Positions 1 through 64,000 are shown, counted from the stretch's first letter. The stretch: DNA of 64,000 nt from Utricularia gibba (GCA_002189035.1 NEEC01000002.1:5208001-5272000), one strand, 5' to 3'. Program-made: numbers and translations. The notes: a model not told the origin generated them from the letters alone.

Positions 1-921
1 AAGTAAATGATCTATATTTAGATGGGAATGTACCACCCCTAGAAGTAAAGGATGTAACAAATGCGAAATACTCATCATCCGATGAATCTGATGGAGAGGA
101 ACTTGATACTGATGATGAGGATTATTATACATCTTACCGTGATTGGAAAAGTAGGAAAAACAAAAAGAAATACATAGTCAAAAGATGATGAGGATAATAT
201 CTTTCTGACACTGCTTTGAAAGTCATAGTGATGTGGGCCATGGATTTGGAACACACCTCACAAATGAAGCTAGTGGAAGCTAATGTAACCTAAGGGAAGC
301 ACACGAAACATGTGTTTTTTTTTTTGGCTTTTAAGAATTCGTATTTCTCCTTCTTTGAATCTCCTGGTAGAAGGATTAAGAAAGCGTGCTTCCATCAATT
401 TGTTCTCTTGTTTCAGGTTTGTGTGACCAGTAGCTAAAGGTCAAGAGTCTATCATTCTTGAGCACATTGAGGTTCCGCAATGTGCTTGTAGCAGCCCCTG
501 TTGTAGCAGTGGTGTGTGAGCTGATTTTTGTATTTGTTTGCTTCTATTTTCTAATCATTCCCATGACCCTCATGTTCTAGTGCATGGGGATAAAGTTGGA
601 ATTGTTGAAACTTTCAATTGTTATCAATTGGGTGGATGTTATAGTGTCCTTGAATTATTGTTAAGTCCCAAAATTTCCTATCTATCTACATCATTTGATG
701 CTAGAAGGAGCGCAACGGCGATGATATCTATGGTACGTAGAGGAGGAAGAGGTTATGTCCATCCCACGAACAAGGAGTTTTTGATGAAGCAAATGTTTGA
801 AGCCTTAGACAAAAAAGTAGACCAATTGGTGTGCAACTTGGAACACCTTTTGTCACAAAATGGGCAACCCATTCCAAACCATCCATAGCATACTTTCATA
901 AATGAGGTTGAGTCACCTGAA

Positions 922-1808
922 ATGACTAACTTCAGATCTTTTAATGGGGGCAAGCATCATTCGACACCTGGAGTCATCTCAAATGAAGGAGATCGATGTT
1001 GGGAATCTGGGTTTAAAATTGATATACCTAAATTCCATGGTGGGTTACAAGCGGAGGAGTTCCTTAATTGGATAGCGACTGTGGAGGAAGTTCTGGACTT
1101 CAAGAACGTACCAGATGAATGTCAGGTTGCTCTTGTGACCACTCGATTCAGAGGAAGAGCATCTTTTGGTGGCAATAAGTTAAACTCTCATGCACACGAA
1201 TGGGCAAGGCTAAGTCGTAGTTATGAGAGAAGTTGAAGAAACATCTCCATGCCATGTTTCTTTCGTATAACTACTAGCGTCTTTTTATTCAGCAATTGCA
1301 AGGCTTGAAATAGGGAACCAAATCTGTGGAGGATCATACCAAAGAATTTAATCAACCATTTTCCAGTGTTGAACTTTAGGAAACAGAGGAGCAACTGGTG
1401 GGACAATATATTATTACTTTGAGACCCTCTATTCATAAAGTTCTAAATCAACTTGAACCCGTATCTATAGTCGAGGCCTACCAAAGAGCACTCATAATGG
1501 AGCAGCAATCTAAGAAGAACTCTTCACATTTTATTGGATCCTCATCAGAGATAACTCACTCTTTTAGGGATACTCAGGCTCCGAACACCATGGTTAGTTC
1601 CTTAGAACCTAACAGAAGTAAGGTGAGGAGCCAGCTCAAGTGTTACACATGTGGAGAGTTGGGGCATAAACAAGCCAATTGCAAGAAAGCAAGAAAGAAG
1701 GTGCTTCTTGTTGAAAATGAAGATGAGTCTAAGGGTGAACTAGATCCTAGATTTGGGGACCTATTTATTGAGTTAGTAGGTGAAGAGTTTGTAATATTTT
1801 CCAATTGA
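922..1808 (+). pseudogene. CRM-type gag (frameshifted)
   Basis: WESGFKIDIPKFHGGLQAEEFLNWIATVEEVLDFK motif typical of CRM gag; zinc knuckle CYTCGELGHKQANC; split over several ORFs. Confidence 0.85.
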
Positions 1809-1991
1809 CGTACTCTTAGGGCCATCTTGGCAATACGATTGTGATACCCTTCATGTCGGTAAGAAGAATATGTACTCATTTGATTTTATTGGGACTAAGA
1901 TTGTGTTATTGCCCTCTAAACCTCGGTTGAATTGAAAGTTTTGGTCAGTTTGTTCTCATGTAAATAGTTAGTTGAGGAGATTGGGGATAGT

Positions 1992-3296
1992 GTGACCTTC
2001 TTGATATTGGTCAAGGAAATGAATTGGCTACAATGCAGAGAATCAGATGTTGTGAGGAATATTCTCGAGGAATTTTCTAACATATTTCCTGAGGATTTAC
2101 CAGATGGGCTTCCATCATTACGAGACATTTTTCAGCATGATATTGATTTTGTGCCTGGATCTTCCCTCCCCAACAAAGCTCATTATCGTATGAGCCCGAC
2201 TGAGTATGAGGAGATGAGATGGCAAGTAGAAGATCTTGTAGCTAAAGGACATATCCGAGAGAGCTTAAGTCCATGTGCTATACCAGCTATGCTAGTTTCT
2301 AAGAAAGAAGGAACTTGACGGATGTGTGTTGACAGTCAGGTGACTAACAAAATTACTATTAAGTGCCGATTCTCGATACCAGGCCTTGATGATCTTCTTG
2401 ACCAAATTCATGGAGCAACCATTTTTTCATTGTTGGATTTGAGGAGTGGGTATAACCAAATTCATATAAGGCCAGGAGATGAATGGAAGACCATCTTCAA
2501 AATTAGGGAAGGACTTTACGAATGGTTGGTGATGCCCTTCAGGTTGTCTAATGCCCCGAGCACTGTTATGCATGTTATGAATCAGCTTCTATGCCTGTTT
2601 ATGAGCAGATGTGCAATGGTATATTTTGATGATAATTTGATATATAGCAGGGATCAAGAATCTCATGTATAGGATATTTGCGTTGCAATCCAAATCTTGA
2701 AGGGTGCTCAATTTTGTATCTCTCCAAGTAAGTGCTTTTTCTTCACATCATAGGTATTGTTTTTGGGATACATTATTTCTTGTGATGGATTACAAGTGCA
2801 TCCCACAAAGTTGGCTGCGATTCAAAATTGGCCCACACCTACCACTATTACGGAAATCCGTAGCTTCCATGGGTTAGCATCTTTTTATCGTCTCTTTATT
2901 TCCCGTTTCAGCACTATTATAGACCCACTTAAAGATTGTATGAAGGGTAAGGTATTCACATGGACCAAGGAAGCCGAGAAATCATTTGTGCACATTAAGG
3001 AGCTGCTCACATCCACCCTGATATTAGCGCTCCCGGACTTCTCTAGGCCTTTTGAACTTCATTGTGATGCATCCGGTATGGGTATTGGTGCGGTACTCAG
3101 CCAATTGAACAGATCTATTGCTTATTTCGACAAAAAATTGAGGGAAAGCAAAGCTAATTATTCTACTTATGATCTGGAATTATTCGCTGGTGCAATCTAT
3201 TAAACATTGGAGACATTATTTATGTCAGCAGAAATTTATACTTTGGACTAATCATGATTCTCTCCACCATGTTAATTCTCAGGATCAATGCAACAT
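1992..3296 (+). pseudogene. Ty3 pol: reverse transcriptase and RNase H
   Basis: [38 protein letters not shown] (YxDD), [18 protein letters not shown]; contains stops and frameshifts. Confidence 0.92.
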
Positions 3297-4259
3297 TGAT
3301 GACACACATTTTTCCTGAATTTCATAATACAAAATGATTATATTTTATTATGGTTTAGGTTAGATAAATGTGATTTTTCATGCTTAAGTCGTGTTTATGT
3401 TAATCTTATGTGATTATGTTAAAAAGTGGACTAAATCCAAGGATTTAGTCCACAACTTTTGTTACTAATATTTCAGTAAGTTCAGCAGGGAGATCAGTAG
3501 AAAATCAGACTTGCAAACGTGTGGAACAAGTGAAAAAGGGAGCAAAATCTGGAGAAGGACAAAGAGCATTGTTCTGCCGCCACCTGCAGTCTGCAAGTTC
3601 AGGCCGGAAATAGTGCTGGCGGTCGGGAACAGTACTGGCGGTTAGGAGCGGTGCAATGGAGTGAAGGAAAGGTGAAATTTATTTCGAAAAGAAGAGAGAC
3701 GCGGGGAGGGCAGAACGCTCGCAAGGGGGCTTCTTCCCCAATGCGAAAAACACCAACCAGAAGGAGGAAAGAAGGCCTCTATCGTCAAGAATAGCACCAG
3801 AGTCCAGTCCAGCACTACTGTTCCGAGCTATGAATAGTAGCAACCGAGCGAAAGAACAATCTTTACTTGCTTCCAATTTTCTAAACATTTCTAGTTTTTG
3901 TACCAGACTAGCTTGCAATGTTTCTGTTATTTTCGCCAACTTATATGAATGAAATCGTGTTTTATTTCCCAAACATGAGTAGCTAAAGTCTTAGGGATGC
4001 CTTAAAGTGAAGTGGTGTGGTGTGTGCTTATGGTTGATGATGAAATTTATGTGTATGCCTTAACTCTTGTTTCTAACAAACCATGGGTAGACCTAAGGAG
4101 TAAAACAAGTAGTTTCACAACTTAGATGCCTTGTTTAGAGGTAGACCAACAAACCAAGACGGGAGTAGTCGGTTTTGGTCAAGGGTAGAACTAGTAGAAC
4201 CGGGTAGACCTAGTTCTATATGCCTTGCATGCGGGTAGACCTAATTGCAATGTTGGTTA
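3297..4259 (+). mobile_element. Athila-type LTR (family A), 3'-truncated, nested in the CRM pol
   Basis: Starts TGATGACACAC and is colinear with the solo LTRs at 37413-38780 and 22133-23528 until about 4259. Confidence 0.85.
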
Positions 4260-4309
4260 ATTACATTGACATAAAAACGACCTAAAAGGTAGTGAGAAAA
4301 TGACACTTA

Positions 4310-4850
4310 ACAACTGAGCTTTAGTAGTGCCTATCATTTGGAGACCAATGGGAAAATCGAGGTTGTGAATCGTTCTCTTGGTAATCTACTCTGTTGCATA
4401 GTGAAGGGTGACCACAAAAGCCAGGATTTGAGCACTGAGTTTAGTCACTTTCAAGTTGTGCATTCTTCCAACCCTGGGGACTTATGAAACTTACTACTTT
4501 AGTGGATGAATGCCGCTTGAATGGATGAATTGTTGATTTTTCACTTCTTTAACGAAGATCCATAAGAAAGTGGTGATCAATCTCAATGATGCCAATGCTC
4601 ACTATAAAGTGTCTGTAGACACGTCTCGATGCTCCCTTGAGTTTCAGGTGGGTGATCTCATGTGGGTACTCATCACCAAGAAATGCTACCCTATAGATGA
4701 GTATCACAAACTGGTGAACAAGAAACTCAGCCTCATGAAGGTGGTCACTAAACTCGACTTCAATGCATACTAGGTTCACCTTCCTCCTGGATACAATGTG
4801 TCTTATGTTTTTAATGTACAACTTATATTCCTCTACTATCTTGTGCATTC
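4310..4850 (+). pseudogene. Ty3 integrase core/C-terminal remnant
   Basis: SSAYH-x-ETNGKIEVVNRSLGNLL core, then EFQVGDLMWV...KLDFNAY. The integrase N-terminal part is missing. Confidence 0.8.
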
Positions 4851-5067
4851 TGAGGTGAATGCTCCTTTGGTTGTTGAGAATGATTTGAGCCATGGATCTA
4901 GAACACGGTCCACAAATGAAGCTGGTGGAAACTAATGTAACCTAAGGGAAGCACATGAAACAGATGGTTTTTTTGTCTTTTGAGAGTTGGTATTTCTCCT
5001 TCTTTGAATCTCCTGGTAGAGGGAATAAGGAAGAGTGCTTCCATCAATTTGTTCTTTTGTTTCAAGA

Positions 5068-6111
5068 TGTCTAATCTTGAATTAATACCCTACTATTTAA
5101 ACATGAAAATTCACCAACTTTCAGGTGTAGCCACGTTCATATCTCAGAAGAAGTACAATAATGCACTTCTTGAAAAATTTGGGTTCAACTAAATCTTTCC
5201 AAAACTTCTTTGGATTACAAACAAGTGATTGGAAAAAACAAACAAGGAATGAATGAAGATACAACTCTATATTGAGGTATGATTGGATTGGTCTATCCCT
5301 ATGAGGGTTAAAAACTAGTCTTCAAACTTAGAGCTTATTAAGATAATGATTATGATACAGCTGAAGGCAGCAAGAGTACATTTGGGGTGGTTTTCTTCTT
5401 GAACAAAAGCCATGTGGTCTGGTTTTCAAAGAAACGAAAACTGGGGGCACAATCAATAGCTGAAGCTGGATGCATCTCAACAACAAATGCTTCAAAATAT
5501 TCCATTTGGTTGAGATCGACGGCAAATGAACTTGGATTCATACAAAGGAAGCTACAGATCTATTTATGGGTAATAGAGCTATAATTTATATGGTAAAAAA
5601 TCCAACCATCTTCAGCGAAGCCAAACACATGAGAACCAGGTATCATGTCATAAGAAATTATATTAAGAAAAAGAAGATCAAGGTGTTGCATGTTGAGTTT
5701 GGGAATCATCTTTATGATTGTCTTACAAAGATTTGAACATAGTTCAATTTGAGCTAGATAGTAAGAAAATGAATCTAATGACTACCAAAAACTTAGGAAA
5801 ATTGAGAGATCTCGGTCTAAGGGGAAGTGTTGGAGATCACCCTCAATCCAAACAAGATTGAACATGATTGGAAGCAATCCGTTTTTTTTTTTTTGTCATG
5901 AAAAATTATTGGTTTTAAAATTATTAGAGTAGGTTATTGGTTTTTTTTTTTTGTTAGGCTATGGCTCACTACTTTTGTAACCTAAACATTGATATTTGTA
6001 CCCTATCAATTGATGAAAAAATGTGATTTTTCTTGCCAATCGTGTTCTTATAGATTTCGTGTTCATTAAATGTGAGTTTTTAAACATCTATCTTCCGCTC
6101 CATTCTCAACA
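5068..6111 (+). mobile_element. Ty1/copia 3' remnant (RT end, RNase H, PPT, 3' LTR 5828-6111)
   Basis: MSNLELIPYYLNMKI...FISQKKY (RT end) and WFSKKRKLGAQSIAEA (RNase H); PPT AAGGGGAAG directly followed by TGTTGG...CAACA. Confidence 0.8.
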
Positions 6112-6490
6112 TTTAATCTTTATTAGATTAAAAATATTAAATTATGATACAGGAAAATGATTATTAATTATTAAATATATAATTGAATTTTTAGTTTTAT
6201 TTATTTACAAGTTTTTTTTCATTTCAAACCTAAAATAGTCATTTATCATACTGAAAATTAATTAGATTATTTCAGATTATATTATTGAAATTGTTGGATT
6301 TACAAGAAATAGTAGTTTTTGGTACAATGAAAAAAATATTGAAATTGTCATAATTTGCAATAACCCATTTTCTTGTTGCATGATATTATCTGTTTTATAC
6401 ATCTAACCCTCACAATTTTACATTATCTTCTTTTGAGGAAAAGACTTCACGTAATATTAAAAAAAAATCTCTCTACCTATCTATAATCAA

Positions 6491-7560
6491 TGTAGGATTC
6501 GTCTAAGGTCCTTACACCTCTCCTTGGGTTGAGCCTTTTGGATCGTTATTTTTAGTATCAAAATTACATCCAGTCTTGTAATCAGTGGTGGGATAAACCT
6601 TAGCGAAGACACTAAGTTTTCAAGGAGGACAAAAGGGGCTAGCATAAGGAAGGGTTTAAAGACTTTGAACTAATCCCTCGTGAGTTATAGATAGGATTGA
6701 GAGACAGTTTATATAGAAGTGCCTTCTCTAGCATTGCAAGAGGTCTTTTCCTTTAAAGGAGAGAATGTAAAACGTGAGAATTGAGTATCTAAAGCGGGCA
6801 ATATCGTGTAAGTAAATGATGACTTGTTACATTTGGTTTTAGAGTCAAACCCGAACTTATAATTGGTGATAGGGAAGACCTCAATCAGGATTAGACCTGA
6901 GCACGGGTTGCGACTTGCCGATTAACGAGTCGAACTCGTCAAGTCATGGCTCTATTATGGAGTTGATGGGTTGACGGGTTTTGATCTCCAACTCATATCG
7001 TACCTGAGTTTACTTGTTACCCGTCAACTCGTCTAGTTGACCCAAGTATGGACTCGTCAACCCGTATTTTATCGTATTTTTTAAATAATTATTCTATTTT
7101 TCAGTTACTTTTTTTGTTATATAGAAATTTTTTTATTTGTATATGAAATTTTCCCTCCTCCCTTACGATATTTGAGACTGGCGATATATAATATAAGCGA
7201 AATTAATTAGTATCAAATTATTAATATTAAATAAAAAAGATATAAAATATAAATTAAGAAATGAATAATCTTGACTACAAATCATTCATTTTTTCACAAG
7301 TTGCTTGAGTAACTCGCTGAGTCGAAAATCGCTGGCTCGACTCGTACTTGTTTTTCATGAGTATGAGTAACTTGTACCCATTCCATACGGGTCGACTTGT
7401 GACTAACCTGAGTTGACCTGTACCCATGCCTAGTTCTAATCAGGATGATGAGTTTCCAAGGGAGGTGGAAGGGCCCGACATAAGGAAGGATGTAAAGACC
7501 CATGCCTAGGTCTAATTAGGCAAATCCCACATCGATTACAGACAAGATAGAGAGACATAA
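6491..7560 (+). mobile_element. Possible degenerate TRIM-like / small non-autonomous LTR remnant
   Basis: Direct repeat CATAAGGAAGG-x-TAAAGAC at about 6643 and 7479; LTR-like end GTTACA at 6831 followed by PBS-like TTTGGTTTTAGAGTC. Confidence 0.35.
6892..7438. mobile_element. Non-autonomous hAT element (MITE), 547 bp
   Basis: Imperfect TIRs TAGACCTGAGCACGGG / CCCATGCCTAGTTCTA; perfect 8-bp TSD ATCAGGAT (6884-6891, 7439-7446); subterminal GACCC/CGGGT motifs. Confidence 0.9.
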
Positions 7561-9399
7561 GGGTTTTTTCCAAGAAAGTAAAAAGTGAAATTGTGAGGGT
7601 TGAATATTTGAAATTGATAATATTATACAAAAAGAGAATGATTCTTTACCTAACTATATTTCATTAATTGTTGAATTATATATTTTATTTAAGGAATAAT
7701 ATAATAGATATATAATATATATAAATATATTTTTATATGATATATAGTTAAAAAAGAAAAAATATAGGAAAAGGCTGAGAAGATTGAGAAGATTAATATA
7801 TTGTGAATAGTAATGAATAGCTTTGTAAGTAAGAATTTTTGTAGTAGATAGACTTGTTAATAATATTAATAGAATGGAATAAGATATCATTTCATGCTGT
7901 CATATTTGAGATTTTGAGGATATGATTCCAATAGATAAAACACAAAGTGATGACTCTTATGTTAGAACAGATCAATTGAAGTTCTCCTCCATATCAAATT
8001 TGCATTATAAGGGAGCTTTTATGGCAAAGTTGTAGAAATAACAAATGGACTCATCAATTTGTGTTTCTTCATTTAGATGATCACTCTCAATTAAGAAAAA
8101 ATTAGTGAAAATTGTATTTTTCACATTACTTTATAACAATATTTTATATAATATAGAAAAACATTGTTGTTATTATTAAATCGGTTAATATCATTTTTTA
8201 TACCTATACAATACCATTTTTATATTCTTAATCTCTTTATTTTTTTTTGTTGCATAAATGGTCACTTTTCTTCACCTAAAATATCATTCATCTTTTAATG
8301 AGTGTTTTCCAATAGAGTCATTGTCATGGTTAACTAATTTAACTACTCTTTTTTTAATGGGTTTTTACCCTTTTTTTCCACTTGTTTTTGCATCCATAAG
8401 AGATTGAAAATAGTACATGGACGATTAAATCTGGAAAATGTAATACAATATATCCATACATTTAATATCTATCCAAAATAACATACAAATGATTAACTTT
8501 AGTTGATAAACTCTAAAATTTAACAAACATCAAGTGCCCACATTGCAAGCTACCCATAGCATCACTTAAAGGATAAATTGGTTTCTCCATCTCCTTTTTT
8601 CCTCTTCAAACAGCTCGGAAGATTTGAAAGTCTAATATAGTTGTTGCTACCCTTCACAATAACCAGCGCATTAACAGCAATTGTGTTTTCAGAAACTTGA
8701 AATGCCATTGTAGATTGTTGAACCTGATTTGTTGAAGCATGACACAAGGAATTAATTATTACTTCACAACTTGATATGAAAGCATTACCAACACAATATT
8801 ATACCTTAGATACTAATATATGACTCGTTGATGTTGACATTACTGCAAGTTGATGTTTTGGTGCAACAGATTTTTCCTTCGATATCTAATCCAAATGACA
8901 CATAACCATGACATTCAAATGAGCAAAAAACATTTTTAAGATACATTCCATATATCAAACACTGAACACGTAATCACAACCAAATCAGCACATCATAAAA
9001 AGGTTATCAGCATACATATGTATACAATAATGATAGTTGGTTTTTTACCTTTCGTTTTTAGAGTTCATATCTTTTTCATTCGAATCTTGTTTCCTTTTCC
9101 CCTGTTTTGTAACAGGTAATGATTCTTCACTTCCAACCTCATTTTCATGCTGCTCTTGGTTGACAGTTCCTTTATCATCCTGTGAACACTAAGGAAGAAC
9201 ACGAGATAAATGGTAGCTATGAATATCTAATACCATAATATAATTGTAAATTGTAATGTAATTCATACCAGAGTTCCCTGAGTTGAAGGTGTTTTAGACC
9301 TTGATTTTTTCTTACATGTTGCTTTGTTCTGGCCTCTCATGTGACAGATACTACATTGATTTTTTTTTTTCGAGAAAGCCCTACTAATCTATATGGATC

Positions 9400-12300
9400 T
9401 TTCACTTTGGCAGGGGGTTCTTCTGGTTGTCTTTTCCTTGCTTTTTTTGGTCTTCCAACTCCTCTTTGATAAACTAGTGGGAGTGGGGATGGTAGATTAA
9501 CATTATCCCAAAGGTCTGCACTTGGAATTCCTTGAATTCTATGCTATCGCTGTGCTATATACGTTTCCTTCTTGTAGCAATCATCTACATATTCCTCTAT
9601 ACTCAATCCTTTATGCCATAATCTAGCAATTGCCTATGCACATGCAAGAGATGTTAAATCCTAGTTTCTACAGTCACATCTTCTCTCATGTAGGTCTACT
9701 CTCAATGTATCATATGGTACTACCATTTCATACTTCCAATCAGAAATACATAAGGCAATGAGTTCATCAGCAACCTTATATGATTTTTCTAGAGTTGCTC
9801 TAATTCTAGGACAAATTAAATCCTTCCAAGACATGGCAACATTTAATTGCTTGTTATTATGCATAATGAGATGTCTTCTAAATCCCCTCAAGCAACTGAG
9901 ATATAGGTTTATCTCTCAATTCTAAAAGCATAGCATTATAATTCTCACAAAGATTATTAAGTACAATATCACACTTCGCAGTTTTTGTGAAAAAAGCTCT
10001 TTTTCATTGTTGTGGGGGCTTACTCTTTAGCCATGTATGAACTTCTCTATTAATTCCTTCAAGATCGCTCATGTATCCTTCAAAAACAGTTACTCCAGTG
10101 GCTTTAGCAGCACTCCTGATAAACGAAAAATCTACACATCGTAAATGTAAATCTTCCTATCAAATAAATTTATAACCTAATATACATTCTAGTATAAAAA
10201 GAGCATAGTGATTTGGGTCGAACACGAAGAGCAGGTGCTTGTTGTGTGAATGTCAATGCATGAAATCAGTGTCACGTTGGTAAAATTGGTCTTAACTAGG
10301 ACAAAAGATGGAATGCAGTAAAGAAAAGTAACAAGCTTGGGACTCGGTAGTTTCTAATATGAAATGGGTGATGCCTTGAGACTCCTACGGGATGTATGCT
10401 TATCACTAAATATGCTCACACAACCCATAAATCAATCACTTAACTCACAAAGTCTAGGTCTACCCGGACTTATGTTTTCCCATAATCTTTGGTCTACCTC
10501 TAATCAGGGTTGTTAAGATGGTTTCACTATTTCCCCCTCCTGGATCTATCCTGGTTTGTTAAGGAAGTGGTGTGACTTATGGTTGATTAGGTCTAAAGAT
10601 TGACTAGCACAAATCTCCACCTTTCACCCCAAGGCATCCCCTAAGCACTTAACCACTCATAACAAGAGAAAGGAGAAGATTTTCATAACATATCCTAAGC
10701 AATGTTCTGGTCTCAAAGTTAAACAACAACAAGCAATGCATAACAGAAATAGAAAAGAAAAATTGTTCACGCAGTAAATCTAAAACTAGTCTTAGCTAGG
10801 AACAGTATCCATCAACAATGAAAATAAATCTTCAAAGAGAAGCTGTGTCCTTCTGGTTCGTCTCCCTTCCTTCTTCTACCCCCAGAAAATTTCTCCAGAA
10901 AACATGTCGTGAGTCTCCAATGGGGAGATCTGCGCTCTCTCTCCATCTTTTCCCCCTTTTTGTCCAACATCTCCCTTTTTCCTCCTTATATTTTGTGTGT
11001 ACTACTTTTCATACTTTTGGACTCATATTCTGCCACTACACTGTGCATATTTGGCTCATTGGGATTTGTGTTGCGACCTGTACTGCATTGCTCAAAGAAA
11101 ACTATTAGAAGGTTGGGATTAAATCTATAATTTAGTCCCAACTAAAACTAAAATAACATAACTACAGTACTTTGCAAAAAAATATGGAATTGGGCAATAA
11201 AATCTGAGCACAATATAAGTAATTTCCATGCACTCCATCACTCAAAAATATGTGTTATCAACCCCACAAGCAACTTTTTACTGCTTCTCCCATGTGTCCA
11301 GCAAGCTTCATATTACCATGTAGATGCCTTATACAAAAACTATGATCTACATGTGGCATGACCTCCTTAAACATTTCTAATAGCTCTTTTTATTTGTCAG
11401 AAATAAATGTCCATCTATTTCTATCACCAATGTGGAAATCCTGCTTCAACAATTGCAAAAACCATTTCCAAGTTGCCTCATTTTCCTTCTGTATTATTGC
11501 AAAAGCTAAAGGATAAAGATTATTATTTGCATCAATTTCCACTGCAGTCAATAACTGTCCACCGAACTTTCCCTTTAAAAAACATCCATCTACCCCCTAA
11601 GTTGTCTAAATTCATATTGAAAATTTTGCTTCGTTGCTCCATAGCAAATATACAAGGTAAGAAATCTTCTTTCTACTGGTACTGGATGTGGTGGTCTTTA
11701 AAACAATTGTTGATCCAAGATTACTTTTTTGCACTGCATATAAGTATTTTCTTATGTTTGTCCATTGCTCTTTATCACTCCATTAGCCACTTGCATTGCT
11801 CTATTTCTTGGTCTCTGTGCTTTAGCATGTGATATGATGACCTTCATCTTCCTGCAAACATGTTCCTGAAATTCTTTGAGGCCACACTTTGGATGTTGGA
11901 CCATGTATTTTGCAATATACCAATTGTGCCAACGAGACTTCATCCCTTTCAGTGTACGCCTCCTGCCACATATTGTATGCTCAAGATTAAATCTTTTTAC
12001 TACCCAACCACCAACACTTTTCCTTTTGGTTATTATAATGAACCAATCACATCCCTTTACCCTACATTTGGCCCTTACCCGCTCATTATCATTTGTTGGA
12101 AAGTGGATATCTTTCTTTTCTTTAAAGGAATAGGTTTGTATAGACAACTTAGCCTCCTCTTTAGAACTAAACCTTAATCCAAGTGTCAGCTTGGGTCTAA
12201 ATCTATATGTTTTCGAATGAAACATATTTAATGACTTTTTTTTTTCTCTTCACCATCTTCAGAATCCATACTTTGCAAATCTTCCTCATCAACATCACCT

Positions 12301-13686
12301 TCTTTGTCATCAAAAAACACCTTTTCTGAATCATAAACTTTAGGCACCAACTAAGAGGAGTCATTCTCCATATTTTGACCAATGTTCGTATTTTCCTGTT
12401 GACTTCCAACAGCATAGTTTACCACGCTATCAACTATGAAATCATATCTTTCCACATCCCCATTGTCAATTGACATTCTTAATCGTTCCTCAAAAAAATC
12501 AACTCCAATCTCAGTTTCCATAGCCTCAAACAAGTCATCCTACCTGTAGATATACCAACATTTTCAGTTTGCATTATCTCAAAAATGTTTGAACCAAAAG
12601 CAACTCCTTTATTACTATGTTGCTCAATTAAATTATCACACTTAATTGGAGCTGCACCCACATCATGGGCATCCATATGTCCTGTTTCTTTATAAACATT
12701 ATAAAATTTACCAATCCAAAATTCTATATCACTTGTTACAGAATCTATACTATCATCTTCAATTTTTTCATCAACCACATTTCATCTAGGAGCCAAAGGT
12801 TCAGCGGCACAAACATTAATAGTCCTTGCTTGCCTATGACTATTACTATCCTTTCTAAATATCTCATCTATTTCTTGTGATTGCTTTTGTGTACAATCCA
12901 TATAGCAATATAATAATACAAAAATCTAAAAAATATTTAGCAAACTACAGATCAAAGTGGCATATAATATATTCCAATCTGAAACCATAAAAGTATGATA
13001 TATAAACAACATAATATCATCAAGTATTAGCATATAATCCACTAAAAAAGTACCACACATCTAAAATTGGAGAATCAAAATACCTATTGTTGAAGGCTCT
13101 TTTATTTGAATCACCTCTTCTAATATCTCCAATTGTGTTATTTGCTTCAGTTGTTGCTTTGGCTTAAGAATTTTCTTTTTTTTTTTAAGTCTACCACTAC
13201 CATGGTTGCTGTGGTAAGCATCTTATAACCTTTTGGAACAAAATTGCTTGAAATTGTTGAGCTTTTGTAGGTTTTGCACAAAATCTGCATTTTTAGTAAT
13301 GCCACTGGTTTTTGAAGAGCCTCATCGATAGGGGTATCAATGGAGACCTGCAAGGGTCCTAATTGATCAAGAACCTCTATGTGTTCTTTAATTTTAGCTT
13401 CACCCAATATATGCTTTGGGTTATCACTGACTTTCATCCAAAACTCACAATTATCTTCATGTGGATATCCATAAGCAGTTACAATACCTAGTAGAAATGG
13501 AATGGTGATTGACTTGGAATTGTCGAGCTTAATCACCGCTTGTATTCCTCGAACATATTTTAGCCTCACCCCATCAATAATTATGCAACCATCGAAGTTG
13601 ATCGCCACTAGAATCTCGCTATCACATCTACCCATACCACTCATCGTGGAAACACCAAGCAAAGAAATTGAAATTGACAAAGTCAA
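9400..13686 (-). pseudogene. MuDR/MULE transposase pseudogene
   Basis: N-terminal region 13147-13686; MuDR domain 11752-12225; DDE region (GxFGGQLLTAVEIDANNNLYPLAFA) about 11400-11700; SWIM finger CDC-x-CAYA near 9650; GRPK motif; interrupted by an LTR and stops. Confidence 0.88.
10117..11260 (-). mobile_element. Solo LTR, diverged Athila-type family A, inserted in the MULE-1 transposase
   Basis: Ends TGATAAACG (10117) and GTGTTATCA (11260); TSD ACTCC/ACCCC with one mismatch; removing it restores CLWSAAKAT in the transposase. Confidence 0.85.
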
Positions 13687-14854
13687 TCGAAGAATCTAAG
13701 GTTCTGTAGGGGGGAAACTTTCGCGCCCCACGTGCACTGTCACATGCATTCCCACATGAAAAATACATCAGAAAATATAAATGATATTTTCGGTGAAGAA
13801 AAGGAATCATTTTTGCAAGAAAAAAACAAAGAAATGAACAATGAAAAAACATTATTGTATGAATATAAAAAATGATATTAACCCTTATTAAATATTCATT
13901 CTTTGATGCTTAGTCATAGGTGATTTAGACATTTAAAATTGTAATTTTTATTATCTCATAATCGTTTCCATTTAAGACGCATAAATTATATTGAATTAAA
14001 AATATAACGAAGTATAATTATTATGAAAAAACTAATAAAACAAATATAATAGTATATATACCACATAACATAAAAGAAGGTAATTGAGGGGTCAGCAAGG
14101 ACAGCTCATTTCCAGTTCAATGGGCATTGATGGAGGAAATATTATGCGTTGGATACAATGGACGTCCCATGACTTAGTTGGCAACGACGGAAGCATCGAA
14201 GCAAGAGGACACGCTAGTGGTGGAGGCTACACTGCAAAGAAAGCGCTGCCAGCGGAGCCCTAGCGTAAAAAGAATACTTTCTGGGTGTTGTTTGTATCAC
14301 CCCACAAGGCCTTTTGATCCCTTTCCATGGAAATGATGCATCTTTTCGTGGCCGCTGGATAGTGGGATTGCTACTGCATTGTATTTTGGAGGTAAGATAT
14401 TAAGGCATACTTTTTCAGTTCAAAGGATCTGGTTTTCGACAATGGATACGGATTCCCTGCTTCCTTCTTCCTGCATTGGTATCCGATTGAGGAATCTGTT
14501 CCTGTTTCCGATGTTGAATATGCATTTTTGCGCTCGGATAAGCGGTTTTGTGTGTGTGGAAGTTGATTCGCTCCCTTATGTTTGCTTCTACGCGTTGGAT
14601 TATGCTAATTTACATGTTAACTGTGAGCAATGGCTGCAATGGACAGTCAAGTTGAGAGATTGAAGGTTTGATACCGATTCCGGAGCTGGAAAAACGAAAT
14701 TTTGGGTGATGGGTTTGGGAACGTTTATGTTTTTGAGCTTTGGGTACTGTTGCTTGGAGATTTGCACTTTGTATCCTGATCTACGTTAGAGTACATTGGC
14801 TGTTTTCATATATGGTGTTCTAAAAATGCTGATCCACTGCAGAAGATACGGGTC

Positions 14855-16237
14855 ATGGCAAACTCAAATGGAACATATAGTACATCAAATATGCTGTTAA
14901 ATGGGAGAACTCCTGTACTTCCTCCTAAAGTTCCATTTCCATGCACATCTTCATCCTTGAACCCCCTTGGTTCAGGGGTATGTCCAAATGCAGCGCAGAA
15001 GCAGAGAAATGCAGCATCGCATCACCAGCGTACTTCTTCTGATTTCTTGATAGAGGATAAACCATCCTGGCTGGATGATCTCCTTGATGAGCCGGAAACA
15101 CCTCTCTATAAGGGTTTTCATCGCCGCTCATCGAGTGATTCGTTTGCATACACTGACTTGCCTAATTATGGGAGCATGGATTCTGTATCTCTAGGTGACA
15201 GGTAAAATAAAATGAATCTATCTTTTTAAGCGTGTCAAAAGTTTCTTGAATGATATTTGGGCTTGCTTTCCTGTACTAGGTTCAAGAGCAAGCAGAGTGA
15301 CCAAACCAATACTGCACCTACTCTTGCTCTTTATCGAGATTCAGGACTTTGGAGCACTTCACAAGATTCCGATAAGAGCCAATCCCGTTTGACAGAAAAT
15401 AAGGATTTGGTTGAATGTGGATATGGGGACGCACAAGCATCTGGAGAGAAGAATAGTCTCTCTGATTCCAAGTCCACAGAAACAGAAACAAAGCGCTCCA
15501 AGCAGTACGTCTTCATTCAGACAATCTTCTCCTGTTTCTAAAAACATTTTGATTATGTTTTAGAAGTGATTCATCATCTGCTTCAGAGTCTAGAAGCTCC
15601 ACTTGCTTCACTAAATTCATTGACTTTTATAGCAAACTGAGGCTGTATCACTCCCGATGTAGTCAGCCCATACACAAACAGTTACTCACACTTTGGTTTT
15701 ATGCAGGCAATATGCACAACGCTCAAGGGTTCGAAGGCTCCAATACATTGCTGAACTTGAAAGAACTGTCCAAGCTCTACAGGCAAACTATTCATCATCC
15801 TATATCTGTATCCGGATAATTTTTAGTTATGTTAAAAATCCCACCTCTTTTCTCACATGGTGTATTGTATGCAATTTCAGGTGGAAAGTTCTCAGGCTTC
15901 TGCTGAAATAGAATTCATCAACCAGAAAAATTTCATCCTGAGCATGGAGAATAAAGCACTTAAGCAACGGTTGGAGGGCTTAGCTCAAGAGCAGCACATC
16001 AAGTACAGTAAGTAAATTTATGTTTCCTTTTTTCATTTAGTTTCCACGGTTTATGACTGTGAACATTGTACAGTGGAGCATGACATCCTGGAGAGGGAAG
16101 TTGGGAGACTAAGGAACTTTTATCAGAAACAACAGCGTTCATCACCTAGTCAAAGGCTCGCTATAAGCAAGGACCTTGAAACGCATTTGGCTAGCCTCAC
16201 CCTGAAACCCAAGGAAGCTGGTACGGCTGGCGACTGA
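14855..16237 (+). CDS. bZIP transcription factor, group E / At4g06598-like. Exons 14855-15201, 15280-15504, 15707-15782, 15881-16007, 16074-16237
   Basis: Conserved N-terminal LPPKVPFP, HHQRTSS, PSWLDDLLDEPE, HRRSSSDS; basic region KRSKQQYAQRSRVRRLQYIAELER; zipper ...ILSMENKALKQRLE; open frame across all junctions; intron 3 is GC-AG. Confidence 0.93.
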
Positions 16238-17157
16238 GATGGTTGCATTACTTACCTTTCAGTCAGCTACTTGCATTCATGTGTAGCTTGGCTCTCTGTA
16301 GCGCTTAATAAACAGTTCTCATCTTCTAGGCTTCATGCTGTGTGCGCCTGGTAGTCTACCAGAACATGATTATCTGGATAATGACTCACCTGAGGTGGTT
16401 GAAGCACAGTCCATTAGCATCATTTCTATGAGACCAATGACTCCTGTAAACTACAAAAATTCCATTTATCATCTCTTATTCATTTTACGTTCAATTTTAA
16501 CCTTATATCACAGAGAGGCATGACATCACTTCTGCTATCTGCTACAGTTATCAGTTCCTCTAATAAGCATGCGGATTGAATGCAAAGTGCATGATGCGCC
16601 TAAGATTCACCCCATCAAAATCCCACCATTCACAATAACGGATATGCATACATGTTGGCAAACAGAAATGCAGTACAGAGATGGGAGAAGTTGCATGCAG
16701 CTTTCACATTCAGATGCTCCCTTTTTTAAAAGCCAATTCACGTTCACTCTTTGAGGAAAGCAGTAAACTTTAGGAGGTGACATGGTTTAAAAGAGTAAAA
16801 GGCCTGCCACCAAAAAACAATCAAAACCACCAGTTACCTTATACATAGTAATACATATTTTTACTGTAGACCTTTAACTTTTGTGTTTTTGCTTTTGCCT
16901 TGTCAATGGGCATATCAACATTTATACATATTAAATACATGACTTAAGATTATGTGTATTTTATCATTAACATAAATAATGAAAATATATTAAATTCAAT
17001 GCTAAATTGGACTTGGAATTTCATCCTACAAATCAAAATCCTCTGTATCTATGATTTGCTTGACACATTTGAATTCATGAAGTGCAAATTAAGCTTCAAC
17101 ACAGAATAGTGACAAGTAGAGGAGGGGGGGGGGGGGGGGAGGGGGGAAGGGGGTGAT

Positions 17158-20100
17158 TGATGGATGGAAAATTTTAAAGGTATTACATTACTAATGGTTT
17201 TACCATCAAAATATATTTATAAAACTAAACAAGAATTCTACATCACATTCATGAAAAAAATAATGTAGTAGTGACAAGTTCAAGTTGTTCCACAAGAAGC
17301 AAATAGTTTTCAATTATAAGTTCTATGCGTAAGCAACAGTAAACAAGAAATTTTTGTCGGGAAGTAGGTTTCTATTCAAAAGAATTTAGTGAAAATTCAT
17401 GAGATAGCTTCACCATCAAAAACAGGTGATAAAATATGTAGATCAATATTTTTTGAAAATTTAAAAGTAACTATTTCATTTAAATCGAAAATTAATCATG
17501 TTTAAAGGAAAAATACTCTCATATCACTGTTCCGATTTAAACATTAAGATAATAAAGAAAACAACAAAGAAAACACATTCAGGCAAGCAAACAAGATAAT
17601 ATGGTTAACATTCAAGTTGGAAATGTAAAAAACGAACATGTTCATGAAAATAAGCATAGAAAGAAAGTGCAGAAAGTAAAATGTTTGTTCAAGTTTCCAA
17701 GTCAGATCCTAGTGCGTGCGTCAGTTTCTTCTTCTATAATAGATTGGCTCTAAAGGTTTGCTAGGAAGGTTCCTAGTGTTCTGCTACAGTTATGGGCGAT
17801 GGAGGTGGTTCAAGTATCACTCTAAACTGCTTCCATCATCTTCTTCGCACAGATTGATTTCTGTTCCATGGGCTCTAGGCACTGGAGGTGAGTTCCACTA
17901 TCATGTTGAAACTGTCCCTCCTTCATCTTCTTCCTTAAAAATGGTTGAAATTCATTGGAAAAACCTCTCTCAACATCTGAAATTTTCATTCTCTCTCTAC
18001 TTGATCGTGCTTGTCTCTTGTTACATGCCTTGGAGAGGCTTCGCTTCTTGTTCCCTGTTTCCCACCAGGTAGTCTTATCTCCTCATGCATGTAGATGCGT
18101 AATTTCCATTTTACCCTTGGACTAATAGTTACTACACATAGTGGTCAGAATATATGGTCCAACCCAAATGGGGTGGATGTTCCTAGGCCTAGATGAACAA
18201 TAAATTCACCTCAACAAGCAAATTAATGCAAAATAGGCCTAAAACAAGTTTTTACACAAAGTGCATTCGATAACTCTAATTTTAACATCTTTACTTATTC
18301 TAACTCACTTAATTCCTTTTCCTAACACTTAAAACACCACAAATACTATCAATTTTGACACAATATCACACTATCCTACAACAATAGTAGACTCATTCCC
18401 GAGTCTTACCCACAATCTAAACTAAACGATTGACTTTGGCTGAATTCTCAATTGATTTGAGAATCTAGTGTAACAATAGGGTATATAAATGAAAGTTTAG
18501 TAGAAAACGAAAGTAAGGCCAATGCTCTCGCAAGACTCAAGGCGACACCCTTAGTGTACTTCGGTCATCTATTCTCAACTCAGGTCTTCCTATCACCTAA
18601 TCCCGAATTAGGCATAGACCATCTATGTACCCAACTCTAGTCTATAGGAGAGGTTGGATTTTTTTTTCTCTAGGGACCCTCAAGATGAAGACTTAGTGCT
18701 TCTCCTTATCACTCCATGTCTTATCTCCAATCCTTATTTCTCCAAGACACTAATTCCCCCCCTTGGAGTTTCCCATTTTATTACTTTTTACACCACAGCT
18801 TTTGTTTGTACCTGCGTTTTTGCCTCTCTATTTATTTACTATTTTTGTTGTTGACTGAATGTTGGATGCACTAAGACTTAAGTCTAATTGGAAAGTGGTT
18901 CAAGTGACCTAATAGAGAATGATGGACCACATACACTAGGGATCACACTCAAGATTGTCGCTCAATTTTTGTTTTAGAAAAAAGGTGGAAGATTAAGATC
19001 AAAATGATCTAGACCTCACAAACAGCTAAGTGGTGCCCATTGTTTGACTAGACACTCAAAGACTACCAATTATTCAACCAAACCTATGACATACTCTTTC
19101 CTAAGTTGATGTACCCACATGAAAAAAACGTAAAACATCCTAAAAAGTTTCAAGAAAATTAAGCAAATAAAAATAAATTGTTCTAAAGATACCTAACCGA
19201 TTAGGTAAGTTCAGGGGTTGGATTCGATTATCTCCTTAAGCTGCTCTTGCTTGAGACGCACGATCTGTTGTTCTAGCCTGGCCACTGCTTCTTCCAACCT
19301 GTTCACCACAATGCACCCACAGATTTGTTTGTCTTCCTCCTTCGCTATAGTAGATGCTGCTGCTGCAGCTTCTCCCATTATTGGCACACGGTGAAGCTCC
19401 TTGTACTCACCCTTCTTCTATTGGGGGATTACGAAAACATTATATCCCCCTCTTCTCTAAATAATTCTTGCATTTTTGAAGAAGGCAATATCTATGGGGA
19501 GATCAGGTTCTCCAAAATACAAGTTCATCCTGGTTAAAACAGAGTTTCCACACAATTGAATAGCAATTAAAGTGACCAAATGTCTAAATCAAAGCGAGAC
19601 CACCCCCTGCCTTCCAACCTCACGCCGCATCAGACCAGCAATTAGGGCACCAGCATTCAAATGCTTCTTAAATGCAATTCACTAGATGACAAACAATTCA
19701 TTTTTGAATAGTGCATTATATGAACGTTGATGACCAAATAAGCATGCTGACACATAAACATGAATTATTCTCTAAATAGGATGTACAAACAAATGAGCCT
19801 TTGTATCCTAAATCTTATACAGAATGTCTACCTTGCTAGTTAAAATCTCATACATTTCAGTAGGTTCAAACTCATTTTCAGACAGAAAATCAAAATAAGA
19901 AGTTTGGAACTCAAGTGAATCAACTTCCCGAGGATCAAGTACATCTAACAGCAGACTCCAATCAACTAACGATAGTGTGTAGTGCTCCCCAAGTAAACGA
20001 AAAATGATTGCTCCGGGCTCATCTACTCCAGTAGATATATCATAATTGAACGTGGTATAGAATTCTTAGCATAACTCAGCACACGCACGCAAATTAAACT

Positions 20101-21975
20101 AAAAAAAGACGTAACAGATGTGTTTGGTTAAGTCTATCCTTGACCTCATATTCCATGCGTAATGCATGTAAAGCCTGTAAATCAATATACCTTGTAGGTT
20201 CCAATAGGCATCCTGGGAATCTCTCTATTTTAGCTCTGCTCATCCGTCTCCCAAATCCTTCCAACGTAGTTTCTCGTTTCTATTAGCTTATGTGTTGTGA
20301 GTATTTCATTTGCTTCTCCTCCGTGTCCGAGTCATCCTATATTACCTGTGCTAACTTTTCTCCAAGATCTACACACTTTGTGTTTGCTAATATGACTTCA
20401 CCTTGGGGCGCATTCTCCTCCTGCTCTGCTTCGTCATCTGATGCACTCTCCTCATTACCTGTGGACTCCTCCATTGGCTCGGGTTGCTCCTCCTACAACT
20501 CCATTTCCGGTTCAAGTTCTGGTTCCTCTACTTCTGGCTCTTGCTCTACATCTTGTTCTTGTTCGTCCAGTACTCGTTCTGGCTCACTCTTCTGCTTTTC
20601 ATCTATTGCTTCCATTTCATTTGTGTCTTCTGATTGTGCATCCTCAGCTTCTTCCTAGAATTCCTTCATTGTGTTGGGCATTTTTGCAAACTCGAATTCC
20701 ATCTACATTTCTTCCAGGGTCTCTCAGCTGGCCATTTCCTCTTCGTGTACCTCTTCCTGCTCTTGCTCTAGTTCCTTCATTGGAACTGGCGGTGATTCTT
20801 CCTTTGGAGTAGGCTCAAGTTCTTCCGCTAGAAGGGGCTCTGATTCAATAACAAATTGTACTGCTTGCTTCTATTATTTTGGTGGTGGTGATGGCACTGA
20901 TGTTGCCTTCCATTTCCCTTTTCCGACAGGTTCTAGTATAGTTTTTTATGCCATTCCTTCTTCCTTTTTCTAAATAAAGAGACCATATCTTATTTACGAA
21001 GTAATTTAACAGCAATAAGTCTAGATCGATCCATAGAAAACAAACAATTTTCAGTTTTTAGTCCTATGTGTAAGTCGGATTAAACATGAGTTTTGTCTGT
21101 AAGTGAGTTTCTACTCCAATTAAAATTTATAAAATACATCCGGTAGACCTAATCTGAAAGCATCATATAAAATATGTAAATATGCATGTCAAGAAATTAA
21201 AAGAAAATATTTCACTTAATTCGAGAGTTAACCATACTGGAAGAGGCCAAAACATCCTCAAGTTTTTCAATTCACATACAAAAACAATACAGAAAAATGT
21301 GAAATAAACAAGTTTAGTCAAGAAAGACATTTAAACAAGGTAAATGTTCAAGCAAGAAATGTAAAATAAGCTAGCAAGTTTACAAAAAGAAATGTAGAAA
21401 TAGAGTGGTGCAAGAAAATCAAAAGTTTGTTATTGCTGCTCTAGTTCATTCTCACTTGCACTTCCTCTTCTTGTCACACATATTGGTTCTCAGGCTCCTT
21501 GGTTGAAGGTCTCTGTCTTTATTAGGTTTCGAGTATTGAAGGTTAGTTCTAGTACCACACTAGAACTATTCCTCCTTCGTCTTCTTCCTTAAAAAATTAT
21601 TCCAAACTTGCCAGAAAAATCTCTAGAAATCAAAATTCTTTATTCTCTCTCCACTCAATCCGGCCTGCCCTACATTGTGCCATGACAAGGCTTGTTCCTT
21701 CTTTCCCACCAGCTGCTCTTATCTAATTGTGCATGCAGATGTGCATTTTCCATTTTATCCCCAACTAATAATAACTACGTACACTAGTCAAAATACGCCG
21801 CCCAGTCCAAATGAGCTGGCTGTTTCTAAGCATGGATAAATAATAAAGTCATTCCCACCCATTAGATTAAAATAAAATGGGCTAAAACACGTATTTATAG
21901 AAAAAAAAATTACTAACACTAATCATAAGCTTTTTTCTCTATTCTAACTCATCTAATTCCTTACCCTAACACTAG
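17158..21975 (-). mobile_element. Internally deleted Athila-like retroelement (LTR family B) retaining only a decayed acidic env-like/extra ORF
   Basis: Complete LTR 17158-18368 (TGAT...ATCA) with a PPT-like tract beyond 18368; second LTR about 20980-21975, truncated at both ends; Glu/Pro-rich decayed ORF about 19200-20960; no gag-pol seen. Confidence 0.7.
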
Positions 21976-24100
21976 TTGTGAATTTTTTAAAGTTGGAAGT
22001 TTGTGTTTCTCTATCATGAGATAATTAACTACATTTTTGCGACTGCCTTCACTAATGATTAGATTACGCATCTTCTCATTCACGAAGCATCTTATATAAA
22101 ATAGGTTGTCTCATTGTTCCTTCATTACCTTATGATAAACGGGAATTTCCTAATATCGTTGCAATAAAAATAAAAAATCTGTATCAAATAAATTTATAAT
22201 CCCTAATCTACACAAAATACAAATTTGGAAAACTTGTATAGTGGATGTCGGGTCGATCACGAAGAGCTTGTGCTTGCTAAGTGTTTTAGTAAATGCCTAA
22301 TTCGAGATAACAGGAAGTCTTAGTCTAAGCTCGGACTAACAGTGGTAAACAAGTTCAGTAAACAAGGTAGGTAAGCAATATCAGGTTTCTACGCTAAGGT
22401 AACAGGTACTGGTTTTGACTCACACTAATACGAGGATGCCTTAAGGATCTGTGGGTGGTGTCATGCGAAGGTTCCTAACTTAATTTACTATCTTCCTACA
22501 CTCACAACTTCGAATAACCTAAGTCTACCCAGGTCATTCATCATATTTTTGGCTTAAGCTAGTCCCCAATATCATAACCAACATTGCAATTAGGTCTACC
22601 CGCATGCAAGGCATATAGAACTAGGTCTACCCGGTTCTACTGGTTCTACCCTGGACTAACACCGACTAATCCTGTCTTGGTTTGTTAGTCTACCTCTAAA
22701 CCAAGCATCTAAGTTGTGAAACTACTTGCTTCCCTCCTTAGGTCTACTCATGGTTTGTTAGAAACAAGAGTTAAGGAATACACATAAATTTCATCATCAA
22801 ACCTAAGCACACACCACACCACTTCACCTTAAGGCATCCCTAAGATTCTAGCCACTCATGCTTTGGAAATAAAACACGATTTCATTCATAAAAGTTGGCC
22901 AAAAGGGCAGAAACATTGTAAACAAGTCAAATACAGAAACTCGAAATGTTCAGAAAACTAGAAAGTAAATAAAGATTGTTCTTCCGCCCGTTAGCTACTG
23001 TTCACCGCCCGGAACAGTAGCGCTGGACTGGGCTCCGGTGCTATTCTTGATGATGGAGGCATTTCTTCCCCCTTCTCGTTGGTGTTTCTCCCGTTGGGGA
23101 AGAAGACCCCTTTGCATCCCCCTGGTCGCTTCACTTCTCCGCGCTCTCCTTTTTTCAAATTAATTTCCTTTTCTTTTGCTTCACTCCATTGCATTGTTTC
23201 TGACTGCCAGTACTATTCCTGTTCTGAACTTGCAGTCTGCAGTAGCAGCAGAACAGTGCTCTTTGTCCTTCTCTGGATTTTGCGCCCTTCTTCACTTGTT
23301 CCACACGTTTGCATGTCTGATTTTCTGCTGATCTCCCTGCTAAACTTACTAAAACATTAGTAACAAAAGTTGTGGATTAAATCAAAGGATTTAGTCCACT
23401 TTTTAGCATAATCACACAAGATTAACATAAACACCACTAAAACATTAAAAACCATATTTATCTAACTCAAACCATAATAAAATATAGCTATTGTGTGTTA
23501 TAAATTTCAGGAAAAATGTGTGTTATCACCTTATCTTCAATTACTCAAGTTCCTCTGGTTACCGAACTTTCTTCTACAACTGCTTGTCACTTACCATCAT
23601 CTAGCTCCTCTACTTCACTCCTACTTTTATTCTCAACTTTAACTCAACATCTTCAAAGTCTTTTAAAATCATGGTCCTCTTGTCAGAGAACTTTGAAGCA
23701 ATGTGACCATACCAAGATATTTGAAACACTTGATATTGTGTACGTATTCAATAGAATTAAAACCCTTGTCCTGATTTCGAGCATCAAGGTGACCTTTGGT
23801 AATAAGTGAGAAATAGGTAAAGAAAAAAATGTGGATAATAGTAGATAGAGATTACTTCTAACACCAAAAAAGAGATATGTTGGTTCTAATAAGGATAAAG
23901 AATGTTGAAATGGAAAAGATGATAGCTTCGAAAGCTAGAAAAGTGTACTGCTTCTAAGATAAAAAAAGAAAGAGTATCGTTTCTAAACCTAGAAAAGAGA
24001 ATTGCTTCTTGATGTCAAAAAAATGGATGAAGTCAGGATCATTTCTCATCTTTCCCTTCAACACACTATTTAGTTTTTTTTTTTTTTTTTGTAGAGGTAA
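21976..24100 (-). pseudogene. Second CRM-like gag/protease remnant, split by a solo LTR
   Basis: IKCFKYLG-GHIASKFSDKRTMILK (knuckle) near 23700; RCFVNEKMRNLIISEGSRKNVV...KLPTLK (protease) at 21980-22110. Confidence 0.7.
22133..23528 (-). mobile_element. Solo LTR, Athila-type family A
   Basis: TG...CA termini; perfect 5-bp TSD CCTTA (22128-22132, 23529-23533); reverse-complement homologue of 37413-38780. Confidence 0.95.
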
Positions 24101-25713
24101 GCAAGAAACACAATACTACCAAAAGAAGAAGATAAATTGTTTTTTGTGTTGATTTTAGAAACAATACAAAAGATAATATATTAATATGAGAAAGATCCTT
24201 TTCATATTGCAGAAAGAACACTAAATGGTATGAAATGAAGAAGATGAAGATTAGCTGTGATATTGCTTGATATGACCCTTCAAATATTACATGTTTGGCA
24301 TACAATCTGTTGGTATTCCAATAAAACACATCTTTTATCTAAGAAAGATGAACCTCAATGAATCTATATCCACACAACCCAACCTATGTAATATGGTATC
24401 AAACTAGATATCATAAACTAAGCTTGATAACTTTAAGTTATTCAAGACCTTGAGGTAAAAGCATTGCTCACAAATCACTAGACTCACAATTATCCATCAT
24501 TTAGAGTGAGAGCCTTATTATATAGTTTGAGAATGAATTTATTCAAAAGATAAGTTATAATAATGTTCATAGGATGGAAAAAACAAATAGGAGCAAATGA
24601 TCCCAACTTCACCCTCTTTGATCCATTTTAAGAAGGTTGAATTAAATGTCGTATTCCTCATAAACATGTTGTTTGATCTATAATCCCTTAAGAAAATTCT
24701 GATTCTTTCATGCTCTTTATCTAATATTTGTTCAACTGAAATCATCAAAAGATTGCTGGTCTTCTATACTCTTATCAAGACATGTGTAGAAGATTTGTCT
24801 CATTATTTTCACAAAGCATATAACAAGGCATGGGCACGAAATTCAATCTTAGTAGAGTCAATATCCAAATGTCTTAGCACTTTGGCTTAGGCATGACATT
24901 TAGACCTTCAGAAAATGGGTCATGTATTATCCATATCCATAAAAATTAGAAGAACCATCAACCAACCACTACTCATGAACTCAAGACACACACATCAACA
25001 TACTTGCTTCCTTATTTTGCTTGCTGAGCTTACCTCAACAAAGATGTCTTAGACATATTTGATATAATTAACATTGAAGTCCATGGTCAAGTCATATTGC
25101 TAGGAGTGTGGGCCTACACTCTTCCATATTGTAAGGACATAATACATAAAACAAAGCAAGTTAAATGGTTTCTACAATTAATTTTATAGAAGCCATGCTT
25201 GTAATGAATATTCACCAAATATAACACATTTTAAAAATCAACAAAATCATCTATCCTTTACAAGAAAAGTCTTAGAAAGAAGTTTTCAATAAAAGACATT
25301 AGGGACTTTAAACATGTTTTGCTAATATAAAATAGAAAAATAATTTTATTGTAATAACCATACACCTTATCTTGTTGAGTTTTTCAAAAAAAAAAAAAAA
25401 GATGCTTTCTAAAAAGACACTCAAAGTATATACCTGTGATAACTATAAAAAAACACAATCATTTCCAAGAAAAAACAAAAAAAAAAAAAAACCACATCAG
25501 CACATGTATTTCAGAAAAATGTAAAAAAGTTGTTTTTGCATCGCATAGTAGCGCTCCTCACACTTGTTTCCTCAATGTATGTAACCACTTCTTAAATTCA
25601 AATGCCTTAGATATGGACTCTCCCCATAGCTCTTGTAGCTTTCCTCAGGACTTTCTCTCTATCCAACTTCCAAAATGACCATTGTTGCTCCTCTTTTATG
25701 TATGTATATATAC

Positions 25714-28700
25714 GGGGTAAAAACATATAAAATGAGTTATATTACGGCACAATAATTTTTACCAATTGCCAAATTCGATCATGGGAGGAATTAGTAATCA
25801 GAGATCATGAGAAGTTACTAAAATACCCTCACCCATTTAATGAACTCTTTCTAGAAATTTTATGTGATTTCACCTCATTTGGGCATAGTTCTAGATGGTG
25901 GTCGAACACCAAGATTTGGAGGAAATGGGGTTGGGTAGCAGCGGTGGCTTTTGGAATTGCACAAGAAAACTACACTTCGAAGGTGAGTTTTCCGGTCTAC
26001 ACTATGGTGGCAGAATTATCCACCGATTCGGGAGGCATAAGTATGATGATGGTAAGGATACTTACATCAATGTTCTAAATTTGAGCATTTTTTGTTGCAA
26101 TACTTTTGTGAAATTGCTGCTTTCTATAGTTATGAAATGCCAAATCAGTGGATGAAATGTTGTAACAATAAGAAAATTGTTAGTGAGATTGAGGTTTAAT
26201 GAATGTGTTGATATACTGGAAAAAGATGATCCCTTATACTACCGGTAGGAGATAGATAACTAATTGTTGTAGTTTACTAAAGTTATGGTTAGTTAATGAC
26301 CCTCAACGTGTGGTGTTTTGGAATAAAATTTACAGGCAGCATGTCTCATGAGGTTGGAGATTAAAAGGCCACGAATGGTGACCCGAAGAAAGAGGAAAGA
26401 CAAGATAAGTCATTGTAGAGCATACTTGTGTTGAAGGAAATTTGTGCATCCTCTAGCTGTTGCTTTGCTATAATGTTACCCTGAATTTTGTGATAGACGT
26501 GGTGGTTGAAGAGGTTGACAAATCCACTAGAAGTAAGCCACCATGTCCATTAAAAAGTAAGGCTATAGAAAAGCCACGTTTACGTTTTTGGTGATGTTTA
26601 AAAATGGAAGAATACTAACTTACATTTTCAGGTTCCATTGGAGCATTTAGTGGCCATAAGGTTTCATTTTCAGCTGAGTTAGCAGGCATATTTAGCCACC
26701 CGATGCAAGAGGTAGCAAAGAGTTCTTGTCCAATAAACCGAAGGACAAAAATATAGCTTCAAAGAGAAGCTCTAGAGGTTAGAAAAAAGGTTAGTTATAG
26801 ATTAACTTTCCTAATTTCGCATCATGAATTTTTTTTGTAAATTTTGTAAGGAAATATTATTTTTGGTTGTGTTGGAGAGGATAACACTGATCATGGCTCA
26901 GGCTGTAAGTTCACAGATAATGCTATAAGGTAACATGGTCAAAAAGGAAAAAGCAAGTCAATTGGCAAAAACAAAAGAATGCACCGAAAATTGATCAGCA
27001 AGATGAGTCAGGTGGTTTGGATTTTGATTTTTGGAAAGATGAGTTAAATGTGTATGAGAAGTAAGTTACAAGTGAGGCTCCCATGAGACAAACTATTGCC
27101 TCTCAACAGACATCTACAGCTGAAAAAAAATATGCCTAATTTCTTTGTAGATAATGAGGTTGGTATAGTAATTGAAGATGAAGACATTGATAGTATAGAT
27201 AGTGAGGAAGATAAGTTACAACTAGGATGCCAAGCCAAGGTTAGAAGGTTCAACTCAAAGACAGAAATAGCCAATCCTGTTCTACATAAGGCCTTATTTT
27301 TAGTAGTAAATAAGAAAAAAAGATGACAATTGAAAACTACAACTTTAAGAATGGAAAGGACATCATTTTCTTGATCAACAATCAACAACAATTGGCAGCA
27401 TACTGCAGAATAAAGGCATGTAAGTGGATGATCAACATTACACAGATAAAAAATGACAAAGAATGGATTGTGAAATCATATAATGAGAAGCACACTGCTT
27501 GTGGTAGACTACATAAGCTTATGTCAATGAATGACTTTTTTTCTCCATTTGCTAAGTGTGGTGCTCTCCTAAAATACTACTGCCAGAGTTTCAATTTTAT
27601 GTTACTTGAAACACGTGAATTGCCTATCATCCATTTGTTAGAGGACATTAGAAATTCATTGATGATTCGGATCGACAGCCTAAGGACTTAGTGTTTAAAA
27701 TGGGAATGCCAGTTATATCCCAGGATAAAAACTTGGTTGGATGAATTAGAGGAGGATGCAACGGAATATTTTGCAATATAGAGTGATGAGAAAAACTACC
27801 AATTAGTTGGTCTCTACATGACTAGAACAATCAATATACTGGAAAAAATATGTAGCTGTGGGTCTTGGCAGTTAACTTCCTTTCCATTTTGTCATGCGGT
27901 GGCTGCAATGTGCTGTAAAGGTCATAAAGTAGAAAACTATATTGATGAGTGCTACAAGAAAAATGTTTGGATTGGTCAATAACAACACTCAATCAGATTT
28001 GTTTCTAATGAAGACCTATGGAGGCATTCTACCATTCCTTCTTTGTAACCATTAAATTACGCAAAAGGTGCTGGCAGGCCAAAAGAGGCAAGGAAACACA
28101 ATCCGGAAGAGCCTCCTCCTGTTAAGAATCCGAATCGAGCACAGTGGCTAACAAGGGAGTCCAACCAATGCAGCTCACATTCTGTAAGTTTTTTTTCAGT
28201 GCTTGTTACACACATTTTTTCTATTACAATTCATCACTAACATTGTTCTTCATGCATGCCATAGCAAAGTCAAGAAAGCGCTGAAATCAACAAGTTGGAA
28301 ATGATTCTTTGGTTGCCACAGATGATCCAACACCACAGGTAGAAACTACCAACTAAATAGCAGCATTGGGTTCCATGGATCAGATATGTTCTATAAAAAC
28401 TTGTGACTCCAACAATGATATGGTATACCAAATGTATGTCTTTTTTTAGCTTGCTACAAAAGGGAAACGGCCAGCATCTCTACAACAGTCTAGAAAGCAA
28501 CCTAAGAAGAAAAAAAGAACTGTCGGTAACTAAGCTATGCTTTGCTTACTATATACTATTAACTAATGTTCCTAGCTAACAATTTTTTTTATACAGAATA
28601 CAAAGGCTACTACTACACATGCATCTACACAATTAAATTTTCCCATTTTAGATAACATAAGGGCTGTGAATGCATCGGTGATTGTTAAAGGTAATAACAA

Positions 28701-29463
28701 CTAGGTCACTCTATCTAATCTCAAAAATAGTTTAAAAAAAAAATTAGTTGCCCACCAGCCAACCATCAACATCAAACCAATGTTTCAAGGATCATGTTTT
28801 TATGGAGATTTTGTTCTTGACATTTTAGAAAATATTTTGTGTGAATGATATATGATGTTTGGCATTTTATTATTTTTCATAATACTTTTATAGTAAAATT
28901 TAGAAATATTAAATTTGAGTTATTTTTATTTTTTGTAATATTTTTACAATAATACAATGATTCAATCTATAATAAATCCAAAAACAAATTGAATTCAATT
29001 TTAAAATATTATTTTGATGATTTGCTCGCCATTGTATCTAAAATGGATTTGATTTAAAATGATAGTGACTATTTTGAGATTCTGTCTTTAAATAAAATTA
29101 TATAGTTTATTCAAATAAAAAATTTTAGTAAAATGATGAAAATAAGTGTGAAATCATTTAATAAATAATTGTTATCATTAAATCCCTTTATTCAGATATG
29201 AATTCTTTAATATTAAAAAGAAAAAAAAAAGATGATTGGGATTGAAAACTACTTGTGGTTGCTAATAAGCATATTTTATTAATTGTGACTGAAAATTGCA
29301 ACTTTAACAAACATTGTAATTTTTATTTTCTTAGTTCTAAAACATTGTACTCAAAACATACGCTTTAAGGATATTTTAGTACATGGTCTCCAATTACTAG
29401 TTCCACTGTGTGACCCATGCTTGAAAACGAGACAATATTATAACTATTTTTTGAAATTACCCC
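25714..29463 (+). mobile_element. Mutator-like element (MULE-2), internally deleted
   Basis: Degenerate TIRs GGGGTAA...TACTAAAATACCCT; perfect 9-bp TSD TATATATAC (25705-25713, 29464-29472); MuDR domain 27323-27530, SWIM finger CSCGSWQ...CHAVA about 27850-27910, GRPK motif. Confidence 0.88.
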
Positions 29464-31084
29464 TATATATACACATAACTAACCATTAGCTCTATTCTAA
29501 CATTGGGAAGTGGCTCGTTATCTATTCTACAACTTGTCTTCCCCCAATTTGTCCTACTTCGGTTTCTCTTAAACCCCTTTGTTCATTGCACTTCTTAAAC
29601 CCATTGATTAACTGCCATATTCCTCGACTAACCTCCCAATGAGCACGCGTTTTATAGTTGATGTGACCGTTACAACAACTATGTAGTAAATTAGTCCCTA
29701 TATGTAAAATACCTGTTAAAAGATAAATTGCAATACTGTAACATTAAACTTTCTTTTTCTTCATGTTACTAACCAATGAGTTAATTGTGATTGCATAAAT
29801 TGTCAACATTATATATCAAGTGGCCTCTTTAGATAGTAATATTTTGGATTAAATTTAATTCATTTCCAAATAAGAATCATACCACGACAATCTAACTGTC
29901 TTCATTATACATGCTGATTTTTATAGTTTGATTACCTTAGGGTAACAACATCATGAAAAAAAGAATTTTTTTTTCAATGGAAAACATTAAAAAAAGATAA
30001 TTCCAAAAATTAAGCAATAATGCATTCGAAATGAACTAGATAAAAATGAAGCAGTTAAAAAAATTACATATAAACCCTACAATGAAGTAGATTACTTTCA
30101 ACGACGCTGAATTTTAGATTATGGAACATCAGTTCCAATTCCATTCATTTGATAGCTAAAACCTGCCACTAATCACCTTGGTTTACAAATGCTGCAAAGT
30201 GCAAAGAGTATTTATTTGTATCAACAAAAGTATGTGAACGAAACATTTCAAAAGTTCGACTCTTAGATTCCCAACCTCAAGATTTGTCACTTTGGCATTT
30301 ACATGAAGGAGTGAATCTCCTTCAAGAAAGAAACTCGGCTATTAGATTCCTAACCCTCATGAAATTACTACTGGAAGCTGATCCAAAGGATTCGAATGCC
30401 TCTTTCCGGTTAATCACTAAGGTTTTGATCCAACAATTGACATAATGAAATTGGAGTATAGAGTACCTCAATTTTTTACATATTTTGGGTCATTATATTT
30501 GGTGTTTTTATAACCTTAGAATCAATGTTAACAATTAAAATGTGTACCTATTTATGCTTAAAAAACACTTGAGTTTTCTAAGAATACGGACAGAAATTTA
30601 CTATATAGAAGATGCATAGGGGTCTATTTGTGAAAAAAAAATAGGGCTGTATTGCCTTACAATTTCATTATTGTATTTTTTAATGAACAATGTACGGTGG
30701 AGGAAATTCAAGTGTCCTGAATTGAGGGGAGTATCAAGGTCATATTGATGGAGGGTGGAAATGGAAGTGTACCACAAACATCTCATGTATTTTAGAATGA
30801 CTAGAAAAAGAAAAAAAAAACGTAGAGGGGATCAGTTTGAGTTGATATTGTTATTAAATCATTGGAAAAGGCTAGACCTAAACCCTAACCTAATGCATTT
30901 AAACTCTGAAATCAAGGCATAAGTCAGCTGTTAACGAAAACGTTGGAAATGTAGTAGCCAGTTGGAAAGCTGGATGATGGAAATTGAATTGAAACCACGA
31001 ACCCTAAAACACATAAATCAATAACAGAACAAACATAGTTTACAATTGAAAGCAATAATCGATTAAACCTGAAGCATTTGCCAT

Positions 31085-31341
31085 TATTTCACGCCCTCAA
31101 TATTATTCAACGATTAAGATTGATGGGTCCTTTCCCCCTAGGGCACGACATGCAGCTGACTTGCAGGTAATTTTTTTAAATTCCAGTTTGCGTGCATGGA
31201 TCATGAAGATTCCCTAGTTATGATGATGTCGCACTTGCATAGCATCTTTTCTTCACCAAGTTTTTTTTGTTGGTTATGTGAGCCAATTAGTTCTTCTCCT
31301 CTATAAAAAGATCAATTTAGCATCAGTTTTTTTCAAACCCG
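31085..31341 (+). promoter_or_regulatory. Conserved proximal promoter of GDSL copy A
   Basis: Homologous to 39495-39758 and 47485-47786; shared ACATGCAGCTG, TTCCCTAGTTATGATGATGTC and TATA-like CTCTATAAAA about 40-50 bp before the ATG. Confidence 0.7.
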
Positions 31342-34300
31342 ATGGAGTGTTTATTCATAACCCTCCTCGCCTTTTCGACATTCATCTTCTATGCTTCGAC
31401 TCCTGCCGTGGCAACATGCAACTCCATCACTGCCATCTACCAGTTCGGTGACTCCTTATCCGACACAGGGAACTTGATTCAATTGCTCTCTTCCCTGCCG
31501 GCGAGCAAATTCCCATTTGGTATAAAGTATCCTGGCACCCCAACTGGTCGGTGGTGCGATGGTCGTCTCATCGTCGATTACATCGGTAGAACTTAATAGT
31601 CACCATAATAATGCTACATTAATAATATGCACCTTTCTATCATTCTAAAAAGTCATTGTCATTCTAATACCGCAAATTTAAAGAATGGACTTCAGGTTTT
31701 GAAACAACGGTGTAAAACTGTTTTATATGTTTCCCCAGCGGATAATTATGGGCTTCCAAAGCTGGCGCCTTACTGGAACCCCTTGAGTTCGTCGAAGACC
31801 GGTGTTAACTTTGCGGTTGCTGGTTGTACTGCAATTGACCCCGTGAAACTAAAAGCTGATTACGGTATCACGCTTCCATCAACTTGGTGTCTGTCATCAC
31901 AAGTGGGGTGGTTCAAAACATTCCTTGTGACGAAATGCCTCACGCCAACAGGTTTCAATTTTAGGTTGAGATAACCCTTGAGAACATTTCCTAATCCATT
32001 GACTTTACTTGTGAAGGATGCATCAACAAAAACTTTTTGAAGAATTCACTGATAATCTTGGGAGAAATTGGAATCAACGACATCCAAGCTGGTGTTTTGT
32101 GGGGATTAACAATTTCAGATCAACATTCTCTAATTTCTAAAATATGTGCTGAGATTGTTGATGCCGCTAAGGTATTTCTCAGACCTCAGTGATAAAATAT
32201 CATGGCCCTTTGTTGGTTTCAGTTAGATTTGATGCTCTTGTTTTCTTATCATTTTTTCAACTGTATCATTAACATTTTCTTGTTGCGTCACTTGGGCAAT
32301 TAATTCCAATACAACAGTCACCACTATGTAGGAATATATGTTTGTACAACTTCTAAGTACGTGCTTTTCTAATGGCGATAAGTATTGCAATAAAAGCAAC
32401 TTCCAAGTACATTTTCTATTTGTCCATGTGATTAGGAATTGATATCATGGGGGGCAGCCAATATTGCAATTCCCGGGTATTTGCCTATTGGATGCACACC
32501 TCGAGGTCTAGCAGTCTTCGCAAGTTTGAACTCTACGAAGGATAATTTTGGATGCAATGCAGCTGCCAATGACCTTGTCAAATATGCAAACTCACAACTT
32601 CAAGCGGCTGTTCAAAATCTTATCACTACTAATCCAAATGTGAATATCGCCTTTTGGGATTGCAATGGAGCATATCTGAATATTCTTACAAATGCGAATG
32701 CATATGGTAGGTATCAAAATATTTTTACTACATATTGATGAAAGAGCGGTCTTGTGAATCATTTGATATATTGTAGGTTTTGATAAAAACACTCTCCTCC
32801 AATGTTGTTGCGGAAGTGGCGCCTATAACAGCACTAGTCCCCAATTTTGTGGTGGTTTTGGAGTTAAATTGTGTGGGAATTCAAGCACATATATTGGTTG
32901 GGATGGTTGGGATTTGACCGAAGCAGCCCATTACCACATGTTTAATTTCCTTAAACCATACCTATCCCTTGCTCATGGATGCAACCTTCCACCACCACCA
33001 TCTTTGCCACCATCCCTACCACCACTCCCTTCGCCAAGTCTTCCACCATCTCCTTCAATATTGCCGCCATCACCACCATTATTGCCACCATCTCTACCAC
33101 CTCCTCCTTCAACAATTACCCCATCACCATCATTTTTGCCACCACTCTCTTCACCATCCCCTACAACCTTACCGCCATCACCACCATCGTTAACGCCATC
33201 TTTACCACCAACCCCTTCAGCATTGCCACCATCACCGTCATCGCAGCCACCATCCCCATCACCACTCTCTTCACCAACCCCTTCACCATTGCCACCATCA
33301 CCATCATCCTTGCCACCATCCCCATCACCACTTACTTCACCAACCCCTTCAGCATTGCCACCATCACCCACATCCCTGCCACCATCCCCATCACCACTCT
33401 CTTCACCAACCCCTTCAGCATTGCCACCATCACCATCATCCCTGCCACCATCCCCCTCACCACTCTCTTCACCAACCCCTTCAGCATTACCACCATCACC
33501 ATCATCGCAGCCACCATCCCCATCACCACTCTCTTCACCAACCCCTTCACCATTGCCACCATCACCATCATCGCAGCCACCATCCCCATCACCACTCTCT
33601 TCACCAACCCCTTCAGCATTGCCACCATCACCATCATCCCTGCCACCATCCCTGTCACCACTCTCTTCACCAACCCCTTCAGCATTGCCACCATCACCAT
33701 CATCCCTGCCACCATCCCTGTCACCACTCTCTTCACCAACCCCTTCAGCATTGCCACCATCACCATCATCCCTGCCACCATCCCCGTCACCACTCTCTTC
33801 ACCAACCCTTCAGCATTGCCACCATCACCATCATCCCTGCCACCATCCCCGTCACCACTCTCTTCACCAACCCCTTCAGCATTACCACCATCACCCTCAT
33901 CCTTGCCACCATCCCCATCACCACTCTCTTCACCAACCCCTTCAGCATTGCCACCATCACCACCATCCCTGCCACCATCCCCGTCACCACTCTCTTCACC
34001 AACCCCTTCAGCATTACCACCATCACCCTCATCCTTGCCACCATCCCCATCACCACTCTCTTCACCAACCCCTTCAGCATTGCCACCATCACCGTCATCG
34101 CAGCCACCATCCCCATCACCACTCTCTTCACCAACCCCTTCACCATTGCCACCATCACCATCATCCCTGCCACCATCCCCCTCACCACTCTCTTCACCAA
34201 CCCCTTCAGCATTTCCACCATCACCATCATCGCAGCCACCATCCCCATCACCACTCTCTTCACCAACCCCTTCAGCATTGCCACCATCACCATCATCCCT

Positions 34301-34637
34301 GCCACCATCCCGGACACCACTCTCTTCACCAACCCCTTCAGCATTGCCACCATCACCATCATCGCAGCCACCATCCCGGGTACCACTCTCTTCACCAACC
34401 CCTTCAGCATTGCCACCATCACCATCATCGTTGCCACCATCCCCGTCACCACTCTCTTCACCAACCCCTTCAGCATTGCCACCATCACCATTATCATTAC
34501 CACCATCCCCACCACCAGCCCGCTCACCATCTGCTCCACCACCCTCGCGAGCACCACCAACCCTCGAGGACAAGGAGGCTAAAGTTGGGGAAAAAAATAT
34601 CCTCTATGAATTAAATGATGTAATAAATAATCATTGA
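31342..34637 (+). CDS. Secreted GDSL/SGNH esterase-like protein A with C-terminal Pro/Ser-rich tail. Exons 31342-31585, 31739-31951, 32017-32171, 32436-32706, 32777-34637 (1-nt deletion at about 33806)
   Basis: Signal peptide, [26 protein letters not shown], canonical GT-AG introns in phase; block V reads [10 protein letters not shown] (His to Asp); the tail has one frameshift, so status (gene vs sequencing error vs pseudogene) is uncertain. Confidence 0.88.
33211..34500 (+). repeat. Coding minisatellite, 66-bp unit x about 19.5 ([22 protein letters not shown])
   Basis: Units counted from the translation: 9 before and about 10.5 after the frameshift. Confidence 0.95.
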
Positions 34638-34819
34638 TTGTGATGCTTCCTTTGTGTGACTTTCATTTCATGATCTGCGCCTTATCACTATTGAATGCAT
34701 TATTTATGGTATGATAGCTAATGAACAATAAATTGCAACACTACTACATTCAGAATAATATGGGAATTAATGTATTCTCATAAAATCGACTTTGCATGAT
34801 GTAGTGTTGAAGCTTTTAT

Positions 34820-36095
34820 AAGTGTTTCGTGAGAGAATCAGCATTGGCTTCTTTCTTGGAAAATGTTTCGTGAGAGAATCAGCATTTTCAGATTCGGTTG
34901 GTTTACTCAAAGAGTCTCCTCAACTTGGTTGCTTCCCTTGATTTTTTTGATTCCATCTAGCAGCCCTGTTGACCTCAAGATTGAAATCAAAATCCACTGC
35001 ACCAAAAAAAATGCATCAACTAAACACACAAAACAATTGAACACCACTCCCCTGCAATGCCACCAATTTGATAAATGGAAAATTCTATTACGTTGTAATA
35101 AAAATAAAATTCTATATCAAATAAATTTGTAAGCCCTAATAATCACAAAATACAAATTAAACATAAGATGTATATAGTAGAATTTCGGGGTCGATCATAA
35201 AGAGCAAGTGCTTGTTGTTTATTTTAACAGATGAGAGTTCACAGAATAAGTGGTACTCTTAGTCCAAGGTCAGACTAACATCAATAAGTAAGTCTAATAT
35301 GTAAAATCAAATCTCAATGTAGAAAGTAATAAATACTGGTTCTAAGTACAAAATAATACTAAGATGTCTCAAGGTGGTCTAGGTAATATGGTACTAAGGT
35401 CCCTAATTTAATCTACAATGTTTTTATGCCTACAACTCCAAACAACCTAAATCTATCTAGGTCATTACTCATGTTTTTGATTAAGATAGCCCTAATGTCA
35501 TCACCCATTTCACACTTAAATCTATCTATATGCGAAATATTAAAACTAAGTCTACTCAACTCTACTGATTCTACCGAGGACTAACATCTTATCCCCGTTT
35601 TGATTTGTTGGTCTCCCTCTAAATCAAGCATTTGAGTTGCCAAACTATTCGTTCCCCTTCTTAGGTCTACCCGAAGAATGATAGAAACAAAAGCGAGGAC
35701 ACACTCATAGATAACTTAGCAGTCTTAAACCACATCACCATTCTACACTTTAAGGCATCCCTAAAAACTAGACACTCATGTTCAAGAGAAGAAGCATGAT
35801 TTCATAAACATAAAGTGAATAGAACATCTCAAACATTGTTAAAGAAACATTCATGCCAAAATATTCAACAAATAAAAGAAAATAAAGTAGAATAGCTCTA
35901 TTCTTCGCCTGCTATTGTTCATATCACAGAATAATAGTGTTGGGTTGAGTTTCGGTGCTTGTTCTTCACAATAGAGATTTTTCTTTTGGAAATCATCTTC
36001 TACTTCCTTCATTCATGTTCCTTCTCCCCTCCTGAGGTCTGGTCCCATTTTCCTCCATCACTCTCCAAAAATATCTTCATTTCTTTTTTTTTTTT
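34820..36095 (-). mobile_element. Athila-type family A 5' LTR fragment with PBS and start of leader
   Basis: LTR 3' end TGATAAATGG at 35069; the adjacent 35046-35068 reverse-complements to AATTGGTGGCATTGCAGGGGAG, a degenerate TGGCGCCGTTGCCGGGGA PBS. Confidence 0.75.
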
Positions 36096-36400
36096 TCATT
36101 TTCCAAAGTCATACTTGAGTATCACATCGTAGACCCCCACCTCAACTCTATCTTCTAACTCTGTGAATCCTCCCCTGGCTCTTCCACCGTCCGGTCTCCC
36201 TTTCCTACCTATGCTTCCCCGACATAGGCCTACCACGCCTCGTGCCTGCGGCGTTTTCGCTAGACGGTCTTTGCCAGTAGTGCCATCCTCCCCGCCGGCT
36301 GGATGAGCGGTTTGTCCCTCGCTACAGCGTTCTGTTAGGCTAAAGTTAGACTTGCTTCTCAATGAAATGAATTTTTTACTCTTTATACTCCCCTCTCTTT
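36096..36400 (-). mobile_element. Possible highly degenerate LINE RT-downstream fragment
   Basis: PAGRMALLAKTV and GRIHRV...GGGL in different frames at roughly the spacing of the plant L1 AGR...IHW...GGLG motifs; weak. Confidence 0.25.
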
Positions 36401-37412
36401 GACTCGCTTCATTGAATTACGGGTCAACGTAAGTTGACAATGTTCCTAACATGCGTACTATTCCTGGCCTGAACCTACAAACTTTAGACAACTGAATATC
36501 AATCATGTCTCCTCTTTGTATCGTGTGTCTATCGAATTGTTCCTAACACTCCAACCTTCAATTCATTATTTCTCAACAAGTTTGATAGTTTAAATAGCCC
36601 AATTCTCTTGGCAGTCCAACACCTCAAGCATTTCTATGGGAATTAAGGCAGCAATAAGGTGTTTTTTTTTTACTTATGAAAATTTGAGGTACATCTTTCT
36701 TCCAAAAGTTCTAGCAGTGAGATTCCGAGGAATGCTCTAGCCACGTGCTTTATTTCAAGAATTCAGCCTAGTTGAGATGAGTTGGAGTTTTGGAGTATTT
36801 ATCTTTTTAATTTCCTTATTTTGCTTGAGGTTTCTTGTTAGTTGCAACTTGCGAGACTGTGACCTCGTACTATGTTAATGGTTTTTGTTCTAAAAACTGA
36901 AGGCTGAAGTGATACTTGATTATTTCTTAAAATTGGGTTCTTGACTAGTTTTCTGATTTATAGTGGACTTTTGGAGGAGTTCATTAGTCAGTACATTCAC
37001 ACAATTTTTATGCAGATAATTTCTTATTGAAATAATCATGCACAATTTTATACAATGGCACTATCCTAAAATGGTGAATGCTCGGAATCAGAATGTAGAT
37101 GATAATTATGTTATGGATGATGATGCAGAGATGTTAAGAATGGTTGACTGTATTGCTTCAATCATTTTTTATGGCGAAAGTTATCAGAAATTTAGTATCT
37201 TAATATTTAGTTATTTATTAATTCAGTTGATTTAACATAGGAAATATTAGATTAAATAGTCTTTTGAAAAATTTCTGAAAGCCTATTTCAACTTTTGCAG
37301 AAAAAAAAACATCTTTTGTCAAAAGCATTTTTGAGTTTGAATTATAAAAAGTATTTCTATAAAAGTAACAAATTATTATTTTTCCAACTTATTTCCAAAT
37401 GAAATAAGTATT

Positions 37413-38780
37413 TGATGACATACATTTTTCTTGAATTTTATAATACAAAATAGTTATATTTTATTATGGTTTAGGTTAGATAAATGTGGTTTTTCATGTT
37501 TATATGTGTTTGAGTTAATTTTGTGTCTATGTTAAAAAGTGGACTAAATCCTTTGATTTAGTCCACCACCTTTGTTACTAATGTTTAACTAAGTTCAGCA
37601 GGGATATTAGTAGAAAAATCAGACTTCCAAACGTATGGAACAAGTGATAAAGGGCACAAAATCCGAAGAGAGACAAAGAGCATTGTTTTGCCGACACCTA
37701 CAGTCTGCAAGTTCAGGATGGGAACAATGCAATAGAGTGAAGGAGAGGAGATATTTTTGGAAAAAGGGGGAGAGTGGGAACGACACAGAGAGGAGCGCAG
37801 AACGCATGCAAGGGGGCTTCTTCCCTAATGCGAAAAATACCAACCAGAAGAGGAGAAGAAGGCCCTCATCGTCAAGAGCAGCACTAGAACCCAGTCCAAT
37901 GCTACTATTCCGGGCTGTGAACAGTAGCAACCGGGCGACAGAACAATCTTTATTCGCTTTCCGTTTTCTGAATGTTTCGAATTTCTGTATCTGACTTGCT
38001 TACAATGTTTCTATTATTTTCGCCAAATTATCTGAATAAAATCGTGTTTTATTTTTCAAGTATGAGTAACTAAAGTCTTAGGGATGCCATAAGTTAAAGT
38101 ATGGTGGTGTGTGCTTAGGGTTAGTAATAAAATTTATGTTTGTTTCTTAACTCTTGTTTCTATCAATCCATGGGTAGACCTAAGAAGGGGAACAAGTAAC
38201 TTCACAACTTAGATGCTTGATTTAAAGATAGACCTAAGACGGGAGCAGTAGGTGTTAGTCCGAGGTAGAACTGGTAGAACCGGGTAGACCTAGTTCTGTA
38301 TGCTTTGCATGTAGGTAGACCTAATTGCAATGTTGGTTATGATATTAGGGACTAGCTTAGTCGAAAATATGATGAATGACCTGGGTAGACTTAGGTTAGT
38401 TAAAGTTGTGAGTATAGGAACATGGGTGAATTAAATTAAGCACCTTAGCATCACACCACCTGCAGACCCTTAAGGCATCTTCGTATTATTCTGAGTTAGA
38501 ACCAGTACTTGTTACCTTTAGCGTTGAGACTTGATATTGTTTACTGATCTTATTTACCGAACTTGTTTACCACTATTGGTCCGAGCTTAAACTAAGACCA
38601 ATGTTATTCTTAATTATGCATTTACTAAAACACTTAGCAAGCACAAGGTCTTCGTGATCGACTCTGATACCCACTATACAAGTTTTCTAAATTTGTATTT
38701 TGTGTAGATTAGAGGCTATAAATTTATTTGATATAAATTTCTATTTTTATTGCAACGATATTAAGAATTTCCGTTTATCA
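37413..38780 (+). mobile_element. Solo LTR, Athila-type family A (1368 bp)
   Basis: TGATGACATAC...CCGTTTATCA; perfect TSD GTATT (37408-37412, 38781-38785). Confidence 0.95.
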
Positions 38781-39494
38781 GTATTTCTACATCCATTGTT
38801 AGAGTTTCCAAGAACACCTATAATCTATTTCTACTACTATCAATTATTTCAACTTTTTAAATTTACTTCAAAAAAAGTAGAAATAGGCTACAGAAATTTT
38901 CAAAAAAATTACCTAAAACTATTCTATAAAAAGTAAAAACAGAATGATTGTTTGAAGACTATTCCTTCAAGAATTTTACACGCAAATAGGGTATCATTTG
39001 GGGACGAGTTTTTCAAAAATGATTAGAAAAAACCCTAAACCCTAATGAATATTTGACATATAAAAAAATGAAAATTAGTTTTTATAAATAAACCACAAAT
39101 TGCATTCATATTCATTAATAATCTTTATTTTATAAAAATATAATCTAAAAAAATCATATATTATCAATTATTTAATATATCCATATATCTATAAATTATA
39201 TTTTATATTATTGCAATAACTTAAAAAGATTTGTATCAAAATTATAATTTAGAAATTATCTTCTAATTTCCCCATTATTTCTTTCAATTAGGGTTTGTTA
39301 TTTCACTTCAATTTCTGGATACGCTTAGAAAACCAATTCTCTCATAACAAAATCAATTCTTGTTTTACAAGTCATTAAATTTATTCAATTTTTTATTAGA
39401 ATTGACTTTTTAGAATCAGGTAGGGAGAATGCCTTAAAAATTTAAAAGAATTGTTTTATACATAATTATAATCATTGCTCTTACAACGTGAAAA

Positions 39495-39758
39495 TTACCA
39501 TTATTTTATGCCTTCAATACTAACCTAGTAATTAAAATTGATGGATTCTTTCCCTTTGGGCACGACATGCAGCTGACTGGCACATAATGTTCTAAGTATG
39601 CATGTATCATGAATATTCCCTAGTTATGATGATGTCCCACCTTCATAGCATCTTTTTTTTTATGGTTTTCGAAGAAATTAATATTAAGAAATCTCACTCA
39701 AATGTCAGTTTTTTCCTCTATAAAAGGATCAATGTAGCGCCATCTTGTCTCAGACCCA
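39495..39758 (+). promoter_or_regulatory. Conserved proximal promoter of GDSL copy B
   Basis: Same motif string as the promoters of copies A and C. Confidence 0.7.
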
Positions 39759-40725
39759 ATGGAGTGTTCAATCATAACCCTCTTCGCCTTTTCGGCCTTC
39801 ATCTTCTATGGCTCGACTACAGCGGTGGCGACATGCAACTCCATCAATGCCATCTACCAGTTCGGCGACTCCTTATCCGACACCGGGAACTCGATTCAAT
39901 TGCTCCCATTGCAACCCATGCCGGCGAGCAAATTTCCATATGGCATAAAGTATCCTGGCCCCCCATCTGGTCGATGGTGCGACGGTCGTCTCATCGTCGA
40001 CTACATAGGTAGAAGTTGATAATGGAACTCAGAATTGTGATCAAATCTAATCCTACTGAATTCGAAAATTTTGAGAATGAAAGTAAATATGGTAAAATAA
40101 GATGTTTGGAATGATAGCAGCCAATGCTTATGGGATTCCACCAGTGATGGCTTATTGGAAGAACAAGAATTGGTGCAATAGCGGTGTTAACTTTGCGGTT
40201 GCTGGTTGCACTGCAATTGACCCCTTGAAACTAAAAGCTGATTACGGTATCACGCCGCCATCAACTTGGTGTCTGTCATCACAAGTGGAGTGGTTCAAAA
40301 CACTCCTTGTGACGCAATGCCTCACGCCAACAGGTTTCAATTTTAGGTAGAGACAGATAACCCTTGAGAGCATTTCCTAATCCGTTGACTATACTTGTGA
40401 AGGATGCGTCAAGAAAAACTTATTGAAGAATTCAATGATTATCGTGGGAGAAATTGGAATCAACGACATCGAAGCTGGTGTTTCGTCGGGATTAACACTT
40501 CCGCGACTCCAAGTTCTAATCGTCAAGATCATCGAAACCATAATTAATGCGGCCAAGGTTAGTTATCAGAATACGATTGATTATTTTGTTTTCATGTTGA
40601 ATCACTTGAGCAAAATCTATTCCACTACAACCCAAGTTCTAAACGTACCAATGTATGTTTGCAGAACAGCGAAATACGCAACTTGTAAGTACGTTTTCTA
40701 TTTGTGGATGTGATTAGGAATTGAT

Positions 40726-42443
40726 TGTTGGAAGTATGCTTAAAAGCCATGTAATCTAGCATCCCATAATTGTTGTTCTCTCTTTTACGGCAATGTCCAG
40801 AATTGTATGTTTGGAGAATGTATTTTTAAGTTGTTAAAAATATTTGACAGATTCTCCTGTAACATGTATATTCGAATGATTCACAGTTTGAATACTTTGA
40901 TTGGGCATCATAGTTGACTTAACTATCACCTTTGTTTATTTACTGTGTTGATAAAGTGTATATCAAAATACAGTAAACAGTGGGTCGAATGCTGCTTGAC
41001 ATGAGATGTCAGAATAAACATGTGGGGTTCATGAGATGAGCTGACCGAACATGTGACGCTGAATAACATATGCATGGTATTTTACATATGTCAACACAAT
41101 GTTATTCAGATTGCTTTATGAAAATCCTTTGACTTGAGGTTTCATTGTGTCTTATATATTATTGCCTTAGATTTGTTGCTATTTAGGCTTGTTGAAATAT
41201 ACAAGTCAGCGATAGTGATGATCTAAGTCGACAGTATATGAAGATCTCTGAATAACCAAGATGGGATTCATTACTCCGGGTAAACGGAGAAGAGACTTTA
41301 GATTTCCTGATTGTTTCGTCGAGTAAATTCTTGGCCAGGTTGTCGAGATGTTGGAATGAGATTCCAAGTTCTCGTTTTGCCATCGAAACATGTGTTCAGG
41401 ATAATGTTGATGATCTAAATTAAATGGAATTTGACTATCCATGATTCCGTTCTAGATCGAAGTCTCTAATGAAGGGATATTCATAATAATAGCAATCAAG
41501 GTTCGTTATTGAATATCGGATTTAGTTTTAATCGGGTAAATACAATATGCTATGCTAGGCATCCCTTGTATTTTATGAGAAACACGATATCTTGGGACAA
41601 TATCATTGTTAGAGAAATGAGATTTCTCACCTCTCATTGCCGATTAAAAATGAACCTAGTAAATCACACACACAAAGAATTAGAAGTTGTCCGAGACGCT
41701 TGTGATTCGGGTTTTGGTAGACTCTAGCTTGTCTTTAAATTTGGATCACATGTTGGTTAAACATTGGTTATATGGGCTCAGGCCCATATAGGTAACCAAG
41801 GCCCAAATAATATGGGCTGATGATTTGGGCCACTAGGCCCAAGCCCATATTCTTTTAGCCCAAGCCCATATTTATTAGCCCACATTGAAATACGTGCCGC
41901 ATTAAAATGCGTGCCAATGCTTGGCTATAAATAGGAGGCAGTTGGCTTATTTCCTAAGGTTTTTGGAGTTCTTCTTATGGGAAGAGGTGTTCAAGCTCCG
42001 AAAGAGGAAAAGCACTTTAGGTAGAAACGAGACCGGTGAATAGCGATACGAAGAAGAGAACTCGACTCTGGTTTCGAGTTTGGTAATTTTTCTCCGCTTA
42101 TTCCACGTGTTTATTCTGTATTGATAGTCAGTGCAAATATGAGATATTAGCATTGGCTTTACTGTGTTTTCCCAATATGCCGATTCAAGAGTTGAATCAA
42201 GTTTTGATGTTAATATGAGATATTAGCATCAGATGGATGTATATTCCATGAGATGGTCAAAACATATTTTGGGCAAAATGTATGTGCTACATTTGTCGAT
42301 TTAACCTCGTCGGATTTATTTCTAGTTCGTGTGGATAAGCTAGAGGCATCGTTGTTTCAGTGCTATAGCGATATGAGATATCGCTGGTTACGAAAAGGGA
42401 AAAATATTCGTTTTTCCCACCTTCCGCTGCGCGTAACCCGACA
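40726..42443 (+). mobile_element. Solo LTR, Ty1/copia Angela-like (1718 bp)
   Basis: TGTTGGAAGTATGC...CCCGACA; perfect TSD TTGAT (40721-40725, 42444-42448); no coding domains inside. The lineage call rests only on the terminal sequence and length. Confidence 0.88.
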
Positions 42444-43071
42444 TTGATACCATGGGGGGCGGCCAATATTGCGATTCCTGGGTATTTCCCTATTGGATGC
42501 ATGCCTAGAGGACAAGCGGTCTTTGCGAGTTGGAACTCGACGAAGGATAATTCTGGATGCAACGCAGCTGCCAATGACCTTGTGAAATATGCAAACTCAC
42601 AGCTTCAAGCTGCTGTTCAAAATCTTGCCGCTACTAATCCAAATGTGAATATAGTCTTCTTGGACTGCAACGGAGCATATTTGGATCTTCTTAAAAATGC
42701 AAAAGCATATGGTATGTGTCATAACAATTTTCTCCTTTTGATGTTGCAAGTTGATCTATGTTTTTAATTGCAATTTCGTGCGATGTTTCTAAGGGTTCAA
42801 TGAAAGTGCTCTCCTCCAATCCTGTTGTGGAGATGGTTCCTATGCTTGGAATAGTGCAAAGTTCTGTGGTGACCCAGGAGTGTCACTGTGTGCTGATTCT
42901 AGCAAGTATATAAGCTGGGATGGCTCCCAACTCACAGAAGCAGCTCATTCTCATATTTTTGAGTACCTTAAATCATGGATCTCATTGGCTCATGGATGCA
43001 CTCCATCACCGCCACCGCCGCGTCCACCGCTTCCCTCGTCGCCACCACCTCTTCCCCCGTCGCCACCACCA

Positions 43072-43243
43072 CCTACACTGGCCCCAGCACCATCCCCATT
43101 GCCAGAAGACGGCCCACTTCCCTCGCCGCCACAACCATCTACACTGCCCCAGCACCATCCCCATCGCCAGAAGACGGCCCACTTCCCTCGCCGCCACAAC
43201 CATCTACACTGCCCCCAGCACCATCCCCATCGCCAGAAGATGG
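43072..43243 (+). repeat. Coding minisatellite, 66-bp unit x about 2.6 (PSTLPPAPSPSPEDGPLPSPPQ)
   Basis: Direct inspection. Confidence 0.9.
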
Positions 43244-46200
43244 CGAAAATGATGACTAGCTTCCGTTCGACCGAATACTCCTCGCAATGACCTTCATCCA
43301 ATAATAAGGGCCTTACTGTGTCCATTGGTCCCTATATTTGTATATGCTGGTGATTGATAAACACCTAGCCTATCAACCAACTCTGTTTTCCTTCATGTGA
43401 AAAACCTGTATGGTTATTGAATAAATTTCGTTACCATTATAAAACATGCCACCCTTTCTATTTTACATGCTCCATTCTTCAACGTGTAGTGTAATGTTGT
43501 GAGCTGCTTTAAGTCAATATTATCTGTTTTGGATTCATTTGGTTTCCTAATGATTTTATGTTTTCCCCAATAAAAAAAATTCGTACAAAATTTATTGATT
43601 CATTCCATTTATTTTCTTTACTTCCTCCGTCGATAAACAATATGAGATTCATCATCCCTTCCTTACATTGAAAAGGAATTAACTGATGGCCGGAAGCCCT
43701 TTTATTAGAAGTAATTCTAAAAAGATACCTTTGAACCAAATGAACAATCCTAAATCATAGCTTTACATTAAAATGGTGAATACTAATCTAAAAGTGCACT
43801 CATTTTAGAATCATCCCTAATTCGTTATATATTTGTGTATTAGACTTTTTTATTCTCCATCCAAATTTCTTAACTCCTTACAAAGTCAACCAAACTTTTA
43901 ACCATCCGACATTAGGGTTCATTAGAGCTCCAATTATGAAATCGATTCACGGGTATAATACGGAGATAATTCGAAAACGAGCAATTTTGGAACATTGTCT
44001 AGAGTTTTAGAGAGTGTCTGGCTGTGCATTTAGGAACCTTTTATACCATATCTTGAAGGACTGGGTAATGTATCGTTAGGAATTGGATTCATTAATTATG
44101 AATTCTATTTATCAAAATATTAGAATATAATTATAAAATCATAATTTAATCCATCAAAATATTGAAATATAAAAAAATAAAAGTATGTCCCTAAACATTT
44201 GATATAATTACATTAAAAAGCTTTATGAATCATATTCATTATCCCCATATCTCAATTAAATACTATGTAATCCAACTACAAATGAATATCGATACAAATA
44301 CATATATACAAATATAGTTGTTAAGATTTATTTAAAATATATATATCAAATATCTATAACATATTTTATATTTGTTCGTAAACATCTTCATCAGGTAAAC
44401 AGTAAAAAAATTAAAAAATAACAAAATAAAAGAAAAAAAAGATAATTGGATCTAGCCTACTAAAATATCAATTCGGATCTAATTCGATTGAACCTTGGAT
44501 CGAACCTATGTTTTTAAAAAACTGCCTTCCTTACATTGGGAAGGAATTAACTGATGGCTGGAAGGGCATCAAAGATTTAAAGATCACAATCGATCATCGA
44601 GAATCCAGTTGTTTTTGGAGCTCAACGATGATGGGACAAAGTAAATAAATTATCTCCTTTAAATAACATGTCTTCACATGCTAAACCATAATGTAATGAT
44701 CCGTATTAAATGTTGTTGATATGTAAGATCAAATAGATTAAACAAATGAAAGGTGTCCAAATCCATTTTCGCGTGTAATACACAATCTTATGTCAAAATA
44801 ATTACCACAAATATTTTATCTACTTAAGGAGTTGTTTGATAAGAGAGTATAGAGAATCTATACTCAAGTTTACTCATTAGTGTTATTTGATTAACTAGTA
44901 TACATATATCAACCTTATATGGCTTTACCATTCACATTCTCATTTTTTAAGTATATGATTAGTATATACAAATGGAAGTGGGGTTAGTTATACGTATACC
45001 ATTCACATATTTGGACTTCTATTCTCCCAGATCTTATAAACATATTAGTTCCAACTTACAAGTCCCATTCATTTGGTGGCAAATTCAAACACCAGAACCT
45101 ATCCATTTCAAAGTTTGAAACCTGTGAGGGTATTTTGTATCACTTTTTTCATAATCCACTTCTAAGTAAGAAAAACTTATTAGTCACTCATAATTACAGA
45201 GTGACTGATATGTACAATCAAAGTTAAAAAATTAAGTTGATATTATTTCATTTTATTGACTTATATCTAGATACTAAAGACTATTTTACCCCTTATTATT
45301 TGATAATAATAAAATATGAATATAAAATAATTTCAAAAATCTAGAGAGAGTCCATCAAAGACATATGTCTACACATAAAAATAAAGACATCACATTTAGT
45401 CCCTATAATAGCATGTGTCACGTGTTACGATTCTTGATTGATCCAAAGAAAATCATTATTTCAATATCATTTTCCAATTGTATAAAAACTTCATGTACAC
45501 AAAGCTTATGGTAATGCTATGGAGGCTTCAATTGCTAAATACTTATCATTTTCATCTTGATAATTAATTTTATGTCATTTATATTTGCAATTTTACATCC
45601 CTTTTATTTTAATTTCCCTATTTTTAGATAAACTTTATATCTTTCATATTAATCCTTGATTTTTTTGGAGGAAAATTATATTTTATTATTTTTCAGGATA
45701 ATTTTGACTTAATGTAGAAGAAATTCAAGCTAATCTTAGTGAAGTCAAAAATTTGGTCTATCCGAATGAAAACTCGGTTGAAAAATCTCAGAAAATATAA
45801 GATTCATATCTTATCTTGGAAGATTTGAATCTTATATTAAGAGATTTACATCTCATCTTAGAAGTTTCGAATAGAAAATTTGATATAAGTCCATCTAAAA
45901 AGTCCAACAATCTCCACTTCTATATATAGATTGGAGATTTGAGTCTTTGAGTTAGTTGAGTAATCTCGATTTTTGTACTTTTAGATTCATTTGAAGTCGA
46001 TTTCATCAATTTTTGTGTGTTAGAGTTGAGCATGCACGTGTGAATGCTTGTAGCTAACAATCTGCAGTAAAGCTTGGCTTGTGCAAGTGTTGTGCATGTG
46101 ATTGATTTACCATGTTTTTTGACATTTAATTTAAGGTTTGATTTTATTTTTCAAGTTTTCTTTACCAACGTTCTCTTTAATACCACATTATCTTAAGGGA

Positions 46201-47484
46201 ATGTATAAGAATTTCAGATTGACCTCAAGCACCTAAAGAGAAGGTCTCAATTAGACATCATTGATAAGATATATTCTATCTAATTTATTTGCAAGGTGTG
46301 AAGTATATGGGTTAGATTTGAGTGTGAGTAACATATGAGTTACCACAGAAGATGAAATAGTTCTGGTAGTGTAGTTAATTTTATAATCCTACTAAACAAG
46401 GTATGATGTTATAATGATTATCGAGTAGTACTATTTTAAAATTGTACCTCCAAAACTTGCACAAAAAGGTCAATTATTAAGGTTTACACATACAAGCATG
46501 AGTGAATTTTGAGTAAGGTGGATTTTAAATCTAAAACTACTTTTTATTTTGTTTTTAAACTCAAACTTTTATTTTATTTTCGATTTTTTTGAGTCATTTT
46601 TTTAAATAAATTCTAATAATAATTCTATATGAATACGATCTTATTTTATTATTTCAACAATTTTTATTCACTTACAAAATTACCATCATATCTTTAGAAG
46701 TTGTCTAACAATTTCCATGTAATCACATGAAGTAAGAGTGTTAATACCTTGATTTATCCATGAATAGATAGATTGAAGAGTATCATCCATCTTAATTACA
46801 CTATCAACCACTACCCCGTTTGTTTCTTAGGGTTATTTATAAAAGTAGCCGCCCTCCTACTTTCTCTCTTATATTAAGTTAAAAAATTTTAATTGAGAGT
46901 GATCATTTTTTTCACACAATTCATCAAAGTTGGCCATATTTATAATACACCCTTGTTTGTTGTGGTTTACTGATGCAAATGGTAATGGAAAATAAACCAC
47001 TATTTTTCTTTTCCCTCCAACCAAACGTAGGCTCGAAACATTGGAATTTGTGACCAATTTGATGTTTAATAGTTTGAAACAAAAAAATGTGATGAAATTT
47101 TGATTCAATAGTCGGTTCATCCTCACAATTTTATGCGCATATTTTTTATTGGAATAATCGTGCACAATTTTATAAGATGGCTAAAATGGTGACTCGGAAT
47201 CAGAACTTTAAATATGTAAGACAGATTGTTATATATGAAAAACCACATAAGAAGTGATTCTAATACAATTTAGAAAACCAGAATTTATATACATTTGAAA
47301 TTGTTTTTGAAAATGATTATTGTATTCATGTTTGTTATTAATCTTAATTTATAAATATATGAATTAAAAAGTTATTATTTATTAGTGAAAGAAATTGAAG
47401 TGAAACCTCAGACCCTATGACACACAAATAAAAAACAGAACAAAAAATAATTTACTAGTGAAAGAAATAATAGATTTAAGATGA

Positions 47485-47659
47485 AAACTACCATTATTTT
47501 ATGCCTTCACTATAATCCAGCAACTAAAATTAATGGGTTCGTTCCCTCTTGAGCACAACATGCAGCTGATTTGCACATAATTGTTTTAAATATGCATGTA
47601 TCATGAAGATTCCCTAGTTATGATGATGTCCCACCTTCATAGCATCTTTTTTCTCTTCT

Positions 47660-47704
<45 letters not shown>

Positions 47705-47786
47705 CTTGGGATGTTTTCTAACAACTAATACCAAGAACACCCACTTGAATCTGAAATTCTTCTCCTCTATAAAATGGATCAACCTA
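47485..47786 (+). promoter_or_regulatory. Conserved proximal promoter of GDSL copy C, containing an expanded poly-T run
   Basis: Same motif string as A and B; long T run at about 47662-47699. Confidence 0.65.
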
Positions 47787-47873
47787 ATGGAGTGCTTATT
47801 CATAACTCTCCTTGCCTTTATGACCTTCATCTTCTACGCCACATGCAACTCCATCAATGCTATGTACCAGTAG
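47787..47873 (+). pseudogene. Truncated GDSL copy C (28 codons)
   Basis: [28 protein letters not shown]; an 18-nt in-frame deletion relative to A and B; homology stops one codon before FGDS. Confidence 0.9.
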
Positions 47874-48093
47874 AGTGTGGTACATATATTAATATTACTC
47901 TCACTTACTTATTTTACAACTAACCATACTTTTTAATTTATTAAATTTTAATCATTATATATTCGTTTTTTAGCATACAAAATTCTATACGATTGTGGGG
48001 TATAGTATTATCCTAATATAATAAGTAAAATATAAAATAAATAACTAATTGATTCAAAATATTCCAAACAATTAAATGATACGTAAGATAAGT

Positions 48094-48235
48094 TTAAAAT
48101 AAAAAATATATATACATGATCTAAGTAATACATAAAGATCAACTGATAATATATATTTAAAATAAAAATATATACACATGATCCAAGTAATGCATAAGTA
48201 TCAACTGATAATATATATTTAAAATAAAAAATATG
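48094..48235. repeat. AT-rich tandem repeat, about 62-bp unit x 2.3
   Basis: TGATCTAAGTAATACATAA...TCAACTGATAATATATATTTAAAATAAAAA repeated. Confidence 0.7.
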
Positions 48236-49054
48236 CAATCTATCCAAAAGATATCTAAGGATCGAACAGGTTCCTCTTGACATGTGCATGGTCGTTGGTT
48301 ATGCTTACCCTGCCGGATCCTAGTCGGATCCTAACATTGGTCGCCTTATGCATATATCTAGGGGTTAGGTTACCACACAACTAACCTTGACCACTTAGCA
48401 ACATAAAGGGGTAATCACATATCATGGGCACAACCCAAAACTATAAAATGTTTGTGCAAACTATTAACATCAATTATAGCTCCAAAACGGGCGAACCATG
48501 TCCCAAAATAATTAACAGCCTCGCCCCTATCTTCCCTGTACCCATGCACAAGCACGCTCGTCACTCACCACCAATCTCAATTCCTAAGTGCCTAATGCCA
48601 TCCCCTGCCTGCACTTGACGCTCAATCGCTCCATGTCCCACCTGCCTGGTCCAACGCTACCCCCGTTATCGGCCTCCACCCCGCTACCCTGAAATACAAC
48701 CATAACAACGCCCACTTAGTCCAGTCTCCACCTCAGCAACGACTGTTGCTCGCGTGCATAGGCGTGGGTGTGTTAATTTTTCAACTGCATCATTATGGGT
48801 TCAGATCTTTTTGATTAAAATTATATTTTTTGAAAAATTTAAATTAATTTAAAAATATAATCAAAACATTATATTCGTTGTTTTTTAATATTTTTTAATA
48901 TTAAAATTATGTAAAAATCCTTAATTGAAAAAAATTATGCATTTTTTAATATTTTTAAATATTTGTTTAATATGATTTTTACTTAAATTTGAGATTATGT
49001 ATTACATATATATATATATATTTATTTATTTTATGATTTCCTTTTATATTAAAT

Positions 49055-49490
49055 AATTTTTTTAATTTATAAGTAAAAAATTATCCTTTTCTTAAATCCT
49101 AAATCAAAGTTTTGAAACTTTATAGCTATTTAAAGTGAAAACTAGTAAGATATTATACGTTATTTTTTATTGTTATAATGTAAATGGATTCTCAACTATA
49201 TTAACAACTAATTAACTACATCGATATGCACCATTCAATCATCTAACTGACCGGCTCCCACCTCTAGACGTGTTATTGTATTTATTTTAATCAAGTAACT
49301 GAATAATTAAAATATTAGAATTTTATGCTTTTCTATCATACTAAGTAATTTTTTTAATTTATAAGTAAAGAATGATGTTTCTTAAATACTAAGCAAAAGT
49401 TTTGAATCTTTATGGCTATTTAAAGGGAAAAATAGTAGAATATCACATGTTATTTTTCATTGCATCACAAATGGATTCTCAATCATTTAT
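49055..49490. repeat. About 150-bp degenerate direct repeat (49055-49200, 49348-49490)
   Basis: AATTTTTTTAATTTATAAGTAAA...GCTATTTAAAG...AAATGGATTCTCAA occurs twice. Confidence 0.7.
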
Positions 49491-51325
49491 AACAAAATGC
49501 TTTTATGTAAACGATATTGATTACCCAAATGGGTATCATGCTTATGATAAACCGTCGGTATGCATACTTTCTCTTTAACGTTATATTTCATTATCCTCAT
49601 TACAACAAACAATTTTTTTAGTATGTGATATTAACAGTTTGGATTATGATGTTAATTTGGTTATTCGGTTTTACGATTCTTTTTCATATTGTATTTGTGT
49701 TATGGGAATCTCTATCAAATACAACTTGTTGTATGTTTTCAATCCAACTCATGCTGCCATGGGCTATGATATTTTTATGAAAATGGTGTCAAAGATTACA
49801 CTATATTAGGATATTGAATTTCACTTTAATATTCAAACAAATGAAGGTCAAGAAACTTATGGTACTTATAAACAATTAACTATTTAATTATTTTTAATTA
49901 ATTAATGTGTTATTTGCTACTAACTTAGATTTTTGCATATTATAGGTATTTTTCATGAGCCTAATGAAGAAAATGATGATCGACAAAAGGATAATCATGA
50001 TCTTTTATTTGATAATTTGGTTGACTATATTGCATGTTGGGGTGTTGAGTTTTATAAAAAGTGGTTTGTGCTAAACTTTTACAAATTATCGTGAGTTTGT
50101 AAAAGGAGGTTTTAAAACTACTAAAATACAATATAAGTAATGAACTTTGATTAAGGGAAGTAATTCTTAAGATAGAGATTCGGTTTTCTCCTTTTGTCTA
50201 TCTGATTACTTATAAATAATTGGTTATAGGAGTTAAGAAGGCACGAGCATGGCCTCATGTGGTTCCCTTGGATGATTGAGAGGACAAGATGATTGTTGTC
50301 GATTGCCCTCAAAATCGAATTTTGTATGTGTGTCCAGCTGTTACCAATGACCAATGGCGAGTACGAGATCGCTACCCATTCATTATGGTGGTATCCCGAT
50401 CACAGATAATTCGCTCTATCCCTCAAACCAATAGAGTTGGAGATGGTGTTCTTTACCTTGCTCTTCATCAAAATTGGCGAGAAAAATCCTACTTCTCATG
50501 GACCGTGATTAGAAGACATTATAGAAAGACTATAACATGACGTGTAGAGGTATGCGAAATCCGGTAGAAGTTCAGCAAAGAACTGAGATTGATACTCAAG
50601 ACGTGGAAGTAAACTTCATCTATTCATAGAAACTATAAAGGTTTATCCACGATTGACTATCAAAAACAGAAAACAAAAAGGATAAAGCTAAACTGCTCTT
50701 CCTCCCTATGGTAGAGAGAGAAGAACAGATTCAAGTGGTTTTCCAAGTTTTCTTCAATTCACTCCTACATGCATTAACTTTCTATGCTCCCTCTCTATTA
50801 TTCTTTCTGTTTTGCATGTACAACCAGCTTTGCCATTTTTGCAAGTAAGTGCTCAATTATTGCTACAAACTCTTACATGTTGTAACTTAGAGACCACAAT
50901 GGATCTACTTCACGTACAAGTCACAAAATGTCAGTCTCTGGTCTCCTACAAGTCTTCTACAAGTCTCCTACAACACTTCAACTATCTCCTACCACTTTGG
51001 GTGAAAATACATGAAAACAACACAAAAATATGGATAAATAATAATAAATGGAATTTTCTAGTAAAACAAAATACTTATTAATATAACTACTAATTTGGAT
51101 GACTTAATTCTAAATTAACACATAATAATATAAAAATAAAGAAATAGAAAATGGCACTTAACATACTATGATAATGATTATGATGAATAGAGACAAGAAC
51201 CGAATAATGAAAATGATAAAGATCATCAACAAGAAGAAGGTCTAAGGGATGATACAAAGGAAGCTGATCAAAATAAATATGGTCAATAGCTCCTCCAACC
51301 TTTATTGAAAATTTAATCAGACGGG

Positions 51326-51830
51326 ATGAAGAAAATCCAGATCACATTCCTAATCCCATTCATTCTTTACCATCTCCATTTACTTGATACTAGTGTTTCG
51401 AATCAAAAGATGCATTTCAATAGGAATTCACTCAAGATTGGAAGAGAATTTGTTACCTACCGAGTGCAAGATGAAAAACATGATGAATTTCATTGCAACA
51501 AAAGATTTGATCAAGATTGCGAAAGGAGAATGATTGTGCATATTACAAGAAATATACAATATGGAAGATATCACAAATAGATGAACAGCATACTTGTATG
51601 CCTCTTGGTCTCAAGTCATTTTTTCATAGAAATATTACATGTAAATATATTTCAGAATTATCGAGATCTTTTCTAGAGGTAGATATTTATACTAAAACGA
51701 AAACTATTCAAACACTTGTGAAGGAGAAAACAAGATTCATTGTATTTTATTATTGAGCTTGGCATGGAATCACAAGACATATGAATTGGGGTGACGGCAA
51801 TTGTGAGCTTACTGTTTATTCAGTTTATTT
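51326..51830 (+). pseudogene. MuDR-domain fragment of another decayed MULE
   Basis: C...WKISQIDEQHTC...HRNITCKYIS pattern; no TIRs found. Confidence 0.5.
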
Positions 51831-53403
51831 TGAGCTACGCATTTTGAGCTGGCCTATATCATGTTTCGTTTTTTTAAAAAAAAATACATTGTTTATAAAG
51901 ATCGCTATATTTATATTAGAAATCGTCAATTAAATGAGAAATTAGATAAAAAATTGATTTAAAAATTTAAATGTTTCAAAAATATGAATTCATTAATGTA
52001 ATACCTATTGTTTTTATTTTATTCAAATGTATAATGTGAGTTTCAATTTGGATTCTTGGATTAAATCTAAGTAGATTGAAAGTTGAATTTTATGTTGAAA
52101 ACATTATTTTTTATGTAGAAATCATACAATAAATTGATCGTTAACTAATAATGATGATTTGAATAAATTCGAACATAAAAAATATTGAAATTAAATATAT
52201 TAATGTAATAAATTGAACTTTAACTAAATAATTAAGTGTAAAATCAAATTTTGGTTATATTAAACATATGTTTTCCTATTTTCTTAACATATATAAAAAT
52301 ATTATAATTTTTTGAATTGCTTGATTTGTAAAAAAATTGATTCACATATTATATATTTATTTAATAAAAAAATAAATACTTAATAAAACACAATATGTAA
52401 CTTTTTTTGAAAAGGGAAATATAAATACTTTTGTTCTAATAAATTTTGACGGAGAAAAATAGAAATCTAATAACATGAAAGTGTACCACACGAAGACTAG
52501 GGATTTTAGAATGAAGGAAAGATGATCTAGAAATAGAGTATTTTATGAAAAACTAATAATCGAAATTTTAAATCAATAGTCTTTTACAAATAAGAAAATA
52601 TAACACTGCCCTCCTCCACCATTGACACTTCAATGAACTTTTTTTTTCAAACAATTGATACGGTTAAAATTGAGTAAACTCAGATGAACATAAAATCGAA
52701 ATATCAGTTGCAGTGCTTACAAAGTGCAACTATGTTTCATATGTTTGCAAAAATTAAATTTGAAATTGTAATAACTCAAAGATAAGAATCCATCTTTTCA
52801 CCTTAGGGCGCGTTTGCTTCGTGGGTTTCAGATTTACCCGGGTTTGAATTATTTGGGTATGTATAAACCCATATCCATGGGTTTATACATAAAAAACATG
52901 TTTGGTTTGCAGGTTAGTAGGGTTAAGTTTATTGCTACTTGTGTTTGGTTAGTGGGTTTAGAAAAGATGTGTTTAAAGCATTTTTTGACTTAAATTACTA
53001 AAATGCCCATGGTATGTGAGTATTTTTGGGTATAAAAATAAGACTATTTTGAAACCCTAATCGAATAGGATCGCTCACGCCTTGCCGTCCGAGCACAGCT
53101 TTTGCTTACCAAGCAAATTCTGGTATGCATTTCATATGCACTGTGATGGGTTTCACGGCATGGCCTATGCTTGATTTTTACTAAAGAAAATTATATTGCG
53201 TTCCGCCTATTGATGTTTATTGCAGCGTAGATGTGTTGTTATGTGTTTGAGTCTCACGAGATGCTGTCTTTGACGTTATTTTTTTGTTAATATGATTCAT
53301 AATTGAACTAATTTTGTTGTATTATTAGTGTAGTTTGTAGAAATGATTTTTTTAGATTGTTTAATTACATGTTTGTCTATACCGTCGTTTCTTCCGTAGA
53401 AGA

Positions 53404-54487
53404 ATGAGGACTAGAAAGGAGGATACAGTGAAGACGGTAGCAAGAAATCGAAGCGTCAATGGAAACCAGAAGAGGAGAGACATCTGATATTTACTTTAAA
53501 ACAAGTAGTACAAGATGGATGGAAGGTAGAAAATGGGTTTAGAGGAGGGTATCATCAGGCAATCGAGACCATATTCGTTAAACTTAGACCAGGGAGTGAT
53601 ATATGTGCACATCCCCATATTAGTTCAAAGGTACACAATTGGAAGAAGGAATATTATTTGCTTGTTGATTTCTTATCTAGGTCCGGTACTGCCTTCAATG
53701 AAGTCACAAGTAAATTAGATGCCACTAATGAGCTATGGAATGAACTAGAGCAGGTACATGTTCATTTTATGTATTGTGCACATGCCACTTTACTTATATT
53801 GATGATATTATATTGCAGCATTCCCCCAAGATGAGAGGTTTGCAGCATAAAACATGGCCTTATTACCATGATTGGTTGGAGATATTTGGCACAGATAGAG
53901 CAACAAGTGAAAAATCAATCACTAGTATGAAGACAATATCAAAGAAAAGAGATCATGAAGGTGCTACAAAAGAAATTAGTGAGGTGGGGGACCATGAGGA
54001 GTACATTGATGATGCAAATGAGTTTGGTCAATCGGAAATACCTGTTTTTTTTAATGAAGCCGACTATACTCCTACTTCAGATCCAATAGAACCCTCAGTG
54101 ACTCCAAAAAGCAAGGATTCAGATAGCTACAAAAGGAATTCAGAGCCACTAAGTGTTGACTCCCAAGTGAAGAATGGTAAAAACAAAAGAAGACCGAAGA
54201 TGTTGGATGACCACTCTACCTTTCTAACTGAATCCGACAGCTAAATGCACAAACCTATGCTGAACTTTGCATCATTGATTCTAGGATTGGTGAAAATGAG
54301 AGAGAAAGAGAAGAGAAGCAGATAGCAGTGGCAGAGATTATTCTAGGCATGCCTCTTCAACTAACCACAATGGTGTGCTTTCAAATTTCTGAGATTATTG
54401 GATCAAATCCAGTGAAGCTGAATTTTTTTTGGCATCTAATGAGGCGGAGCGAGAGCTCATTGTTCGAGGCCTGAACACGTTGGGTTG
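53404..54487 (+). pseudogene. PIF/Harbinger ORF1, Myb/SANT-like DNA-binding protein
   Basis: WKPEEERHLI...GWKVENGFRGGY...SKVHNWKKEY; intron 53754-53818; KTWPYYHDWLEIFGTDRAT; frameshifts near 53460 and 54240. Confidence 0.88.
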
Positions 54488-55869
54488 AAGAACTTCCCTT
54501 GTTTTCATTGTTTTCCTTTTTGGACAATGTAGTGTATGGATATTTGCAATTTTCAGTTGATGTTGTCACTTCACTAATTTTTGGAATTTTCATGTGTCAT
54601 GTCCTGATATACTTGCAATCCTAGCTAAGCGAATGCTCTTTCAGAGAAAACATTGTGAAGGAAATTCAGGTGGAGTGTGGGGGTAAACATACGTTAAGGT
54701 AAGTGGTTGCAAGAAGGCACTGCGAAGGTCGCATTGCGGAGTTCCGGACAAGCATTTTTTTGGAAGCGCATGTTATTGGTAAGCACCTCTGAACCAGCAT
54801 GCCAATGTTTGTAAGTTTGTGAAAAACAGGTTTGCAAAATACCATTTTTTAAGAGTAAGTTAAATACCCTTGCATTTCATAATTCATTTTATTAATTATG
54901 AATGAGCGTACATGTATTTGGTGTAACAAACCAAATACCAAACTTTCAAATACCGACATTTCTTAAAAATCATTTACCAAACATAATCAAATTATATGTT
55001 AAACCGAAATACCAAGTACTTGCATTATTTCGGTATTTAGTATTTAATTTAATTCCAAAAATTAAAATATGAAGATTCCTAATTAGGATAAAATTCAAAA
55101 AAAGTATTACATATGATATGTATATAGTTATTTGTTTATTTACTTATACCACTTAATACTTGAAATAATAATATAGATCATATTATTATAATTTTGCACA
55201 CCCATAGCATTGTATGTAGAATAGCTAATAATAAAATTTAAATATACGTTACAAATACTTCTTATGTATATTTTAATGAACACCAAGTACACATTTGTCT
55301 TTAAAACCTTATGTATATTTTAATGAACAACTATAGTTGGACACTCATACTAAGCTTTTGTATTATTTTTAATTTGCAATATTTGGATCCTTAGTTGTTA
55401 TTTGAAGTGAGTGCACATTTTATTTTTTTTTCAATTTGTATTATCCATCGACCCTTGCGTGTTTTTTGGATCGAGTGCGCATTTTATTTAACTTTAAATT
55501 TGTATAGCTCATCAATCGATCCTTAGTTGTTATATGGATCGTGTGCATATTAGTTTTACTCTAAATTTGAATTAACGCGCATCTGGAGGAGTTTAGGAAT
55601 CACCCATCTAGTTAACATTATTAATAATGTCAACTCTTTCAAAATCTCTATATTTTTAATATCAATTGTAATTTGGATCGAATGAACAAATTGTGCGGTA
55701 TTTATGGTGGAAAAAGTCCCACACCGGTTGTCTGTCCTTGTTGATTTAGATGGAAGCATAGAATGCATTATTTTTTTTTTGAGAAATTGGTGATAGCCAC
55801 AAAACCCCTGTTTGATGGAATCTACAAACAGACACCACATAGGCAACCACATATAAAATGTTCGGTGCT

Positions 55870-57372
55870 AAGTTTAATGCTAAAGCAATACCTTTGTACT
55901 AATCCCACAAAGGGTGGTCATTGGTTAATGGCTATTGTCCTATGTGACGAATTGCAAGCATGCTCGACACGTCCATTGCCTGCAACAAGTCTTCTAAAAA
56001 TACTCCTATTTCATCGTCCTCACCCAATGCACATTCGGCCACATCCGTGTATTTATATGCGGCCAGGAACACAACATTATCATGCTACCAGAGTAAGAAA
56101 AAAACTTCACATTACACACCAAAATCCAAATGCATAAATAGGAAATTTATTATGAATGCTTACCGGATTTTTAATTGACTTACAGGGTGAATCATCAATG
56201 AGTAGTGTGTTTGATTTATTATATTTTCCCTGGAATTTGTTGCAACTCCATATGCGACTTAGTTCTTTGAGTCTCACGAGCTTGTTGGGGTTGTCATGTG
56301 CACACATCTGTACATGTGTGGCTTGTTCATCATCCCAAGTGAATGCAAGTTGATGTGTCCAGTCGTCCCCAAAGACCCACTTCACAATTTGCACCAGCTA
56401 TGGTCTACATTGACAGAAATTAGGGACACAAGTGTTCGGGATCATAATGGAATGGATGGAAGGAAGTCTTACCCACGTCTAGATGACTAGATACCTACAT
56501 CAAATTTGTCCAGCACCATTGGATGAATTGTCTAGCGTGTGGTCGCAGGAACACTCCAAAAACAATGAAGCAAACAGATTAATAAACACATGCGGCGCCA
56601 TAAGAAAGAAAGCTTCATGCGATCCAAATGTATTACCAAATCGGCCATAGATGACTGCATATGCTAGTCGTTGGAGTCTTTCAGCACCCCTCATGAATAT
56701 TACATCAGCGAGAACACCATTCACATAAAAAACCAGTAGCTTACGAGGTGGTTGTATAGTTCCTGATGATGGCCCCGCATTTGGCCATCTATTCTCATAC
56801 CACTGTAGTTTGCTCCAAAGTTCTTCATTCTCTACAACCAGTCGTTGGAATTCAGGGTCGGGTGCATTCCTTTGATCAGCCAAGGATGCACTGTCATTGG
56901 TAGTCCCCATCTCATTGGTGTCATTAGTTTCTATGCTATGGAGCTCATCTTCATTCTCAGCTCCAAGGGGGTCATCATTTTGTTCCTCAACCCTGTGTGC
57001 ATGTGCACTTCAGGATGTGCCACACCATAGCTTGACAATTCCTCGAGCATTAGTACATGGTGGCAAAACATCCTCTAACTCATTATTTGCACCAAACAAC
57101 TCAATTAGTTGATGCACCTCACCTTTGGTCAGTTTTTTGAAACCTGACACGTACAAACAAAAAATTAGTATATGTGCAAGAGATGGATAGAACATAGATG
57201 CAAGCAATAAGACTAGTATCATACCCTTTGGCTTGCCTACATCCTTGTTAGTTGCTAATATCCGTGGAAAATCTGGCTCTGTAGGAGGAGTTATCCACAC
57301 AAAACTCGACCACCAATTGTCATAGCCACTACGAAGTTTGGTCATCAACACTACCCGAGGCTTGCCCCTCAA
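55870..57372 (-). pseudogene. FCP1/NIF-family (HAD superfamily) phosphatase-like gene inside the PIF element
   Basis: After removing GT-AG introns 57144-57224, 56554-56636, 56405-56472 and 56085-56163: RKLLVFYVNGVLAD, VFLRPHARQFIQWC, FDVGI*SSR, LAFTWD, LKELSRIW, YNKSNTLLIDDSPCKSIKNP, HDNVVF...ALG...VFLEDL...HIGQ. Several stops and frameshifts. Confidence 0.85.
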
Positions 57373-57939
57373 GCAAAAATGCTTGTGTCCTTTCTCTTAA
57401 CACAGACGCTAACTGCGAAGAAGGTTTGTAATTCACATGGGACACTTTCATCCCTACAGATACTTTCAAATGCAAGAGTATATGTGATAAAACGAGGAGT
57501 TAAATGAGAAAGGGGGATATGTAATGATCTCAGAATCTGCGTGAGTAGCGAGCTTAGTGGTAGTCTCTAGCCACACCGAAAATGTTCGGTGCTAACTGCG
57601 AAACCGGTTGCACCAATGCGAAGAGGCGGCTCGTCATCTATACACTCATCGGCTTGGGTCTCCCAGATCCAATACGTCACTGGAATGGAAAATCTCAAAC
57701 AAAGTTTCTCGTTTGTCAACATCTTGTATGAAAAGCAAGTAAGCAGACACCGATTTCCACGCGACAATACTAATACACAGAGCAATCAAAATTACCGTTG
57801 TAACTTACGAAATGCTGACAGATAGATGAAGAACAACAGTTTTGTAGAAGGCGAATTGAAGATATTCAAGGGACATGTTACAGTGCAAATTACGTACATA
57901 TAACTAATAATAGGAGGATTGCTATGTCAAAAAAATTAC

Positions 57940-58788
57940 CTCTATTAACGCATACCCTATCTTCTCATGTTAGTGCATCATTTAGTACCCTATTGTCGAC
58001 GGCGGAACCCTCCCATCCAGCAAGAATATAGATAAAACGCATATTCTCATCGCATACACCAAGCACATTGGTAGATATTTGGCCTTTGCGATTACAGTAC
58101 CTGGGTTTCTCATCAGAGCTCACCCGCAGGCCAATATATGTGCCATCCAATGCTCCTACGCAGTTCTACAAGAACATAATGGAAATGCGTGCAATACGGG
58201 CACTACATTAATGCTAGAAATAAGAAATATCAAGCTAAATGCACTAGAATGTACCTAAAAGTACTTAAATCTATCCTGTGTGGACTGATTATTTTCAAGC
58301 CTTTCGAAGAGAATATCTTTGAGAGTGAGAACTGCGTCCAAAACTTCTTTAAAATACCGAGATAATGTCTCTGTCGATAGTCTAAAAATATGTTTTTGAA
58401 CTCGCATTTTTTTGTGATGCGATAATACTCCCAAAAACATAGCAACCTTCTCATAAATGCTCACATATTTCCCTAGTTGTAGATTTGCACGCACTTGCAA
58501 AATGTAACATAGCTTTCTGAATACATCTTTTGATAACCTTAGATTTTCTAACGATGCCGAATTAGAGTCTCTTAAAAGACTACTTAAATAGTCAACTTGT
58601 CTGTTCATCTTTGCGTTCATAAAATACTTGCATTTACGTTTTTGTCTTCCACAATAACGAGTCCAATAAAGATAGACAATAAAATTTAACCTAACTAGGT
58701 ATTCTGATAACACACATGTAATAGCAGCTAACACAGCCTCATTTTCAGACTCGTAAGACCTCACCAACATTTCATTGCTCGAACCCAC
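57940..58788 (-). pseudogene. PIF/Harbinger DDE transposase (HARBI1-like), 3'-truncated
   Basis: [73 protein letters not shown]; the expected downstream DAGY and third-catalytic-residue exon was not found. Confidence 0.9.
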
Positions 58789-59316
58789 TACTCACCACAA
58801 GATGGATTAAATTAGAGCATAAAAAAAGTTTAATAATAAATACAACCACACCCAACCGTATGCTTGCAGACAACAGCCATGCGCACCTTACCCAAGATTC
58901 ATTGTCGCAATTTTACAAAAGATTGGCCATGTGGAAGACAGTGATGTGCGCAAATTAAGGAGCATGACACCAACAGTAATTTTAGTAAAAACAAGGGCAT
59001 GATTGGAAGTAAATAATAAGGAGAGGGCTAAAATTTGAAACGCAGCATGGTTAAAGATGGGTATATTTAAACCCACCTCTCTAGATGGGTTTATATAAAC
59101 CCATATGTGCGGGTTGCCGATAGGTTTAAATAAACTTGCTGGGTAAATTTATACCCGATAAGAACCTACATACCAAACAGACCTATTACATTAAACAAAC
59201 CTATAAACCTACCTAAACCCACGAAGCAAACGCGCCCTTATTGTGTTCCCATATCTAGAATCTTACATCTATGGTGTGGAATTCGCATATCTTTTGCAAA
59301 CTTTAGAATTTCATCA

Positions 59317-60379
59317 TGATGGAAGGAAAATTTCTAAAGGTGTCGCATTCCTAAAGACTTTCCTTATCAAAAGATACTTATAAGACTAAACAAGCAGTCT
59401 ACAACACATTCACAAAGAAAATAATGCGGTAGAGGTAAGTCCAGGTCGATCCATTGGAAACAAACAATTTTTCATTGTAAGTCTTATGTGCAAGCATGAT
59501 TAAATAGGGGGTTTTGTTTGGTAGAAGCTTTCTACTCTAAAGAAATCACTAATAATTCATGAGACAACTTCTACACTAAAACAGGCTACCAAATACATAG
59601 ATCAGCCTTTTTTGGAAATTTAAAAAGTAACTATTTCACTTAAACCGAAAATTAATCATGCTTAATGGAAACTTAGACAACTTCAGGATACTATCCCGAT
59701 TCATGCATGAAAGCAATAAACAACACAAGGAAGAGAAATATGCTAAGCTAGAAACACTCAAAGAAGATGAACGTCCAGCAGGAAATATTAAGTGAACTAG
59801 GAGGTAGTGAAAATGCAGAAATAAAACACAGAAAATAAAAGAAGTTTGTTCAAGTCTTCCTATCCGTTCTCGCACCCGCTTCAGCTTCTTCTTCTCATCA
59901 GATTGGTCTAAAGGACTGCTAGGATGGTTCCAAGTGCCCTGCTACCGTTCTGGGCGATGGAGATGCTTCTAGTGTCACTCTAGAACTACTTCCGTCATCA
60001 ACTTTGCGCAGACAGATCTCTGTTCTTCGGAGCTCCAGGCACTAGAGTTGAGTTCCACTGTCATGTTGGAACTATCCCTCCTTCATCTTCTTCCCTGAAA
60101 TTGGTTCGAACTCGCCGGAAAATCACTCTCAACGTTGGGAAAGAAATCGTTCTCTCTCTCTACTCGATCACCTGCCCCTGTTGCATGCCTTGGGGAGGCT
60201 AGCTTCACCTCACTCATTGTCGTTCCATGTTTCCTGCTAGTAGTCTTATTTCCTCACGCATGCAAACGTGTAATTCCTATTTTTCTCTTGGACTAATAAA
60301 TGCTGCCAACATGAGCTGGGACTGGATGAATAGTTAGTTTACCCAACAAGAAAATTGATGCAAAATAGGCTCAAAACAC
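59317..60379 (-). mobile_element. Athila-like LTR family B, 5'-truncated
   Basis: TGATGGAAGGAAAATTTCTAAAGG start matches 17158; colinear with 17158-18270. Confidence 0.8.
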
Positions 60380-60595
60380 ATTTTTAATAGTAAACCATCT
60401 ATCCAATCTACTTTTCACATGCAGAATCTCTTCCTCAGAGGTACCTACAATGAGGATGTCATCCACATAAACGAGGAGGATGGTCATGGATTGTGCTGTC
60501 CGTTTCAGAAATAGACATGGATCGTGGTTGCTTTGGTTGAAATGAATGGTCTCCAATTTGCAAGTAAGTTCCTTGTTCCATTGTTCAATTTGCAA
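60380..60595 (-). pseudogene. Ty1/copia reverse transcriptase fragment
   Basis: QSNHDPCLF...LLVYVDDILIVG. Confidence 0.88.
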
Positions 60596-60599
60596 AATG

Positions 60600-61408
60600 T
60601 ATGGCCGTTCGCGGCTAGAAACTTCTGTTTCTGGGTTGGAACACCACCAGATCTATGTTTCATTAGCTTATCTTCACATTTTCTCTAAATCCGAACGGGT
60701 TTCGTATGTCTTCGCGCGACTATATTGCAGTCTTTCTGTAACAGCCCCTTTATTCAAGATTCATGGTTAGCTAATCACTACCCGCGGGTTTTGGAGAGGA
60801 GCAAGTTGGAAAGCATCAACTCACGCCCCTTTGGTAGGAGGAAGACTATGTTTTGTCTATGGCCGTACCTTAGGATCAATGGATAGGTAGTGACCTCGTA
60901 TCTAGACTCATTGTGTCATTGGCAACACTCGGGCACACGCGCGCGATTTGGCTGTGAGGGTATGCTGGCAGGACCTCGTATTCTCACGTTCGTCCAAGGA
61001 GGAGCAACATCGGGTTATTCCCGTGCCTTCTTGCAAGAGAGTGTAAGGGGGGTAGACAATTCCTTACTCCTATAACCGGGTACTAGAGAAGACCAGAGAA
61101 AAGTGAAGATATAACGAACATAGCTGGACAGGATTCCAAACCCAGGAATAATTGCTTTATTTAAGGTTCATCGTTTACGTTTATTTCAATTGTCTATTCA
61201 AAACCCCCTTATTTCCATTACTCAAGCTTCATCATCAACGTTTCTCGCACTTTTTACATTCAAAACCGTTTACAAATCATGACAGTTGTATGCGGGGTAC
61301 CTCACCTTTCACTTAAAAACAACTCCCTGTGCTCGACACCTGTACTATGCTTTTGTGTTTTACGTGTTTTAAAAATATTAAAATTTGTTGTGGAAATGAC
61401 ACGCATCA
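60600..61408 (+). mobile_element. LTR-like fragment of a further Ty3 family
   Basis: GC-richer non-coding segment with TATA-like CCTATAA, ending ...ATGACACGCATCA where the hAT frame resumes. Confidence 0.45.
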
Positions 61409-63242
61409 GTAATATGCAAATACTGTCGTGTTTCTTATAAGCATGGAAAAGGTGGTTCAACTTCGAATTTTTTGAGACATATAGTGAATAAACATCCTGA
61501 TAGATGCAATAGTAATACTTTTCAATCTACTTTAAATGTTGCTGGAGGTAATCTTGCTACAAAATTTACATTCGATAATGAAGTAGCTTAAGTTGATTAT
61601 GTTCTTGTTTTGTTAGCTAGTGGAAAACCTTTTACTCAAGTTGAAAATCCATTCATGTCAACTTTTTTTAAAAACTAGATTGCAACCTCATTTTATGTCT
61701 TTTTCTAGAAGAAAAGCTGATCGGATTGCCTTTGACCAATTTGAAAAAAAAAACAGCTTTAATTTCATCATTTCAATCTCTAAAATGTTGGTTTGCATTG
61801 ACTGCTAATGGTTGGCATGGTAATAATGGTGAGGATTATGTTGTTGTCACTGCTAATTGGATTGATGATTTATGGATTATGAAAAAAAGAGTTTTAGCAT
61901 TTAGACCTTATGACACTCCACACACAGGTGCCCAAATTGTTGAATTGATTACTATTGTTTTTGTTGAATATGGCATTATTGAACGTGTATTTTTTATTAC
62001 TCTTGATAATGCTTTTAATAATTCAAATGCTATTTCAAGCTTGAAAACCTCTATTAATCCTCCTTTAGGTGGTGTTTTTTTTCATTCAAGATGTGTTTGT
62101 CATATTTTGAATTTATGTGTGCAAGATGCTTTACGAATATATGATTTTACAGATGCTCTTGTTTCATTGCATAAGTTGGTTAAGTTAGTCAAGAAATCTA
62201 GTCTTAAAAGAGCCATTTTCAAAAATCTTTGTGAGGCTAGAGGCATTGCATATAGAACTTTAAAAAAGGATTGTTCAACTAGATGGAATTCTACTCTTCA
62301 CATGCTTAGATCTTTGTTTCCATATAAGAGTATTATTCCCTTATTTATGAGAATGCATGTTGATCAAAATTGTTCAATTGATTCTTAAATATTTTTGGAA
62401 TTTCAAACTTTGTGTGAAATGTTTGATGTTTTTTAGAAGTATACTGCTTTATTTAGTGGTTGTTATTATCCAACACTCATTTAGTGTTACCAGCTTTAGT
62501 TACTATTTCAAGTACATTTAAAAAGTATGCTAAAGTTGAGTTTTTGTTAGAAATTGTTTCAATGATGGTTGAAAAATTCGTTAAGTATTTTCTCAATGTT
62601 CTTGTTCTGTTTCTTATCTCCAATATACTTGATCCAAGAGTTAAAGCTACTGGTTTACAAACTGGTTTGAAAGTTTATTGTTCTTATGTTTGTTCTCTTA
62701 AGTTTCCATTATGTCAACCTAATGCTCAATATATGTATGACACTGCAATCACTGCTTTAAATACTTTGTATGACTTATTTGAGGTTGAGACTGGTTGTGC
62801 TAGATCTGTTTCTGAGGTGGCTGAATTTGGCCAACCTTCTGGAATAGATGATTTTTATGCTATGGTTTCAGCTTCTCCTAAAAATTTCACAAAAACCATT
62901 GAGATTGCTTTGTACAATGCAATGCATCAAGTGCAGCATAAAGGAGAAAACTTTGACATTTTGGCTTGGTGGAAGGGTCAATCCTCGGTTTATCCTACTT
63001 TGGCAGCAGTGGCTAGAGCAATTCTCACATCCCCTATGTCTACAGTTGCATCAGAAAGTGCATTCAGTCTAGGTGGAAGAGTATTGTCACCAAGGCGGCT
63101 CAAATTAGCAGATAAAACATTGGAGGTTTGCATTTGTTTGAAGGATTGGACTGGAGCAAATCATAGAATGCAAAATCTTGTCTTAGATGAAGATAATGAT
63201 GATGACGACGAAGATGATGGTTCTACATCAGAAAAAGAGTAA
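61409..63242 (+). pseudogene. hAT (Ac/DAYSLEEPER/RICESLEEPER-like) transposase pseudogene
   Basis: BED finger CKYC...STSNFLRHIVNKH, LTANGW, ITLDNA, RCVCHILNL, TRWNST, dimerisation domain FDILAWWK...STVASESAFS; stops near 61588, 62388 and 62436, and a frameshift at the A-run near 61745. Confidence 0.93.
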
Positions 63243-63734
63243 ACTTTTTTTCATTATTAATGTTTTTAGTTATTTTTATATTTGAAACTAACAAAAAAAA
63301 AGAGGAGTAAAAACTACACAACCAGTCTCAAGCCTGGAAAAAGGAGGAGGAAAAACTTGTATATTTTTGTTATAGTTTTTGTACATATTCATTCATTTTA
63401 GTTTTACTTATATTAAAAGACATAATTTATATTATGATTATTTCTTATAGATTTGATTCAAAAAATAGAGTTTTCTACTTACATTTCATCAAGTGAATGT
63501 ACATAAAATATAAAAATTTGTTTCATATTCATAAATAATTGTTTTATGATAATTAAAAGATGTAATAGAGTTGTGATTCATACTCTACCTAGCCCCACCC
63601 CACCTCTTCTATCCAATCCAATCCAACCATATTATTAATTGACGAGACAATCATTATGTGTCATGTCAGTCTTCAATTGATCATCATGTCAGTTCTCCCA
63701 TTCTCATTGCAGCCAGTCTCTCTCCTCTTATCTA

Positions 63735-63906
63735 GGTGATTGATTAACGGGTCACAACTCACCAACCCATAATTGAATGACCCGTGGGTACGGGTTGAGT
63801 CAAGGGTTGAGACCCGTCGACCTGTGACTTATCGACCCGTGACCCAGTACATGACCCGCCTGGGTGAACCTGTGACCCGGCGATTCATGACTCGTGCCCA
63901 GGTCTA
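63735..63906. mobile_element. Right subterminal region and TIR of a hAT element
   Basis: Dense GACCCG motifs ending ACTCGTGCCCAGGTCTA, whose reverse complement TAGACCTGGGCACGAGT matches the TIR of the MITE at 6892; no left TIR found in the window. Confidence 0.75.
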
Positions 63907-64000
63907 ATTGTGTCCTCCAAAAAGACAAAAATTACATTTTTTATACACTTTTCTTGTGGAGGGCGCTGCATTGTACTCTTTGCGCTTGTCCACAGTGTTC

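Follow-up and report, generated by a model that had tools for sequence, protein, structure and literature searches.

Two adjacent genes of Utricularia gibba lie in a 64,000-nucleotide stretch of DNA (GCA_002189035.1 NEEC01000002.1:5208001-5272000; hereafter, the window) and raise the question of what becomes of a GDSL/SGNH hydrolase when its general-base histidine is replaced and a proline-rich tail is joined to it. An earlier note had proposed that both genes encode pseudoenzyme or altered-chemistry GDSL chimeras. We found that this proposal is reasonable for the first copy (A), which is His-less and tailed and for which the comparison of the two copies gives a dN/dS of 0.37, but not for the second copy (B), which is broken. 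The locus probably represents a secreted GDSL tandem family, His-less and with Pro-rich tails, that is young, lineage-specific, repurposed and partly decaying.

Structure of the tandem array

Two GDSL/SGNH genes of five exons each are arranged in tandem on the plus strand (A, 31342-34614; B, 39759-43290). All introns of A and B have GT-AG borders and, with the exception of an LTR in B, all five exon frames are open in both copies. The N-termini are hydrophobic, with 24 residues to AVA, followed by TCNS (by eye). The 190 bp upstream of A are approximately 76% identical to the promoter of B, and the last 52 bp are 79% identical. The features of gene A are as follows:

31283-31287: CCAAT motif in the promoter
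31302-31309, plus strand: TATA box TATAAAAA, 33 bases 5' of the ATG, read directly
31342-31585, plus strand: exon 1, with a signal-peptide-like N-terminus, the nucleophile Ser of block I and the Gly of block II
31739-31951, plus strand: exon 2, with GT-AG borders, continuous frame and tblastn self-map
32017-32171, plus strand: exon 3, with block III (oxyanion Asn, and Asp)
32436-32706, plus strand: exon 4, Pfam Lipase_GDSL match with E 1.1e-4
32777-32982, plus strand: exon 5, GDSL part, with block V W-D-G-W-D and the Asp codon GAT (32911-32913) at the His position
32983-33805, plus strand: tail in the Pro/Ser frame, 274 residues
33806-33808, plus strand: tail frameshift site, a C-run of 3 versus 4 in the other 19 units (unit-by-unit listing)
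33809-34614, plus strand: encoded tail downstream of the frameshift, comprising 269 residues with 47% His and 5 Tyr; stop codon at 34612-34614

Gene B and a remnant of a third paralogue comprise the following features:

39719-39726, plus strand: TATA box TATAAAAG of gene B, read directly
39759-40008, plus strand: exon 1, with block I the same as in A
40118-40333, plus strand: exon 2
40403-40557, plus strand: exon 3, with block III
40718-40725, plus strand: exon 4, first 8 bases, 5' of the insertion
40726-42443, plus strand: solo LTR of a retrotransposon inside exon 4, 1718 bp, with TGTTGG...CCGACA ends
42449-42711, plus strand: exon 4, remainder, Pfam Lipase_GDSL match with E 5.3e-5 and 23.9 bits
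42794-43290, plus strand: exon 5, with block V W-D-G-S-Q and the Gln codon CAA (42928-42930) at the His position
47391-47871, plus strand: third-paralogue remnant, with promoter and TATA box, exon 1 being reduced to 28 codons

Copy B is disrupted by the solo LTR. Compared with the uninterrupted exon 4 of A, the insertion is bordered by a 5-bp target duplication, TTGAT (40721-40725 and 42444-42448). If the frame of B is followed past the insertion border, a stop is reached 13 codons on; because of the insertion, B is unable to make the protein as first read. An in-frame cryptic acceptor is located in the insertion between 42368 and 42369, and its use would add 25 residues. The insertion also has an internal TATA-like site near 41926, and no second copy of the 1718-bp element was found in the 64-kb window. 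The earlier note had read B as a coding gene that ends at 43259; this has to be corrected, since exon 4 is broken after its first 8 bases, and 43257-43259 is the stop of the Pro-rich frame, whereas the encoded stop is 43288-43290. The promoter of the third copy is 78-89% identical to those of A and B, and its coding part hits a stop ahead of the GDSL motif. It should be noted that the locus is TE-rich, and that the LTR in B, both tail frameshifts and the truncated third copy had been overlooked in the first reading.

Loss of the catalytic histidine and selection on the domain

The loss of His is specific: the catalytic Ser, Gly, Asn and Asp are retained, together with the structural Cys and Gly residues. 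Block I, which carries the nucleophile (GDSxxDxGN), is identical in A and B, and its G, D, S, D, G and N match columns that are invariant in 24/24 relatives. Block II (PTGRWCDGR) and block III (GEIGINDI) are found in both copies and provide the oxyanion residues; G74, G171 and N173 agree with columns that at least 90% of relatives conserve. The previously described retention of the nucleophile block, the block II Gly and block III was thus confirmed, both by direct reading and by the match to conserved columns. In block V (DxxH), the Asp is kept (D337 in A numbering), whereas the His is replaced in both copies. As the earlier note had stated, the codons at this position are GAT in A and CAA in B, and each of them is a different single substitution away from CAT. 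Among relatives, the His was found in each of the 137 whose block V could be recognised (motif scan) and is invariant in 24/24 full-length proteins (alignment). These comparisons indicate that the absence of His in A and B is not a matter of chance. Among the 45 columns that are at least 90% conserved in the 24 full-length relatives, A is exact at 40, and the other five comprise three conservative changes, a Ser in place of Pro and the Asp in place of His; of the columns invariant in 24/24, only that of the His is altered in A. An exon-by-exon scan with Lipase_GDSL (PF00657) produced E-values of 5e-5 to 8e-3 (for exon 1 of A, profile positions 1-30, E 0.006), and the 23.6-bit cut-off was reached by exon 4 of B only, which is expected when pieces are scanned.

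Spliced models of A and B were compared with acetylajmalan-esterase-like (AAE-like) GDSL proteins by BLASTP (E 1e-81 to 1e-89). In the phylogenetic tree, A and B group with such proteins of Salvia, Rauvolfia and Genlisea (support 96); their stem measures 1.42 changes per site, approximately twice the path length of the neighbours. The nearest relatives (Salvia miltiorrhiza XP_057790052.1 and Rauvolfia serpentina "acetylnorajmalan esterase like-3" WKU61931.1) are 41-43% identical to A and B over 333-361 residues, and share with them blocks I-III, the Cys pattern and a putative secretory N-terminus. However, these proteins keep the block V His and end approximately 10-35 residues later, whereas A and B have Asp or Gln and an extension of 96-543 residues. 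The structural model of the nearest relative (pLDDT 89.9) matches the solved GDSL enzymes PlaA and ChoE at E 1e-13 to 1e-14. A word search, exact look-up and a full HMMER scan of public collections revealed no A- or B-like protein or fragment.

The two copies are 74% identical, with dN 0.160, dS 0.428 and dN/dS 0.37 (Z 4.9 for dN < dS). This value means that neither lineage was neutral throughout the time since the split, and the codon comparison indicates that the GDSL domain was under purifying selection for most of the A-B divergence. Codon parsimony requires two changes from a CAT ancestor and three from CAA or GAT, which favours independent His losses after the split; with independent losses, the low dN/dS may be largely older than the losses themselves. 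The end branches are 0.23 for A and 0.22 for B, and Tajima-type counts are not significant; equal rates suggest that the breakage of B is recent.

Composition of the proline-rich tails

The tail of A in the Pro/Ser frame to 33805 consists of 43% Pro and 32% Ser, with 83% Pro+Ala+Ser+Thr (PAST) and no Tyr, Lys or Cys. The Pro-frame tail of A (PAST of 83% and 78%, with 83 SP and 22 TP dipeptides) is above the level of at least 50% that defines biased composition; however, due to the frameshifts, the PAST content as literally encoded is only 51% in A and 54% in B. The tail of A is part of an array of roughly 20 repeats, each 66 nt (22 residues) long, at 33206-34517, and there is one indel in the 20 units of this 1.3-kb array. 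Past the frameshift, the Pro/Ser frame of A stays open to a stop at 34635-34637. The tail of B begins at 43000, and a 1-nt deletion in the C-run 43147-43150 leaves the Pro-rich frame. Thus, as assembled, both tail arrays contain one-base frameshifts. Both are C-run deletions and might also reflect errors in the assembly. The Pro-rich C-terminal tails that the earlier note had described are complete only in the Pro frame; as encoded, A passes into the His-rich stretch listed above after 274 tail residues.

The domain-tail boundary is free of stops in A and B, and the junction (LAHGC, then a Pro run) is common to both. None of the relatives recovered has a Pro-rich tail: they end at a median of 31 residues past the His, while A continues for 567 past that position. 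The tails resemble classical and chimeric hydroxyproline-rich glycoproteins (HRGPs), such as arabinogalactan proteins (AGP), extensins and PRPs, in their 78-83% PAST content in the Pro frame and their many SP and TP dipeptides. In contrast to AGPs and extensins, the tails lack Tyr cross-link motifs and a GPI-type hydrophobic C-terminus, and A is essentially without SP3-5: SPPPP is absent, SPPP occurs once, and the Pro-frame repeats are free of Tyr, and the start of the B tail has two SPPPP and one SPPP, with no Tyr motif. The C-termini of A and B are hydrophilic in either frame, which makes a GPI signal unlikely. No Pfam families matching the tails of A or B were found. APG-type GDSL proteins have their Pro-rich region at the N-terminus and retain a full set of catalytic residues. 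These proteins (the At1g20130 group) are similar to A and B in that a GDSL domain of a putatively secreted protein is joined to a Pro-rich extensin-like stretch; by description, A and B differ from them in the C-terminal position of the tail and the His-less domain, and the tail of A is far longer. The mature N-terminus of A and B meets block I approximately 10 residues past the predicted cleavage site, unlike the APG-type arrangement. At1g20130 has been listed among proline-rich extensin-like wall proteins (PMC5326801).

Competing readings and the likely fate of the two copies

The reading that we prefer, with a probability of roughly one half, is that of a lineage-specific, His-less family of the AAE-like clade, in a plant genome of Lamiales type, with HRGP-like tails and birth-and-death turnover, in which A is functional, or was very recently, and B is recently dead. 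Plain decay offers a possible, if doubtful, alternative: all copies, including A, would be unexpressed or dying pseudogenes, and the disappearance of the His, the reading through into a tail and the frameshifting would mark successive stages of a single degeneration. Such decay is consistent with the LTR in exon 4 of B, the 1-nt frameshift in each tail, the third copy cut down to a stump, the surroundings rich in TEs, the long stem branch and the lack of a protein or transcript fragment match in public collections; moreover, different single substitutions removed the His in A and B, as relaxed constraint predicts. Conversely, dN/dS is significantly below 1, the splice sites and five exon frames are sound in both copies (LTR aside), the near-invariant residues other than His are retained or conservatively changed, the long array of A has accumulated a single indel, and the C-run deletions in the tails could be assembly errors. 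Simple decay, which the earlier note had named as the competing outcome, is thus partly true, at least for B, with its LTR, the frameshifts and the third stump nearby, but a dN/dS of 0.37 is not the value of about 1 that would be expected. It is unlikely, although less so than the two explanations discussed below, that A is an altered-chemistry enzyme whose new Asp acts as the base of a Ser-Asp pair, or a triad-independent acyltransferase like tomato SlCGT. Catalysis by a Ser-Asp pair is found in patatin and cPLA2. Compatible with this possibility, A and B retain the nucleophile, the triad Asp and both oxyanion residues (Gly and Asn), the clade relatives bear names of specialised-metabolism esterases, and SlCGT is a precedent within the GDSL family (PMC13415971). 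On the other hand, the Gln of B is of no use as a base, so that a base at this position is not preserved family-wide, and mutation of the triad strongly lowers activity in most characterised GDSL transferases.

The earlier note had also considered a relocated base, i.e., that one of the two downstream histidines, at +6 and +8 of TEAAHYH (A) and TEAAHSH (B), assumes the catalytic role. Both residues are indeed present in each copy; nevertheless, this explanation is highly improbable. Among the His-keeping relatives, +6 His was found in 18/137 and +8 His in 25/137, and five have both, which argues that the pair is an inherited helix feature rather than a compensatory one. The confident model of the nearest relative places the catalytic residue, His 346, in a loop and the C-terminal helix at 349-366, starting at +3, so that +6 and +8 would be the fourth and sixth residues of a rigid helix. 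There is an equally slight chance that faulty assembly produced the codons at the His position or the tails, or that the array belongs to a separate gene. Both tail frameshifts are in homopolymer runs, all six frames are open across the array, and a 413-residue Gly/Asp-rich ORF on the minus strand (33332-34573) is a candidate for such a gene; however, this ORF starts at TTG and has no family match, two paralogues lack the His by different codons, and no stop separates the GDSL domain from the tail in either copy, with the LAHGC-Pro junction shared.

There are precedents among GDSL proteins. Arabidopsis At1g54030 (MVP1/GOLD36/ERMO3), an accepted GDSL pseudoenzyme, reportedly has no lipase activity and has taken on a different role in the cell (PMC4757993). 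Similar to A and B, it keeps the GDSL fold despite the loss of one catalytic residue; however, it lost the nucleophile (block I Ser to Gly) and has no Pro-rich tail, whereas A and B keep the Ser and lose the His, and it falls in another clade and is reported to function in the endomembrane system (PMC4757993). That a GDSL acyltransferase can function when its His is not working is exemplified by SlCGT (chlorogenate:glucarate caffeoyltransferase): its triad mutants lost at most 40% of activity, and it is reported to have lost hydrolytic activity and to depend only weakly on the triad (PMC13415971). By description, SlCGT has all triad residues and no tail, unlike A and B. According to the title of PDB 6uqy, the H288N mutant of ChoE was crystallised with the substrate acetylthiocholine.

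Copy A may be functional, and it can reasonably be regarded as a pseudoenzyme or as a protein of altered chemistry. In the preferred reading, the family would have gained the Pro/Ser-rich C-terminal extension, at the point where relatives simply end, on its long and rapidly evolving stem; the His that serves as general base in block V would have become dispensable, its place being taken by Asp in A and Gln in B. The inactivation of B appears to be recent, and the array is likely to turn over by birth and death. Copy A would be an apoplastic protein, functional now or very recently, that is incapable of canonical Ser-His-Asp ester hydrolysis; most likely, it would bind an acyl or ester ligand, or only become acylated, with no turnover, and its tail may be a hydroxyproline-O-glycosylated spacer or wall tether.

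Gene structure and the missing catalytic histidine

We assembled spliced models of the two tandem GDSL/SGNH paralogues, A and B, by script from the window sequence, and used them for local alignment, the tree and dN/dS estimation. Every ordinary intron of both genes has GT-AG borders, read from the sequence and checked by script. The features of the locus are as follows.

31342-31585, 31739-31951, 32017-32171, 32436-32706 and 32777-34614, + strand: gene A, five exons (splice sites by reading, with a script check)
39759-40008, 40118-40333, 40403-40557, 40718-40725 plus 42449-42711, and 42794-43290, + strand: gene B, five exons, exon 4 interrupted
47391-47871, + strand: stump of a third GDSL paralogue: 28 exon-1 codons preceded by a TATA box and by a promoter sharing 78-89% identity with the A and B promoters
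1398-3203, + strand: transposon ORF from an LTR retroelement (zinc knuckle, RT RNase H), flanking the array
11752-12225, - strand: transposon ORF with a MuDR DNA-binding domain, flanking the array
62460-63242, + strand: transposon ORF with a hAT dimerisation domain and a hAT-like RNase-H fold, flanking the array

A TATA box lies about 35 bases upstream of the ATG in both A and B, and where the sequences upstream of the two genes can be aligned, they share 76-79% identity. The exon pieces of both genes matched Pfam Lipase_GDSL when scanned exon by exon. Over 333-361 residues, the spliced models share 41-43% identity with GDSL proteins named "acetylajmalan esterase-like" from Salvia miltiorrhiza and Rauvolfia serpentina (E 1e-81 to 1e-89); a search of solved structures with the sequence of exon 4 gave a chance match only.

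The earlier note had reported that neither copy has the catalytic His, and its residues and coordinates are correct: the ten-residue nucleophile block, GEIGINDI, the Gly of block II and the Asp of block V are kept in both copies, and the position of the catalytic His is occupied by GAT in A (Asp340, 32911-32913) and by CAA in B (Gln, 42928-42930), as read from the sequence and checked by script. A full HMMER scan with A exon 5 against 1.84 billion representatives returned 142 matches, the best of them only 45-48% identical to A over that exon. Block V could be recognised in 137 sequences, counting fragments and two additional members of clusters, and all of them read W-D-G-x-H; the absence of His from A and B is far from chance. 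In an alignment of 24 full-length relatives, 45 columns are conserved at 90% or more, and A departs from five of these: three conservative changes (Tyr to Phe twice, Val to Ile), Pro to Ser, and His to Asp. The His column is the only one altered in A among those invariant in 24/24 relatives; the pattern in B is the same apart from one extra change, Asn to Ala. Codon parsimony favours a CAT ancestor and two independent losses of His (two changes, versus three for a CAA or GAT ancestor).

It had also been proposed that a His six or eight residues beyond the lost one serves as a compensating base. This is not borne out by sequence comparison and modelling, which indicate that both are ordinary helix residues inherited from the clade. 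Among the relatives that keep the catalytic His, His is found at +6 in 18/137 and at +8 in 25/137, with both in five. An alignment of 26 relatives was used to predict the structure of P0004, the nearest relative (pLDDT 89.9, pTM 0.86); there the catalytic His346 falls in a loop, ahead of a C-terminal helix formed by residues 349-366, so that +6 and +8 would be ordinary helix positions. The solved structures closest to this model are the bacterial and fungal GDSL enzymes PlaA and ChoE (E 1e-13 to 1e-14). The matching entries include the crystal structure of a ChoE H288N mutant together with its substrate; this fits the usual view that a His-less SGNH domain binds substrate without turnover.

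Interruption of B and the third copy

The original observation of lost His and kept blocks is real; however, it was incomplete, as the insertion in B, the frameshifts in both tails and the stump of the third copy had been overlooked. Comparison with the uninterrupted exon 4 of A shows that an insertion of 1718 bp (40726-42443) splits exon 4 of B, leaving the first 8 bases of the exon upstream. The insertion has the ends TGTTGG...CCGACA, 6-bp termini that are near-inverted, and is flanked by a direct duplication of 5 bp, TTGAT. The TG...CA ends and the target duplication constitute the signature of a solo LTR, and we consider the insertion a solo-LTR-like element. Short tandem repeats (41837-41915) and, near 41926, a TATA-like site lie within it; a second copy of the element was not found within the window.

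Translation of B into the insertion ends at a stop 13 codons on. Splicing as a rescue of B was considered and rejected, as precise removal of the insertion is impossible. The sole in-frame cryptic acceptor (42368|42369) would add 25 residues; the acceptor 8 bases further upstream (42360|42361) looks better but is out of frame. Since the end branches of A and B are equal (0.23 and 0.22) and the relative-rate counts are not significant, the LTR hit is recent, and B is most likely recently dead.

The third copy reaches a stop just ahead of the GDSL motif and is followed by unrelated AT-rich DNA. The window is rich in transposable elements, with retroelement, MuDR and hAT ORFs. The AT-rich intergenic DNA between A and B includes a short stretch that is GC-rich and holds an Arg/Gly-rich ORF of 88 residues (36096-36362, minus strand). 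An Rfam scan of the entire window matched no family.

The proline-rich tails

The relatives are tailless: their proteins end a median of 31 residues past the His, and none has a Pro-rich end. In both A and B the domain passes into the tail through LAHGC and then a run of Pro; the repeat units of the two tails cannot be aligned as DNA. The tail of A is an array of about 20 units of 66 nt, in which unit 10 has CCC (33806-33808) instead of the CCCC of other units. As a result, the tail encoded in the assembly switches from 274 Pro/Ser-rich residues to 269 residues with 47% His and stops at 34614; the Pro/Ser frame itself is open as far as 34637. The tail of B has a 1-nt loss of the same kind at 43147-43150, where the Pro frame is left after 50 residues. 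The encoded frame stops at 43290; the end at 43259 assigned earlier is the stop of the Pro frame. Both frameshifts are single C-run deletions in otherwise clean arrays, and may either have arisen by mutation very recently or be assembly errors at homopolymers.

In the Pro frame, the A tail is 78-83% Pro+Ala+Ser+Thr, is rich in SP and TP dipeptides and lacks Tyr, Lys and Cys; the B tail starts with two SPPPP and one SPPP. No GPI-type end was found in the tails. Among hydroxyproline-rich glycoproteins, this composition fits a predicted AGP/PRP-like O-glycosylated spacer, not a cross-linking extensin. Third codon positions account for 27/51 differences between the A units, but for 5/14 distinct variable columns; this codon-position test on the 20 units was discarded as evidence, as the unit copies are not independent. 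All six frames are open through the A array (33332-34573, minus strand; 32979-34637, plus strand), because the plus strand is almost without G. The array thus holds spurious long ORFs, a Gly/Asp-rich one of 413 residues on the minus strand and one of 552 residues in another plus-strand frame, a possible trap for gene callers. A Pfam scan of the tails and of the minus-strand ORF gave no match.

Constraint and possible roles

A and B are 74% identical, with dN 0.160, dS 0.428 and dN/dS 0.37 (Z 4.9 for dN < dS). Neutral drift of either lineage since the split would demand a negative ratio in the other; both lineages were thus under constraint over most of that time. Simple decay, with an expected dN/dS of about 1, is at odds with this ratio, but it holds in part, at least for B, which the LTR has broken. 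It should be noted that, with two independent His losses favoured, this purifying constraint may in large part be older than the losses. The tree groups A and B, at support 96, with proteins of Salvia, Rauvolfia and Genlisea. The stem of A and B measures 1.42 changes per site, roughly double the path of neighbouring proteins; a burst of change came before the A/B duplication.

Word-index searches with A exon 5 plus tail (candidates of 336-1069 and 61-192 residues) and with exon 4 (candidates of 50-158 residues) were all blank, yielding neither a close relative nor a transcript fragment, a result that is not decisive on expression. An exact look-up of the exon-1 ORFs of A and B in public assemblies gave no record.

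The Pro-rich region of APG-type chimeras such as At1g20130 is N-terminal, whereas the tails of A and B are C-terminal. At1g20130, with its extensin-like region, is among listed wall proteins (PMC5326801). GDSL proteins missing a catalytic residue are known but rare: of 116 Arabidopsis GDSL proteins, three have been classed as dead enzymes, and At1g54030, in which Ser has become Gly, is accepted as a pseudoenzyme (PMC4757993). In the tomato acyltransferase SlCGT, triad mutation cost at most 40% of activity, and bacterial expression of GDSL proteins is often unsuccessful (PMC13415971). The OSK domain of Oskar exemplifies a non-enzyme SGNH fold (PMC10792757). Our search of the open literature found no GDSL protein with a C-terminal HRGP-like tail or with natural His loss, nor any report of the two together; it yielded only APG-type chimeras of the N-terminal kind, At1g54030 with its lost Ser, and general statements.

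The locus is a variant on two known kinds, the GDSL pseudoenzyme and the GDSL-PRP chimera. Of the earlier proposal of a pseudoenzyme or altered-chemistry chimera, the lost His, the tails and purifying selection on the domain over most of the A-B divergence stand, and the relocated His does not. Most likely, A and B belong to a GDSL family specific to this lineage that is His-less, carries tails and evolves by birth and death, and in which A may be a functional non-hydrolytic or altered-chemistry wall protein. A more specific proposal, which we consider unlikely (a chance of roughly one in five), is that A and a sister copy outside the window represent an expressed, previously undescribed class of wall proteins. 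Its His-less SGNH domain, with nucleophile and oxyanion hole kept, would bind acyl/ester ligands, accept an acyl group for a single turnover or, in A, work as a Ser-Asp enzyme, and its long C-terminal O-glycosylated Pro/Ser rod would be the wall tether.

The locus is also a caution for such calls, with B freshly knocked out by an LTR and both tails frameshifted as assembled; automated annotation here would yield misleading proteins, the 47% His tail among them. Plant GDSL families are very large, and their members are routinely annotated as esterases or lipases. If a clade has indeed dropped the catalytic base under continued constraint and gained a glycoprotein-like tail, the differing replacements, Asp and Gln, would serve as built-in natural mutants, and the family would represent a natural repurposing of an enzyme fold for wall binding or altered acyl chemistry.
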